A stretch of 63,352 bases of DNA, the filler included, from Dimargaris cristalligena (Eukaryota), in NCBI GenBank assembly GCA_003614675.1. It is 22 parts of 22 records of this genome, joined end to end, with 100 filler letters (N's around TTAATTAATTAA, not from the genome) between each part and the next. Parts side by side here need not be neighbours in the genome. Positions count along the whole stretch, not along the records: positions 2,934 to 5,762 come from ML004106.1; positions 5,863 to 8,682 come from ML004107.1; 20 more parts are not named here. The stretch is one strand, 5' to 3'. Made by a program: the position numbers and the translations under genes. Within the stretch, counting starts at the first letter, position 1, and each line of letters begins with the position of its first letter. Below the pieces are notes generated by a model that saw only the letters and a program-made list of their open reading frames with translations, made no database searches and was not told the origin of the DNA. Positions 1-63,352 of this stretch are shown piece after piece.

Positions 1-2
1 CC

Positions 3-1838
3 GCCCTGGGCTCCACGTCGGTCAACGGTACCCATACCCCATTGGCCCAACGCGTCATGGCCCGGTCCCAGCCCACTTCTCCGTCCCTAACTCACCTTAT
101 ATTGCCCAACTTGGGAATGCCCAAGCCCTATTGCCTCACTGCACCACTCCGTTCGGGCAGTTCCCTGCTCCCCCTTCAGAGCGGTTCCACCGGGCTATCA
201 GCTCTTCCCATGACACCCGCTCCCACTACCGCATCATCTTCCCCTGTTTTATCTGTGCAGCGTCGCAGCCCTCCCCTCGTAGCAGCCCCCTCCGGAATTG
301 CGGGCGGCCACGCTTCCACGAGTGCCCTGAAACCTATACGGCCGAATGTGCCCACGCCCCCCACCCCCACCGCCCCTACTGCTACCAGATCCAGTTCCAC
401 TGGATCACCAACCCCTCCCGCCACCCTGCTTCCCCGACCTTCCCCTCCCACGCCACTTCCTCTTTCCAAGTCCTCCAGTCTACCGGCGGCCCCAACCCCA
501 CCGGTCTCTGGCCCCAAGCCTCAGCAACCCCTAAAGGTCCTACCCAACCCCAACCCCAACCCCAAGCCTAGTCCCGAGCCCCGGCCGGTAACGGTTGCTC
601 CAAAGAAAACCAGCGAAGTTTTGGGTAGGGCTAAACCCCGTCCGGCCACTCTACCCCCGAAGCTCTCCGCAGTGAAAGCAGTCACCCCGGCCGCTCGCCC
701 TCGCCTAGGTAGTTCCGCCTCCACCTCCTCTTCCGCATCCGCCAAGAAACCCCTGACCCTGCCGTCCAAAACAACGATCAAGGACGCCAAAATCTCCATT
801 GATTTTAAATCCAGTCTTGCCAATATCCTTTTGTCATCCAAAGGCCTGGAGGGAAAGATCGATAGTAATTTCCACCCGTCCAACTATGAAGAGTTTTTCA
901 AGTCTCGCCCATCAGTGTTGGACAGTATATCCCCGTTGCTTCAAAATTCAGCCCTATATAAGGGGATAGCATCATCACTGGCGTCAACCGCGCGGAGTAC
1001 GCTACTGGCGTCTTATGGTATCAAATCCGCCACCGCCTCCGCCTCCTCTTCCGTTAAAACCGCACCGCCCACCCCGGGGAACAGTGCCGACAAACTGAAA
1101 GTTCCCGTGCCCACTCAAGAATCCTCAACCAACACCAAGGCCATGCGAGTGACCCCTCCTACCCTGAAGCAGAAGCCCGCAGAGAATCCCCCCATCGCCA
1201 CCATTAAATCAGCAAATTCTGTGAAGCCTACTCCGAAAAAAGCCGCACCTACGCTCACGAAATCTAAACCGGCTCGAGCCCCGCCAACGAAGACTGCTCC
1301 CAAATCCGTCTCCCCGGTGCCTAGCAGCGACTCTTCCCCGCCCACCAAACCCGTTGCAACTCGCAAGCCCGTCAAGAAATCCGCACCCGCCGCCCTTTCA
1401 CCTGCACCTACTCCTCCCCCTGTCGTCTCCCCACCCTCTTGTACACCGGCTCCTCCCACTAGCGATACTGAAACTCGGCGCGTCCCCTCCCCGATTCCCC
1501 TTGCCCCAAAGGCAGTGAAGCCGCCGCCAGCTACAGTACTGCAGCCGCCCGTACCGATACCAACTCCCGTACCCGTGCCTGTTCGTTCGGCCACACCCGC
1601 CCCTATGGAGATTGATAACCTTCATGCGCCTGAAAGTTTGCCAGAGATCCCCGAAGGGGTATATTGCTGCCAAATCGAAGGCTGTTCTGCTCCGCAGTTT
1701 TCAACATTGATTGAGCTGGCCCAGCACCTGGAGTTGTCCCACCCCCTGCACTTGGTGATGGAGGCATCCCGAATTCAGAATGCCTTGCCCCCCTTCGTAG
1801 TCGGGGTTGTTAATTTTCCCTGGGCAAATGCTGGCTGA
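3..1838 (+). CDS. 5'-partial Pro/Ser/Thr/Lys-rich disordered protein with a C-terminal C2H2-type zinc finger
   Basis: The frame is open from the contig start (position 3) to TGA at 1838. The C-terminus has CQIEGC-x13-HLELSH and is followed by an AT-rich 3' region. Confidence 0.7.
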   Translation, partial: ALGSTSVNGTHTPLAQRVMARSQPTSPSLTHLILPNLGMPKPYCLTAPLRSGSSLLPLQSGSTGLSALPMTPAPTTASSSPVLSVQRRSPPLVAAPSGIAGGHASTSALKPIRPNVPTPPTPTAPTATRSSSTGSPTPPATLLPRPSPPTPLPLSKSSSLPAAPTPPVSGPKPQQPLKVLPNPNPNPKPSPEPRPVTVAPKKTSEVLGRAKPRPATLPPKLSAVKAVTPAARPRLGSSASTSSSASAKKPLTLPSKTTIKDAKISIDFKSSLANILLSSKGLEGKIDSNFHPSNYEEFFKSRPSVLDSISPLLQNSALYKGIASSLASTARSTLLASYGIKSATASASSSVKTAPPTPGNSADKLKVPVPTQESSTNTKAMRVTPPTLKQKPAENPPIATIKSANSVKPTPKKAAPTLTKSKPARAPPTKTAPKSVSPVPSSDSSPPTKPVATRKPVKKSAPAALSPAPTPPPVVSPPSCTPAPPTSDTETRRVPSPIPLAPKAVKPPPATVLQPPVPIPTPVPVPVRSATPAPMEIDNLHAPESLPEIPEGVYCCQIEGCSAPQFSTLIELAQHLELSHPLHLVMEASRIQNALPPFVVGVVNFPWANAG

Positions 1839-2833
1839 TTTTGCCTGCAGAGAGCGGACCCACTCTCACTATGCCGCCGAGAAAGAAGCGGCCAACTCGG
1901 CCCCTTTCCCCCTGGCGGTCGCCCATGTCACTGCATTTTCACCCTATGTATATCAAGCTGATTTTGGCATTTTATTATTTCTATTAGCATAATATAGAAA
2001 ATTCCTAATTCAATAAACTTACTATTTCATTATTAGACGTCAACGGATTGTGTGCTTGTTGGGACGCTCGAATACTCAGTTGTTTAGAGTTAACCTTAGG
2101 CCTTAACTCGCTGAAAAAATATACAGGATCACAACGATGCACTCGTTTTATAGAACAGTAAATGTTAGCTGGGGGCCTCGGAATAAGGGAGTAGATGTGG
2201 ATGACATTCCGCCCAGCTAAGAATAGTAGAATCTATTTACTGATTAGGAGTTTTTCCAATGAAAAATAGATGGTCCGCTAACATAATCAGTGTAATATAT
2301 TACCCAGATTTTGGTCTAATTGGGCCAAGGTAACCCTGAATATTCTTGTTAATCAATTGGTTTTCTCGGGAGTAATGTTAGCATACTAGATAGGGTTGGC
2401 ATTAACAATCCATGGCGGTGATATATAATACGGAAATACGTATAGTGGTTACTGGTATTGGTGGCTAACGGAAGGCACAATAGGGTTGCCTGATAGTCAA
2501 ATTTAAGTATAGGGCCAATTAGAACCATATGGGGATGGGCTTCATCAGGATGTAAATCGAGAAATCTGATTCATGAGGAGATGTCACTTGTAAAAGCAAT
2601 ACCTCATCATTTTAACCGTACGCGTGCCGCTTCAAACAGCATGTAATTATGTTGAATTTCGCCTGTACAGCAATAGTTTTAGAAATATACCATGGTAGCG
2701 GCGTAAAATAATGCACTTCCAGATTAAACGTCAATCGAGCCATTCTGGGAGTTTAGATCGAATGCTTACATTATAGACGTAGGAACTTTTTCAGCATTCA
2801 CTCCTTCATCTTTAAAATCGCCCTATTATCCAG

Positions 2834-2933
2834 NNNNNNNNNNNNNNNNNNNNNNNNNNNNNNNNNNNNNNNNNNNNTTAATTAATTAANNNNNNNNNNN
2901 NNNNNNNNNNNNNNNNNNNNNNNNNNNNNNNNN
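2834..2933. other. Artificial contig linker N44-TTAATTAATTAA-N44 (first of 21)
   Basis: An identical 100-nt spacer with stops in all six frames starts at 2834, 5763, 8683, 11597, 14509, 17418, 20325, 23120, 26016, 28910, 31804, 34697, 37586, 40471, 43351, 46230, 49106, 51980, 54791, 57652 and 60504. Genes are cut at these points. Confidence 0.99.
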
Positions 2934-3601
2934 AATTCAAATATTACCATGGATGTAGTAAATGCGAATCCCGACAAACCATGGGACTGGGATGTGTTGA
3001 GTTTGAATCCAAACATCACCAGGGATGTTGTAAAAAAGAATCCAGACAAACCATGTCCTTGATAAGTTGGAATCAAAACATTACCATGGACATGGTCAGT
3101 GAGAATCCAGACAAACGATGGAATGATACCATGTTGAGTTGGAATCCAAACATTACCATGGATATGGTTAGTACCAATTTACAGAAGCCGTGGAATTATG
3201 GAAAGCTCAGTTCCAATACAAACATCAACATGGATATAGTGAATGCAAATCCAGAAAAGCCGTGGAATTGGCAAAGCTTGAGTAAGAATAGTAATATTAC
3301 TATGGAAATGGTGAATGGGAATCCAAATGCGCCATGGGATTATTTTGGTATGAGCAGGAATCCGAATCTCACAGTACAAATGTTCAAGGCGAATCCAGAC
3401 AAGCAATGGGATAATGACTATCTTTCTAATAATGACTTTAACTATGAGAAAAAACGATTACCGTTAGTATCTAAACAACATCGCAAGCTATTGGGCAAAC
3501 TACATAATGTCTTTGATATGCCACCGAGTTGCGACTCTCGTGCGATTTTCAAAAAAGGCGGAAAGGATTTCATGAAAGCATGGATGCATTTATGTCGGTA
3601 A
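2934..3601 (+). pseudogene. 5'-partial 24-aa tandem-repeat protein (NPDKPWxWxxLSxNPNITMDxVxx), giant-virus-like, frameshifted near 3055
   Basis: The frame from 2934 reads NSNITMDVVNA-NPDKPWDWDVLSLNPNITRDVVKK-NPDKP then stops at 3060-3062. The repeats resume in another frame at 3056 (SLISWNQNITMDMVSE-NPDKRWND...). About 7 units in total; the register implies a 7-nt deletion in unit 3. Confidence 0.75.
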
Positions 3602-3637
3602 AAGGATGAGGTTTCGCCTAGCTTCTTCATGGCTAAA

Positions 3638-4405
3638 TTATTGAATGTCAGCGCATATTTCCATTTTAATGCAAGAGCAGTAATGAAAGTTTTTTTGAAA
3701 GTTTTTTCCATTGAGTGTGTTCTTCGATTCAGAATCAGCGTTGTTTGGAGTCGACTTGAGGCCATTTTCGTTAAACCGAGTTTCCAAAGGTTTTGATTTG
3801 TCGGTTAGAAAGTTATTGAGAGTATCCGGGTTATAAGAACATTTCAGCACGATTTTTTTATCCGATTCAAAAAGATTTACCAAGGAGTCATCCTCTGTTG
3901 TGATCTTTACTGTGAAATGTTGAAAGTTTGCATTTAAATACGATAAATACGTTTGTGAACAATTGGATAAAATGTTCACATACTTGATTTTGTCAGTATG
4001 TGGGCATTTCTTTCTAACACATTGTTTTCAGATTTTATTTATCGATGAAAATATTTCTGAAAACGCGTGGAATATTTTTTCACTCTTCATTTCCTGCTTT
4101 TCGATATGTTTTTTTTTTGCGACGATTTACTGGATAACTTTTTCTTTCTGAGGCTTGATCTACGTGATCGACGCTTCATCAACGTCCTCCCGCCAACAGT
4201 TGAATTTCTAGGACTGTTGTGAAAAAAGAGTCGGACAGAAATGATTTTCGTCTAAACTGCTCGATATCAAAATTTGTCTACTGGACGAAGGCGAATAGGG
4301 AACTTCTTGATTGACCATGTACTGTTTTCTTTCTGCCGGTGTCATGAACATCAGATGATATTCTTTCCATATTTCTTCTCTTGTCATACGTTCTTGACCA
4401 GGCAT
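3638..4405 (-). pseudogene. Possible decayed Lys/Glu-rich ORF (ORFs 4208-4405 and 3638-3979 are in the same frame)
   Basis: Reading through gives protein-like KFNCWREDVDEASIT*IKPQKEKVIQ*IVAKKKHIEKQEMKSEKIFHAFSEIFSSINKI*KQCVRKK. Stops are at 4208 (TAG), 4160 (TAG), 4127 (TAA) and 4028 (TGA), each one C-to-T from Gln/Arg. This stop density is not clearly below random. Confidence 0.4.
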
Positions 4406-4610
4406 TTTTTAGCTGCCTAATACACTTTCTCAAACTTTTCACGTTTTGCATCAGTTTTCAATTTTTTATAATGGTATAAGTGTTCTGCGTCCCATTTTTC
4501 CTCGTCAGTGTTGATTCCCCATCTTTGTAAAACTCATCTCGTTTTTCTAACTCATCCAACATGACAGAAAGTTTTCTTTTAACTGTACCTTGTCTTTTTA
4601 TTGTTTCGGA

Positions 4611-5708
4611 ACTTTTTTTAAACATTTCAAGTATCTAATAATTGTCCACAAATTAATAATCGTTATCAATAGAAACACTTTTTCGATCGCCTCAAATTAT
4701 TAATAATTGTTATCAATAGAAATTGTTACTGATTGTTACAGTTACTGATTGATGTAAACGTCCCCTCTGCCAAAAATTGCGCATTGATAAGGAAGTCCTG
4801 TTATATTTATTTGCAACAAACCTTGAGAATTCTCGGAGCGCATGTCACGCAACTGGATGAAAAAAATCCCGAAACATTTCAAGGATTTTAGACTCTATCC
4901 GTGAAAATACCCAATCGATTGATGAACAGAAGGATCAGTTCAATACGGTGAAAAGAGATATTGCTTTACTCAAAAAGCAGTGCCTCATTGTGATTTATGA
5001 CGAAATGTCCGCCGATCAGTCATCTTAATTCAAGAGTTTCGAGTAAGAAACTATACTGCGCAAATGATTCAAAAACATTGTGAAAACTGTTGTGTAAGAC
5101 GATTTGCAAATAAGTTGTTGTAAGAAACGTACATTTCTGAAAAATTATAGGTGACGCCCTGGCATTGCTTTACAAAACAATCCCTCAAACTGGGTTGGTA
5201 TTCTAGTCGAATGATGTGAATTCGGGAACACCAGACGATCAAACAATAAAATCTTTTGTAGCAAAAGGCAATTCTTTTGGTTTCATCTTGTCAAAAGCTC
5301 AGACAACGGACAACCTTTTGGGGTCTTTAACAATATCAGTGATCAACTCTGATTGGATAACATCTACAGATCATAACTCGATCTTGACAACGACTCTGGA
5401 ATGGTTTCCCGCGTACATATCGCTAACCGGAGTCACAAGTTCCATAACTCTTTCTTCTCAAGGTTTGTTGCAAATAAATATAACAGGACTTGCTTATCAA
5501 TGTGCAATTTTTGGCAGAGGGGATGTTTACATTAATCAATAACTGGAAAAATTACATGCTTTCTGTGCTACCAATGCGGTTTTTGATGAACAATTTCTTT
5601 TGATAACAATAATTAATAATTTGAGGTGATCGATTAAAATTGTTTCTATTGATAACAATGATTGATTTGTTGACAATTTTTAGATACTTGAAATGTCTAA
5701 AAAAAATT
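4611..5708. repeat. ~120-bp inverted repeat pair (4611-4727 and 5589-5708), each ending in GATACTTGAA-ATG pointing outward
   Basis: The reverse complement of 5589-5708 aligns to 4611-4727 with about a dozen differences. Each copy contains a duplicated GTTATCAATAGAAA-like motif. The ATGs are at 4625 (-) and 5693 (+). Confidence 0.85.
5216..5542 (+). CDS. Hypothetical Ser/Thr/Ile-rich protein fragment on the virus-like contig
   Basis: 108-codon open frame with no ATG start. The frame extends upstream past an in-frame TAG at 5204-5206, so it may be a pseudogene. Confidence 0.4.
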   Translation: MNSGTPDDQTIKSFVAKGNSFGFILSKAQTTDNLLGSLTISVINSDWITSTDHNSILTTTLEWFPAYISLTGVTSSITLSSQGLLQINITGLAYQCAIFGRGDVYINQ

Positions 5709-6703
5709 CGATCACTGCTCGCGGCACAAAATGTCCGGTCCTTTGGGCTGACCAAGGGGGTGNNNNNNNNNNNNNNNNNNNNNNNNNNNNNNNNNNNNNN
5801 NNNNNNTTAATTAATTAANNNNNNNNNNNNNNNNNNNNNNNNNNNNNNNNNNNNNNNNNNNNACTCTTCGCCACTCTCACCCGCCTAATATCACTTCCGC
5901 GGTAGCATGGGTCGGTGTTTCATACAACGGGGATGGAAAATATATAGTCCCAGCCATGGGTGAGCAGCGGGGGACAAAGGTGTGTGTGTGAACCTGAGAA
6001 AATAAATGAGGATATACCAAGCCAAATAGATAAGGAATGGCGTAGATAGGTAGGCCGGTAGGTGGTATTTTTCTCGCAAGTGTCAGAGTGGCCGGCTCGT
6101 CTAATTATTCCGGACCCTGCCGAGCACATGCCTCCAGCTCCATTAGGCCTAATCGAGATGGAACACATACACTGTCACCACTATTGTCGCTAAACTTGTC
6201 CTTTCTATTGGCCCTTTCAGCGGATGCCGTCGTTGCTATACCACCGAGTAGTTGACCCTTCTTGGTCTTGTTGCTACAACTCCTTTTTTATGCTCTCCTT
6301 TTGCTATATTATTCTCGCCTGAGTCCTCTCTCCTCCACTTCCTTTCCCCTATATCATTCTCTGCTTCTCCATTTCCCCCACCAGTCCTGCCGAATCGCTC
6401 ATATCGGTTTACCCTATTGCCCCCTCATCTGTTTCACCCCCTCTCCTTCTGTCCGTGACTTGTAAGTAAAAATCTTGGATGTGCCTTTCCCCTATTTGCG
6501 AACCCTTCCGCCCTCATATCGGCTACACAGTAGGCCCTCTGATGAGATTGAGAAGGGCAATGCTCGGAACCCACCACCGGGACGGTCTCCCTCTATTCCT
6601 TACTAATGCATTCACCTATGCTATGGCACATTACCAATACCTCCGCTCCCGCTACAGTCTGATCGGTCCCCTTGGCTTCCCTTGAATTGGCCGTCTTTCC
6701 GCG

Positions 6704-8682
6704 ATGCCGTTCGTCATGAACCATAATAATCGGGTAGCTTGTGTGGTAAGTAGCGATTAATTATTAGGCTTTATTTATCGACGTAATTTCCGGACATATT
6801 GCCCACTATTGAGTCACCGACAGTCCACTATGGCCTGTAGTGACTGCCATGCCATGCTATACTATACTAAATTTTCCTTGCAACTCCCCACCAACACTCC
6901 ACTCATTTGTATATATCCATTTTTACCACCTCTGTGTGTATGCTCTCACGTGGCTTGTAACCACCCCCCCCCCTCCCCTCCTTATTCACTGCCGGCTATG
7001 ATGTCCAAATAGATGGTTGGACTACCAGCACGGGGCAAGACCTACATCGCCCAAAAAGGTGAGTTCCACAGCCGGTCTCTGGCCATTGGTGATTTTCCCT
7101 AGTAGCTGGGGTGATAAATAACATCGTCTGTAGCGTACTATTTCCCTACTACCAACCCTCCCATGACATAATTCCCTCAACTATATACTCACGCTCACTT
7201 ACACCAATCTGACCATAATCGAATATTGCCCTCCTTTTCCTCATCTCATAGTGTGTCGGTACCTCCAATGGGTGGGTATCCAAACCAAAGTGTTCAACGT
7301 GGGAAACTACCGGCGCCAACTAACCGGTGCCCAAACCGACCATTCCTTCTTTGATCCCCACAATGAGGAGGCCTCCCAACTCCGCCTCCAGTGTGCCATT
7401 GAGGCCCTAAATGATATGCTGCGCTGGTTCAAAAAGGATCACGGCGTAGTCGGGATTTACGACGCCACTAATTCCACCGCCAGCCGCCGGCGTCTCCTCC
7501 GCGAGCGACTGGAAGCCGCTGACATCCAGGTCATGTTTATTGAGTCCGTGTGCGATGCCGAGGACATTGTCCTGCGTAACATTATGCAAGTCAAGCTCAA
7601 CTCACCCGACTACGCCGACGGAGTCGAATCGGAAACTATCGTCAATGACTTCCGCGCCCGCATCGAGCACTACGAGGGGGTCTACGAACCCGTTACCGAG
7701 GATGAGTCCACCTTCGTCAAAATGGTCAATGTGGGTAGTAAGGTCATCATCAACCGCATCTGCGGCTATCTCCAAAGTCGGGTGGTGTACTATTTGATGA
7801 ACCTCCACATTGTGCCCCGAGCCATTTTCTTTAGCCGGCACGGCGAGAGTATGTACAACGTACTGGGCAAGCTGGGGGGCGACTCCGACCTTAGCCCCCG
7901 GGGTCGCAAGTACTCCGAAGCCCTTCCAGGCTTAATTTCCAAGCACCTGGATGGCCAAAACTTGACTGTCTGGACATCCACCATGCGCCGCACCATCCAA
8001 ACCGGCCAACACTTACCTTACCCTAAACTACAATGGAAAGCTCTAGACGAACTAGACGCGGGCGTATGCGACGGCCTTACCTACGAAGATGTCGAGCAAC
8101 AGTACCCCGAGGATTTCGCCCTCCGGGATGATGACAAATTCAACTACCGGTACCGCGGCGGTGAATCCTACCGGGACGTGGTGCTCCGTTTAGAGCCGGT
8201 CATCATGGAACTCGAGCGTCAGCACAACATTCTCATTGTCGGTCACCAGGCCATTCTGCGCTGCATCTACGCGTACTACCTCAATTACTCACACGAAGAA
8301 TTGCCGTATATTAAAATTCCGCTACATACCGTGCTGAAGCTGACCCCGCGCGCCTATGGATGTGATGTAGAGCAATACAAATTTGACATCGAGGCCGTCG
8401 ATACTTACCGTGCGAATCCTAAACGTCCGTCGTCGCTTAAGCGAGTGGGTGCCCATACCCCCACTACGTCGTCAGTGGGAGGCAGTGCGCCTTACAAACG
8501 CCCCCCAACGATGTCCGCGTCATCATCGGTCACTTCCGGCGGTGGCAGCGTGAGTAACATCCTAGGCGGGGGTGTTACGGGTGCATTTCAAGTGCCGACC
8601 TCCGTGCGTAATAACAACCTCCCACCCCATGCCAATACTCTGATTGGGGTATCCCCACCCGTCAGTGACCTCCCCCGGGTGG
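6704..8682 (+). CDS. 6-phosphofructo-2-kinase/fructose-2,6-bisphosphatase, 3'-partial; exons 6704-6745, 7013-7058, 7252-8682
   Basis: Introns GTAAGT...TAG (6746-7012) and GTGAGT...TAG (7059-7251) join in frame to give MVGLPARGKTYIAQKVCRYLQW (P-loop). Also present are FNVGNYRR, YDATNST, the phosphatase RHGES motif and YRYRGGESY. Confidence 0.95.
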
Positions 8683-11600
8683 NNNNNNNNNNNNNNNNNN
8701 NNNNNNNNNNNNNNNNNNNNNNNNNNTTAATTAATTAANNNNNNNNNNNNNNNNNNNNNNNNNNNNNNNNNNNNNNNNNNNNCAAGATGAGCAGCAATTA
8801 TTGGGAAACAGTGGTTTACTTGGGTGATCCTTGGGGTAATAAGTTCAAGGTGAGTTGCGAAGACTGGGAAAGTGGCTCAATAAAGAGCTTGGCTTTATTA
8901 CCGTTGATTATATGGCTATGGGGCTTTGTTTCTTCCAGAAAGTCAGGGCCCAGGTGAAAATTCGTAGAACGTCTGAGGTCCAAATTTTCGGGGGTTTTTT
9001 TGGAGGGAGACGATGTGGACTTTGATAGCGTGTGAATCTTTACTATTTCAGAAATGAATAGGCTGATGGTCTAGAGACTCGGCTGTTTCTCCCGTTTCCC
9101 AACCGGTGATTCAAAAACCAATAGACCCAATTGTGGAGGGATGCGCGATTTCGGATGTTTCCAAATTTATAGAGCACCGGTGTGTTTGGTCACGCGCAGT
9201 GTTCTGGTCTTGAGGGGGGGGGGGATGTCGGCAAACGTAGCGGGGTCTGTAGATTTTCTTGCAAAATATTAGTCGGAAGTCGCTAGTTGATGCGGGACAG
9301 GGGGGTGAAGGTTGGTAGTAAAATTCAAAATGATGAGGGGGCTGGTACCTATCGTGACCTTATGACCAATGCACTATAGTAGCTAATGTCCGTGTTTTTC
9401 TAGTAGTAATTAAAAACGGTTAGTGTCGATTGCAGAACTTGATGAGTACCTCTGGATAAGGGTATGGTCACTATAAGGGAAGATCAAATCAACTGAACAA
9501 TAAAAACCCCGCTTGCTGAGTTGAGGTTAGCTGGCTACAGGTAAACATCCTACACATTTTACCATATCCATGTCATCCGAAACTATAAATAGTTATGGAG
9601 AACTTCACTCTCACCCTTGGGCCTATCAATCCAATTGAGAATTTTGGAAATAAGCAACGATCCTTCTAGCCAATATCGGCAATTCACTGTGGGAAAACTT
9701 AATTCTTTTGGGGTCGGGGTAAGTGGGTTAGGATACGACTATGAACAACCGTGGGTGACGGTGGTATATCTTTAAAGATGAATAGCCAGAGATCGTATAA
9801 GCGTTAACCAGGCCTATACCGTTTATAACACATGATGGTGCAGGTTTCGAGAAATATTAGTAGCGTAGTCAGGTGACACTTGAAAGTTAAGGCAGCTGAT
9901 AGGGGCTCCGAATTTCCCCCCGCAGCCTAAAAGACTACGGTAAAGGGTCGATGCTAACTCACTGGCGCACCAACTCCTTCAAGTGCTGTAGTACCTGCTT
10001 TCTAGCTTTTCGTATAGCCCACCGCATTTTATGTCTGCTTTAATCCAACTGTATGTCCCGAGAGGTGTAATTCCAGAACCTCTATTAGTAAGAATGTGGT
10101 ATTGCTCTGCTGATGGAACGATAACCTGAGTATGAATGGGCTATTTGAAAGGCTAAGCCATATAGTTGGTCTGTGGTGGAGGGCCGGGACATATCGATGT
10201 GTCATAAAGCAGAACAAAAGGCCTTAATGAGTAAGATATGGAGGACATGCTAGCGTCCAGTCTTTTCACCACCCATTTCCCCAATACTATGTACTTTTTG
10301 ACCATTCTTTAATGTTTCAGATACTATGCGCGCGAGAAAAAAAAACTAAAGAAAGTATGAAAGATTTAAACTGATCCATAACTGGGGCATTAAGTGTTGT
10401 ACAGTGGCTTCAAGAATACTCCACTAGTTACCCAAAGGAGGCGTATACTCACTAACCCGCGCCCTCTTCGTCGTTTTATTAAGACGAAGGCGCCATCGCT
10501 AAGGGCTGGTACCCCCTCTGCTCCCGACTAGATGATTTTGGTTATAAGTCCGCTGGTCGTAAGATGTTAGGTTTACAACTTTAATTGGGATTCCTGTCCA
10601 ATCTTTAATTTCAACCAATTCAGTGTTCGAGTGCCTCTCCGCGTATTCGCTCCCAGTTGCTGCTTTGGTACCACTATAGTCTCACTCGGTCTGATTTTCT
10701 CAATTAGTATTGACCCTCCGATGAATAAAAATCTAAAACGCAGCGTCCTATTTGCCACAAGCTCCACGTCAGAGCCTTTTTTTCTATTATTTTGAACAGT
10801 TACCAGCTCAAGCCCCATCTGCTTCATTTGGGTGTACCAAGTATGGCGGTGCGAAATTGTGGCTTTGACAGCCCGTCGAGGTCGTACCTGGGATAAAAAT
10901 AGCTGTACAGGGTCGTCTCGCCTGACTACTGGTGTGACCACCGTTGTTCTACTTCTGCCTATCAAGCCATATCAGTGTGGAGCTAAAGTATGGCTGTTTA
11001 CTTTTATTCGCCGATACCCGCCTTTCTTTACTTCAACTTTGCCATCCCCTCCATCGCACTCAAAAGCATGGTGCCATCTCCTTACGCTTGTGGTACTAAT
11101 TAACCCAAATATACTCAGGAGTCTTTCGGACATAGTTGTCGCCATTATTAAAAGCGCCGTTTCTTGCTTCCCTCTCCCTCCACACGCCTGATAAAGTTTC
11201 CTCCGCATCATTGTCAAGTGATCCATGTGCTCCGAAATTCCCCCTTTGGGTTAAGCTGATGGAAGCGATAAACCGCCGCATACGCCCAAAAGTCCGATTT
11301 TGCCTATCAGCTATTTTTACTTGACGCTATCGTAGGAGTGGGACAAAGAATCAGAAAATAATAATAACCGGGCTCGTAATTGGGCACCAATAGACTAAAG
11401 GAGTTTCCTGAATGAGAGCGGTCTGGTTCGGTAGTATTAGCCCATTGCCCTCTTTGGTTGCAATTCCAAAGGAATCCCGCCTGACCTCAGAAGTTAGGAG
11501 GCGATTTTCTTAAAGTGATTCACCGTGAGCCACAGCAACCCATTTTCTGTGGCACCAAGGCGTATTGTAAATAATGGTCATGCTACCAGTCTTGGGNNNN

Positions 11601-11927
11601 NNNNNNNNNNNNNNNNNNNNNNNNNNNNNNNNNNNNNNNNTTAATTAATTAANNNNNNNNNNNNNNNNNNNNNNNNNNNNNNNNNNNNNNNNNNNNAAAG
11701 TAAAGATTCTTTTCTCCACATGTAATCTGTGCAAAATGAACTAAGAAGTATTGGTAATGTCATCTATTCGTGTTTGCTAACTATTACTATTACAATTGTA
11801 TATAGGCATCATTATTGTGGACGGTCGCAGTGTTGGTGTCAGAAGTCGTGAAAGTCAGAGCAATACAAGTCTGGAATTCCAGGTGTTCTGTGAAAATGCC
11901 ATTAATGGATATTGAATGTGATTGTAT

Positions 11928-12312
11928 AATGTTGAAAGAATTTGCAATGGGATTGTGATTCTAAAATGTTGAAAGAATTCGCAATGGGATTGTGAATGTA
12001 TATGATTGATTGTATAATGTTGAAAGAATTTGCAACGGGATTGTGAATGTATGTGATTGTAAAATGTTGAAAGAATTTGCAACGGGATTGTGAATGTGAT
12101 TGTGATTGTGATTGATTGTTTAATGTTGAAAGAATTTGCAACGGGATCGTGAATGTGATTGTGATTGAGATTGAGATAATGTTGAAAGAATTTGCAATGG
12201 GATTATGATTGTAGAATGTTGAAAGAATTGTGATTTCGATTGAGATTGTTATTGCAAAATGTTGAAATAATGTGCAATGAGATTGTGATTGTAGAAAGTT
12301 GAAATGATTTCG
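11928..12312. repeat. Array of a 31-bp core AATGTTGAAAGAATTTGCAAYGGGATTGTGA with variable low-complexity spacers
   Basis: Near-perfect cores start at 11928, 11965, 12016, 12063, 12122 and 12178; degenerate ones at 12215, 12258 and 12295. Spacers are 6-28 nt, built from GATTGT/GAATGT-like hexamers. Confidence 0.92.
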
Positions 12313-12322
12313 TTGGATGTAA

Positions 12323-12478
12323 GTTTTATCGATAAATATTTGTTTTCCCATGCAATACGGAAACTGACAATCGCACCGAGAAAGTATGCTGGTTAGTATG
12401 TTGGCATTTGCAAAAATGTTTTATCGATAAAATATTTGTTTCCCTATGCAATACGGAAAGGCCGAGAAAGTATACTGC
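12323..12478. repeat. Two ~60-70 bp direct repeats, each opening with palindrome TTTATCGATAAA
   Basis: GTTTTATCGATAAA(A)TATTTGTTT...ATGCAATACGGAAA...CCGAGAAAGTAT occurs at 12323 and 12418. Confidence 0.85.
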
Positions 12479-12662
12479 TTAAATGTTTTTTGTGATAAAA
12501 CGCGTTTGTAAAATAATATCCACAGCTAGCACCTTGAAAAATGTTTATCGTTAGATATCTTTGGTGGAATCGTTCTTAAAAGACAGTCTCATCAAGCGAC
12601 CCCACCATATTTATTCATAACTTCCAAAATCATTCAACGAAAGCTTAAAGATACTTTTCACG

Positions 12663-13157
12663 ATGAATACTGCGCGTACCATTTTCAACAAGATTTGGAA
12701 CAAGACTTTTGGCAAGATGTGGCCGATTAATTTCGGTTCAGGAAAAGAAGATATCGAAAGTCAACTCACTGGATCTAAAGTTACTTTTCAAGACGAAACT
12801 ACTGTGATAAGTTCTCTTTATGACAACGCAAGTGAAGAGCACCTCTATGTTCCTGACACGATCAATTTCGAAAAGCACCTCAAAAAGCCAGTCAAAATTC
12901 AAGAACGCATTATCTGTCAATCCCCAGAAACGTATAACGATGAATCATTGAAAGCGACCGTTGATAAAGTTTTGGACGATCCCCCAAACTTTTCACTCTC
13001 TCCGCCTGCTTTGCCTATTTCTAGTTACATTCCCGAAAACAACTCTGTCAAAAGGACACGTGGTACATCCATGATCGGCATTCCACAGGATGAAAAGATA
13101 TCCCACGCGAGCTCGACCGATTTTATGTCTCATTTTGTAGATTTAGTTAGCAAATAA
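12663..13157 (+). CDS. Hypothetical protein, 164 aa, on the virus-like contig
   Basis: Intact intronless ATG-TAA ORF, co-oriented with its neighbours and followed by a T-rich tract. Confidence 0.7.
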   Translation: MNTARTIFNKIWNKTFGKMWPINFGSGKEDIESQLTGSKVTFQDETTVISSLYDNASEEHLYVPDTINFEKHLKKPVKIQERIICQSPETYNDESLKATVDKVLDDPPNFSLSPPALPISSYIPENNSVKRTRGTSMIGIPQDEKISHASSTDFMSHFVDLVSK

Positions 13158-13289
13158 CGAAGTCTGCATTATGTTTTTTACTTTTTGTATTTTTTGAAAA
13201 AAGTCGAATAAAACACATCCGCGCTTATTGGGAAACATGCACAAAAAAAATGTAGTACAAAGATCATAGAGAAATACAAACACTGTTCA

Positions 13290-13763
13290 ATGCAAAACAT
13301 GTCAAGTAATCAATCAAATTATTCGCGTTCAATGAAACGCCAACCTTTGTTAGCTACGACTTATCTTCCCGAAAGAGCGATCCCGGTTCACAATAACTTC
13401 ACTAGCGATGAGTTTGGCTCTCCGCAAATCGCCGACTATGGGAAACGTAATTTTGACACCGAACAAGCTTTCCGAGATACTGCACCTTCATCACAATCAG
13501 GAGTGAGACAATTTTCCGGTCAACTTCCCTATGCGACCACACCTAGATCTTTTGAGAATCCAATGACAAAAATTATTCCTCAGCCGACAAAAATGGGAAA
13601 GGTTTGCTTTAACGATGCGTTGGACAAAGCTGGTCCATTCTATCTCAGGCAATGGCAAATTTGGGAGAATGCACCGTTTATTCCATCTCTTGGAGATGTC
13701 ACAAAAGACCCACGCTATGCTATTCAAACGAAAGGATTCACAACCGAATATACTAGAATCTGA
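13290..13763 (+). CDS. Hypothetical protein, 157 aa, on the virus-like contig
   Basis: Intact intronless ORF preceded by an A-rich leader and followed by a T-tract. No recognised domain. Confidence 0.7.
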   Translation: MQNMSSNQSNYSRSMKRQPLLATTYLPERAIPVHNNFTSDEFGSPQIADYGKRNFDTEQAFRDTAPSSQSGVRQFSGQLPYATTPRSFENPMTKIIPQPTKMGKVCFNDALDKAGPFYLRQWQIWENAPFIPSLGDVTKDPRYAIQTKGFTTEYTRI

Positions 13764-13801
13764 TTTGTTTTTTTAATTTCCTATAATCGGACGATGTTTT
13801 T

Positions 13802-13923
13802 GAGATTCTCGAACCGTTTATAGATAAAGTTTTTTTCAAATACATTCGAGATACACAGAGATTCTCAAAACCATTTATCGATAAAAAAAAATTTGAAATA
13901 CATTCGGGATTCACAGAGATTCT
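13802..13923. repeat. Tandem duplication of a ~57-bp intergenic unit
   Basis: GAGATTCTC..AACC.TTTAT..GATAAA.....AAATACATTCG.GAT.CACAGAGATTCT occurs twice. The second copy has TTTATCGATAAA at 13874. Confidence 0.75.
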
Positions 13924-14103
13924 GAAAAAAGACCGTTAAACACCCTCTTGTTCATCGGTTTTATCATGTGATTGTTCTAGGTTCTCTGGTTTCTTGGTTG
14001 CACCATATAATGATATTGAGAAAGGTTATCGATAAAACTTTTTATGGAATATAAAAATACATTGTTATTGGCTATGTTTCGCACAATCATTCAACCATTA
14101 CAT

Positions 14104-14508
14104 ATGTCACTGTATGTTCAGAAACTGAACGAGCGTGCGATTATTCCGACCAGACAGTCTGAAAACGCAGCGGGACTGGATCTTCATGCCTTTCTCGATG
14201 CTTCGTCGAAAACATTTGTTATACCACCCCATCATCGGCGTGTTATTCCAACAAAAATTGCAATCGAAATTGAGCCAGGTCATTATGGAAGGGTCGCGCC
14301 TAGAAGTGGATTGTCAATTAAAAATGGCATAGATGTCGCGGCAGGTGTTATCGATAGCGATTATCGTGGAGAAATTGGCATCGTTCTAGTCAACAATGGT
14401 GAAGAACCTTTCCATGTTGAGCACGGAATGCGAGTAGTACAACTGATAATCGAAAAAATTTCTATCCCGATTGTACGAGAAGTCAACAATTTGTCTGATA
14501 CTGTTCTA
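14104..14508 (+). CDS. dut: Trimeric dUTPase, eukaryote/virus type, 3'-truncated by the contig end
   Basis: Motifs AGLDL, GRVAPRSGLS, AGVIDSDYRGEIGIVLVN and GMRVVQLI. Motif V is missing at the contig end. The ATG at 14104 (MSLYVQKL) fits better than the one at 14044. Confidence 0.95.
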
Positions 14509-17500
14509 NNNNNNNNNNNNNNNNNNNNNNNNNNNNNNNNNNNNNNNNNNNNTTAATTAATTAANNNNNNNNNNNNNNNNNNNNNNNNNNNNNNNNNNNN
14601 NNNNNNNNACTCAGCATCCTACCATTCCCTATTTTTCCTTCGCCTATAAAAACCCACAGTTCCACAGAACTGGGGAAAAGAACAAGCCAAGTCCAAGTAA
14701 AGTGTAACGAAGTAAGTTATACTCCAGCCAGCCATTCATAGTTTTATATATATTTCTCATTTCTTATAAACCCCGAATTAGCCAATTTTCCTCACACATT
14801 ATTTTCAATTCTCTTATATTTCACTTAGTCTATTATTTTTATATTGCTCTACTCTTTTCAGTAAATAAATTTGTAAAAAACCACAATGCCTTTCTCACCG
14901 CAAAGCGCCTCTACAACTACATTGCCGATTCCGCTACAACCTGCCAATAACGAGGTCCCTGATAGTGGTTCGAACCTCCCGCCGAGTTTCCCGGCTTTTC
15001 CCCCTCATGACGTAATCCCCGACCTAACCGGTCCACCGGGTCTCGACACTACAATAGTGCCATGAAAAGGTATTACTCTTGAGGAGGTCGTGCATTATTA
15101 TATATAATACAGTATGTTATATATTTGAATATCAGTTCGAACCTTAATCAATACCCAGTAGATCTTGATATGGCAGAGGCTATTTTGAAACCAGTTAATA
15201 TACAAATGATTAATGCTGGCGACTGTATCTATCAACACTTATATATATATATAAGTATATCCCTGGTCAGCCATTTAGGTACAGGTTGGGGAATAGATAA
15301 GAGGTGAAGTGAGTGAAGTGGTAAAAGAACAAGTAATGTATACATGACGGGTAGTGCATTGTTGACAGTACTTGGTTTATTACATTCCTTAATTAGGATG
15401 TACCCCAGTTTTAGCCTGATAAAAAGGTGCCTATTAGGGACCAACTTGTGTGTACTTCACGGGGGTAGAGTCACTGCGTAGCCAATTTCTACTCCCTGAA
15501 TAGCTCAAAAAATTGGCTGCAAAAAGATACCATATACTGTCTATAGGTTGGTGATGTTTTGTAGTTCGCCATACACAATTTTCTTGACTGCCAAAACGAC
15601 GCTCTTACTATTAGTCTAATGTATTTCCACTCTTCTATGCATGGTCATAGTTTGATTTTCCCTCACTCACCAGATTACATAGAATGCCAGCATTTCCGGT
15701 GGTCTAATTGTGACCTGCAGTACTAGTTGAACAGTGGTCCGAAGATGGCTGTCAGGTTTGGGAGGATGGGTTACGTAAAATGCTACCAAGGTATTGTGTC
15801 AGAGGGACTCTAACCTTGGCTGATGCACTTATAAGTTTCCTAGATTAGTAGTTCAAACATCACCATAAAGGTGCATCATTGATTAACTTGGAAAATGAAC
15901 TGATGAGTTCAATATCTACAGGACGGTCACTGAGAAATTGACCTACACATGGGTGTAGAGACGTAGCTATTTTCACATGTTGGTGGGTGACTGGTTAACT
16001 CCATCTACTATCAACTTAGGAATTGTGGTAATTGGGCTCGAAGTGGAAGAAAATGGACATTGAGAGTCACCTGGGAAAACCAGCACATTTAAATTAGGCA
16101 AAATGACCATGTCCCATAGACCAGCTCCCTGTGAGATTATGTCAAACGGTGACAGGGAACCGTGATAGCCATCGCTATGGGATTTGGTGGTAGTAGTAAT
16201 GCCTATCAGCTGCAATAAGTCGCCATTATAGTCAATGCTTGGCAATAGCAATTTATCTGAAATGCGAAATTGTTGGACTTGGTCCGCAACATCTGCATCT
16301 GGTTCAAAAATAGGCCGGAAATGGCATTAGCTGGTGGCTGATGATCAAACACAGGCCAGTGTGGTCTGGTGAATGGGCAAGTCAGATATCCTTTTTGTTT
16401 TTGGGAATGAGTGAGTGTGGATTATGGGCTTAGAAAGAGGGCTGGTGTGAAGCAAAATGAAGCGCAAACTACATCTGCGATTTGTTAGGAGCCCATCAAC
16501 AACCAAGAATTAGATATTGAAAATGTTGAGCACAGGACATAAAAGTATCCACAGAAAAGTGAGGTCGGAGGGGGAGTAGACTAAATCGCCCAATGGGGGT
16601 ATATATGGTAGGTTTGGTATACTATGAGAATAAGTAATAGCCAATATTCGCGGCTTCCCATTGATTATTTGCTAGGCAAGGCACTCCTGTGTCTGAACAA
16701 CCCCAGGTTCGCTAATATTTGGGTTCCACCAATTGTTTTTCCAATTAAGACGTGGCCATTGTGGGGTACTGTGGTTATACTTGAAAAATTGGAGCTGACG
16801 GTGGCTGTGCCGGCCAAATAGGCTAGTGTGGTATACTATATCATTTGATGGAAGCTATAGAGTAACTGCTATCTGAACACTGTGAACGGCACAACTGTGC
16901 ACTCTTAGAAAGGACTGGGTGCTTGTGTAGTTCAATGGCCTGTTTGTAAGGTAATCTAAAGTAGGATATGCGTTGTATAATATTTTCGCTATCTGCGTCT
17001 ATTGGACGATTCGACCCCAAAGTAGCAAACCAATACACAGCTTGGCCTCAGCTTAGATGTATGGCAATACAATCGGTTTTTGGGCAGCATTATGTTGATG
17101 AAGGTAAATCCCTCTGGCTATCCCGTGTACATCCCTTTCGGCACTCCCTAAATTACCATTGAGCTGCACTCGAGTGCTCCTTTTTTTGAGACATTATAAA
17201 TTCTGAAGTTGTGGCAGGTTGTTATTGGAAAAAAGGGCCTTGTTATAAATCAGAAACTTACTATATATCAAATAATAAAAAGTCACACATGATTATTGCA
17301 TTTAAACAGTCACAAGGGTATTATACCATCCATGTATTGTCCTCGTTCCAATAGCCTTACTGTGCTAAGGCAGCCACATGAAAGATGCTGTATTATCGAC
17401 TCTGATGATAATATGGTNNNNNNNNNNNNNNNNNNNNNNNNNNNNNNNNNNNNNNNNNNNNTTAATTAATTAANNNNNNNNNNNNNNNNNNNNNNNNNNN

Positions 17501-17517
17501 NNNNNNNNNNNNNNNNN

Positions 17518-17572
17518 TGCGAAAAATAGATAAAAAATAAAAGTAGGTAAAAAATGTGGTAAGTTCACCACA
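17518..17572 (+). repeat. Dispersed repeat terminus (family C) ending TGTGGTAAGTTCACCACA; also 57752-57802 (+) and 31735-31803 (-)
   Basis: A near-identical ~50-nt AAAAATAGATAAAAAATAAAAGTAGGTAAAAAATGTGGTAAGTTCACCACA lies at three contig edges with different flanks. It is probably an LTR/TE end. Confidence 0.85.
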
Positions 17573-17650
17573 GTAATCAAACACATATCTCGCGATAATT
17601 TAGGAATGTCCTTTATGGACTACCTTTCGATCTCTCCTTGTGCCCAGAAC

Positions 17651-19132
17651 TTCCTTCATAGTCAGCACTTAACCCCAGACTGTGGATGGCCAGCCCTCAT
17701 TTTTTATTTCCTTGAATTCTATGGTGACTTTTTTCTATTGATTTATTATTTATTAACATCACCATTTTTTATTATCTTTCAATAAACTTTGTACTCCTCA
17801 TTTATATCCCCCATCCTCCACTTTGTTTCACTGATCATTTGCCCCTCTACTATCTCACCGTGACAATGTCCAACTCTGCCCCAGTCTCATTCAACTCTGT
17901 GAACCTCCCATCTTCTGCCACCAGGGAGCTGGCCACTGCAATTTTAGGCCATACCAATAAGGAGGCTGCTAGCAATAGGCCGGACATCCCAGGTAGTACA
18001 AAACTATACTTAGTGTAAAAACTGACTGTTAATTAAGAGAATACCCAATAGGTATTTATAAGAAATGGGACATAGCAACCTACTGGTACTATGATAGTAC
18101 TAGATAAAATAGAATAAAGAAGGCTACCAATGCTGGCAACTTTGGAGGTGCTAAGTCTGGGGATATGCCCCAAACTTCTATAACTAAAAGATCCTTAAGC
18201 TGTGAATAATAACTATGAATACTGAATATTGAATATTGAATACTGGAAGAGTAGCCTAGTCATTGCATGGCCTATAAATGGGTAGGAAAAGATGAAGACT
18301 GACCTTTGGTGATGGTCTTCATCTTTTCTAAACTAAAAATAGTTTGGCCAGGATATGCTATTAGAGATTAAGCAGGCCTGGTCACAATACTACATTATAT
18401 TTCATTTCCATTAACCCTGTTTTATATAAATACCCATTGAGTATTCTCTCAATAAAGGCAAACAGTTTTACACTAGTATAATTTAATATTGGTTTTTATT
18501 TGATCCCCCGTATTGTCTTATCCGCATCGTCATTTGGCCTAAGCCCATTCATTATGCACTATCCGCCACGTACTAGAAGGATCCCTGAGTGACCCCCGGT
18601 TGCCTAATTGTCCCTGTCTGAAGATCAGATGAGAATCGCCCCCGCTGAGTGCGCGTTTTTCCATAGTTATCTAGTTTTACCACCGGGCTGTCACTGCTCC
18701 AGCCGGCCCTGATAAAGTTATCAGGTTATATTACCTTGTGGTTTTAATTACGACCACAACAACGGAAACCCCCACCAATAGATTTAGCAAGTTTACATAT
18801 TAATGGAGTCAGAATTGTAAATATAACGATATAGAATATGTGAATAGGGACATGGGAAATGGTAATGGCTGAATGGAGGTGATTCTTGCACTGATTGAAA
18901 TAGGTCAGACTTTTTAATACAAGGAAGAAAGGTGGACTTTTTAATACAAACCATGAGTGTAAAAAATAAATAATATTTTTAGTATTCTTAGTATATGACA
19001 CAGTATAGGTGGTGATTTTTAATGGGAAAATGGTGGGAATGATACCACTGTTGTGTGTTGTGGTATATTCCACCCTCTGATAATGAGGGCTGGCCATCCA
19101 CAGTCTGGGGTTAAGTGCTAACTATGACGGAA
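17651..19132. repeat. Nested inverted repeats: 51-bp pair (17651-17701 / 19082-19132), ~65-bp degenerate pair (18005-18070 / 18415-18480), 14-bp-stem hairpin 18286-18328
   Basis: The outer pair differs at 2 of 51 positions. The hairpin is GAAAAGATGAAGAC-15nt-GTCTTCATCTTTTC. Confidence 0.75.
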
Positions 19133-19475
19133 ATCTGAGTGGGGACTAAGTTAACTAGTAAATACCGAGGAGGGTCATTTATGGAAAAGATATATAAGTT
19201 TAAAATAAGTATTTTATTGAAACATGAAGATCTTTTGAGTATGCGAGTCGCTACTTCTTTTATATCTATATCTCTGGTATCTGGGTAGAGTGACTGCCAT
19301 TCGCTGCTTGTTCGGAGGGGGCCGCTATAGTGAGGGGGTTAGATGAAGCATTCTCATTGGTTGAGATGAGGGGTCGTTCTGACTCGGGGTTGTCCGCCCC
19401 CTCTGAGGGTTGCATAATACTCTCGGGTGATTGCCCGCTTCTAGCCAGTTCGTTTGGGCGGGTTTCTTCTAGTTT

Positions 19476-20222
19476 TCAGCATAGATGAGGGAAGGCCTCT
19501 AGGGTGGGGCTTTCATCTTCTCTCGGTCGCTTAGACGTTACCTCCATTGTAGAGAGGGGGGGTAATTCCGGCGAATCTGAGAGTATAGGTGGGAGTTCCC
19601 TGAGCATGGGTGATTCAACCTCCATTGTGCTGGATGTGGTCCTAGATTCGAGTAGTGAGCTCCCATGCCCATGGTTTGAATAAGTGGTTAAGGGGGGTGT
19701 TGCGTCCCGCTCACTACTATGAACAAGTGGGCTCTCAGTGGGTTGGCTGTATCTGGCTCCCGATTCTTCATTGGCATCATATTGGGGAATGTGGGTAGCT
19801 TCGGGGGTTGTATGGGTGGAGAGTCTAGTGCTTATTGCTACCTCTAATTCTACTCTTTCATAGTAAGGTAGTAGGCGATCACCATGAATGGTTCCAGGTC
19901 GGGGAGCACCATCTAATTCTGCCAACCGATAGACTACCCTGGACCTCTCTATCACTCGAAATGGCCCCATTCTTCGATTAATATGTAGACTTAAGTTAGT
20001 TGGTTTAGGTAGGATTTTCACCATCACCAGGCTCCCTTCCTCATATTTTTGTCGTCTTACATGTTCATTTGCGCACTCCATTGCCTTCCTCCGAGTGTGT
20101 GACTGGTTTTCCGCGGCTTGTGCTATGGCCCATCTTGCTACGCCTCGAATATCTCCTTCGTCCTCTGAGTGCAATACCCATCGATTTTCCTCCTCGATTA
20201 TACCCTCGCCCTGCAATATCAC
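19476..20222 (-). mobile_element. Ty3/Gypsy integrase C-terminal remnant
   Basis: KYEEGSLVMVK...RRMGPFRVIERSRVVYRLAELDG...IHGDRLLPYY matches the GPY/F module of Gypsy integrases. Confidence 0.8.
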
Positions 20223-20425
20223 CCAAGGTGTGAGTCCGGTGTGGCAAGGTGGAGTGTCCCCTTGATTGCCACAGCTACAAATTATTACTATTTGACTATT
20301 ATATTTATATACAAGGTATGAAGCNNNNNNNNNNNNNNNNNNNNNNNNNNNNNNNNNNNNNNNNNNNNTTAATTAATTAANNNNNNNNNNNNNNNNNNNN
20401 NNNNNNNNNNNNNNNNNNNNNNNNC

Positions 20426-22624
20426 ATCAACTGGTACGGTCCTACCGAAGTGGCGTGTGGGTCCCATTGGACTAGACTCCAGACCAACAAGGTAATTATT
20501 CCCATTGGTACTCCGCTACCCAATGCCACTGGCATTATCCTCAATGCCCACCTCCACCCGGTTCCTGTTGGTGCCATAGGCCAGCTCTACCTAGGCGGCC
20601 GCGGCGTAGCCCGCGGTTATCTCAATCGCCCTGACCTTACGCAGGAAAAATTTATTTTGAGTCCGTTTACGGGGGAGCGCATCTACCAGTCGGGTGACCT
20701 GGCCCGCTGGCTACCCAACGGCCAAATCGAGTGCCTCGGCCGGATCGATAACCAGGTGAAGTTGCGGGGGTTCCGTATTGAACTAGGGGAAGTGGAAAGT
20801 GCCCTGGAACGTCACCCCGCCGTGGATCAAGCATGTGTTGTCCGGGATAAGGACCATTTGGTTGGCTACATTGTCCCCCCTTTTGGCCAGACAGCCACCA
20901 TTCTAGATTTTCTGCGTTCTCAGTTACCCCACTACATGATTCCCTCCGTTCTGGTGGAACTGGCCGAATTGCCACTGACCCGGGTGGGTAAGGTTGACCG
21001 CAAGGCCCTGCCTATGTTCGATTTGCCTGTTAATGACCATATCCCAGAAACTGTACAGGCCAGTCCGGTCGAATCCGGGCTTATTAGCCTTATAGCTGAA
21101 ACCCTTCAGATCAATCCAGGTTCTATTTCACCAACGGTCACTTTTTTCCAACTCGGTGGCAATTCCCTGTCGGCCATCCAATTAGTTACCCGCTGTCGTC
21201 GCCAGAACCTTCAGCTGGCCCTAGTGGATATCAACCGGTCCAACACGATTGCCTACCTTGCCAAACTAATTTCGATTGCATCCGATTCCGTCGAAGTGTT
21301 TTCGGGAGATACCCGTGGTACAGCAGACTCGGAGTCCCGAACTGCGCGGCTTACGCCACCTCAGCTGGAATTAATTGCCCTCCAGCTGGCCGACCCTCAC
21401 TTCTTCCCCTTACCCACCATGTATGAATCAAGCGTCCGGTTTACCGCCCATCAGTGGCAAGCCGCCTGGACCAAGGTGGTTCAGCACCACGACATGCTCC
21501 GGGCTCGCTTTCAACCCACAAATAATGGGGAATCGATGATTACATTTGCTGATTTAGATGACCCTTCGTCCACTTATTTTGAATACCACCAAGTGGCTGA
21601 TATCCGCGATGCGCTAGTCCAGCTCAACCACATTAACCACCTGATTAATTTCGAGACTGGGCCAATTTCCCAGGTTCGAGTATTCGATGCCAACGGCATT
21701 CAATACGTCTACATTTCCGTCCACCATATGGTCTTTGATTATATGTCAGTTCAGATTGTTCGAGAGGACCTTTCGGCCTACTTAACCGGGCGGGCTCTAG
21801 ACCCCAAAACCCATTCGCACACGGTGTGGGCTGACTACCTTTGGTCGCTGGCCCAATCCATTGATCCGTGTACTATCGAGTTACCCCCGCCTGCCATTCC
21901 CCTACCTTTAGAGATTGCTGCAAATGGCGCCCCAATTACCAACGAAACCCGGGAATGCGTGGCGAAACTCATCGATCAAAGTGCCGCGCATAACCTCGTG
22001 ACTACCGTGGCCACTAGGCTCAAAGCCACGCCCATCGAACTCATCTTGGCCGCCCTAGTATGCGCCTATGGCAGACAGTTTGGATTATCCCAGATGGACA
22101 TTGCATATCTAGGCCACGGTCGCAAGGATCCCTATGGCCAGTGCGATGTCTCACGAACAGTCGGCTTCTTCGCCAGTCAATTCCCATTGGTTTTCTGCAA
22201 TGCACCTAGTGGCGATTTGGTGGACACGTTATATCAAGTTCAAACAACTCTGAGTACGGGAATGGATAATGGCTTCCTGTATACTGTATTCAAGAATCTA
22301 CATTGCTCTGCCAACGATCAAATTGACCTAAAACAGCAGTTTGACGTGCAAACCCAGTTCGAGTTTACGTATTTAGACGATTTGTCTCTATGTGAGTCGC
22401 CCAACACCAATACACTCCTTGTTGAACGACCCGCAATGCTTAATGATCTACGGACCGCGAAGAGCCAAAACAAATACCCATATTTATTCGACTTCACAGC
22501 TTGGAACACCGCTGGTGGATTGGACATTATAACCAATTTCAATTCAAGGCAGTTTCGGGTGGAGACCATTGGCGGTCTGATGTCGCACTGGAAAAACTGT
22601 CTTCTTGAGTTGTCCCGCGTTTAA
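20426..22624 (+). CDS. NRPS final module, 5'-partial: A(C-term)-T-epimerization-like terminal domain
   Basis: A motifs NWYGPTE, GQLYLGGRGVARGYLNRPDLT, YQSGDL, GRIDNQVKLRGFRIELGEVE and GKVDRKALP. T domain FFQLGGNSL. Then HHMVFD, LGHGRKD and SRTVGFF (E-domain-like), ending at TAA. No introns. Confidence 0.95.
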   Translation: MNWYGPTEVACGSHWTRLQTNKVIIPIGTPLPNATGIILNAHLHPVPVGAIGQLYLGGRGVARGYLNRPDLTQEKFILSPFTGERIYQSGDLARWLPNGQIECLGRIDNQVKLRGFRIELGEVESALERHPAVDQACVVRDKDHLVGYIVPPFGQTATILDFLRSQLPHYMIPSVLVELAELPLTRVGKVDRKALPMFDLPVNDHIPETVQASPVESGLISLIAETLQINPGSISPTVTFFQLGGNSLSAIQLVTRCRRQNLQLALVDINRSNTIAYLAKLISIASDSVEVFSGDTRGTADSESRTARLTPPQLELIALQLADPHFFPLPTMYESSVRFTAHQWQAAWTKVVQHHDMLRARFQPTNNGESMITFADLDDPSSTYFEYHQVADIRDALVQLNHINHLINFETGPISQVRVFDANGIQYVYISVHHMVFDYMSVQIVREDLSAYLTGRALDPKTHSHTVWADYLWSLAQSIDPCTIELPPPAIPLPLEIAANGAPITNETRECVAKLIDQSAAHNLVTTVATRLKATPIELILAALVCAYGRQFGLSQMDIAYLGHGRKDPYGQCDVSRTVGFFASQFPLVFCNAPSGDLVDTLYQVQTTLSTGMDNGFLYTVFKNLHCSANDQIDLKQQFDVQTQFEFTYLDDLSLCESPNTNTLLVERPAMLNDLRTAKSQNKYPYLFDFTAWNTAGGLDIITNFNSRQFRVETIGGLMSHWKNCLLELSRV

Positions 22625-24333
22625 ACTCATCTTGCTTAATTTGGCTATGTTATACACCATATTTATTTAGTATTTTAGCTATCGGTATTTTATAAGTGTG
22701 TCCTGACACTGAATATATTTAAAAGCTGAAATAAAAAATTGCCAAGTTATACTTAGCACTAGTGTTCAATACCACCATTTCCACAAATCTTCCCCCGACC
22801 TTATCAACCATTACGTAATTTTAAGTCGCGGTATCTTACTGACCAGTGATTGAGATAGTTTTTCTCCCAGTTTGTTTCGTACTTCAGCGTATTTCATAGG
22901 CGGATCATCGGGCACCCGTTTCATGTTTAATTAATGCAGCCTGCACTACTGGGGCTTTTTGTATGCTTATACGTGTACGAATACAGCCATACCACGCTCC
23001 AATGGAGTACTGAAAAGCCGAGTAAAGGTTAGGTTGTAATTGGGCTAGGGTAGGTCAAAACGCCCGACGGGAATGGGGGATATAAAAAGTAGTTGGTCAT
23101 TGGGGAAAATATATTGATANNNNNNNNNNNNNNNNNNNNNNNNNNNNNNNNNNNNNNNNNNNNTTAATTAATTAANNNNNNNNNNNNNNNNNNNNNNNNN
23201 NNNNNNNNNNNNNNNNNNNATGAACATGGTGGCTATATTGGGTATGTCCTAGAGTGTATTGGTAGCGAAAAAACAAGGGAGGTTCAATGTAATATGGTAT
23301 GGAGGGTGGTAGATATAGTAGAGATATGGATATATATATATAAACGCAGGTAGTAGAAGCTAGTGAAGCGACCAACGGTTTTATGACTCCTCCAGCCTGG
23401 ACTATTAATAAATGTGTAATAATAAGGTTGGATTTAATGGTCGCCCGTTTTTTTCCACCTGGTATTAGAGATAAACCCAGTTGGCCATCCGTTGATATCT
23501 GGGCCTAAGGTGAGTCACACCAGCCACATAGCATCCAGCTCCCACATGCATGGCTTAATTAGGAGCAGTAGTAGGCCGCGAGGTTGCACGTGATTTATTG
23601 GAGAGCACTGGGCTGGGGGGTCTGCAATACCATACAGCGCATTGTATATGTATAGAGTAGGGAACTCCATTCGCCCATACACTACGGTAGCCGACTGGTA
23701 ACTGGGAGAGAGAAATCAAGGGTTTATTATTCCGACCTTCCTTTTTATGGGGCAAATCGGTGAACGACACCACACATAGGGCCTAATAATGCCGGGCTAT
23801 GGTTTCCAATAGGGGAAGGGAATGGCTGCAGCATAAGAGAGAGAGTCGGTGTACTCGTCAGCACTCCAGCCTTAAACTACGATGCAGCAAACTATTAAAT
23901 GGTACGATGAGGAGGACAGGCAACAGTCCTGTTTCCGAGGAGGAGCAGAAGGGGCCAACCCCCCTCCTCCTCCCTTCTGTGCAGTGTGGGCTGTGTGACC
24001 CCAACGCCAGATGTACCATCTTCTCTCTCCCTTCTACTTTGCCAAGTCAGGCGGGGACCCGAACATGTTCCTTGTCCCACTTCGGGGCTACTTTTCCTGT
24101 GCCGTAGTCACTCACCCATAACCCAGTGCCAGAAGCATCGCTTTCCTTCAGTTGTCTACCTCCTGCTTAACTTAAGCTATTAGTGTCGGTGTGCTACTTG
24201 TCGTTGTTGCTTCCATTGACTGCTCATTCTTCTCAATTTAGTTCTCGAACACATACATACATAGAGACATACACTGTTTGTCCGTCTTCCAATTGACCCC
24301 CCCCGTTTCTTCCCCCCTTACACATTCCTCCCC

Positions 24334-24831
24334 ATGGACACCGACGGCGCCTCCAACAACGAACTCCTCTTGGCCGCCTGCAAGCAAGACCAGGATGACA
24401 TGCTCAACGATGTCCTCGGTCAGCCCAGCACGTTTGCCATCAATTGCACCGATGCCATGGGCAACACCCCCCTCCATTACGCCGCGCAGTGCGGTAGTCT
24501 CGACTGCCTTAAAATTCTGCTAACTCACCCCAACACCACGGGCCTGGACGTCAACCCCCGCAACCGCATCGAAGGGGATACGCCAATGCACAAGGCCGTG
24601 ATTTACGCCGATGACCCAGCCGTCGCCTTCGATATGGTCAAATTGCTGCTCGATGCCGGAGCGGACCCGAACGCCCGTAATAAACTAAGCCAGAAACCCG
24701 TGCAGCTCGTACCCCCCGGGTTCCGGGAAATGAAGGATTGGCTGGAAAAAGCCGAGCTGGCCACCCAGATTGATATGAGCGAAGTGGCCGTGGATGACGA
24801 TAGTAGTTCGGACGGTGAAATCAGCGACTAG
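24334..24831 (+). CDS. Small ankyrin-repeat protein with acidic tail (fungal YCR051W-like)
   Basis: GNTPLHYAA, GDTPMHKAV, VKLLLDAGADPNARN and a DDDSSSDGEISD tail, with GC3-rich codons. Confidence 0.88.
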   Translation: MDTDGASNNELLLAACKQDQDDMLNDVLGQPSTFAINCTDAMGNTPLHYAAQCGSLDCLKILLTHPNTTGLDVNPRNRIEGDTPMHKAVIYADDPAVAFDMVKLLLDAGADPNARNKLSQKPVQLVPPGFREMKDWLEKAELATQIDMSEVAVDDDSSSDGEISD

Positions 24832-25960
24832 CTCGGATTTGACCCCCCCACCCTACCCCATCACCCACAGGCATGCACTTATTGTAATGAATCTTGGCAT
24901 CAATATGCGCCATTCCATCATCCCCCCGACAATGAACCAGCAGTGGGACTTTCCAACACATGGTTGCTGAATAATGGGCATATTCCATAGTGCCTTACCC
25001 TTCCCGATTCCTTACCGCTACTACCTAATCAAACTTCGTCTATTCTGTCCTATCCTAAGAGTTAGAGAGAATTCCCTACTATCATTTATCTCCAATCACC
25101 CAATGCCCACTACACCTGTAAATCCGTTATTACTATGTACAATTCAACTGGTAGAAACTGTGCCTTCTGTGCCTCTTGTCTGAATGATATAATGGTAATC
25201 TTCCTATTCTGCGGTGGCTATTCGCATACTAGACTTTGGTTTAATCCGGTGATTCAGATGTTGATATATAATTTATGTATATCGACATGTGTACCATCCA
25301 TCTTTTATGCAGCCGTGCTTTCACTAGACCCGAATAAAGCTAGTTATAACCAACCCTTGTTGAATGGCCTAATATTAAATACTTACAATATGTCGGTTCG
25401 GTAGCTCACGGTGGCAAACCGTATATCGTTAAGTATACCAAGGTTTATACAACGAATACCCACAAATAGTTGGCCCAGCTACGGTGTTTGGAGGTATCCG
25501 ATCCCGACTTAAGCTGTTTGCAGCTATTAATTCTTATAACGCCGAGCTTTTAAAATAAAATCCGAGCAGATATCTCTACAGTCTACTGGAGACCTACGAT
25601 ATCACATGTTTTAGTTGTTGACGAATCACGTGTTCTGATACTGTCAAATTAAGACTATAGTATATACAGCAAACCAATAATACCTAGACAACAGTTAACA
25701 TGCCGCAAATTTCTCAATCGAAAGAGATATAGCAACTAGAAAACAAAAAAATATGTAAACAGGCATAAAGGGGTACACGTTAGCAGAAAATAAATATACG
25801 GATTGCCCCATTCAGGACATACCGGCGTCCTAAAATGGTTAAATACATACAATTTGATTTACCAATCGGATTCTCGTCCATCCCCTCTCCCGCACATCTT
25901 TTACAAAATAGGTCCTATTCCACGCCTTCATCAATGACAATCAGGATCAACAAAAAGTAA

Positions 25961-26015
25961 TGCCGTTGGCAGGAATCGAACCTGCGTCGGCGCGGCCACA
26001 ACGCGATGTACTGCC
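25961..26015 (-). tRNA. tRNA-His(GTG), 5'-truncated by the contig end
   Basis: The minus strand reads GGCAGTACATCGCGTT-GTG-GCCGCGCCGAC-GCAGGTTCGATTCCTGC-CAACGGCA. The anticodon arm and T arm (GTTCGA) are present, followed by a TTTTT Pol III terminator. Confidence 0.9.
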
Positions 26016-26115
26016 NNNNNNNNNNNNNNNNNNNNNNNNNNNNNNNNNNNNNNNNNNNNTTAATTAATTAANNNNNNNNNNNNNNNNNNNNNNNNNNNNN
26101 NNNNNNNNNNNNNNN

Positions 26116-26914
26116 TATAATCAGGATAAGCTAAGAGGGGGGTACTACTTAATTGATGATGTAATGATTCAAAAGCTGACTGACACTCAGGTGTCCAAAT
26201 GAGTTCTTTTGGTTTGTTACGAAGTGCACTGGTAAGTGGTGCCACAATAAAAGAATAGTTAGCAATGAATTTTCGGTAATAATTGGTGAGTCCTAAAAAG
26301 GATTGTAAAGTTTTAACAGTAGTAGGTACAGGAAAAGTTTGCATAGCTTGAACTTTGCGGGGATCTACAGATATTCCTACAGCAGAAATGATATGGCCTA
26401 AATATTCTAAAGAGGTTTGGCCAAAGACACATTTAGCAAGGTTGGCGTAAAGGTGATGTTGTTCTAATAGGGTTAGAACTTGTCGTAAATGTTGTTGATG
26501 TGTACTTTCATCTGGGCTGTAAATAAGAATATCATCTAGGTAAACCATGGTGAACTTATCAAGGAAGGGGTGAAGTACTCCATTCATAAGAGTTTGAAAA
26601 GTAGCGGGGGCATTAGTTAAACCAAAAGGTAATACAAGGAATTCAAATTGGCCATACCTAGTATTAAAAGCAGTTTTAGGAATATCCGGTGGATGAATAC
26701 GAATTTGATGATATCCTGATTTTAAATCGATTTTAGAAAATATGCGAGCACCAGCTAGACGAGCAAAAGTTTCGTCAATATGAGGTAGGGGATATCAATT
26801 TTTTACCGTTTTTGAGTTTAGGGCCCAATAATCAATACACATTCGATGAGATCCATCTTTTTTAGGGACAAAGATGGCGGGAGCACCCCAAGGGGAGGCT
26901 CCTGGTTGAATCCA
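26116..26914 (-). mobile_element. Ty3/Gypsy reverse transcriptase (decayed), inverted relative to its own RNase H/integrase
   Basis: [33 protein letters not shown]...KN*YPLP...DLKSGYHQIRI...PFGLTNAPATFQ...VYLDDILIYS. Confidence 0.93.
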
Positions 26915-28245
26915 AAAAATTGTCTGATCCCGAATCCCGTTATGCTCCTCATGAATTAGAATTATATACAGTTATTCATGCTTTAAAAATTTGGTGTCAC
27001 TACCTATACAACCATCCTTTTACTGTTCACACTGATCATAGAGGTCTCTAGTTTCTTTCTACCACACCTAAAATTCCCATCCACCTACATCATTGGCTTA
27101 AACTTCTTCTAGATTTTGACCCTGATATTAAGTATTTACCAGGAGCTAAACAAGTTGTTGCAGATGCACTCTCCCAATGTCATGAAACCCCAATTACTAG
27201 TCAACTTACCTCTATAACTACTACCCTAGATCAATTACCCACTGATTGGCCACAATACATGACACAACTCCTACGACGGGAACCATTACCACCGGATATT
27301 TCTATTACCACTCGGGAACATTTGGATCGGGAAATATCCCACTTCACATTAGATCCAGTATCAGGCTCCCTATGTCGACTCATTAATGGAAAACCAGTAC
27401 CCTATATTGACCCTACTGCTCGCAATCACTGGATTTGACAATTTCATGATAATTATGGACATGAAGGGTATCAAAGCACCCATTACCAATTACAAACACG
27501 AGTATGGTGGCCACAGCTTCTTAGTTCAGTTCACCAATTTGTTCGTGCTTGTCCCCATTGTCAAATCCATCATCGAGCATATCCTTTTACCACTGTCGAA
27601 CCGACACCCCCTGATCCAGTGGCCCAACCTTTAGATCAATGGGCCCTTGATTTTGTAGGACCCCTTATTACCTCTGCAATGGGTAACAAATATATTATTA
27701 CAGCTATTGACCAAGCTACCGGATTTCCCATTTGTAAAGCTGTTCCTGAAGCTACTGCCGAAATTGCTAAATCCTTTTTAAGTAATGATATTATATCTAT
27801 TTTTGGTTTACCTCGAGAAATACTTACTGATCGAGGTACCCAGTTTATGAGTCATAGTTTTGAATCCTTTTTACAAAATCATAATATCCATCATTTAACT
27901 ACTTCTGCTTACCATCCACAAACAAATGGTCGAGTGGAACGATTCCATGCGGAACTCAAAGGAGCTATTACACGTCAAAACACTGGAGCACGTCGAAACT
28001 GGGATACCTTTTTGCACACAGTACTATTAGCCATCCGGACTCGCTATTCTCGGGTAACACAAAGTACACCATATTATTTGGTGTTTGGCCGTCACCCTCG
28101 GATACCTGGTGACCAAATTTTACTATTATTACCAGAGTCAGATATCAACATATTACAACACCATGCTCGACAACATATAACTAGTGTTCAAGAACATCGC
28201 AAACATGTGTTTTCAATTTGCCAACTCACACAGGCTTGTACCTGA
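26906..28245 (+). mobile_element. Ty3/Gypsy RNase H + integrase (decayed)
   Basis: [19 protein letters not shown]...FTVHTDHRGL*, VADALS, an HHCC finger (H..NYGH...CPHC), and core WALDFVGPL, ILTDRGTQF and YHPQTNGRVER. A possible PPT GGGGAGAATGG lies at 28515. Confidence 0.92.
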
Positions 28246-29416
28246 CAACGATTTTGGAATAATCAACCCTGACCTCACCAGTTCAAAGTCAACAATGCAT
28301 TTTATTACGAGATCCCACAGCTCGATCCTTACAATCCCACTGGTTTGGACCATTTTGAATCCACCAGGTTCTACAATATAACATGTATCTGTTAATGTCA
28401 CCTAACATGACCATCAGTCCCATTCCTATCCACACCTCCCACTTGAAACCAGCTGTAGTATCAGATGCTAACTATCGCGCCTAGCATTTACCCCCGCAGT
28501 ATATACGCACCCTTGGGGAGAATGGTGTTGTGGTAGGATCTGAGACTACTTAGTTAGCTGCAGTATTTTTTTATTAATCAGTTCTCTTTACTATATCCTT
28601 TTATCAATGAAGTCTCGATTTATTATTTTACAGCCTTGCAATATCATAGCAAGTAAGAGATACATCAAATATCACTTGCATTTATATTTGATATCATCAT
28701 TAGCCAGATATATTCGTAAAACTCATCATTATTTATCAACCCCAACAGTAATACTATGTAGGTTGAACTTCAACCACTTTCTAAGTATAAATACCTTCAA
28801 GAATCACAACTCTTAATAAAACATCTCTTTTTTTCATTCTTCTGAACTGTACCAGTAGTTTTACCTACAGATATCTTGGATTAATTTTACTATACTTTTT
28901 AATTATTCCNNNNNNNNNNNNNNNNNNNNNNNNNNNNNNNNNNNNNNNNNNNNTTAATTAATTAANNNNNNNNNNNNNNNNNNNNNNNNNNNNNNNNNNN
29001 NNNNNNNNNCATACACATATCAGTTAAACCCTTATACAGCCAAGCTGAACTTCACCCATATCATTGCATCATATATCCAATGTAGCTATTTGTCGGTGTA
29101 AGGTGCGTTAGGTCACCACTATACTGCCACAGGTGAGTCGCTCATATATTTTGCTCCGTGAATAGGGGCCTCCACCCACCGCCACTTCCTCTTCAGCCTC
29201 TTCCTCGAATATATAACCTCACGGGGTTCCCTCTAGCTTCGATAAACCCTATCCATGACCTACTCACCTGATTTTATTCAGTTTCTGCCTACACTTTTTT
29301 TTACACCTGCCTCTCCTAATTATACTCCGCCATTTGGAATAATTCAATATTGGCCATTCGATTATAGCTGCTTCCAATCCCTCGCCCATCCCGCCCCTTA
29401 CTTCCGTTCGTTGATA

Positions 29417-30856
29417 ATGAAGTCGTACCTTGTTCCCATTTCTGTTAGGCCTGGCTATAGCTCAAGCTGCGGTCGGTCGTCCCAAGCCCGTGGAAGAAGT
29501 GATGGGTAATGGTGGGAAAGACAGCAATCGTCCAGCTAAAATTGACCAACTTAACACCACTCCGTCGGAACTTATCCATGAAATTCTAGACCGCTTGCCA
29601 GCTGAAGGCCTAGTGCAAATGTCCCAGGTTGATAGGCGTTTGCACACTATTATCAACCAACACCCGGAAAGTCAGACATATTTAAAAGTGAGTTCACAGG
29701 TATTATCTGAAACTATGATACCCCGCTGAATTACAGGCAAATGATCGGTATCTCTGTGTATTTAATTTTATAGATAGCCGCTATTGTATTAGCCACTGAC
29801 CAATCCCCCTTATCTAATCCTAAGCGCGTTCTGTTATTTTCTTTTAAACTCATATAATCTATTGTTGGACAATGGGCAAAGGTCGATCAGATAATTTCTA
29901 ATGATATCCCACTCACCTTGAACACCCTACAAACGATTTTTCCAATGCAGCCAATGAGTACACTCATGGCTGTCGGTTGGATTCGTAGTGGTGGTCATTA
30001 TAAAAAAAGTAGTGAGTATCACAATGTGGTAGACTATGAGGCCGAATTACAGTACCGGCAATTTATCATTAATCCCTCCAAACTGAAAGCTATTAAAGCG
30101 GAGTGGGCGTACCTGGACTATACACAGATAAGTGATGCCCAGCGACTGGTTCTTTTTCCCATACTACATTTATTGCCGAGATTGTCCGTGGATAATATAA
30201 TGAGCATTTTCTCGAGCGTTAAAAAACTATTTCAAGAAGAAACACTGGTCCAGGCTATTGAAAACTTGTATCAAGACGACAAACTACTCAAATCAATCAT
30301 TGGAGACGGCGGCAGCATAAAGCGTATGGAAATCCAAAGCCATTCCCTAAGACAGATCGTGGCCAGTATCAGTGCGGCCCTCATCGTTACCCGTCAACAT
30401 GACAAGTTGCATGAATTATTAGGCAAAATGGCGAATGCTGACTTTTATCCAATGCTCAACTACCCGGCCATGTTGCTTTTAGAGTTTGCCACTTACCCCG
30501 CCGATCAAGAGGATACCATAGCTAAAAAAATCAACTGGAATTGTCGATATGCCGGTGTTTTGGGATTTCAAACAGCCGAGGAAAAGTGCACACGTGCTCT
30601 TCAGGAGCGTACTTTAAATCCTCTTGCTCTACCTATGATGACGGGTGATGGAACTGTGTATCTACGTCGTAACTCCGGTGGTGTTCCTGAACTGGCCATC
30701 CGAGTTCGCCGCCCGATAGCCGAGGCATTGCTCAAAGCAAATGCAATCAGAGTGGATAATTTACCTTGGTCAGATAAGATGATTCTCAACAACCAGCTGC
30801 AGCTCATCAAATTTCGTAAAGGTATACCCCGCCCAAAACTATCCAGTCAACAATAA
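29417..30856 (+). CDS. Putative secreted F-box-like protein, one intron (donor 29688), with a 1-nt frameshift near 29429 (pseudogene or sequence error)
   Basis: MKSY joins LFPFLLGLAIAQAAVG (signal-like) if one C is removed. The F-box-like segment is LNTTPSELIHEILDRLPAEGLVQMSQVDRRLHTII. A GTGAGT donor follows TYLK, with an in-phase acceptor CAG at 29888-29890 leading into the long 3' exon. Confidence 0.6.
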
Positions 30857-32311
30857 ACCGGGCCGACCTTCGAATATCTATGAAATATACTCGGGGTTCT
30901 GCGTACCTGATGGTTACTCTTGTTGGATTAACCGCAAGTTCTCTCGTAGATGATAATCCGAGATTGATAATAAAGCTTATGTCAAAATTTAGATAAAGTA
31001 GGAAAGAACCACAAGGAGATGATTAAGCTCTCCGCGGTAGTTTTTATTAGAGAAAATCTGACCAATAGGAGGCCAGTAAGAATATGCCACATCAGGAAGA
31101 GTATTCCACACTCGGGATGAGATGGTTTTCTAACAACTCTATCTATACATTTACCTCACATTCAGTTCTAGAGACACAAATACATCTCACTCTTTAGCAA
31201 AACCAAATTCACTTCTTCTATTTTCCTCACAATTATTCTTCTAGTTTTCTTCCAATTTGGTATACATTTCCTTTTACTTATAGTGCCCTTGGTATAATAA
31301 ATTTATGGTGAATAAACCTAGCCTATGCCAATAATCACAGATGTTACAAAAGTATATGTAGTGGTGGGCAATTCCACCTTCAATATGCCAGAGCTGGGGG
31401 GATCAGTAAGACAGACTTGACATCCTTCTTAGGTTGTATTGATACCATGATAGAGAGTCCCAACTTGACAGGTTTGGGGATGCTTGGGTACACAAATTAG
31501 ATGGTCTCGGGGGCACTGATGCTCATGCTAGGCATTAGGTCTAAATATAGGGAACAAGTAAATATATTTGCTGAAGTATTTAAAATAATACTAATAAATA
31601 CAATTATTGCCTGGGTAAACTACTCTTAGTTCATTAAGTGTCCTAAGGATAGGCTTATAATGGTAGGCAGGGCTTAGACTCAGCCAAGCAGGCTACTAGT
31701 ATTAGGTACAGGTATGGTACAAACTAATAGAGGCTGTAGTGAACTTACCACATTTTTTACCTACTTTTATTTTTTATCTATTTTTTGCACTTATCAGAAG
31801 TACNNNNNNNNNNNNNNNNNNNNNNNNNNNNNNNNNNNNNNNNNNNNTTAATTAATTAANNNNNNNNNNNNNNNNNNNNNNNNNNNNNNNNNNNNNNNNN
31901 NNNTACAAGCGGAGGCTTCCATGGGAACTGGAAGACACTAAGATCACCTAGGAGTGAGTAGTGCGAACTCCGGGGGGGTCCGGCCAGTAAGATGATATAT
32001 ATGATGCCCGGCCCCATTAGGACTGGGGGTACAATATGGCACTATACGGCCTGCTATAATGGCAATCATTAGCGAATGGATTAGGTCAGATTAGGAGGGG
32101 TGACAATGCTGCCATTAATATAAATACCCAAGCAGTGGGCCTCCTAGAAAAGTCATTCACCACCACCACACCCCCTTGACTTTCCATCACTGGGGATATT
32201 TCCAACCTGCTCTTTCTCTCTCTCTCTCTCTCTCAAGTACAATATTCGACTCACCTCCTTTACAACCAACCTAAAATTGCTATTCCCTACCCTTTACTCA
32301 ACTGCTTCACC

Positions 32312-32806
32312 ATGAAGCTCACGCTAGCCCTGTTCACTGCCGCCACTGTGCAGTTGGTGTCCGCCGGAGCCCTTCCTACCAGTATCATGCCCACCACGAC
32401 CAACTTTGGCACCTCCCAATCCGGTGGACCCGCCTACACCCAATCGCCGGAAGCCTGGATAAAGGAAAACCCCACCAAACTTAACTATGTTAACGAGGCC
32501 AACTGGTCCGGAATCGAGCCCTCCTCCAAGCCCGGCAAGGAGAATCCCTCACCCTACATTGATGCTGCCGAATGCTGGAATCATACGCATATGGAACATT
32601 TAAATGAACTTGAGAAGCGTAAGGGTGGTGGTGGTGCCGGCGGTGGTGGTGGCGGTGGGGGCGGCGGTGGTAGTGGTGGTGGTGGTAGACGCTACCGCAA
32701 TAGGACCAGTAGTGCCAATATGCTTTATAATCCTTACACCGGTCTACGACACATTAAAGATTACGCTACCAACCTATACAATCAAAATGGCTGGATTAGA
32801 AAATAG
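32312..32806 (+). CDS. Secreted prepro-protein with KR site and Gly-rich cationic C-terminal peptide
   Basis: Signal MKLTLALFTAATVQLVSA, then LEKR followed by KGGGGAGGGGGGGGGGGSGGGGRRYRNR. TATAAATA lies near 32119 and a CT-rich leader is upstream. Confidence 0.85.
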   Translation: MKLTLALFTAATVQLVSAGALPTSIMPTTTNFGTSQSGGPAYTQSPEAWIKENPTKLNYVNEANWSGIEPSSKPGKENPSPYIDAAECWNHTHMEHLNELEKRKGGGGAGGGGGGGGGGGSGGGGRRYRNRTSSANMLYNPYTGLRHIKDYATNLYNQNGWIRK

Positions 32807-34524
32807 CGGTCCGTACAGTATTCTAGGCTGCTAGGCATTGGAAGGGGTGCTCCCTGTTTAACTACTACCGAAAACGTTTTTTTATGTATTAGAAACTTTG
32901 GCTTTTATCTCTCTATCATTTTTGAAATAATGCTAATAAAGTAGCAATGGACTCGTGTTATAAACCAAAAAGTCTAGGGCTGGGGGCTATCCTAAGCGAT
33001 GAATGGCCGTGCCCTGGTGTGTGTTAGTTGTTGATGATCGGGCGAAGGTGCAGATTCACAATCATTGGTAGTAGGGAAAAATAGGGGTCTTGATAACACG
33101 ATTAAAATGGTTGGATTGGTAGCTCCATAAACGCGGTGTTTTTATAGGCAGTTGAATGGTTCTAATAAATAAGAGGAAGGTTCGTTTTAGTGTTACTATT
33201 GTGTTGGTGGGTTGCGTACCCACAGTATTTCATGGTGCAGGGTAGATTTGGCTGTTTAAAAGAGCCACTAATAACAGCAATCCCAAATACACCCCTGGTA
33301 ATGTAATTGCATATTAACTGGTGGTGGTGACGGGTGATTGCTAGTGTAATTAATAAAATGGGCTTAATCAAACAAGCCTGTCTGAATGGCCAATACCATG
33401 TAAGATGGGATTCTAATCATTAATAGTTAAATAATGGGTTATAATATATTTTAATGACAAGTGATGATTCGAGTGAGTTGCACAACTCATCCTATTTTTA
33501 TGTTAGCCTCCCATTTTTGTGGTCTTTTCAGAATAGACAGGGATTTCCAACTGTTGTCTAATAACATTTCACAATAAGCACACAGTAGTTATTTACCAAA
33601 TGTTAGTAAATCATTTTGAACATATCCCTAATTGTATATCTTTGACTAACTATTCCACATTCAGTTTAAAAACTTATTATGGTTATATAGTATATCTAAT
33701 TCAATAGAACTTGCCAATGCTGCTTACAGGTCTATTTGTCTATTAATAATATTTTGAGCTACTTAGGGTGGAACTCACAACTACTATTTGATTTGGAATC
33801 CCAGTATCTTTATTTTGATGTCTATGAATTGTTATCATCATGGAGCTCTATACAATACAATGCATCATTTGATCTATAGTATAATACCAACAGTTATTTC
33901 AATTAAATATATCTTTATTTCTTTGGATTCTGCTACTTAACTAGAAAAATACAAGGCTAAGTGATTTAATTGGTATATTCAAGTATATATCATCAAAATG
34001 TTAGAGTGGTAGGGTAAGCACAATGAAGTGTGATAATGGGTATTATTAGACTATCCAATCTACCTTAATCTGGCCAAATTAGACATCTGGCCCTTTTAGA
34101 CCTTGTAGCACCATACTAGCTTTCCCATAGTCACACTTAGTACCATGGGATTATCCATCATTACACATAACCTTTCCCCCACCCAGACTCCAACTCTCTA
34201 CACTAATTACTCAAGTACTGATCTATTAGATTCCTTTAGTTATCCTCTGAGTCTTCCAAATACTAGTAGCCATCCAGCTAGCCCATATACCTATTTATTA
34301 GTATTAGTAATATTCTCTCTTAGGACCTCCCCCTGTAGTTGTCCCCATATATATATAACCAGGTCCTATTAGGGCTAGTTAGGTTCCTTAGCTTATTCTG
34401 ACCCATTGTTTATTTAATAAACCTTATGTATATTTACTCCCCTTATATTAACTAGTAAGTATACTTCCTGCACATTATTTACTTATACTTATCACTATCT
34501 TTTATTAGTTAGCACTATACCCCT

Positions 34525-34696
34525 TATAAAGAACTGAAATCAAATCCTTGAAAACTGAACTTTATTTGATAAATAGATGATAAAAAGGGAAAGGTGATGA
34601 TAGACTTGCTGTTACAAGAGGTAGCAGCAAGGGGGAGTATTTATACTCAAAAGGGGAAGCCTAAATGAAAAGATAGATGAATAATAGAGAAAGGGA
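34525..34696 (+). mobile_element. LTR family B, partial copy
   Basis: Aligns with 63004 onward. The start TGTAAAGAAC is mutated to TATAAAGAAC. Confidence 0.85.
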
Positions 34697-36453
34697 NNNN
34701 NNNNNNNNNNNNNNNNNNNNNNNNNNNNNNNNNNNNNNNNTTAATTAATTAANNNNNNNNNNNNNNNNNNNNNNNNNNNNNNNNNNNNNNNNNNNNTCCC
34801 ATACACGTATAATGCAAACCCTTATATAGCTGGGCCGAATTTCACCCATATAGTGTCGACTAGCCGACTCTAACCGGGTAGTGTGTATAGATGGACTAGG
34901 CGAGCGGCTGAACCTAGAGCTGTTTTGAGTACAGAATACCGAGCCCCGGGGTGGGTGGTGTGCGTCTCGGGTGCCTCGTCAGCGGGAGTATTTTATAGCC
35001 GGGGATTGCCTGGTGATGGTTAAAAGCCTCGTATGGATGGCGCCAGTCCCTCAGTACGTACGGTAAGGAGGAGGTGAGGTGGGAACAATGGGCTGGTCTT
35101 GGCAAAGACTGTGGTGGCCTTGGCGTGCTCCGGATAATCCCCACCGTATTTCCCATTGGCCGTGGCTATGGGAACCGAAACCTACTAAAGGATAATCCCT
35201 CATTAGTCCAACGGATGACTGGGCCACGGCCGGTTCCTTTTCGACCCCCTCACTTAGGGGGCCTGCGCATCTCCCAGTTAGTCAATTTCCTCCGTATGAC
35301 CATCAAATTTGCCATCTCTCTCTCTCCCCCTTTTGGTCTCTAGAGGAGGGGGGGGATGTTCGCATTGGGTAATTGGTTGCATACTATGCTATAGGTGAAC
35401 CCCACCTCCCCTGTTTAGGATTTTGCATGTAATGGATCCGGTAAATTAAATGGTAAATGTTCTTTTTAGCCCATAAAGTCGGTCTGTTTCAGGTGGATTT
35501 GGTGTTATACAGCTCAATTGAACTTCTCCCAGAAGTTTCCGAGTAGGTGTGTAATAGGCTCGGCGCAGTCTAGCGGAATAAGTATCGGGGCAAGTTATTG
35601 GTATAGTTATTTATCGAGCCAGATGGATGGTCAGCAGCAGCTATTGGGGCCGGCCGACTAACCAGTCAAAGGCCCACCTGGAAACGGATATGACTGGTGG
35701 AAATTTAATAGCCCCGAGAACACAAGAAGGCACGAGTGTATACAGAATGAGTGGGGAGACGTATTGATTTGCTTTGGCATACTGCCGCTCAATGGGATGA
35801 TCAGCCCCCTAATATTTCCCCTATGCCCGGGCATACGAATTCCCGGGACGCTGTTCGCGCCCATGCAAACCTAGTGTTGGTCTAAAAATAACCCCGCCTA
35901 TTTTAAATGCGCTTATAAATTTAACCACGGAGGGGGGGGATTCCACCCAGAGTACGCTATTAATAATCACCATGGGGACACCGCCACGGCTAGTAGTAAA
36001 GTTAGGGCTATTTAAGTTTATATCATTAGAACATGCTAATCGGTGGGAATTAACGGGGGCAAGGAAGTGGTATATACACGGGACAGAACCGAGGGGATAT
36101 TAAGTTGGCGATGGAAGAAGGGGTAATACGCGGATCTAGAGGGGTCATGGGTCGAAAGGGAGGGGGGCAGATTAGCATCAGCGCCAGGCTTTTGAAAATA
36201 CTTTCTAAGTAAATAAATGAATAAATTAAGCTAATTAAAATAATGGAATGTAAAAGAAATCAACCCATCGACAAGATAGAATGGACATGCAAATGGTATG
36301 GTAAAACAAAAAAAATAAAAAGTAGAAATGGCGTATTTAGCGGACGGGGCAAACGAGGAATGAGAGTAAAGGCACAAGTAGGCCCCCCAAAAATACATGG
36401 GAGTAGACGACCTGGGGGCTAGCGGGTACGAATATGCGGCGTATGAGTGGCGG

Positions 36454-37585
36454 TTAGGCGGACCACTGGTTTTGCGTTAGGGCTGCGGGGGGTCGCAAGA
36501 TAAAGACTGGGTGGCAGGCATACCGGTGAACGGCAGGTGGGGGTTGTCCATTTAGAGTACAGCATAGATTATATTACACATTAGTGGGCCAGTTAAACAA
36601 AGTAGCTAGTAGTGGGGCCTGGTAGAATCCGCCAATCCCCCACGCATCGGCTGGGGTCAGGCCGAGCGGGCAGCCGTTCATTAGGAGACTGATCATCCGG
36701 CAGTGAAATTCGGGCTTACCTTCGCATAAATCCTTGAGACAGTGGCCGCATTCCCCCGCCGGTTTTTGGCAACCACAGGCGCAGGCGGGGGCGCCGTCCC
36801 GGTCAATGTACACGGTGCGGCTGGAGTGAGGCACCGCCGGCTGGTCCGTGGCCCGTGCCTCTCCCTGGGGCTCGGTGGGCGAGGGGCTACCGGTGCCAGT
36901 CGGGGGACGGCTGCAGCAACCGCCCGCGCCGGTACTGGGGCACTGGCAGGTGGTGGGTGAGCAGCGGCAGGGCCCGCAATTAGCAGGGGGTGGGTCTATA
37001 TCAGTACGGCCACTGCTGCAACAGGACGCGGGGGCCGGAGCCTTTCCAGTACAGCAGGAGGATCGAGGCTGTGGTGGCGAATTAGTGGGGATGGCGGCCA
37101 CGGCGATGGGTGAGCTGGAAAGGGCGGACGAGGATGCCGGAGAAGCTGACGAACCGGACCCCGCGGTGGGAAGCGAAATCGGACCCCCGTCGGCGGGGTA
37201 GCCGTACTTCAGAATAAGGACCCGCTTAAGATCCTCGGCTACTGGGTACATGGATATAAGATGGGTGAGTTGTTTGGAACAGTCGCAGCCGCAGCCACAG
37301 GTTCCCCCGGCGGTGAACTGACAGGGTTCTCCCGAGAGACGCCGGGTATGGCAGACGATATCGGCCAGGGAAGGGACACCAGCGGGGGTGGGTGAGCTGG
37401 AGGTCAGAGTGGGCAGCGGGAGCGGAGCGGGGGTGCCCGCCGGGGAGAAGTCAAAGGCCGGCGGGGAGGAAGACGCGGTCGCGAGGCGGGACGAGCAGCA
37501 GGCGGGGAGCGGGTGCGGGGCGGCCACGGGTGGGCTCGCTGGGTGCGGGCGGGGCAGCGCGCTTGGGGGGTAGTACGGCGTCGTG
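36454..37585 (-). CDS. 5'-partial Cys-cluster protein (CGCGCDC, CC, CxCxxxCxC), resembling the C-terminal part of a copper-responsive transcription factor; intron 36507-36719
   Basis: GC-rich open frame with multiple metallothionein-like Cys clusters. A GTAAGC donor follows DLCE and a CAG acceptor gives an in-phase 53-nt last exon. The functional label is inference. Confidence 0.55.
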
Positions 37586-37685
37586 NNNNNNNNNNNNNNN
37601 NNNNNNNNNNNNNNNNNNNNNNNNNNNNNTTAATTAATTAANNNNNNNNNNNNNNNNNNNNNNNNNNNNNNNNNNNNNNNNNNNN

Positions 37686-39806
37686 CGGCTGCTGCGGCTG
37701 CCCCACCGGGCCGGTCCCGAGGGGCCAGACACTCCGCTTCGCCGCATTCTCGCCACCATTGTGACCCGGGGCGCGCTGCATGTTCCTGACTGTATAGGCC
37801 AGGCTGTGTTCCGGGACTACTGGGCCTTTCGCTTGGGGCAAGTCACGGCTTCCCCCCAGGAATTATTTAGTTACCCGGACTACGCCTCGGACCCTTTATG
37901 GCTCTATATCCCGCTGAATACCGCCTATTTAACGGATTTGAGTTGTTTTCTCATGAACGACATTATCCAATCCATAACCGGTAACCCGGAAATTGTCCCC
38001 GAAACGATTCTGGAACAATATTACACCACGGCCAGTCCCGATATCGCCTACGCCCGGCGGCTCGAAGGGACGCTAAGCGCGTCGGCCATTGTTAACGACT
38101 TGCGCTTTCGTGTGGAGATCAAGGCCCGGGTCAAAACCCTTTTAAGAATCCTCCATAGGTACTTCAAACGGATCACGGATCAGGTACAGGTACAGTCCAT
38201 CCCCTATATGTTCCGCTGGGCTGTCAAAACCGTTATGGAGCAGGTTGCGGCAGCAACAAAGGCAACCGCCACCCCCACCAGTGACCAATCGGCACTAGTG
38301 TTGGAGTGCACACGCCACTATTTTTTCGGCCCCCAGCTTTTGCGCCGTGAGTGTCTTCAAGGCGATCTGGAGCGCAATTCCACCCGGCCCACGGATCATT
38401 TACGGGCCTATGAACTGGTGCGGGAGCTCTTGGTTACGCTTCTGAGTGGGAAGGGTCCACTAATGGAATGCTATAGCGACTTGTTAAATCATTTTTGGGA
38501 TGACCATCGGCACCAGCTCGACCAGTTCCTGCATGATTTGGCCCAAGTGGCCGACAATGTGTTGACCATTGACGATATTCCCGAAGAAACCAGCCACCAG
38601 TATTACGGCAAGCTGGCCTTATCCGGCAGGGAAATACAATCTATCCTACGCTTGGTTCGCCCCCACATTGACAGCCTATGTCCAGACCACTCGGACGCCA
38701 CGCTGCGGGATGCCGTGGAACGGCTGGATCAGTCCGCCCTGGAATCGGCCAAAATGGACATGGTTGTGGTTTCCTTCTCCTGGACTAACCACTTGCTGCA
38801 AATTGCGGATGTACCCCCCTCCGCAATACCAGGGACGCCGCTAGTTGGCCAACCCCGGCGTCCCTCGATGCGGGCCCCACTAATGTACCGCTCGGTGTTT
38901 CGCCCATTAGCCAACTTAATTATCCAGGCCGGAAGCATTCCCTGGCCGGTGGTAAACTTCTCCTTTGCTCGAACTGACTACCTCGACCCCGAATTTGTCT
39001 TGACCCAACTACTAAAGCTGGATTTAAATTCTTTACTCCGGATTGCCAGTCACCCCCAAGACCCTCAGGTGGTTTCGGCCATTGATCGGGCCCAGACAGC
39101 CCTCGTTAATTGGCGTACTACTCTGGTAAACGAACCAACGACCAACCAACAGATGCTGCAGTTCTTAGGACGCGAAATTAACCACCAAAAACGGGCCGCG
39201 TGGCTGAAACTCTACGAACCGTCGCTCATCAAACTCAACCACGGTCAGTTCAAGCAGGCCCGAACCGCTTTAGTCCATGACATTGAAACATACGACCGAT
39301 TGATCTACCAAAAGGTTAGTCAATCTACCCAGTGGAAGCGGCCCCTCATGTTTGGGGCGGTATCCAAACTGCAGGCGCTACGTCTCGCGTGCCGAAGGGT
39401 AACGACCCGCTCCAGCGGGAATCAAAGGGGAGCGAACTCCTCGACTGAAAGGGAAGACACCTCCGATGACCCACTACCTCTCGAGATTCCCTTATCAACC
39501 GCCCTTTTCAAGTTCAAGATGCGGGATTTGGAGAAGCGGCAAGTGGTTCGGTCAACGACGGGCCTTACCACCCAACAACGAAAACATCTCTATTGGACCA
39601 TCTTTTCGCCCCTACCCGATGTATATGTCCTTCGGTTGACGTGTATTAACCATTTCATTGAACCCTACGAGCTACCCATATTTTTGGATGAATTCGGGAG
39701 GACCGCCCAGCACATTCTGCCGCTGTCATCGGCGGGGGCCTCGGTATGTCTTGATTCCCAAAAGACCATCAGTTTGATACTAACGGATTGCCGCGACGAC
39801 GACTAG
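37686..39806 (+). CDS. 5'-partial divergent RasGAP/IQGAP-like protein
   Basis: Open frame of about 700 codons. SIPYMFRWAVK and YFFGPQLL resemble the GAP core, and FKFKMRDLEKRQVV resembles the RasGAP C-terminal region. The family call is from motif resemblance only. Confidence 0.6.
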   Translation, partial: RLLRLPHRAGPEGPDTPLRRILATIVTRGALHVPDCIGQAVFRDYWAFRLGQVTASPQELFSYPDYASDPLWLYIPLNTAYLTDLSCFLMNDIIQSITGNPEIVPETILEQYYTTASPDIAYARRLEGTLSASAIVNDLRFRVEIKARVKTLLRILHRYFKRITDQVQVQSIPYMFRWAVKTVMEQVAAATKATATPTSDQSALVLECTRHYFFGPQLLRRECLQGDLERNSTRPTDHLRAYELVRELLVTLLSGKGPLMECYSDLLNHFWDDHRHQLDQFLHDLAQVADNVLTIDDIPEETSHQYYGKLALSGREIQSILRLVRPHIDSLCPDHSDATLRDAVERLDQSALESAKMDMVVVSFSWTNHLLQIADVPPSAIPGTPLVGQPRRPSMRAPLMYRSVFRPLANLIIQAGSIPWPVVNFSFARTDYLDPEFVLTQLLKLDLNSLLRIASHPQDPQVVSAIDRAQTALVNWRTTLVNEPTTNQQMLQFLGREINHQKRAAWLKLYEPSLIKLNHGQFKQARTALVHDIETYDRLIYQKVSQSTQWKRPLMFGAVSKLQALRLACRRVTTRSSGNQRGANSSTEREDTSDDPLPLEIPLSTALFKFKMRDLEKRQVVRSTTGLTTQQRKHLYWTIFSPLPDVYVLRLTCINHFIEPYELPIFLDEFGRTAQHILPLSSAGASVCLDSQKTISLILTDCRDDD

Positions 39807-42800
39807 TTGCTATCGTTCACTCTGCTCTTGATTCACTATATGATTAAATATAAATCCTCAGCTACATTGCATTTGGTATTTCGTTATCCCGCGGGTATGA
39901 AGGCACTGATCATCTATATCTAAATTTCTTAAATGTACAGCCATGGCTAGCTAAAATGAGACAAAAAATGAATATGATGGGGGGCCACATTTTGAGTCCC
40001 GATTTTTTATAATCATGTTTCTTTCTATTCAAATAGCTTATACCATAATTACTTAATTCACGTCTCCTCTTTATTATGATATATACATATTTATCCCCCA
40101 AGAAGCAATATATTCTTCACGCTATATTTAAAGAGGGTGTAGAAATCTTAATGATTATGCACATTTTCAGTGTCTCATGAGCTACGGTTTAGTGGGTGAT
40201 AAAAATAAGTGATGATGGCAGTTCAAAGGCTCCTAAGTAATGTGGGGGCTCTAATAAGATTTTCAACAATTATGATAAATGCAGACTAGTTAGATATACA
40301 GTAGCCCAGCCATCTAATACTAACTAGGGTGTTATGGTCATTGTCTTCCCTGGCCAGAGTATATCATGACAAATAGTTCAAAAGGCATTAAAGGTATCTA
40401 ATCAATATTCCTGGATAGTGTTGTGGTCACAATTAATACCACAAGGTAATATAGCCTGATAACTTTATCANNNNNNNNNNNNNNNNNNNNNNNNNNNNNN
40501 NNNNNNNNNNNNNNTTAATTAATTAANNNNNNNNNNNNNNNNNNNNNNNNNNNNNNNNNNNNNNNNNNNNTCCCCCGCTCCTTTCCCCTTTTAACATCAT
40601 CATTATTATTATCAGTATCAATATCTCATTTATCCCGCCTCTCTGATGATAAATATGTGTCATTTCAGCATCAACATGTAGTTTTCCTTCCACGTCGATA
40701 TTTGAATCATCTCACTCTTTTTGTTTTGTTCGCTTTCACCCTTTAATAAAAAACCAACTTGGATTAACTTATGTGTGTAGTTAAGGTCCTGGTGATTAAC
40801 GCCCAGTCCAACAGTCATGTATGGTATTAACAATCTGCATCCGAAACTCATCCAATAGGCATTGGAGGATCCCTCCCTTCTAATTTTAAAGAGATACTTT
40901 GTTTTTCGGCCGGATCTACTATACACCGCCTCTAGAATGCTTGATGGGCGGCGATGGACAGAGGCTCTTTGCGGAAGCGTTGGGTTATATCCATGTCCAC
41001 ATGATGTGACACTGGGCAAGGTATTGTCGCTGTTTTTGCTGCTGTTGGTGTTGGAGGGAGTGGGGGAGCCACACCAGAGCGGGGAACGGCTTCTGGCGAA
41101 GTGTATTCGGGCTTTTTAGTCGGTACCACTGGATGGGCCCTACGGGCAGTTTGGATTCGCTTACCACCCCCACATGGAAATGATGGGCCTTGATGGATGC
41201 CCAGTCTCGGAGTCCCCAGTTTTTTAGTAATCGTGTTCTTCCTGGGGAGTCCAATTTAAACACAATTCTTGGGGCCCGAGGTACGGTTTGGTTACCACTC
41301 GACACATTGTACAAGGTTACGGGTAGCTATTGCTGGGCCGGGAACAATGCGCGGGGGTAGAGAGGGGCATAGTGGTTATTATCATATGGGTCCGACCAGT
41401 GTGGAGGGACAGTTTGAGTTAAGCCCGTATCTGATGGCTGGATTATAGAGCCCGGAAACGGAGTTTGTTAGTTGGGGCTGGCCTGGAACAAGGGGGGGGG
41501 GGGGGGCGACCGGGATACCTGTCTACCTATATAAATACGCCATTTGCCTGGATCTAGGACCATAAATCACAACAGATGTTTGGGTCCATACCTGAAAGTC
41601 TCTATAACGCAGCTCCTAGAGAAGGTGTCAATGGTTGGTGTTGTACCCACTAACTAACCTTAATCCAGCCTAGTTAGCTGTGACTATATTGGGCATTACT
41701 GTGCCATATTACCTTTTTCATAGCCACACTCAGCATCATGGAATTATCATTTGATAGAGCCTTACTGGGGCCTATTAGTGCCTTAGCTTATTCTTACACT
41801 ATGTTTATCTAATAACCCTTACATTTACCCACCCACCAGTTAGTGACTAACAAGTATATATTTTAGACCAGGTCTTATTAGAATAGGTATAGCCTTGGAT
41901 TAACAAATGTATATGAGGGGTGATGTCTGATAGTTGTGGTCTGGAGGATAAACTGGGTGATACTCAAGGTAGCAGATATTACTATAGGAAGTTAATATAG
42001 TAAAATGAGGCCTAATAGTGAGGCAGTCATACAGAAAGGCTTCATTCTGATTAAATTGTATTAGCTGGTTCAATACAAATCGTAGTATTATTCATAAACA
42101 AAAATCCGATCACTGCTTTTAAAGAATGTCCCTATAATGCTAAGGTAAAAAAGGCCACAGGATCCACAATAGTCTGCTACATGATGTTCCTAGGTCACTA
42201 TCAGCCCAACTACTAAACCAACTGCTCTATCCACATATAAGTTACAGTAATGTGTAGTATAGAATTAGTGCAGTTAAGCACACATCAGCCAATTTAGTGC
42301 CATGCGGATGGCTATGAGCACCTTATCAGTGTTATATACTTACCATACCATTTAAATACCTGTATGGCCATTTTATTCACTAGTACTTCAATTAAACGTG
42401 TACTTCTATTATGAGTGACATGCTACCCTCCAATAATTTTAAAGGCGTGTGGCTGTTCTCTCTTTTGATGCCTTGGCCCACAATACTCTGGAATATCTAT
42501 TTTTAAAGTGCTGGCCCCTATTCAGCCATATGTACAACTGGTCTAGTCTTATTGCTATAGACCATCCGCCACGTACAAGTCCATCTACACCGCATTATGG
42601 GCAACCCATTTAACAATTTCGAATTGGGTGAGATGAAGTGGTTCCTCCCCAATATTAAACCACGTGTCTGCTTCGACTATCCCGTATACCGGAACCCTCA
42701 AAACAGGCCATATCCTGTCGATTTGGGTTTGTATGTATGACTGAGTTTTTATTGGCCCTGTGTAGGGTCTAAATGCCACTAAACGTAGGTGAGAAATGAT

Positions 42801-42889
42801 GAACTAGAGTAGCGGGAGGCATCAACAAATTATCTATAGACGGACGGTGGAGTGGGATTGGGCGAAGTGTAAGAGTCTGTTAGGCCTAA

Positions 42890-43156
42890 CTAAACCAGTT
42901 GTTCGGCAGTAGTGCCAGTGGGTGGGGCTCCAGTAGCATCCATACCACTGTCACCAACGGTACTTTGGCTTTGATGGCCCTTATGCCCGCTTTTCTTATG
43001 ACTACCCTTCTTATGACTATGCTTTCTGCCACGACGGAAGAGGGATTGGGGCTGAGTATGGAAATCACTGTGGCGCACTAGGGAAGCGCTCTGGGGCAGA
43101 ACGGAAGTACTGGACTGGGAGGTGGAACTGGCTAGAGCCATGGTGCCGATAACCAT
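42890..43156 (-). CDS. Possible small secreted precursor with a His/Lys-rich segment after RR
   Basis: MVIGTMALA...LFRR-GRKHSHKKGSHKKSGHKGH. The N-terminal hydrophobic stretch is too short for a full signal peptide. Confidence 0.35.
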   Translation of the reverse strand: MVIGTMALASSTSQSSTSVLPQSASLVRHSDFHTQPQSLFRRGRKHSHKKGSHKKSGHKGHQSQSTVGDSGMDATGAPPTGTTAEQLV

Positions 43157-43983
43157 GGAGGTGTTGGGCCGGTGGTTTGAGGAACCTCTCTCCCGGGACT
43201 AGGGCTGGGGCTGAGCCCCGCGCTATGCTCGGGATTGGATGGGTCACCGGACGTCGGGTTTGGAGGGCTCGAGGAACCTAGGTGGAACATACCGAATTCG
43301 GGCAGCGGTCCTTCGGCGATATGGATGGGATCGGAACTGTGCTCGGAGGCNNNNNNNNNNNNNNNNNNNNNNNNNNNNNNNNNNNNNNNNNNNNTTAATT
43401 AATTAANNNNNNNNNNNNNNNNNNNNNNNNNNNNNNNNNNNNNNNNNNNNATTGATAGAGTATGATTAAAGGAGCTGTGCTTTACGTTGATAAATGAGTT
43501 CTAATTAGTAAAGGAATCAGGTAATTAAATATCCTTCCAGTTACCTGCACTCTGCAGCACCACATATGTAATATAGCGCATTATAGTGCCTGTGGAACTG
43601 CTACTACAATCCGCAGTGCTATATAAGGATTACTGCTTCGACTGCGAAAAATATTAGTGGGATTCAACCATTGGCACAAGATATAGAACGTGGCCCATAT
43701 ACGGCTGTTAGTTTTGATCTGGGCAAATGGTACTGTCACTGCATAGTCAAGTATCCTATTCCAGGCGGGGGTTTTCCATCGAGCATCAATGTTCTCCTCC
43801 ACTCTTCATTTTACATTCCACCCAAATAGGTATATACGGCCGTCTCGCGCTTTAACCATATCAGCATATAATAGGGACACCCAAAGGTAACTGTTTTTAT
43901 TAAGGAGTGGGAAATATATAATTACATTGGTCCTTGGAAGGGCTTATTAAATATATAAACATGACAAATATATACGACCAGTC

Positions 43984-46227
43984 TCACCAACCGGGCGAAT
44001 CCAAAAGTTCGTGTAGCACATCATTCTCCCCGACAACAGACTTGACTAAGATTACTATATTTTCCAGTTCTTCGATCACTTCTTCCATAGCTGCGGAGTG
44101 GGCATACCAGTAAAACGTGCTTAACATGTACTTGCGCGGGGGGCGCTGTGACCCACCCGGCGGCTTTCCCAATGCTGGAGGCGCTTCCTTCGGGGGTGGG
44201 GGATAATGCTGGGATGGCTCAGGGCCACCACCGAGTGGCCCATGGGAAGCATGCGTCGAAGCCTCAAAAGATTGCTCCTCTCCCCCTCCGTCATCACCCG
44301 GGTAGTGGTGGGTGATGGCCTTCTGGTTAAATGTGCGCAAGATTTGCCGAGGGGGCATGGAAAGCCATTCATCTTCGTCCTCACTTATGTCTCCATCATC
44401 GGAACTAGCAAGAGGGGAGCGTGGCTTTCCTGCTCCACCCACCTGGTCGGGGGGCACTGAATGGGAGTGTTGGGTCGGTTCGTATTGGATATACTCGCGA
44501 TGCGGATTATGGTGAATCTCCAGGTGTTGAATATCACTGGAAGCCAGTGTAGAACGCCTGTGTCGGTAGCGGGCCTGGGAAGGGGGGACTTGATCAAGTG
44601 GTTCGGTCGTTAAATTGGGATATCTACCGGCTCGTTTCTCTTGGTCCAGCTGGGGGGCAGGATCTACCTGGTTACCAGGCACGACCTGTTCAGAGAGGGA
44701 CGCGGAACCGGGTTCCCCTTTCTGCTGGCCATTAGGTTCCAGGTCGCTGTCCTCACTGGTACTGTCGCTATCATCACTCGGAAACTCATACGTCGAGCTT
44801 TTATCCAAGAAAGGTCGGGCATGGGCCAAGTGGCTCTTAATTTGTTGAATCAACCGGGTCCGGGCGGCTCGACCGCTGGGTAGATAAGGGGGAAGGGGGG
44901 TTTTGGATCGTAGCGCCCCCGCAAGGGCGTAGAAATTGATCAATATGGCGGCAGCCATATCCCGCCGGCCGTGCTGATTGAAGGGCGTGATGACAGTGTT
45001 ATGAACCTGGGGGGATATATAGGCCGCCGTGATGGACATGGAAATAAACCGATCCATAATATTTTGGAACCGGTCTAGTATTTCGGCGTACACGGCTTTA
45101 GGAAAGGGTCCCTGGAGCCGGGGTTCCAACGCAGATTCCTGCAACATAGCTTGGCTGCGGCCGAGCAGGTCCTGCATCTTGCGGGATGCCTTAACAATAC
45201 TGGCATTCAGCCGCCTATGCGGCCGGAGGACCGCCCGAGGCGGAGGGAAATCGGTATATGGATAGTCTATATCCAATGTGGCTATCCGCTCTCCAGGGGT
45301 AAGACTGGTGGGTGTGGTACGTCGACTCGGGCCATGACCTCCCAAATGCTCGTTAGAGTGCATGTTGGAGATTGCACCAAATCGACCTGGGGGATGAGTC
45401 CGCAGGCCGTCAACTGATAAAGACTGGGATTGACGGGAAGCGATGGACCGGGAAGTGTTGGTCGGCAATAAAGATGCTACATGTGGGAGAGTCAAAATAC
45501 GGCTTAGCCGACTCGCGGCTTTGGTGTGCGGATCACTGTTTCTGCTTAAGCGCTGTATCAATCCACCGGGGGTTAGGGTGACCCCTCCACTGCTATTATG
45601 GGCCGTATTCCCGCCGACGTCGTTAATATCGATTCTGCTTGCACCTAATAGTGAGTAGGGGACGGGTCCCACTTGCTGGCCCACCTTCTCGGTCCACTTG
45701 GGAGGTAGCGAGAGAGCGCTACTGGACCTCCGCGAGGTGCCACCTAACATGCTTAATTCCTGTTGGGCCTCTTGCCAGCGCACGTGCTCCAAGTATAGTT
45801 TGAAGAAGTGGTTTTGTGGATTAAGCAACGGATGGATGACTAGCTGGGCCACTAAGCGGGAGAAAATATTACCGAGAGTATCCAGGCCCAGAGCGGTAAA
45901 ATGGCGTAGTTCGACCCGGGCAATACGGGGCCACAACCAGGCGTTAATAACGAGTGCCACTAAGATGCCCGCGAGTGTGTTCCACAGGCGCTTGTACGCC
46001 AGGGTCAATATAGTATCACCCCCGTGGTTTCTTGTATATAGTGCATATACTGTGACAGTAAAAACATTGGCTGACAAATGCCCGACACTTTTGTGGGGCG
46101 TGAAAATGGCCACATAGAAGGCGGGGATGGAAAATACGAGCGTTACAATGAAAAGGCCGTACCTGTTGCCTGTGGTCATGTACCAACCCACTACTGAAGC
46201 GATGACGGCAAGGCTGGTGCCGATAAT
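43984..46227 (-). CDS. 5'-partial FUSC/aromatic-acid-exporter (Bre4-like) membrane protein
   Basis: Transmembrane block ending AYKRLWNTLAGILVALVINAWLWPRIARVELR, then EPRLQGPFP and FYALAGALRSKTPLPPYLPSGRAAR, as in fungal ArAE/FUSC proteins. Confidence 0.85.
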   Translation of the reverse strand: MIGTSLAVIASVVGWYMTTGNRYGLFIVTLVFSIPAFYVAIFTPHKSVGHLSANVFTVTVYALYTRNHGGDTILTLAYKRLWNTLAGILVALVINAWLWPRIARVELRHFTALGLDTLGNIFSRLVAQLVIHPLLNPQNHFFKLYLEHVRWQEAQQELSMLGGTSRRSSSALSLPPKWTEKVGQQVGPVPYSLLGASRIDINDVGGNTAHNSSGGVTLTPGGLIQRLSRNSDPHTKAASRLSRILTLPHVASLLPTNTSRSIASRQSQSLSVDGLRTHPPGRFGAISNMHSNEHLGGHGPSRRTTPTSLTPGERIATLDIDYPYTDFPPPRAVLRPHRRLNASIVKASRKMQDLLGRSQAMLQESALEPRLQGPFPKAVYAEILDRFQNIMDRFISMSITAAYISPQVHNTVITPFNQHGRRDMAAAILINFYALAGALRSKTPLPPYLPSGRAARTRLIQQIKSHLAHARPFLDKSSTYEFPSDDSDSTSEDSDLEPNGQQKGEPGSASLSEQVVPGNQVDPAPQLDQEKRAGRYPNLTTEPLDQVPPSQARYRHRRSTLASSDIQHLEIHHNPHREYIQYEPTQHSHSVPPDQVGGAGKPRSPLASSDDGDISEDEDEWLSMPPRQILRTFNQKAITHHYPGDDGGGEEQSFEASTHASHGPLGGGPEPSQHYPPPPKEAPPALGKPPGGSQRPPRKYMLSTFYWYAHSAAMEEVIEELENIVILVKSVVGENDVLHELLDSPGW

Positions 46228-46329
46228 TCNNNNNNNNNNNNNNNNNNNNNNNNNNNNNNNNNNNNNNNNNNNNTTAATTAATTAANNNNNNNNNNNNNNN
46301 NNNNNNNNNNNNNNNNNNNNNNNNNNNNN

Positions 46330-46432
46330 CTGCCACCTCTTGGAACAGCAAGTCTATCATCACCTTTCCCTTCTTATCATCTATTTTTTAAATAAAATTC
46401 AGTTTTCAAGGATTTGATTTCAGTTCTTTACA
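46330..46432 (-). mobile_element. LTR family B, partial copy (another partial copy at 60604-60678, minus strand)
   Basis: The reverse complement matches TGTAAAGAACTGAAATCAAATCCTTGAAAACTGAA... of 63004. Confidence 0.85.
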
Positions 46433-47379
46433 CTTCATCTCACCCTTAGTACTATTTATTGTATTAGGTATTTCCAGTGATCATATTAGTTGAAACTACA
46501 TTTAATAAATACTACTGTGATGAGCTTAATTCTCATCTTACAGTTCTTTCTATTTCATGTCTATTTTAAAATAAACTTTGCCTTTAATTAATCTTGGAAT
46601 ATCATTGAGAGAATCTGCAGTTATCCTAATAATAAGATCTCCTAATATGTCTTTATAGGAAGTAAAGTTAATTCTTACTCTTTTAGACTTAAGTAATATA
46701 AGTAATATAGGGCCAAATAGTGTAGTACTTAATAATTTAGTTACTAGCTATAAGGTTTTGTAGCCTAATTATAAAACTATTTTTAGTCAAATATCTGATA
46801 TCTGATTTATAACTCTCCTTTTCACCCTATTGACCCAACATAGTAATATAATTAAGGTAGAGGCTATAACTAATCATATAAAATAAGGTGGTTCCTATAT
46901 ATACAAGTACCTCTTTAGTTTCATTAGCCTTATAGTCCTTAAATTTGGGATTACCAGCTTGCATAATTAGTTATATAAAATACTGGAATAAACTATGGTA
47001 AATCTGTAACAATTTACTAAAATGCCCAGATATGCTAATGGTATAAATGAGATTAGCAATCAGAAAGGGGGCTATAATCTAAATAGTCATCCCACAAATA
47101 GGTGTTTTAAGAAAGAAAGGCTTATAGACTCCCTGACTATAAGTAAGCTCCAAGGTAGTGACCAGGTAGCAGTGGCTATTTGAGTATATAAGTCAGCCTT
47201 TCTGGACCTGGTTAAAGATATATAAAGAGCCATATTGCTAACTTAGGATAATAAGAAACTCTTAGTCTATTCAAATATAGAGAATGTCAATGAAAATATT
47301 AATTAACAATCTCAATTATTATTAATTAGTGTTGGACCATATAATACACCTTAATCCTCACATATTAGTATCTACCCTT

Positions 47380-47900
47380 ATTAGGCCTTATAGTGCCATA
47401 TCAACCCTCCCAAAGCCACCCCTGGTACTATGGGATCATCCTATATCATATAACCATTCCCCTTCTAGACTCCACCTCTTTGCACTAATTACTCAAGTGC
47501 TGATCTGATGACTCTTCTGGTTACCATCAGAGTCTTCCAGACCCTAATGACCATCTGATTGGCCTATATTACTATATTTTAGTCTTAGTAGTATTCTTCC
47601 CATGGGGCCTCCCTCTGGAGTTGCCCCCACATCTATATACTGGGCCCTATTGGGACCAGTTAGATTCCCCAGCTTATTCTTACTCCTTGTTTACCCTAAT
47701 AAACTCTATATATACTTATTCCCCCATATCTAATAGTAAGTGTGCCTACTACACATCCCTTGCATATCCCTACTACTTAGCCTTTATTAGTTAGTACTAT
47801 GTCCTGTACCTAATACTAGTAGCCTACTTAGCTGAGCCTAAGCCTCATCTACCATTAGAAGCCTATACTTGGGACTCTTAATGGACTAAGAGTAGTGAAC
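47380..47900 (+). mobile_element. Heavily decayed multi-copy retroelement 3' region (Gypsy integrase-like); related pieces near 34090-34520, 41760-41860, 62780-63003 and 31610-31712 (-)
   Basis: A shared block CACTAATTACTCAAG(T)RCTRATCT and its flanks occur in contigs 12, 17 and 22, with a residual YTGPY motif. The region is nearly free of CpG. Confidence 0.65.
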
Positions 47901-48546
47901 CTGGGTAATAATATGAGCTGTTGGGATTGATAATAATTGTTTTTTTCCTTATCTATTGATGACATTTTTTATAAAGTATTTGTGTGGGTGTTTGAACTAA
48001 AATGGCATTATAGAATGTTGTAGTAAAGCTAGGATGCCCCATAATAATGTAAGGTAGTAATGACTTGGACTGTTGAATAATGATAGAGGAGATGTAAATA
48101 GATATGTCAATAATTGATTACATGTTAGACATAACATAAAGTATCACAATTTTTTAGTACTGTGTCTTTGTACCTGGTGCTAGTAACTACATAACCAAAT
48201 CTAAGTTAGTCCTACCAGTGGATGCCTATCCCTGGGATCCTTAATGGACTAAGAGTGGTTAACTCATATGATAAGGACTAAATCAGGCATTTATTGAATT
48301 ATGTAGTTAAAATAAATTGTTTCATAAAGGAGAGGAAATAATTCAATGTCATCAAGATACAAGTATATAAAATCATAGATGTGGGGACCATTATTATCAT
48401 GTGTGTGTGTGTTTCCCTCTATCGTTTATGCTAGGGGCTTACATACAAATGTCAGCCATATTAATTCGAGTAGGCGGGATTTGGTACGGACCCACCTACC
48501 ATGGGGTGCTGTGGTGCGGCAGCCTAGAATGCGTATTTTTCCCCGC

Positions 48547-48876
48547 TCAAATAGTATTGTCAGCCTCGGTCAGTGGTACCGCATGGCCCGGTCTGTTCAC
48601 CGTAACTGGGTGCGCTGTATAGCACCCACTAGTTGAGCCCGTCCCACATACACTTCCACAGGACAGTCGACTAGTAGGGCTATACGTGGTGCATGGTTTA
48701 ACGCAATTGCCACTAGTTGGGCAGAGGAAGTAGGAGTTGTCAATGGTACGTCTCGATATATCCGATTCACTTTCTAACATTCTTGCGTAGCAGCACGAAT
48801 TCAAGACAATGGGGCTGGCGGAGGTGCCAACCAAGTAGGTGGCGGTAAGGAGGGCGAGGGTGGTGATGAAACGCAT
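48547..48876 (-). CDS. Small secreted cysteine-rich protein (109 aa, 8 Cys)
   Basis: Signal MRFITTLALLTATYLVGTSA. Intact ORF with normal CpG content next to CpG-free TE debris. Confidence 0.8.
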   Translation of the reverse strand: MRFITTLALLTATYLVGTSASPIVLNSCCYARMLESESDISRRTIDNSYFLCPTSGNCVKPCTTYSPTSRLSCGSVCGTGSTSGCYTAHPVTVNRPGHAVPLTEADNTI

Positions 48877-49885
48877 ACTGGTAAAGTACCGGGTGAGGTC
48901 GGATAAAAAAACAGAGGGGGTATTAGGTTTCTGGATAAGGCAAATGGTTACAATATCGTAGTAGAACTTTGAATAAAATTAAAATATATGTTTGGCGAGA
49001 GAAATTGGGGATAGTGGCGAATGTGAGTGTGTGTGTTAGGGAGTGGATAATTGTGAGTAAAGAGGATTGGATAGGGTCAGGGTTTTATATTGTTACTAGG
49101 AAAGANNNNNNNNNNNNNNNNNNNNNNNNNNNNNNNNNNNNNNNNNNNNTTAATTAATTAANNNNNNNNNNNNNNNNNNNNNNNNNNNNNNNNNNNNNNN
49201 NNNNNGATTTATGCGGAGACTGAATATGATATAGACCCAATGGCTATCGACGGGGGTATGGCAATACCAAATCCACAATTAGATCTATCGGATAGTTTAT
49301 GATTTGCCCGACCCATATCTTTGGTATTTTAAAGAGGCTTTATGGCCGATATTAGTACATTAATAGCACTGTGTATCTAAATAGGATTGTAGTAAGTGCC
49401 CCTGGATGCAGTCCATTACCACCCTATCTGTTACCCCCACTATTGACTTTTATTGAAGTAGTTTCAAGACTGCTTTTAATCCAGGCTAATTTAAGCAGAA
49501 AGGCTAGCTTTATGTAGCTCCTCTGATCATGTATCGACCATGGGGAAATCCACCGATGAAGCCGTCAAATTTTTTCCCATTTCGTTGGATATGCACTGGC
49601 TTCTTGTTAACTAGGCCCATTTTTTTTATTCTATTGAGTCACATATTTTTCGCCCATGCTACAGACCTGTAATTGTCGTTGTCACATATACCGCATTATA
49701 TGCTCGTATATTATTAGTACACTTGGCTGCAACAGCTCTCCCGGCCACTTTACGTCGTTGCATTCATTGCCTGCAGCCATCCGCTTATCTTATGCCCACC
49801 TGAGCTACTTCCATCACTCCATCTTTTTATATTTTCATTTCTAGTTTTATATATTCTACCTTTTTAACACTAGACCTTAACCGCC

Positions 49886-51625
49886 ATGGCCGATGCCCCA
49901 GTTGCCACCGAGAAGCTGTACAAGGATGAGGTGACCGGTGAAATGATCTCCAAGTCCGAGCTCAAGCGCCGTGAGAAGCTCCGTCGCAAGGAGGCCGAAA
50001 AGGCCGCCAAGGCCGCGGCCAAGCCAGCTGCTGAAAAGAAAACCGCGAGTGCCGAGGAGGCCGAAGATGACCTGAACCCCAATCAGTACTTTGAGATCCG
50101 CACCCGGGCCGTCGAAAAGCTCCGCCAGCAAGGTCCCCAGCCCTACCCCCACAAGTTCCACGTTTCCCTGTCGCTGCCGGCGTTTATTGCGAAATTCGGC
50201 TACCTGAAGGAGGGCGAACACGTAGAAGAGGAAGTGACCTTGTCGGGCCGCATCCACAACAAGCGGACCTCCGGGGCTAAGCTGCGCTTCTATGACCTTC
50301 ATGGCGAAGGGGTTAAGGTGCAGATCATGGCCCAGGCCCAGGACGCCCAGCGGGACTTTGCCGCTACTCACGATATCCTCCGTCGCGGGGATATCGTCGG
50401 CGTGCGGGGTTACCCGGGTAAGTCCAAGCGCGGTGAGCTGTCCATTTTCCCCCGCGATGTCACTCTGCTGTCGCCTTGCTTGCGGATGCTGCCCAAGTCG
50501 AACTACGGCTTCAAGGACCAGGAATCCCGCTACCGTCAGCGTTACCTGGATCTGATCATGAACAACGACGTCCGCAACAAGTTCACCACGCGATCCAAGA
50601 TTGTCTCGTACGTGCGCAAGTACCTCGATGGTCAAGACTTTTTGGAGGTGGAGACCCCCATGATGAATATGGTTGCGGGTGGTGCCACCGCCAAGCCCTT
50701 CGTCACCCACCACAACGACCTGAAGATGGACCTATTTATGCGGGTGGCCCCTGAGCTGTACCTGAAGATGCTCGTCGTGGGTGGTCTGGACCGGGTGTAC
50801 GAAATTGGCCGTCAGTTCCGTAACGAGGGTATTGATTTGACCCATAATCCCGAATTCACCACCTGTGAGTTCTACATGGCCTATGCCGATATGTTTGACC
50901 TTATGGAAATGACCGAACAAATGGTGTCCGGCATGGTCAAGGAACTGACCGGTGGCTACAAGGTTACCTACCACCCCCAGGGTCCCGGCAGCGAGCCCGT
51001 AGAGATTGACTTCTCCCCGCCCTTCCGTCGCATCAACATGATCGAAGGTCTGGAAGAACGTCTCAATGTCAAGTTCCCCGCCCCCGATCAACTCCACACC
51101 GACGAAACCAACAAGTTCCTGATTGACCTGTGTGCCAAGAACAACGTGGAGTGCTCCGCTCCCCGCACCAACGCCCGGCTCCTCGACAAACTGGTGGGCG
51201 AGTACCTGGAGGTGGAGTGCATCAGCCCCACCTTTATTACCTGCCATCTCCAGATGATGTCCCCCCTGGCCAAGTGGCACCGCTCCGCGCCTGGCTTGTG
51301 CGAACGTTTCGAGCTGTTTGTGGCCACTAAGGAGGTGTGCAATGCCTACACCGAGTTGAACGACCCCCTCGTCCAGCGTGCGCGTTTCGAACAGCAGGCT
51401 CTCGACAAGGCGGCCGGTGACGACGAGGCCCAGATGGTCGATGAGAGCTTCTGTACCGCTCTGGAATACGGTCTGCCACCCACGGGTGGCTGGGGTATGG
51501 GCATTGACCGCCTCACCATGTTCCTGACCGACTCCAACAATATCAAGGAAGTCATCCTGTTTCCCGCCATGAAGCCCGAAGAAGATAACGCCGTCCTTGC
51601 GGCCCCGGCTATGGAACACCCTTAA
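49886..51625 (+). CDS. KRS1: Lysyl-tRNA synthetase, class II, cytosolic
   Basis: SKSELKRR N-terminus, [48 protein letters not shown] and [19 protein letters not shown]. Complete and intronless. Confidence 0.98.
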
Positions 51626-52079
51626 AATGGAGCTGCTTTTCCAAGGGTAGCAGGGTGTGAAGTGTGTTGGCTTTTTTTAAAAAATACTTTTATTTATTGA
51701 TCAGTCACATATCTCCCACTTCTCTCGTTCAGGAATAATCACCAAGTACGTATACTCACCACACCTTTTCTTTAGCTCATAATAGGTATTCGCATACTCC
51801 CCTTTTAACTCAATTTGGACATATGGTTGACTACCAACCCCAATAAAATTGGGGCTGTTGGCTCTCATAATGAGAATTGTAAACCCGGGGTTTCATGTTT
51901 ATTATTGATTGGGGAGGGGGCATTAGTAGAATTTCCTACCTGTATGTGAATGATATAAGCGAATAAAAACGTACCCACCNNNNNNNNNNNNNNNNNNNNN
52001 NNNNNNNNNNNNNNNNNNNNNNNTTAATTAATTAANNNNNNNNNNNNNNNNNNNNNNNNNNNNNNNNNNNNNNNNNNNN

Positions 52080-52475
52080 GTCGTTGATCAGCTTAATAGA
52101 AGAAGGAAAGGCCGCTGCTGGCCCCTTGGCGTCAGCCTTCTTTTCCAGCGAGCCGTCGTCGTTAATCACCGCGCCGTTAATAAACATCATACCTGCCTTC
52201 TCTTCAACGTTCATTTGTTTCAGCAGGTTATTGATCCGGGCTTCAATCGGCTGCGATTTATCCTCGTACACATCCAGTTTGCTGTTCTTGTTCAGGTCAC
52301 GAAAAGTGTTGCCATCAATGGTAATAAGCACCTGAGATTCGTTTGCCAGTATTGGGTTTATTACCTGTGTGCTATTTTTCCACGAGGTTATGCTGATGAT
52401 TACGATGGCAAGGGTTGCCAAAGTTGGCAGAAGAGGATTGAAAGGCAATTTCATATGAGCAATTTGTTTCATCAC
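52080..52475 (-). CDS. N-terminal fragment of a bacterial GH3 beta-glucosidase (signal peptide + start of the barrel)
   Basis: FRDLNKNSKLDVYEDKSQPIEARINNLLKQMNVEEKAGMMF is the typical GH3 N-terminus. Confidence 0.85.
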
Positions 52476-52621
52476 AAGATAAATATTATTTGTCTTGCCG
52501 ACGAAAGACTACACACAGGCAATTAATTTGAGTGGGTTTGTGACAAGCTGAGGAAAAGGATGAATCATCGTTGCGTCGCATTACGTTCATCTGAAGTAAT
52601 GCTTTTTCTGAAAATATTTTC

Positions 52622-54007
52622 GTGCTGGAGGCAGGTGGTTTTTCGCTATGGCCTGAACCGCTTGGCCTGGCTGCTATTGGCGATGATGCCCTTGCCAGGA
52701 AGTTTGGCGATATCGCCCGGCAGGAATATATGGCAGTCGGCATCCGAGAGGCCTTGCACCCACAAATTGACCTGGCTACTGAACCTCGCTGGCCCCGCAT
52801 TGCCGGAACATTTGGGGAGGATGCTGATCTTACTTCGCGGATGGCAGCCGCTTATATTTTAGGCTTCCAGGGTGCACAACTGGATAGCAACAGCGTGGCT
52901 TGTATGACCAAGCATTTTCCGGGTGGCGGGCCGCAAAAGGAAGGGCTTGATCCGCATTTTCCTTTCCAGAGAGGGCAGGTGTATCCCGGTAATAATTTCA
53001 ACTATCATTTGAAGCCATTTGAGGCTGTGTTTAAGGCAAACACGGCGGCCATCATGCCTTATTATGGCGTGCCAATGGATGCAGGTCATGAGCATGTAGG
53101 CTTCTCTTATAACAAAGCAATCATCACTGACTTATTGCGAAAAAAATACCATTATGAAGGTGTAGTATGCACCGATTGGGGTTTGGTAAGTGATCTGAAG
53201 ATGGGACCGGTTACTTGGCCTGCAAGAGCCTGGGGAGTAGAAAAACTGTCTGTAGAAGAGCGAATTCAGCGTATTATAGAAGCGGGGGTTGACCAGTTTG
53301 GTGGTGAAAATATTCCTGAAGTATTGGTTAAACTGGTGAAAGGTGGTAAAATAAAAGAAAGCCGTCTTGATGAATCGGTAAAGAGATTACTGCGGCAAAA
53401 GTTTATGCTTGGCTTGTTCGATAATCCGTTTATTGATGCCGGTAAAGCAGCGCAGATCGTCGGCAAACCAGAATTTAAGCAGGCAGGCGAAGACGCACAA
53501 CGGAGGGCTATTACGCTCTTGAAAAACGACAGCAAGACTCTACCATTGCAAGCCGGCAAACTGAAAATTTATGTCCGACATATAAAGCCGGAAGTAGCGG
53601 CTTTGTATGGCACTGTTGTCACGGATCCTGCAACTGCCGACATTGCCATTATCAGGTTGAAGACGCCCTGGATACCTGTTGACACTGACATCCCCATGGC
53701 GAAAGGTTTTCACCACGGCGACCTGGATTTTAAAGGGGGGCTTAAAGACAGTATCCTGCAGTTGCTGGGTACTGTGCCAACCATCGTTGATATTAACCTC
53801 GACCGGCCCGCAGTAATTCCTGAAATAAGTGCAAAAGCCAAAGGACTAATGGCTGATTTCGGTGCCAGCGATGCGGCTGTGCTCGACGTTATTTTTGGCA
53901 AATTCAAGCCCGGCGGTAAACTCCCTTTCGAGTTGCCATCCTCTATGGAAGCGGTACGCAAACAGAAAGAAGATGTGCCATACGATTCTGAAAATCCGTT
54001 GTACAAG
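52622..54007 (+). CDS. Remainder of the bacterial GH3 beta-glucosidase
   Basis: HPQIDLATEPRWPRIAGTFGED, MTKHFPGGG, IMPYY, VVCTDWG, AGVDQFGGE and PGGKLPFELP. It ends at an internal 8-N gap. Confidence 0.93.
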
Positions 54008-54339
54008 NNNNNNNNCTGCGTTGTATAAGCAGTACATCTGCACATTTGGCACCCAACCTTTCTATCGTAATGGAAACTGCTCCTTACCAAAAACTGTCCT
54101 GCCTATCATTAACGACATAAAAATGCTTTTACAACCCTAAATAATTAGCCTTGCTGGCAGGGCGCCTTTTAAAGTAAGATACGTAGTGAAGCGTACCATA
54201 TAAAGAGAAATTGGAGTAAACACAAAGATTACGCTGCCGCAAAATGAACAGACAGTACAAGGGAGTGACACAACGATGTCGATTAACGATATTAAGCCGG
54301 CTACAAAAAAAGTTACATTTATTTAAAGCTTTGAAAATG

Positions 54340-54738
54340 CTAGTCCACCTCGTATATAATCGCCTTTTGCAGAACCCAGTGATGACCCATAGGATCTATA
54401 ATTGTGCCCTGGCGGTAATCGTAATCGTAGTCCTGTATAGGGCTCAAAATGGTTGCGCCGTCAGCTACAGCTTTGTCCATAAACGCAGCAACATCATCTA
54501 CAAACAAACCGATGGCAACAGTTGTGCCTTTTAGTGTTTCGGGACTAAGTTCATTAGCCCATAAAGACTCCTGGTGCATATGAAACATAGCACCACCAAT
54601 AGTCATTTCCGCCACGTGAATACTGCCATCGTCATTGGCCCACTTACGCAAAGTTTTAGCATCGAAGGCTTGTTCATAAAACGCAAGAGCGATTGACAAG
54701 TCGAGGCAGTACAACTTAGGTGCAAACGAAACTGGCAT
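54340..54738 (-). CDS. VOC/PhnB glyoxalase-like protein (bacterial)
   Basis: ALAFYEQAFDA, DGSIHVAEMTIGG, LFVDDV...AVADGA and RQGTIIDPMGHHW. Confidence 0.9.
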   Translation of the reverse strand: MPVSFAPKLYCLDLSIALAFYEQAFDAKTLRKWANDDGSIHVAEMTIGGAMFHMHQESLWANELSPETLKGTTVAIGLFVDDVAAFMDKAVADGATILSPIQDYDYDYRQGTIIDPMGHHWVLQKAIIYEVD

Positions 54739-54890
54739 ATACGGTATTTTAAGATGAGACCTATTAATAACTCAAGCCAAAGCCAAACTGNNNNNNNNNN
54801 NNNNNNNNNNNNNNNNNNNNNNNNNNNNNNNNNNTTAATTAATTAANNNNNNNNNNNNNNNNNNNNNNNNNNNNNNNNNNNNNNNNNNNN

Positions 54891-57651
54891 GCAACGGCCG
54901 TGCCTGAAGGGTCTTGCGGTCGGCCTTGCCCACGGAGGTCATCGGAATACAGTCCAATATGACAATAAAGTTGGGCACCATGTACTGTGGAAGCTTTGAG
55001 GCAAGGTGGACATTAATGGCTGCTGTATTAACTGAGCTTGGGGCAATGTAGAGAACAATTTGCTGCTGGGTGACGCAGGCCACGGCATTGGCAACGCCCT
55101 CAATTGATGAGGCGGTGTTTTCGATCTCGCTCAGCTCGATACGATAGCCGCGTAGTTTGACTTGAAAATCCTTCCGTCCAATGTAATAAAGTAGCCCATT
55201 GGGTAGCCAGCTAACAAGATCGCCTGTTCGGTATAGATTACCAGGTCCAAATGGGTTAAGGACAAAGGCCTGGGTCGTCAATTCGGGCTGCCGCCAGTAA
55301 CCAGAACTAATACCAATACCGCCAAGGCATAGCTCTCCGGGCACCCCAATAGGGACGGGGCAGAGGTTGTCGTCCACAATATAGCAAGTGTAATTAGCTA
55401 ACGGTCTCCCAATGGTGTTTGGTTCGTCAATTTGGACCAGGGAGCTGTGACTGTGGATGGTGGCCTCTGTTGGTCCATATTTGTTAAACAGCCGAACGCG
55501 CGTACACCAACGACGGGCCACTTGCACAGGGAGGGCATCGCCAGTTGCTACCACCTGGGTAAGGTTAGGGAAGTCGCTGGGATTGAGGGCGGCCAAAATG
55601 GATGGGACCAAGCAGCACGTGTTGACCCGTTTAAGAGTATCTAGAAGGTCCCCATCCTGAAGAACCAAAGTACCACCAGCGTGAAATACGGCAAAAATCT
55701 CGCTTATACACACATCGAAGGAAATGTTCATGGCTTGGAGCATACGGGTTGATGAATCCAGCTGTAGATCCAGGTCATTGGCTAAAATGTAGTTCACAAG
55801 CGACTCATGACGAATGGGCACGCCTTTGGGCCGACCCGTAGTGCCCGATGTAAAAAGCATATACATGAGGTCAGTAGACAGGCGAGTACTATCGGGCTGG
55901 AATCCGGACGTATCTTGACGCTCACAGTTAATATTGTCAAACAGAAGTAGACGTAATTTAGCCACCCCTAAATTGTCGAGAGCAATCGATTGGTGGGCCG
56001 TGTCAGTGATTGTCCAAGGACTATCCAGGAGCCCCAGGGTATACCGTAGACGATCAATGGCATTCGTCGGGTCCAATGGGGCGCAAACTCCGCCGGCCAA
56101 CAGGACTCCTAAGTAGCTGAAAATAAACTCGACCGATCGGGGGAAAAGCAAGGCAACGAAATCGCCACTTTGAAGGCCGTGTTGTCGGAGTGCCTGGGCA
56201 ACACATTTGGCGCGGTGATACACCTCGGTATAGGTATACCGCCGGTTGGAGGACTCTAGTGCAATAGCACCGGGTTGGGAAGTGGAGTGCTCAGTGAACA
56301 ACTGATGGGCCAGCCAGTGGCGCTGTGTAAACTCAAGAACCGGGCCCCGGGCCCATGTGTGTACGAGCTTGGCCTCATCGGTCGGCAGGCCAACAAGTTC
56401 GCGCAAAGTCAACGACGGGGACCGCACCATCAATGTCAGGAAATGGTCGATAAAACGAGCCAAGAGGCGGGCGTAGATCTCATCGCAGTGTACAGTTTCG
56501 TAGACTAAGTATAATTCCAAATTTTCCCCACTATCGGCAAAACGAACTGTGTAGGCATATTCAGTGAAGTTCTGTCCGTCACGAGATTCAAGGGTAATTT
56601 GGGAGTTGGTGATATTCGACATGGCAAGTGGAAAGTTGTCATACACGACAAAGGAATTGAACAGCCGTCCCTCAGAGTCAATCTGGCCCCATTTGTAGAT
56701 GTCTAGAAGGCCGCACTGTTCCGACATCGTCAGATCACCCGATTGATGGTGCATTCGTTGGATGAAATCGGAAACTGGGGCTGACAAGTCCAGCAATACT
56801 CGGTAGGGTAAAGTATTGATACACATGCCCACCATCCCCTGAATACCAGTAACAGCAATATTGCGGCCGGAAGTAAGGACCCCGAAAGTAACCTCATTCG
56901 CTTCACTAAGGTAGCGGGCTAGAGTGAGTGCCCACACACTACGCAGGAGGGAGTTGAGTGTAATGCTTTGCTGGCGACAGAAAGTGTGTAGGGTTCGCAG
57001 GTCGATTGATAGTGTGGAGCGATGGGCACCATGTTCGCGTACAGGAGGTTCGGGATAGTGAACGGGGAAATGTATTGGCGGGGTAGGTCGGGCATTTTCA
57101 AGGGTTGAACGCCAGAATTGCTGGTGCAAAGACCGGTCTATCGATTGGAGACGGGCGATATAATGACTAAATTGGGTACATGGAGAGGGTGTAATGCCAT
57201 GGTATAGGTCAACCAGTTGGGCTAAAATAATATTATGGGACCAGGCATCGAGTAGGCCGTGGTGAAAGGTGAAGAAACATAAATGGCGGGAATTGCTAGT
57301 GGCAGGTGAAATGAAGAGGGAGATTCTTAGTAGAGGTCCGTCAAAAGTAAACCCGCGTTGACGGTCGCCCGCAAAGTAGGTTTTCTCCAGTGTGGACCAG
57401 TCGTCGACTATGTTAGTATTGATGGTCCATTCAATGTCACACCGCTTCGTGATAACCTGGAGGAACGAGTGAGTTGACAGGGATCCAGGCTGGAAAAATT
57501 TAGCTCGCAAGATGTCATGATGCCCGGCCAGCTGGTGCCACGCTTCCTGGAGGCGACTTACGTCCAAGTCCCCAGAAATGGTAAAGGACTCCTGCACCAT
57601 ATACGAGCTTGGGTCTTTCAGGGTACTGACGAGGAAGCCCAGTTGGAGCCC
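54891..57651 (-). CDS. NRPS internal module, partial at both ends: DCL-type condensation + adenylation domain
   Basis: Open across the whole contig. C domain: GLQLGFL...YMVQ, HHDILRAKF, HHGLLDAWS, VTFGVLTSGR, MVGMCINTLP. A domain: FTSGTTGRPKG, NKYGPTE, GELCLGG, YRTGDL, VKLRGYRIEL, GKADRK. Confidence 0.95.
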
Positions 57652-57802
57652 NNNNNNNNNNNNNNNNNNNNNNNNNNNNNNNNNNNNNNNNNNNNTTAAT
57701 TAATTAANNNNNNNNNNNNNNNNNNNNNNNNNNNNNNNNNNNNNNNNNNNNAAAAATAGATAAAAAATAAAAGTAGGTAAAAAATGTGGTAAGTTCACCA
57801 CA

Positions 57803-59628
57803 GCAGCAATAAATGGTTACGGATCATGCAGCCAACTGCTGAATCAAATAGTTCATCGGATTTGGGCCTTAGTAGCCAAGAACAACATCGAAATCTTTGG
57901 GGGGGGGGGCACAGCATCTGGCTGGAATTCTCAATACCGAGGCTGACTTTCTCTCCCAGATCAACCAGCAGGGGGATTGGAAACTGGCACACAAATTATT
58001 CAGGTCCCTAGATCACTCATTCGGGCCGCACACAATCAATTGGTTTACAAGTCCCTGGAATGCCCAGCTGACCTGCTATTGCACCTTGAACCCACATCCC
58101 AGAGTAGTCGGACAGGATGCCTTCTCCCTCGATTGGTCACAGGAAAACGGGTGGTTCAATCCACCATTTGGAGTAATCAATCAGGTATTAGCAAAAATAA
58201 TACAAGAACATGTTGGAATACTAAGGACTTAAAGGAAATAAAACTGAAAGTAAGGGAAGAAAGCAGCTAGAGGACAGTAGGTACCTCTAGGTGGTTAGTT
58301 TTATTGAGTTGTAATTTCTGTAGAGTGAAATATAATTGGCTAACATGAATGATCTCATGATAGCAGAATAAACTAACGTAATTGGGTAAAAATAGGATAG
58401 AATAAAGAACACATAGGAACATATTCTTCAACAGAACAGGCACGAGGGACAATTATTCTACCCCTATGGAAGAGCCAACCCTGGTGGCCACCCCTAGTTG
58501 AGCATGCAAAATTAATCAGTGAACTTCCGATTCACGGCCAATGGGCAATCCCACCAATGGGGTCTCACAATTTACTCCCAGAACCATTCATGAATCGATG
58601 TTGGAAAATGATTGTAGCTCAATTTTAGGCTCACTTAGAACCCAGGGGGATTATTCTTCCATGATTACAGACTGGTGGTTGGCACACTTGGCTCTGAACT
58701 TACCAGAAGGAAGTATAGCATCAACCATCCTGAAGAACAGCCTCTCCAAGGCAACTTGGAAGACCTACGAGAATCATCATCACCAATATCTGCAATTTTG
58801 TCAATTGAGAGGTATATCTGTGCATCTGATCTCAGACGTGACTCTGATTTCATACCTAGTACACCTATATACCTTAAGGGTAAATCCCCAGTCAATACCC
58901 GGTCAATACCTGGGAGGCTAGCACCAATAACAAAGTTTGATAGGGCCACTTATGGCCAGGTCGAATTTTCCAAGGAGGCTGTATCACAGTTTTGAAAGGG
59001 CTATGCAGTTACCTTTTACCAGGACTTTCCAGAGTTAAGGGATCCCGAAGGAGCGCACCCAATCCCCACACATCTATATAGGTGTCTGTATTCCCTGGGG
59101 TGGGTCCTGAATAAGGTATAATTAGAATGGGGTGTCCTATTTATCATTGGCATTATTTTTGGTCTATGCACGAGTTCATTAGCCAGTCTATGATGGCAAG
59201 ATGTGACCCTCGAGGGTCTTACATTGTCTATCTTCATTGCAGGTGAAAAACGTAAGGCTCACATAGAAGGTATCCATTGGGTGGCCAGTCCAATTTGCCT
59301 GGGCTTTAAAGCCATTCTTGAACAGTATCTAGCATCACTAACCTCAGACAGGCTGTGGCAAACATTCAAGAGCAACCCAGCAGCCTGGGTTACCTGGTGT
59401 ATCCAAGCCCTATTCCAGTCATTCAGGCATCAGGGTATCACTGCCTCTGACTACTCATCACATAGTTTAAGGAAGACAATGGTTGCTGGTATGCTCACTG
59501 CTAAGATTGATCCATTGAGGGTATTGGATTGGGGCCATTGGGAGGCATTAGAAACCATGAGGGCTTATTGCCGAGTGTCTTTACCTTATCATCCTGATCT
59601 CCAGTTAGTTTTTTTATTTATCATTTAA
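57803..59628 (+). mobile_element. Decayed DIRS-type tyrosine-recombinase retrotransposon: RNase H end, adenine-methyltransferase-like domain, YR
   Basis: RNase H: AAINGYGS...IW...HLAGILNTEADFLS. MT: DAFSLDWSQENGWFNPPF...VLAKIIQE/QARGTIILPLWKSQPWWP. YR: SLSKATWKTY, GL(R>C)TSSL, SHSLRK...GHW...AY, with a frameshift near 58900 and several stops. Confidence 0.9.
58211..58433. mobile_element. Solo LTR (family A, Copia), 223 bp, with 5-bp TSD GAACA
   Basis: TGTTG...CAACA flanked by GAACA at 58206-58210 and 58434-58438. Removing it restores the MT reading frame. It is homologous to 61776-61999. Confidence 0.95.
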
Positions 59629-60145
59629 AGGATTCAACCATTTTCAGTTATCACATTTCAATTTCTGCAAGTTTCTATCCATTTAGTCTACCTAGTTATA
59701 AGTTTTATATATTTAGTTAAGAACCCTTCAGACAACTCCTTTGTAATGGAGTCATCAATTCGAGAGTTAGGGTTATTGGGAATAGGCATCTATTAATGAT
59801 AATTTGTTTTTTAAAAACTCATTATGTTAATAAAGGGGAAAGAAAAAATTTTCCGTAAAAATATTACTTTCCCCAAAGTAGAAAGGAAAAATTTCCATGC
59901 AAAAATTTGTTTCTCTATCTTTCTCCTTCTTTTATTCCTTCCTACCAGCCTACCCTATTAGTTTATTCTATTTTTACTATCAAAATTTGTCTCTGCTGTG
60001 TTCTTTACACTTGTATACGATGACTTTTCGGTTATTATAGACCGTGGACTTGTCCATTGAGTGAAATAAGTATCGCCAATAAATAACAAAACGTCGACAG
60101 CATCTATTAATAATAATATCCAATAGGCAAGTGGAGGCCATGCTT

Positions 60146-60290
60146 ACCCACATTTGAATGGGCATGTGCATTCCCTCCAAGTGGGCCAATGTTCACCCAA
60201 ATTTGAATAGGCATGTACATTCCCTCCAAATAGGCTAATGTATACCTAAACTGGAAAAGGAATGTACATTCCTTTAAAATAAGTTATTAA
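60146..60290. repeat. Three tandem 49-bp units, progressively AT-enriched
   Basis: ACCCACATTTGAATGGGCATGTGCATTCCCTCCAAGTGGGCCAATG at 60146, with variants at 60195 and 60244. Confidence 0.85.
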
Positions 60291-60678
60291 TAAAATAAAC
60301 TAAAATAAACTGTAGGTTCCTAAAGGGAGTTTAATTACTCCTACAGTTAAAATTTAAAAGGTTAAAGGATGGATAGATAGTATAAAGGAATACTACTTAT
60401 CCTAATAAACTGGCTGGACTAGCCTAAAGTACTGAATAAAATTACTTAAATATTACTACTTATGGGTAAAATTGGTCACTCACTAGGCTGGCAAGGAGCT
60501 AGTNNNNNNNNNNNNNNNNNNNNNNNNNNNNNNNNNNNNNNNNNNNNTTAATTAATTAANNNNNNNNNNNNNNNNNNNNNNNNNNNNNNNNNNNNNNNNN
60601 NNNCATCACCTTTCCCTTTTATTATCTATCTTTTCAAATAAAGTTCAGTTTTCAAGGATTTGATTTCAGTTCTTTACA

Positions 60679-61999
60679 CACCAGAATCAATATACTAAGT
60701 CTTGGTTGGATTTTCCTTATGGGCAGAGGTCTTGAGGGCCAGGCCAGATTGTTTGGGTTCTTGTTTATGGTAGGGAGGTGCAGGGACCTTAGGTTCACTC
60801 AATTCTATGGCTAACTTTACAGTTTGGGCCTTATATTCATTGTTGGAATGGGAATTCAAATGGTGGTAGTTGCAGTACTTACCAGAGGGTTTCCCCTTTT
60901 TCCCTTTGACCTTTTTAGGGGCTGCAGGTTTGTTGAAACTAGCTACAAGGGCAGAGAAACCAGACATAAGGGGGATTTATTATTGGTATAAATAGTCTCT
61001 GTAAAGACTATCCCTGATATTGGAAAACTTTAGATCAGAAATTTCAGTAGAGTTGAAAATTGCAATTTGAGTTGCAAACTGGTCCTGCCTCATGGAGTTG
61101 ATAAGGATCAGGGAGAAGATTATTTCCTTACCTAGTTTGAGGCTCTCAGTTCTACTTTAGAGTTGCCATACCTTGTTGGCCATCTGGATTGGGGTCTCAT
61201 CATCCTGATGTAGGTTGAAAAGTTGTTAGTAGAGCTCCAGGGTATGTGAGGCCTTATTCGAGTTAAAAGCACTGGCCAGGGTACTCTACATTACATTCAC
61301 AGATGGGCAGGGCCTGGTAATTGGAAGTATATCAGCAGTAACAGAGGCTTGGATCTTAAGCTTAGCCAGGTGGTCTTTCTTATACCAGAACCTGGTGGAA
61401 TCAAACTTGACCTTCTCATCTTCAGTAGTGATAATGAGGGTTGAAAAGGGGGCTTCAACAACTTCCCAGAGGTCATCCAAGTCAAGGTGACTTTGCATTT
61501 GGATGCTCCAGTCATCATAGTTTGTACCAGTAAAGGTAGGAAGAGGGGGAGATTCATTGTAAAGAATTGGCCAATTGTTGGATAGATGGATAAAAGGAAT
61601 GGATGGAGTCAATGGATAAAAATAAAGTAAAAGTTTTTATTAGCTACAAAGGCACAAATATGCAATTGATCAGGACTAATGCACTATTCTGCAAGGATAT
61701 GCAAGTGGTCGATGCACATATGCATGATTATTTCAAAGATAAAAGAATAAACATGCATAAGCAGGGCTCATAACCTGTTGGTATACTAAGGACTTAAAGG
61801 AAATAAAACTTGAAGAAAGGGAAGAAAGCAGCTAGAGGATGGTGGGTGCCTCTAGGTGGTTAGTTTTATTGAACTGTAATTTTCTGTGGGGTGAAATATA
61901 AGTAGCTAATATGAATGATCTCATGATAGCAAAATAAACTAACATAATTAGATGAAAATAGGATAGGATAAAGAACATGTAGGAATATATTCTTCAATA
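60679..61999 (-). mobile_element. 5' part of a Ty1/Copia element: LTR A (61776-61999), PBS (61762-61775), gag pseudogene, start of protease
   Basis: On the minus strand, ...CAACA is directly followed by GGTTATGAGCCCTG. Gag reads FTGTNYDDWSIQMQSHLDLDDLWEVV with a Cx2Hx4Hx4(C>Y) knuckle. The protease motif (W>*)YIDSG is cut by an LTR-B copy at 60678. Confidence 0.9.
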
Positions 62000-63003
62000 G
62001 AAGGGTGATAAAGTTTACCCAAAGGGGAGGGTATTGAATTGGTAAACCCTCTCAAGTAATTGAGTTTGAAAGTATTATTAGAAATTCTGGTAGATACTGA
62101 TAGCTATATAACCATCCTTCAAATCAAAGGATATTGCATGTTGTTCCAGCCAAATAAAGTTCCTGATAGTATCCCAAGTCTTGTAGTATAACATTTATGA
62201 CTAACAAAATGTATTCATGTATCTCAAGTCAGTGATAAGACAGTTCCCACCTCCCTTGTGGGGTATAAGGAAAGAGGGGGAGATGTGGGTACTATTTGGA
62301 ATTTCCCAGATTGCCACAGCTAAAAGCATCCACTTGATCTTGAACTACATGAACCCCACTTCTTCTGGGCTGGCCAAGGATAACTCAGGAATATTGAATG
62401 GGGGTAGGGGGCCCTCTTTCCATAGAATAGCAACCTCATATTTGATCCAATTGAGAACATGGGGGGGGGTTTAAGGAAGCCCAAGTACCCACTGCTGACC
62501 TGACCTGTAAATACAGGGGTCCCTCCTTAGACGGGCTTGGGGAGCTAATCCTAATGAGTGCCTGGCTTCCCCTTTACAGGTTTTACCTTAGTACTATTAC
62601 AATTAACATTGTGTGACCAAATGGTGACCTGAGCTACCACCACTGTTTCCTGATCATATTTCTTAAATATAAACTGGGTAATTAATCCTTGTAAATAGAG
62701 GGAACTATTAGCAGTAAGGTCACTATTATCAGTTGGACTATCTAATCCAACTTAATTTGGAGACAATGATGTCTGCCTCTATTAGGCTTTATAGCACTAT
62801 ATAAACCTTCCCATTATCACCCCCAGTACTATGGAACTACTCTATATCATATACCTGTTCCCCTTCCTGATTCCTTGTTGCATTTTGCACTAATTACTCA
62901 AGTGCTAATCTAAAGACTCTTCCAGTTCCCATCAAAGTCTTCAAAGTCCTCATGGCTATCTAGTTGGCCTATTTAACTTATCCTAATTTCAGTAGTATCC
63001 TTC

Positions 63004-63352
63004 TGTAAAGAACTGAAATCAAATCTTTGAAAACTGAACTTTATGTGAAAAAATAGATGATAAGAAGGGAAAGGTTATGATAGACTTGCTAGTCCAAGAG
63101 GTGGCATTAAGTGGGAGTATTTACACTTGAAAGAGGAAGCCTAAATGAAAAGATAGATGGATAATAGAGGAAGGGAGAGAAGGTCCCAGAATATTAGATG
63201 ACTAAGTAGAGGGAAAGGTAGGGGAGTTCCCAGATAATAGTATTAATCATCACAAAGGATAGGTAATACTCGGGTAACCGATAAATTCAATGTGAAACAA
63301 TAGAAGGGATAAAAAGAAAGGGAGAAAGCTATTGTTAGCTATTCTTTGAACA
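63004..63352 (+). mobile_element. LTR family B, apparently complete copy (~349 bp)
   Basis: Starts TGTAAAGAA and ends TTCTTTGAACA. Three further partial copies lie in the window. It interrupts a decayed Gypsy-like integrase region. Confidence 0.8.

Follow-up and report, generated by a model that had tools for sequence, protein, structure and literature searches.

A decayed tryptophan-repeat gene of a family abundant in giant viruses on a 2.8-kb contig of a chytrid-like fungal assembly

The contig at positions 2934–5762 revealed a broken gene of a giant-virus repeat family next to a second, heavily damaged gene, and is best read, with a probability of roughly one half, as a dead copy of a multi-copy segment of the Nucleocytoviricota type, in or alongside a chytrid-like fungus. 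The window, that is, the whole stretch of DNA analyzed (63,352 nt), is composed of about 22 contigs of 2.7–2.8 kb each, linked by N44-TTAATTAATTAA-N44. The contig is complete (2829 nt, GC 0.361), comes from a chytrid-like fungal assembly and, used as the query in blastn and tblastn searches, shared no sequence with the other contigs of the window. It contains no host-like sequence and no host-virus junction, and a contig of run X3 extends 347 nt past its right end. Searches of the contig for tRNAs, Rfam families and phage sequences (BLAST) gave no match, its eight ORFs returned only sub-threshold noise against Pfam, and none of five ORFs was present in the protein collection on exact look-up. 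The features of the contig are as follows:

2934..3601, plus strand: repeat-protein pseudogene with 24-aa tryptophan-rich units (NPDKPWxW / LSxNPNIT), from spacing, translations, homologues and alignment
3055..3056, plus strand: site of the 7-nt deletion, from the 65-nt spacing, the X4 copy with seven added bases and the loss of frame after repeat 2
3641..4625, minus strand: gene X, an orphan of about 328 codons, from ORF pieces and the indels of related copies
4609..4829, no strand: left inverted-repeat arm, comprising the opening 17 nt of gene X, the stretch upstream of it (which holds a pair of 24-nt direct repeats) and the inverted end of ORF Y
4830..5454, plus strand: middle segment between the arms, from the contig sequence and comparison with run contigs
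5207..5542, plus strand: ORF Y, an orphan of 111 codons from stop to stop (108 from GTG), with its 3' end within the right arm
5455..5709, no strand: right inverted-repeat arm, from the inverted-repeat search; an X3 contig is identical over 5462–5762
5693..5762, plus strand: 5' end of gene Z (ILEMSKKNSITARG... compared with ILEMFKKSSETIKRQG...), continuing past the contig edge

The repeat-protein pseudogene, whose 5' end lies beyond the contig edge, consists of seven repeats (2934–3416), a conserved tail (about 3431–3598) and a TAA stop. The repeats are 72-nt units with start-to-start spacings of 72, 65, 72, 72, 72 and 72 nt; therefore, 7 nt are missing between repeats 2 and 3. Translation in the frame of position 2934 gives NSNITMDVVNANPDKPWDWDVLSLNPNITRDVVKKNPDKPCP followed by two stops, and the repeats resume in the frame of position 2936. 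An X4 contig, whose sequence is about 93% alike, carries seven additional bases immediately after 3055, and the deletion is therefore real. The X1 contig covers 3013–3616 with no gaps and represents the deleted form, and the X3 contigs likewise have no seven-base insert at this position. The sequence-only reading had described a repeat gene broken by a deletion of about 7 nt and had proposed looking for the frameshift at 3055 in run data; the spacing, the X4 comparison and the X1 contig all bear this out.

Gene X is present only as seven ORF pieces spread over three frames. It is interrupted by five frameshifts of 1 nt each (near 4523, 4404, 4222, 4178 and 4110) and by two stops (TAG at 4417–4419 and TGA at 4028–4030), in agreement with the in-frame stops previously noticed in the neighborhood of the repeat gene. 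Five 1-nt indels of the X3 and X4 copies connect six of the pieces (a-b-c'-e-f-g), correctly ordered and oriented, to give about 198 open codons, and a C>G change at 4417 in a related copy turns TAG into TAC. At least one related copy has a stop of its own, where 4202 G>C creates TGA in the chained frame. An alternative genetic code as the source of the in-frame stops was rejected, since frameshifts account for five of the seven interruptions of gene X. The 129-aa C-terminal piece, compared exhaustively with 1.84 billion representatives, gave two matches, to proteins of 4853 and 1830 aa; these were set aside as low-complexity because they aligned in 38 and 6 stretches, respectively. The nine pattern matches of this piece in IMG/VR all failed confirmation. 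Its nearest clusters in the ESM Atlas are viral hypothetical proteins (recognition 1492, a value below the trust level of the tool that makes this a lead only).

Contigs of X1 and X2, which belong to two other studies, match the broken copy with no gaps over 3013–3616, 3698–4227, 4220–4829, 3633–4109 and 4110–4829; therefore, the broken copy is real DNA. Several further copies, 90–99% alike, occur in the same sequencing runs, and in X3 variants coexist at single sites, with up to five contigs at one place. Three studies, with three different organism labels, contain near-identical sequence, and these labels may stand for one biological material; no RNA run is among the runs listed as containing the sequence. 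The differences listed between copies comprise 4 synonymous and 10 non-synonymous changes in the repeat gene (14 in all) and 5 and 8, respectively, in gene X (13 in all), which, to judge from the copies compared, looks like a near-neutral pattern. The earlier description of the contig as decaying is well supported at the sequence level by these frame-breaking changes (7 nt lost from the repeat gene, and five frameshifts with two stops in gene X, relative to related copies), reproduced in the independent X1 and X2 data.

That the apparent decay is an artefact of assembly or amplification is extremely improbable. The read depth in X3 and X4 is very uneven (15 to 12,476), which suggests amplified DNA, and copy number therefore cannot be read from the runs; this unevenness, together with a palindromic junction at 4829/4830 that other runs do not reproduce, is what such an artefact might leave behind. 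However, contigs from two other studies agree to the base with the deletion and all the frameshifts, and the doubt is confined to the inverted-repeat architecture and does not affect the decay.

A replicating giant virus, free or episomal, infecting the fungus or another eukaryote of a non-axenic sample, is an improbable source of the contig. Here the copies 90–99% alike would be coexisting strains or paralogous regions, some pseudogenes being tolerated; the several variants per site in X3 agree with this, and the occurrence under three labels from three studies is what a virus, or an organism travelling along, might show. The evidence of gene family and composition presented below applies equally to such a virus, and the contig is devoid of host sequence. 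Against it, the damage inside 1.7 kb (five frameshifts, two stops and the loss of 7 nt) is heavy for a replicating genome, the differences between copies are near-neutral, and hallmark genes are missing from the two contigs of this composition.

The right half of the contig is organized around two arms in inverted orientation. In the left arm, the final ~88 nt of ORF Y recur in inverted form, and genes Z and X have their upstream region and first codons in common. The arm matches are I1 (98 nt, 93%), I3 (45 nt, 93%) and I2 (74 nt, 89%), besides a direct repeat, D5. The junction 4829/4830 falls inside the palindrome GAGAA/TTCTC and was not reproduced in the run contigs listed for X1, X2 and X4. 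In X1 and X2, one contig reads 4818–5454 followed by the reverse complement of 4829–4220, and upstream of 4818 a different sequence is found in X1, X2 and X4. Because the junction is palindromic and not reproduced, the large inverted repeat is in doubt; it is probably not a genuine structure and may be a chimera. X1 and X2 have no cover of 5499–5762, which proves nothing. As a practical lesson, junctions in contigs from amplified single-cell-type data need checking. ORF Y gave no Pfam family, and all of its 25 pattern matches in IMG/VR remained unconfirmed; its nearest ESM Atlas clusters are bacterial galactose-binding-like domains (recognition 2236, 148 shared features), again below the trust level and a lead only. 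Genes X and Y have no relatives, and two thirds of the contig are therefore uninformative on its origin.

The arms (~220 nt, 89–93% identity) and the multiple diverged copies recall a transposon or foldback element, in which the 220-nt inverted repeat would form the ends and genes X and Y the cargo. This is very unlikely: the arms combine the 3' end of one gene with intergenic sequence and the start (17 nt) of another, and are not element termini; no transposase or integrase domain was found by Pfam in the contig ORFs; and the left inner junction is absent from X1, X2 and X4, where the middle segment precedes the left-arm sequence in direct gene order.

The first gene is a member of a 24-residue repeat family carried in large numbers by giant viruses. 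A pattern search of IMG/VR with this gene gave 16 matches, eight of which were confirmed by tblastn (39–51% identity), five of them on GVMAG-labelled contigs. At locus L008, a Capsid_NCLDV gene (E 1.8e-58) lies 2.4 kb from two repeat genes. All 15 matches at E<=0.001 in the BFVD fold search are Nucleocytoviricota proteins (21–40% identity), in a library made of viral proteins only, so that cellular family members are not excluded by them. The repeat gene thus belongs to an accessory gene family typical of giant viruses. On metagenome contigs the genes of this family form tandem arrays, and the intact relatives are predicted to fold as an alpha-solenoid in which each repeat contributes two short helices, with a conserved tail at the C-terminus. 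Among solved structures, the best PDB Foldseek match has an E value of 2.9 (none at E<=0.001) and the best VIA match a Z score of 4.2; the best VIA matches (PPR, alphaRep and ankyrin designs) appear to reflect only the generic alpha-solenoid of the model.

The dinucleotide composition of the contig sets it apart from most of the window. The AT-richness pointed out before is confirmed by its GC of 0.361, and so is the contrast in GC3, which is 0.33–0.44 in the contig ORFs versus 0.55–0.76 in five host-like ORFs. About half of the window contigs have a GC of 0.37–0.42, several of them being retrotransposons, so low GC alone is not distinctive. The distinguishing mark is the dinucleotide signature (CpG o/e 0.96, TpA o/e 0.57), unlike that of host genes and unlike that of the CpG-depleted retrotransposons; the remaining AT-rich contigs of the window, several of which are retrotransposons, have a CpG o/e of 0.05–0.54. 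Among 23 window pieces only the contig at 11697–14508 has a matching signature, and this sister contig is also the nearest neighbor in tetranucleotide frequency, followed by seven GVMAG/UViG loci. The motif TTATCGATAA was considered as a further link between the two contigs. It has seven matches with at most one mismatch (2.69 expected; seven reached in 2 of 100 shuffles), six in the sister contig and one, with a mismatch, at 4039, and it is absent from the 21 loci; the link was rejected, the statistics being too weak.

No Nucleocytoviricota hallmark gene (capsid, PolB, A32, VLTF3 or RNAP) is present on either of these two contigs, the only ones of that composition in the window. The giant-virus-like character proposed by the sequence-only reading is therefore sustained by one gene family and by composition, but not by a hallmark gene on this or the sister contig. 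The only domain found on the sister contig is a dUTPase, whose best matches have 50–58% identity. The named sources among the 120 matches listed are ciliates and bacteria only, none viral and none fungal, and its 25 pattern matches in IMG/VR yielded no confirmed one.

The conserved tail defines a branch of the repeat family. Its motif, L..EL..VFDMPP......F.KGG.GF, has VFDMPP and KGG invariant in an alignment of 21 sequences, and its predicted structure is of low confidence (pLDDT 51–59). The best match of the repeat gene is a protein of Blyttiomyces helicus (44% identity over 96% of the query) with the tail in common; the sole named proteins of the family are three from this fungus, and the VFDMPP...KGG tail was located only in B. 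helicus proteins and metagenome contigs. In IMG/VR the tail alignment gave 62 pattern matches, none of them confirmed, and the tail profile has no similarity to the WHP-type viral tails (probability 0.4%). Compared with longer proteins, the profile gave at least 10 matches, none named, in what is a weak census, since the candidates were limited to 8000 and the known member P0001 was missed. The 13 tail-bearing metagenome contigs show the same dinucleotide signature as the contig studied here (TpA 0.46–0.76); their genes are densely packed, and long ORFs without interruption occur on both strands (~80% coding in L013). Six of ten neighboring ORFs on such contigs belong to Pfam families (Metallophos, PIF1, DUF3182, Macro, EXS and Vint), and none of the ten is a viral hallmark. 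Longer contigs with family members measure 20,146 nt in B. helicus (with RKO94172.1), and 37,306 and 53,089 nt in metagenomes (with P0153 and P0158, respectively), while RKO84622.1 is encoded on a contig of 2,851 nt.

These data also bear on a non-viral origin, in which the contig would be a multi-copy cellular region of a chytrid or another AT-rich eukaryote, and the family a cellular one that also occurs in viruses, with transfer in either direction. The best and only named matches are annotated as fungal and have the tail in common, IMG/VR yielded no confirmed member of the tail subfamily, the neighbors on tail-bearing metagenome contigs are eukaryote-like (PP1-type phosphatase, PIF1, EXS), and the dUTPase of the sister contig is closest to ciliate proteins among the named matches listed. 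Such an origin is nevertheless unlikely: the dinucleotide signature and GC3 differ from those of host-like genes, and the signature also from that of the host-like retrotransposons of the window; long uninterrupted ORFs and a coding fraction of ~80% on L013 contrast with what is typical of the nuclear DNA of fungi; and all the significant fold matches are giant-virus proteins, though from a viral-only library. Tentatively, the tail branch may correspond to an undescribed giant-virus-like lineage with several independently decaying insertions in a chytrid genome. Its intact members, with tandem arrays of the repeat genes beside those for PP1-type phosphatase, PIF1 helicase, Macro, EXS and Vint, would then be present in soil and freshwater metagenomes, so far unrecognized as viral.

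Under the preferred reading, the contig would be a dead, pseudogenized copy of a multi-copy segment from a large DNA virus of the Nucleocytoviricota type, in or beside a chytrid-like fungus. The intact repeat proteins might serve as scaffolds for binding, with the tail as an adaptor; large DNA viruses would expand such proteins in arms races with their hosts. The present copy would be functionless. With so many disabling changes and a near-neutral pattern of differences, it would have dropped out of any replicating virus and would more likely be a viral fossil inserted in a cellular genome, both the integration and the genome of residence being hypothetical; a 2.8-kb fragment alone cannot demonstrate integration in the fungus. 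If viral, the contig adds to the signs of giant-virus traffic among zoosporic fungi, and the tail motif combined with normal CpG and depleted TpA would be a marker to retrieve the rest of the element from the assembly and from metagenomes. The set of copies, with their different breaks, could be used to date one or more insertions.

Several known systems resemble this one. Viral 24-residue tryptophan-repeat proteins occur in Marseillevirus LCMAC101, environmental samples of Megaviridae, Pithovirus LCPAC304, Orpheovirus and others (BFVD), as well as in the GVMAG loci L001–L008. They have the repeat unit LSxNPNITxExVxxNPDKPWxW and the predicted two-helix-per-repeat solenoid in common with the contig gene, but differ at the C-terminus, where WHPK-type or other tails are found instead of VFDMPP...KGG. 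The poxvirus ankyrin-repeat proteins consist of a repeat scaffold with a short C-terminal PRANC/F-box-like adaptor and undergo tandem expansion. They are thus alike in architecture (repeat scaffold, short conserved C-terminal module, expansion in tandem), whereas no sequence or fold match to the contig family exceeds the level of a generic alpha-solenoid. The 'tryptophan repeat gene family' of Entomopoxvirus (e.g., MSV027, MSV029 and MSV205), according to the available portion of its description, also comprises multi-copy tryptophan-rich helical repeats of large DNA viruses; its fold matches are weak (E 0.012–0.15, 11–15% identity) and kinship is not established.

The closest context is provided by the giant viruses and 'viral fossils' of zoosporic fungi (Mycodnaviridae), already published according to the accessible text of Myers et al. 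(PLoS Biol 2026, PMC13533422); a capsid gene is given for 17 of 141 fungal genomes in the accessible part of PMC12247965. Blyttiomyces is among the host genera of fungus-infecting giant viruses in the available part of 10.64898/2026.09.08.750034. The name is absent from the main text of PMC13533422, and a literature search pairing Blyttiomyces helicus with 'giant virus' gave no match. The Mycodnaviridae cases of PMC13533422 and PMC12247965 are recognized by contigs that carry a capsid gene together with several core genes and reach 350 kb. In contrast, the present fragment of 2.8 kb has one accessory repeat gene and no core gene, any integration being putative, and by itself it adds nothing beyond that work. 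The likeness, within the accessible text of these sources, lies in giant-virus-type genes on contigs of chytrid-like assemblies, with composition and gene density unlike those of the host, in states from intact to fossil, and the contig is probably a new example within the already known giant-virus remnants of zoosporic fungi.

The window is not one locus but a series of about 22 contigs, each 2.7-2.8 kb long and separated from the next by a linker of the form N44-TTAATTAATTAA-N44, and the feature studied here is one entire contig (2934-5762, 2829 nt, GC 0.361). It begins within a gene of seven 72-nt (24-aa) repeats, beyond which only short ORF pieces are found, in every frame. The repeats are spaced by 72, 65, 72, 72, 72 and 72 nt, and therefore copies 2 and 3 have lost seven bases between them. 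In frame 2934 two clean repeats are followed by two stops, and the other five repeats and a 56-aa tail lie in frame 2936, ending at TAA 3599-3601. GC3 is 0.33-0.44 in the ORFs of the contig versus 0.55-0.76 in five host-like ORFs of the window. The sequence-only reading had thus described the contig correctly as to its 24-aa repeat gene with a loss of about 7 nt, in-frame stops in the neighbouring ORFs, short ORFs and lower GC3, and the frameshift that it placed at 3055 was checked in contigs from sequencing runs.

Sampled words of the contig occur in six runs belonging to three studies and three coded organism labels; the assembly may derive from one of these runs, and the three labels may refer to the same material. 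Contigs of four runs (X1-X4) were compared with contig 2934-5762. At the frameshift, an X1 contig covers 3013-3616 without gaps, therefore the deleted form is real DNA. The insert is likewise absent from X3 contigs at this site, and an X4 contig (a copy about 93% alike) carries seven extra bases directly behind 3055 that bring the repeat frame back to NPDKPWNYSLISWNQNIT.

The remainder of the contig contains an orphan gene (gene X, minus strand), now found in pieces by ORF scan:
4458-4634, minus strand, piece a
4417-4533, minus strand, piece b
4208-4408, minus strand, piece c'
4087-4251, minus strand, piece e
4080-4175, minus strand, piece f
4028-4126, minus strand, piece g
3638-4027, minus strand, piece h

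These pieces are arranged head to tail with changing frames. Relative to the window, related copies have one additional nucleotide at 4523 and 4404 and one fewer at 4222, 4178 and 4110, and these five indels, taken in order, shift the frame exactly from a through b, c', e and f to g, giving about 198 open codons; such a run cannot be a chance product of DNA this AT-rich. A related copy has TAC where the window has TAG (4417-4419), and piece h, which has no ATG near its start, continues in the frame of g after a TGA. We read gene X as spanning about 328 codons and as carrying five frameshifts and two stops in the window copy. A G>C change at 4202 in one related copy creates a TGA in the chained frame, which speaks against a simple picture of intact versus broken copies.

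The broken copy is matched without gaps by X1 and X2 contigs over 3698-4227, 4220-4829, 3633-4109 and 4110-4829. X3 and X4 contain a number of diverged copies, a single site being covered by up to five contigs; the 103 X3 contigs comprise 38 that are at least 99% alike, 25 at 95-99% and 40 at 90-95%. Run depth varies over an extreme range (15 to 12,476). Among the differences listed (40 of 166), the copies differ by 4 synonymous and 10 non-synonymous changes in the repeat gene and by 5 and 8, respectively, in gene X, values close to neutral. Contig 2934-5762 is thus a real, reproducible and multiply disabled copy of a multi-copy segment, and the picture is of a family whose members each decay independently.

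The contig also holds an inverted repeat:
4609-4829 (left arm) and 5455-5709 (right arm), 89-93% complementary in three blocks

Both arms combine the last ~88 nt of a plus-strand orphan ORF (ORF Y) with intergenic DNA, which contains two 24-nt direct repeats, and with the opening 17 nt of a gene; in the left arm this is gene X, in the right arm gene Z, which starts near the contig end. The left inner junction (4829/4830) falls within the palindrome GAGAA/TTCTC (GAGAATTCTC), and the segment between the arms is bordered on both sides by inverted microhomology of 12 nt (AAACCTTGAGAA; 4818-4834 and 5450-5466). X1 and X2 each have one contig that passes through 4818-5454 into the reverse complement of 4829-4220, so that gene X simply follows ORF Y, and in X1, X2 and X4 other sequence stands before 4818. 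Since the window junction is reproduced by none of the run contigs listed, the inverted repeat is probably chimeric, built from two paralogous copies, or at most a rare rearrangement. Microhomology, palindromic junction and very uneven depth together form the pattern expected of an inverted chimera in amplified DNA.

Among the 23 window pieces, only 2934-5762 and 11697-14508 combine GC 0.36-0.37, CpG o/e 0.96-1.16 and TpA o/e 0.57-0.59. The remaining AT-rich contigs have CpG o/e 0.05-0.54 with normal TpA, and several carry retrotransposon domains (rve, DUF4219). By tetranucleotides its nearest neighbour is 11697-14508 (GC 0.37, CpG o/e 1.16, TpA o/e 0.59), followed by seven of eight viral loci. 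No sequence common to the two contigs was found, although they probably derive from the same entity. One gene was identified on this sister contig:
14080-14508, dUTPase (E 8.5e-32), running off the right end of contig 11697-14508

The best relatives of this dUTPase are 50-58% identical; those with names, among the 120 matches listed, come from ciliates or bacteria and none from a fungus or a virus, and IMG/VR yielded no relative. Two orphan ORFs (178 and 183 codons) lie in the same frame on the sister contig, which also has degenerate tandem repeats of 37-47 nt clustered at 11889-12330. The palindrome TTATCGATAA occurs in four exact copies on this contig, and one of them lies ~50 nt upstream of the dUTPase start.

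Elsewhere in the window, three AT-rich contigs (60604-63352, 57752-60503 and 46330-49105) are extremely CpG-depleted (o/e 0.05, 0.29 and 0.32), which suggests heavy methylation-driven or RIP-like mutation of host transposons; the first encodes DUF4219, a gag domain of the copia type, and the second a weakly matching tyrosine-recombinase domain. Scaffold 52080-54790 has an internal 8-N gap, GpC o/e of 1.34-1.44 unlike all other pieces and one long ORF (52595-54007) of bacterial appearance by eye; the scaffold may represent bacterial contamination of the assembly. The host-like contigs 20426-22621 and 54892-57651 (GC 0.49-0.51) are each filled by a single long ORF whose motifs, by eye, resemble those of non-ribosomal peptide synthetase modules.

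No Pfam model matches the repeat gene. Its best relative is P0001, a hypothetical protein annotated in the chytrid Blyttiomyces helicus (E 3.8e-57, 44% identity, 96% coverage); both named matches (2 of 27) are from B. helicus, and a third member from this species was found within the same 90% cluster. IMG/VR gave 16 candidate stretches, of which 8 held up at 39-51% identity, five of them on GVMAG-labelled contigs. In one locus (L008) a Capsid_NCLDV gene (E 1.8e-58) lies 2.4 kb from two tandem repeat genes; in another (L001) an ORF looks capsid-like by eye, without confirmation by Pfam. From an alignment of 21 sequences the protein is predicted (mean pLDDT 77.6, pTM 0.63) to form a solenoid with two short helices per repeat (pLDDT 81-94 in the repeats, 51-59 in the tail). 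All 15 BFVD fold matches at E<=0.001 are giant-virus proteins (Marseillevirus LCMAC101, Megaviridae environmental samples, Pithovirus LCPAC304, Mimivirus AB-566-O17, Solumvirus, Orpheovirus and ChoanoV1), and the entomopoxvirus 'tryptophan repeat gene family' appears among the weaker rows. Solved structures gave no match beyond generic alpha-solenoids.

The non-repeat tail of the window gene (L..EL..VFDMPP......F.KGG.GF, ten invariant positions across 20 sequences) is carried by P0001 and P0002. It was not found in IMG/VR and is unlike the WHP-type tails of the viral repeat proteins. Scanning metagenomes gave 309 candidates, of which 13 were confirmed (nine from one metagenome), on contigs with GC 0.35-0.42, TpA o/e 0.46-0.76 and CpG o/e 0.66-1.07, where the gene stands in tandem arrays among long uninterrupted neighbour ORFs on both strands. 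In L015 (1-4584) four tandem tail-bearing paralogues, each with its own short upstream region, precede a convergent gene for a PP1-type phosphatase; here the family has expanded locally. Six of ten scanned neighbour ORFs have Pfam families (Metallophos, PIF1, DUF3182, Macro, EXS and Vint) and none of the ten is a viral hallmark; the packing looks like that of giant viruses, short of proof of a virus.

The claim that this repeat type is common in giant viruses was supported by the IMG/VR loci, the L008 capsid neighbour and the BFVD matches. Of the degrading viral element then proposed, the disabled copy stands, as does a gene from a family abundant in giant viruses; that the segment is of giant-virus origin, and its window copy a fossil outside any replicating genome, is what we infer. 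Rival readings are a live virus with pseudogenes in its genome, a gene family of cellular origin (from the chytrid or some other AT-rich eukaryote present in the sample) and, as a poor fit, a transposon.

Literature searches by organism and family name found no paper on the repeat-plus-tail subfamily. PMC13533422 and its preprint PMC12247965 describe giant viruses and viral fossils in zoosporic fungi; the preprint counts 17 genomes with capsid genes among 141 fungal genomes, and contigs up to 350 kb. 'Blyttiomyces' is absent from both main texts; a later preprint places Blyttiomyces among the host genera of fungus-infecting giant viruses (10.64898/2026.09.08.750034). Contig 2934-5762 is a probable further case of the giant-virus remnants already published from zoosporic fungi.

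Follow-up and report, generated by a model that had tools for sequence, protein, structure and literature searches.

The window analysed, 63,352 nucleotides from the assembly of Dimargaris cristalligena, consists of 22 short contigs joined by spacers (N44 + TTAATTAATTAA + N44), and contains 23 ACGT stretches because an internal gap of 8 N splits one of the contigs. Positions 11697-14508 correspond exactly to one contig of this assembly, 2,812 bp in length. The initial annotation had reported three ORFs, a dUTPase, repeats and a composition twin for this contig, an observation that proved to be real. Its features are the following.

11697..11889, no strand: unique 5' flank without ORF; contigs of runs X1 and X2 extend past the contig start
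about 11890..12330, no strand: about 8 degenerate units in tandem, with a period of 37-59 nt, the core AATGTTGAAAGAATTTGCAAYGGGATTGTGA and GATTGT microrepeats (TRF scores reach 331)
12321..12490, no strand: duplication, two copies of about 96 nt, each with TTATCGATAA (12326-12335 and 12421-12430), then ATATTTGTTTYCCYATGCAATACGGAAA and CCGAGAAAGTATRCTG (repeat families D7, D9 and D10; palindromes I5, I7 and I8)
12663..13157, plus strand: ORF164, lineage-specific, with no known domain (ORF scan, Pfam, protein searches)
13063..13353, plus strand: false intron, GT..AG, 291 nt, of the deposited model P0121, 269 aa (P0121 sequence, junction letters)
13158..13289, no strand: spacer between ORF164 and ORF157, with T-runs, the palindrome TTTTTTGAAAAAA and then the A-rich leader of ORF157 (sequence inspection)
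13290..13763, plus strand: ORF157, intact, of an unnamed conserved family (18 relatives)
13800..13930, no strand: duplication, two copies of about 58 nt, CAGAGATTCTC..TTTATMGATAAA..TTTSAAATACATTCGRGATWCA, with TTATAGATAA (13818) and TTATCGATAA (13875) (families D4, D6 and D10)
14026..14035, no strand: fourth exact TTATCGATAA, followed after 9 nt by the ATG at 14044 and after 69 nt by the likely start of the dUTPase (14104)
14104..14508 (open from 14044), plus strand: trimeric (all-beta) dUTPase (PF00692, motifs)

Genes of the contig

Three ORFs lie on the plus strand, at 12663-13157 (164 aa), 13290-13763 (157 aa) and 14044-14508 (the dUTPase, which reaches the contig end). When the contig was simulated 1000 times with a first-order Markov model, a third-longest ATG-ORF of at least 135 aa was never obtained (0/1000), and a longest ORF of at least 155 aa appeared in 14 simulations. 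Compared with the strain of run X6, which diverges by about 2%, all indels (7/7) fall in non-coding DNA, and substitutions affect 23 of 1,140 non-coding bases versus 6 of 773 coding bases (Fisher p 0.035). Taking into account these ORF statistics and this pattern of change, together with the motifs of the dUTPase and the conservation of ORF157, the genes are real and under constraint. The three co-oriented intronless ORFs initially described are present, the intron of the deposited model being judged false. The T-rich tracts reported after the first two ORFs are also real (42-48% T), although the A-rich leaders attributed to all three hold for ORF157 (52% A) and are not clear for ORF164 (38% A) or the dUTPase (28-37% A).

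dUTPases hydrolyse dUTP to dUMP and PPi, keeping uracil out of replicating DNA and feeding dTTP synthesis. The product encoded here matches Pfam PF00692 (E 7.4e-32; 110.3 bits, the cutoff being 22; positions 2-118 of the 129 in the profile), and its best matches among solved structures are eukaryote-type enzymes (116-123 bits), a further group of structures at about 57 bits presumably including the bacterial 1dud type. It is a eukaryote-type trimeric enzyme. Translation would likely start at the ATG at 14104 (MSLYVQKL..., as in P0001 and P0002). Motifs 1-4 (AxGxDL, PRSG, G[VI]ID.DYRG and R[IV].Q) are intact. The contig end, at codon 135, falls one codon short of motif 5 (RG..GFGSTG), which closes the active site. 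In X2 and X6 a loose end after 14506 continues in frame as R-G-H-D-G-F-G-S-T-G, so the source gene has motif 5. All the columns invariant among 10 aligned relatives (AAG.DL, GR.APRSGL, AGVIDSDYRG and R..QL) are conserved, the residues being A22, A23, G24, D26 and L27; G62, R63, A65, P66, R67, S68, G69 and L70; A80-G89; and R110, Q113 and L114. The gene would therefore seem, from its residues, to encode a working enzyme.

The affinities of this dUTPase are less defined. Its identity is 43-53% to the best 80 viral loci, up to 58% to cellular or metagenome sequences (the best named match, at 58%, being that of the ciliate Blepharisma stoltei) and 48-51% to the two available fungal sequences. The pattern search of the viral collection gave 599 matches, and relatives are encoded at 587 of them. 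The phylogeny proposed as a check gave no supported placement, the protein standing on a long branch in no supported clade, and a careful tree grouped it loosely with protist and metagenome sequences (support 67/92). When it was forced together with the two fungal sequences, the AU test did not reject this grouping (p-AU 0.85), and the constrained tree exceeded the one from the quick free search by 36 log-likelihood units.

ORF157 belongs to a family of stand-alone proteins. Of its 18 relatives, none of them named, 16 have E values between 2.7e-45 and 3.3e-25 and the other 2 are distant. The alignment of 14 sequences has 16 invariant columns and a nearly invariant Met4 (13299), which is the likely start, and the C-terminal block reads GQLPY..TTP...VCFN.AL...GP[FW]YLR.W...PF.PS.GDV.KDPRY..QTKGFTTEY. 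Pfam gave no match for ORF157 and no real one for any of 14 family members, a PDB profile search with the family gave 0 matches at E up to 5, and a protein-atlas look-up retrieved only unnamed clusters (0.82-0.87, below trust level). AlphaFold models reached a pLDDT of 52.2 (full length, 14 sequences) and 50.9 (C-terminal 89 residues, 20 sequences), too poor for a fold search. Family members are located on metagenome contigs of up to 158 kb, among them contigs of 147, 158 and 44 kb (P0126, P0139 and P0133). In one locus (L001) the homologue of ORF157 lies 24 nt from the end of a C-terminus that by eye resembles dual-specificity phosphatases, and in another (L002) the homologue lies beside intronless neighbours, one of which was matched in the viral collection over no more than 29 residues.

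ORF164 has a single relative, P0140, a paralogue of 102 aa that is annotated in the Blyttiomyces helicus assembly on a contig of 13,113 nt. Residues 1-70 are 69% identical between the two (E 1.3e-20), the N-terminal region of about 70 residues being the part conserved in that one other protein. A search of 5.8 billion clustered proteins recovered only its own gene model, and Pfam gave no domain match. Strain substitutions in ORF164 are, in our reading, synonymous in 3 of 4 cases. Other matches (P0141-P0143, E 2e-8 to 2e-4) are spurious, each being a 39-residue similarity of about 22 bits multiplied by identical bacterial Ig-like repeats. The two ORFs had been regarded as orphans, which does not hold for ORF157, with its 18 relatives, and has to be qualified for ORF164, with one. 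Searches with both were negative: there was no Pfam match, and in the viral collection ORF157 had 10 pattern matches with 0 confirmed and ORF164 no relative. Relatives of either ORF are absent from 185,579 prokaryote genomes, from phages and from plasmids, and no named cellular genome with ORF157 or ORF164 was found among the 5.8 billion clustered proteins. The only named proteins among their relatives are gene models of the single-cell assemblies of D. cristalligena and B. helicus.

The deposited model P0121 fuses residues 1-133 of ORF164 to residues 23-157 of ORF157. Its intron is considered false because the ORF157 relatives (18/18, 110-199 aa) all stand alone and lack an ORF164-like part. 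The two ORFs are parted by two in-frame TAA stops in the spacer, where the X6 strain has deletions of 10 nt and 1 nt. A ciliate-type code was considered, since both ORFs share a frame with only these two stops between them, and was rejected as unlikely: the 20 glutamine codons are all CAA or CAG (20/20), the family is stand-alone and homologues stop at TGA or TAA positions. In public gene models such as RKP33268.1 and RKO88108.1, two foreign genes have been joined artefactually.

Repeats between the genes

The repeat-rich character described for the intergenic DNA is borne out by the tandem array and the two duplications. Loose ends at 11958 in X1, X3 and X6 show that the unit of the array also has other neighbours at further places in the source genome. 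A minus-strand ORF of 149 aa (11902-12351), with no Pfam match, is a translation of the repeat and not a gene. TTATCGATAA occurs in exactly 4 copies, all in this contig and none elsewhere in the 63 kb; there are 0 copies in the first 10 loci and 2 in the 522 kb of 91 loci. Its core is presumably equal to the insect DRE element, which serves as a lead only. A role as a known promoter was rejected, TTATCGATAA being rare in the loci and a text search of the literature giving only primers and cloning sites, and a simple promoter function is inconsistent with the fact that no copy precedes ORF157. A 20-mer from the repeat flank had 0 matches in the viral collection, and the one match of a repeat-core 20-mer, in L092, is regarded as chance (a single copy in an unrelated sequence, with no tblastx similarity).

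The TTATCGATAA-centred arrays may represent putative sites to which a factor acting in replication or transcription binds. Palindrome-bearing repeat arrays are known from unrelated large DNA viruses, and the homologous regions (hrs) of baculoviruses are intergenic tandem arrays with an imperfect palindrome and a restriction-site core. The contig resembles them in its intergenic tandem arrays, its imperfect palindrome with an ATCGAT core and the presence of copies at more than one genomic place; unlike in the hrs, the sequence is unrelated, and the arrays are known here from one 2.8-kb piece and from sequence alone.

Composition and distribution of the contig

The contig has a GC content of 0.368, a CpG o/e of 1.17 and a TpA o/e of 0.59, values close to those of the contig at 2934-5762 (0.361, 0.97 and 0.57, respectively), and TpA o/e in the remaining contigs is 0.72-1.24. 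The trinucleotide profiles of these two contigs correlate with r 0.92 (L1 distance 0.125), the next-best match among the 21 other stretches reaching r 0.39 (L1 0.32), so that the likeness to 2934-5762 noted earlier stands, this being the sole twin among 22 other ACGT stretches. No similarity to the other contigs was found by blastn. In the rest of the window the genes are of ordinary cellular kinds, such as 6PF2K, a class II tRNA synthetase and pieces of GH3 and NRPS genes. Since the composition twin is found only at 2934-5762, the TpA o/e is outlying and blastn similarity is absent, the data support a single origin for both contigs, which would be distinct from that of the remaining window. 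The reported retention of CpG is true of the contig, although it is not unique to this pair: window contigs with GC of at least 0.47 have CpG o/e of 0.81-0.93, and the other contigs with GC up to 0.42 show 0.05-0.69, with the exception of one 775-bp piece. Scans of the contig for tRNA, Rfam families and bacterial promoters or terminators gave no signal beyond chance.

Both contig ends are assembly breaks and not biological ends, because other runs read through them: in contigs of X1 and X2, the segment 11697-11946 begins at position 196, so that they extend 195 nt beyond the contig start, and they continue 533 nt beyond its 3' end. No host junction was found on the contig, the whole of which is of foreign composition.

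The main new point concerns provenance, as the DNA of this contig is common to assemblies and runs under several organism labels. It is present in 6 runs, with 3 organism labels and from 3 studies, at a word depth of about 420-520 in X1 and X2, compared with about 8 for X3 and about 3-5 for X6, parts of the contig being without cover in X3 and X6. The B. helicus gene model P0144, on a longer contig of 4,967 nt, is identical to P0121 at 268 of 269 positions. X1 and X2 carry a G>A change at 12855, corresponding to the D65N of the B. helicus model, and the window has D65; in all, four haplotypes can be distinguished (window, X1/X2, X3 and X6). Since near-identical DNA occurs in the assembly of an unrelated fungus, the contig is probably foreign to D. 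cristalligena, and its richer source is most likely the sample with the B. helicus variant. Both D. cristalligena and B. helicus were sequenced in the same single-cell project, whose paper mentions earlier library crosstalk and the presence of DNA of numerous non-target species in the B. helicus samples (PMC6784888). The B. helicus sample has also been described as heterogeneous and as having the lowest share of supported gene models (PMC8042348).

Origin of the contig

The link to viruses runs only through composition and the twin contig. The latter encodes a protein with 24-residue repeats that matches 8 of 16 candidate IMG/VR stretches at 39-51% identity, 5 of these 8 being named GVMAG; one of the loci (L010) carries the NCLDV major capsid gene (PF04451, E 1.9e-56), and another (L009) an AEP_C962R primase and TFIIS. 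Hallmark genes (capsid, polymerase B, A32 ATPase, D5 primase-helicase and VLTF3) are absent from both contigs. A viral origin of 11697-14508 is nevertheless likely on these sequence grounds. Of the proposal that both contigs come from the same or a related virus, the shared origin and the twin protein found beside capsid and primase genes speak in its favour; the lack of a hallmark gene, the unsupported placement of the dUTPase and the absence of ORF157 from the viral collection speak against it.

On balance, we favour the explanation that the contig is a fragment of a large eukaryotic dsDNA virus, most likely of the Nucleocytoviricota, or a very recent endogenous copy in another host, present in the assembly as non-target DNA. 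The source genome would carry the dUTPase, a protein of the ORF157 family and the lineage-specific ORF164, separated by TTATCGATAA-palindrome repeat arrays; the dUTPase would keep uracil out of replicating viral DNA and feed dTTP synthesis, and the arrays could serve, hr-like, as sites for replication or transcription factors. Such DNA would be common to the single-cell, whole-genome-amplified libraries of one project, which it may have reached with co-sorted particles, by carry-over or through library crosstalk. The four haplotypes argue against simple read crosstalk from one library, since this would leave the sequences identical. As in the accessory dUTPase loci of Nucleocytoviricota (IMG/VR L012-L091), the enzyme is of the eukaryote-type trimeric class, of about 140-150 aa and with the same motifs, and it lies among dense, intronless, co-oriented small ORFs with repeat-rich spacers; unlike in them, identity is limited to 43-53%, there is no supported joint clade and the contig has no hallmark gene. 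Two findings also weigh against a viral reading: the distance of the enzyme to viral contigs is about the same as that to cellular or metagenome sequences (identity up to 58% for the latter), and neither ORF157 nor ORF164 was found in the viral collection.

A rival explanation, which we consider unlikely, is a non-target cellular contaminant of the sorted samples, an unsequenced, AT-rich and gene-dense protist or other microbe with a housekeeping DUT and a lineage-specific ORF157. The arguments for it are the ciliate as closest named dUTPase match, the loose grouping of the enzyme with protist and metagenome sequences, the occurrence of the ORF157 family on metagenome contigs of up to 158 kb and not in the viral collection, and the environmental-like nature of the B. 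helicus sample. The dUTPase also shares Pfam family and motifs with cellular DUT1, and its fungal affinity is not rejected; unlike DUT1, it is encoded by an intronless gene in DNA of 37% GC, among neighbours without a cellular namesake, and is 48-51% identical to the two fungal sequences. Against a cellular source stand the lack of introns, the very short spacers, the failure to find ORF157 or ORF164 in any named cellular genome among the 5.8 billion clustered proteins, the capsid and primase genes that adjoin the giant-virus relatives of the twin protein, and the codon and stop usage, which makes a ciliate code unlikely.

The initial annotation had left open a recent integration or an active infection. 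A virus of D. cristalligena itself, in either form, would agree with the intact ORFs, the retained CpG, the capsid-protein hit published for that gene set (PMC13533422) and the window haplotype, which differs from the deep one of X1/X2, so that the window sequence is not a plain copy of that library. It is nonetheless improbable: no host DNA is joined to the contig, whose two ends are assembly breaks; a chytrid assembly has the 268/269-identical model on a longer contig, as well as a paralogue; the DNA appears under three organism labels, the deepest runs carrying the B. helicus variant (about 450) and runs with the D65 variant reaching a depth of only about 8; and an identity of 99.6% across fungal phyla is unexpected from independent infections. 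Another mobile or viral element is very unlikely, be it a virophage, a polinton-like virus, a large transposon or another family of large DNA viruses carrying a dUTPase. In its favour, no hallmark gene fixes the phylum, arrays of palindromic repeats are also known in unrelated large DNA viruses, and the ORF157 family matches no library tried; against it, the sole homology-based link, the twin repeat protein, points to giant-virus contigs, and no integrase, transposase or small-virus capsid gene is present in either contig.

Giant-virus sequences in fungal assemblies have been used to argue host range, and, in Myers et al. (PLoS Biol 2026; PMC13533422), D. cristalligena is cited as the only non-zoosporic case, with one capsid-protein hit in its gene set. 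Giant viruses, including Mycodnaviridae, are described there in assemblies of early-diverging fungi, the integrated ones being joined to host chromosomes, and the text of the paper contains 0 occurrences of Blyttiomyces or contamination. The present contig is like those cases in being virus-like and within a non-Dikarya fungal assembly, and unlike the integrated viruses in having no join to a host chromosome (PMC13533422). Unlike the Mycodnaviridae cases, it has no marker gene for family placement, and a near-identical copy exists in the assembly of a second fungus.

A further, rather unlikely extension of the favoured viral explanation is that the DNA comes from an undescribed giant-virus lineage living with a fungus, most plausibly the chytrid, with its word depth of about 450-fold in several separately sorted samples, and marked by the ORF157 family and the TTATCGATAA arrays. 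The occurrence of near-identical virus-like DNA in an unrelated chytrid assembly of the same single-cell project, and in runs under three organism labels, is a sign that the giant-virus record of D. cristalligena needs to be re-checked before it is used. If such a fungus-dwelling lineage exists, the signal in D. cristalligena may be spill-over, and fungal giant viruses would stay confined to zoosporic lineages. The ORF157 family, the palindrome repeats and the composition signature provide a handle on this uncharacterised lineage, and could allow the remaining genome to be retrieved from deep libraries.

Genes and composition of contig 11697-14508

The 63,352-base window is not a single molecule: it comprises 22 contigs, each about 2.75-2.83 kb long, arranged by descending length and separated by spacers of the form N44 + TTAATTAATTAA + N44. 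The stretch 11697-14508 coincides exactly with one of these contigs (2,812 bp), whose main features are the following:

~11890-12330: degenerate tandem array with periods of 37-59 nt, within the first kilobase of the contig
12663-13157, + strand: ORF164, co-oriented with the other two ORFs
13290-13763, + strand: ORF157, co-oriented with the other two ORFs
14044-14508, + strand: dUTPase ORF, open from 14044 and running into the contig end, co-oriented with the other two ORFs

The three co-oriented ORFs described in the initial annotation are thus present, and three ATG-initiated ORFs of at least 135 aa were obtained in 0 of 1000 Markov simulations of this contig. The T-rich tracts 3' of the first two ORFs are also real, and the A-rich leaders are clear for ORF157 (52% A) but not for the other two.

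The contig has a GC content of 0.368, with CpG and TpA observed/expected ratios of 1.17 and 0.59. The similar composition claimed for contig 2934-5762 (GC 0.361, CpG 0.97, TpA 0.57) was borne out, this being the only contig in the window that resembles it; their trinucleotide profiles correlate with r 0.92 (L1 0.125), versus r 0.39 (L1 0.32) for the next-best match among the 21 other stretches, contigs of equal GC included. The remaining contigs carry ordinary cellular genes, such as 6-phosphofructo-2-kinase, a class II tRNA synthetase, a GH3 hydrolase and NRPS fragments. On two contigs, at 20426-22621 and 54892-57651, extended ORFs without interruption encode modules of non-ribosomal peptide synthetases (Condensation, AMP-binding, PP-binding). 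The AT-rich contigs 60604-63352, 57752-60503 and 46330-49105 are extremely depleted in CpG (observed/expected 0.05, 0.29 and 0.32), and are presumably the mutated host repeats with which the contig had been contrasted.

The tandem array is followed by a 96-nt and a 58-nt duplication. A 10-bp palindrome, TTATCGATAA, occurs in four exact copies, all in this contig and none elsewhere in the window; a one-mismatch copy (TTATCGATGA) lies at 4039-4048 of contig 2934-5762, in a similar context (…TTTATCGATGAAAATATTT…). Both the tandem unit and the palindrome are multi-copy, as loose ends in public runs of three organism labels place them elsewhere in the source genome as well. As just one of the palindromes is found directly 5' of a gene, and ORF157 is preceded by none, a role as simple promoters is not supported. 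The palindrome-centred arrays are putative protein-binding repeats that would act in replication or transcription.

The dUTPase and the two small ORFs

The dUTPase matches Pfam PF00692 (E 7.4e-32) and retains all columns invariant among ten relatives, spanning motifs 1 to 4. Its likely start is the ATG at 14104, where the closest relatives also start with MSL... The contig end cuts the frame at codon 135, and two public runs have contigs that extend it in frame with R-G-H-D-G-F-G-S-T-G, the C-terminal motif 5. Therefore, the dUTPase of the source genome is complete, with all five motifs (the fifth from run contigs), and it is cut here by the assembly only. These enzymes remove dUTP and supply dUMP, and large DNA viruses commonly carry one, which protects replication in cells with low host dUTPase.

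The assignment to the eukaryote type holds, the best solved-structure matches scoring 116-123 bits (some entries named mitochondrial isoform) versus about 57 bits for a lower group, which we take to include the bacterial enzyme. No close relative was found among 7,954 matches, the best being 46-58% identical; the best named match is from a ciliate (58%), two fungal sequences reach 48-51%, and identity to the best 80 of 587 relatives on viral contigs is 43-53%. The match with the top bit score, the 272-aa metagenome protein P0001, is a tandem duplication with two dUTPase domains, whose halves group with viral-contig dUTPases (support 93/94). With the sequences obtained, the phylogeny proposed as a check was uninformative: the window protein has a long branch (0.59-0.75) and no supported clade in either a quick tree (92 rows) or a careful one (40 rows). 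In the latter, the two fungal sequences group with each other (support 99/67), apart from the window protein. Forcing the three together is not rejected by the AU test (p 0.85), and the tree from the fungus-constrained search even exceeded that of the quick free search by 36 log-likelihood units.

The description of the other two ORFs as orphans did not stand for ORF157, which has 18 relatives, of which 16 match at E 2.7e-45 to 3.3e-25 (46-66% identity) and two are distant. These are all metagenomic, unnamed, of 110-199 aa and without a Pfam domain, on contigs that reach 147 and 158 kb. An alignment of 14 sequences has 16 invariant columns in a C-terminal block, and the family's start methionine corresponds to Met4 of the window ORF157. 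The family gave no match to Pfam or PDB, no member in 185,579 prokaryote genomes or in phage records, and, in the IMG/VR viral collection, 10 pattern matches with none confirmed; AlphaFold models were of low confidence (pLDDT 52 and 51 in two attempts). Two short metagenome loci with ORF157 homologues were recovered. At one (L001), a convergent gene lies 24 nt from the homologue and, judged by eye, seems to end like a dual-specificity phosphatase; at the other (L002), the neighbours are dense, intronless and without known domains. ORF157 would be a conserved small protein of the source lineage, and one might guess at a virion or core component. ORF164, which was not found in the viral collection, is down to a single true relative, protein P0140 (69% identity over the first 70 residues of ORF164, E 1.3e-20); three further matches were artefacts of repeated bacterial Ig-like domains.

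The twin contig and the viral reading

A protein built of 24-residue repeats (…NPNITMDMV..NPDKPW.W..LS…) is encoded on contig 2934-5762. It was matched by 8 of 16 candidate IMG/VR stretches at 39-51% identity, five of the eight being named giant-virus metagenome-assembled genomes. Of these eight loci, L010 has a major capsid gene of the NCLDV type (PF04451, E 1.9e-56), and L009 has an AEP primase, TFIIS and an RPB9-like zinc ribbon. On L010, a giant-virus contig with paralogues of the repeat protein, a D12-class N6-adenine DNA methyltransferase (6553-7455, E 3e-43) lies 5.5 kb from this capsid gene.

The repeat gene (2934-3601) runs in from the contig start with an open frame and switches frame near 3055-3060, where the repeat spacing is 65 nt and not 72, so that the ATG-ORF called at 2981 starts out of frame. 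The switch is either a frameshift (decay) or a misassembly of the repeats. The same contig holds a long imperfect inverted repeat (4609-4829 / 5455-5709, about 625 nt enclosed), whose arms form three neighbouring pairs (74, 45 and 98 nt; complementarity 89-93%) and are too divergent for a whole-genome-amplification chimera.

The case for a virus is an indirect one. Dense intronless genes, genes without a match in named organisms, retained CpG and palindrome repeat arrays all fit a large DNA virus. Against this, neither contig carries a hallmark viral gene, and ORF157 and ORF164 are absent from the viral collection. Overall, a viral origin of the contig is rather probable, and an unsequenced cellular contaminant as its source is unlikely. 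Of the proposal that both contigs belong to the same or a related virus, the common origin is well supported, and the viral nature is likely but unproven.

Provenance of the contig

A protein search matched ORF164 and ORF157 at 97-100% to RKP33268.1 (hypothetical protein BJ085DRAFT_31414, Dimargaris cristalligena), a deposited 269-aa gene model in which residues 1-133 of ORF164 are spliced to residues 23-157 of ORF157 via a GT..AG 'intron' (13063-13353). As all ORF157-family relatives stand alone, this fusion is an artefact of a fungal gene caller run on foreign DNA. The second member of its 90%-identity cluster, RKO88108.1, is from the chytrid Blyttiomyces helicus, with 268 of 269 residues identical; its contig measures 4,967 nt. 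The same chytrid is the source of P0140 (13,113-nt contig). Both fungi come from one single-cell project, whose paper mentions earlier library crosstalk and reports DNA from many non-target species in the B. helicus samples (PMC6784888). According to a companion paper, the B. helicus sample was heterogeneous and had been sorted with no purification step, and it had the smallest fraction of supported gene models (PMC8042348).

A public-run search found the contig in six runs from three studies, under three organism labels (coded A, B and C); four were aligned to it, two of label A and one each of B and C. In the label A runs, word depth is about 420-520 and the contigs overrun both ends of the window contig; depth is about 8 for label B and 3-5 for label C, a variant about 2% divergent. 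The label A variant differs from the window by eight substitutions and one indel, including G>A at 12855, the change behind D65N in the B. helicus model, whereas the label B run keeps D65 and differs at five other sites. Relative to label C, all seven indels are non-coding, and substitutions number 23 in 1,140 covered non-coding bases versus 6 in 773 coding bases (Fisher p 0.035); rather than decaying, the ORFs are therefore constrained within a population that is diversifying.

The four haplotypes speak against simple bleed-through of reads from a single library, and would be better explained by a population of particles or cells, belonging to a non-target entity, that found its way into several of the sorted samples. 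The recent integration into, or active infection of, Dimargaris left open in the initial annotation is not supported: no junction with fungal-type DNA was found in the window contig or the run contigs, B. helicus has a nearly identical model, and the DNA occurs under three organism labels. The contig is best treated as non-target DNA common to single-cell assemblies. Myers et al. list one capsid-protein match in the gene set of D. cristalligena, the sole non-zoosporic fungus so reported, and this published Dimargaris giant-virus signal (PMC13533422) merits a re-check against the B. helicus data.
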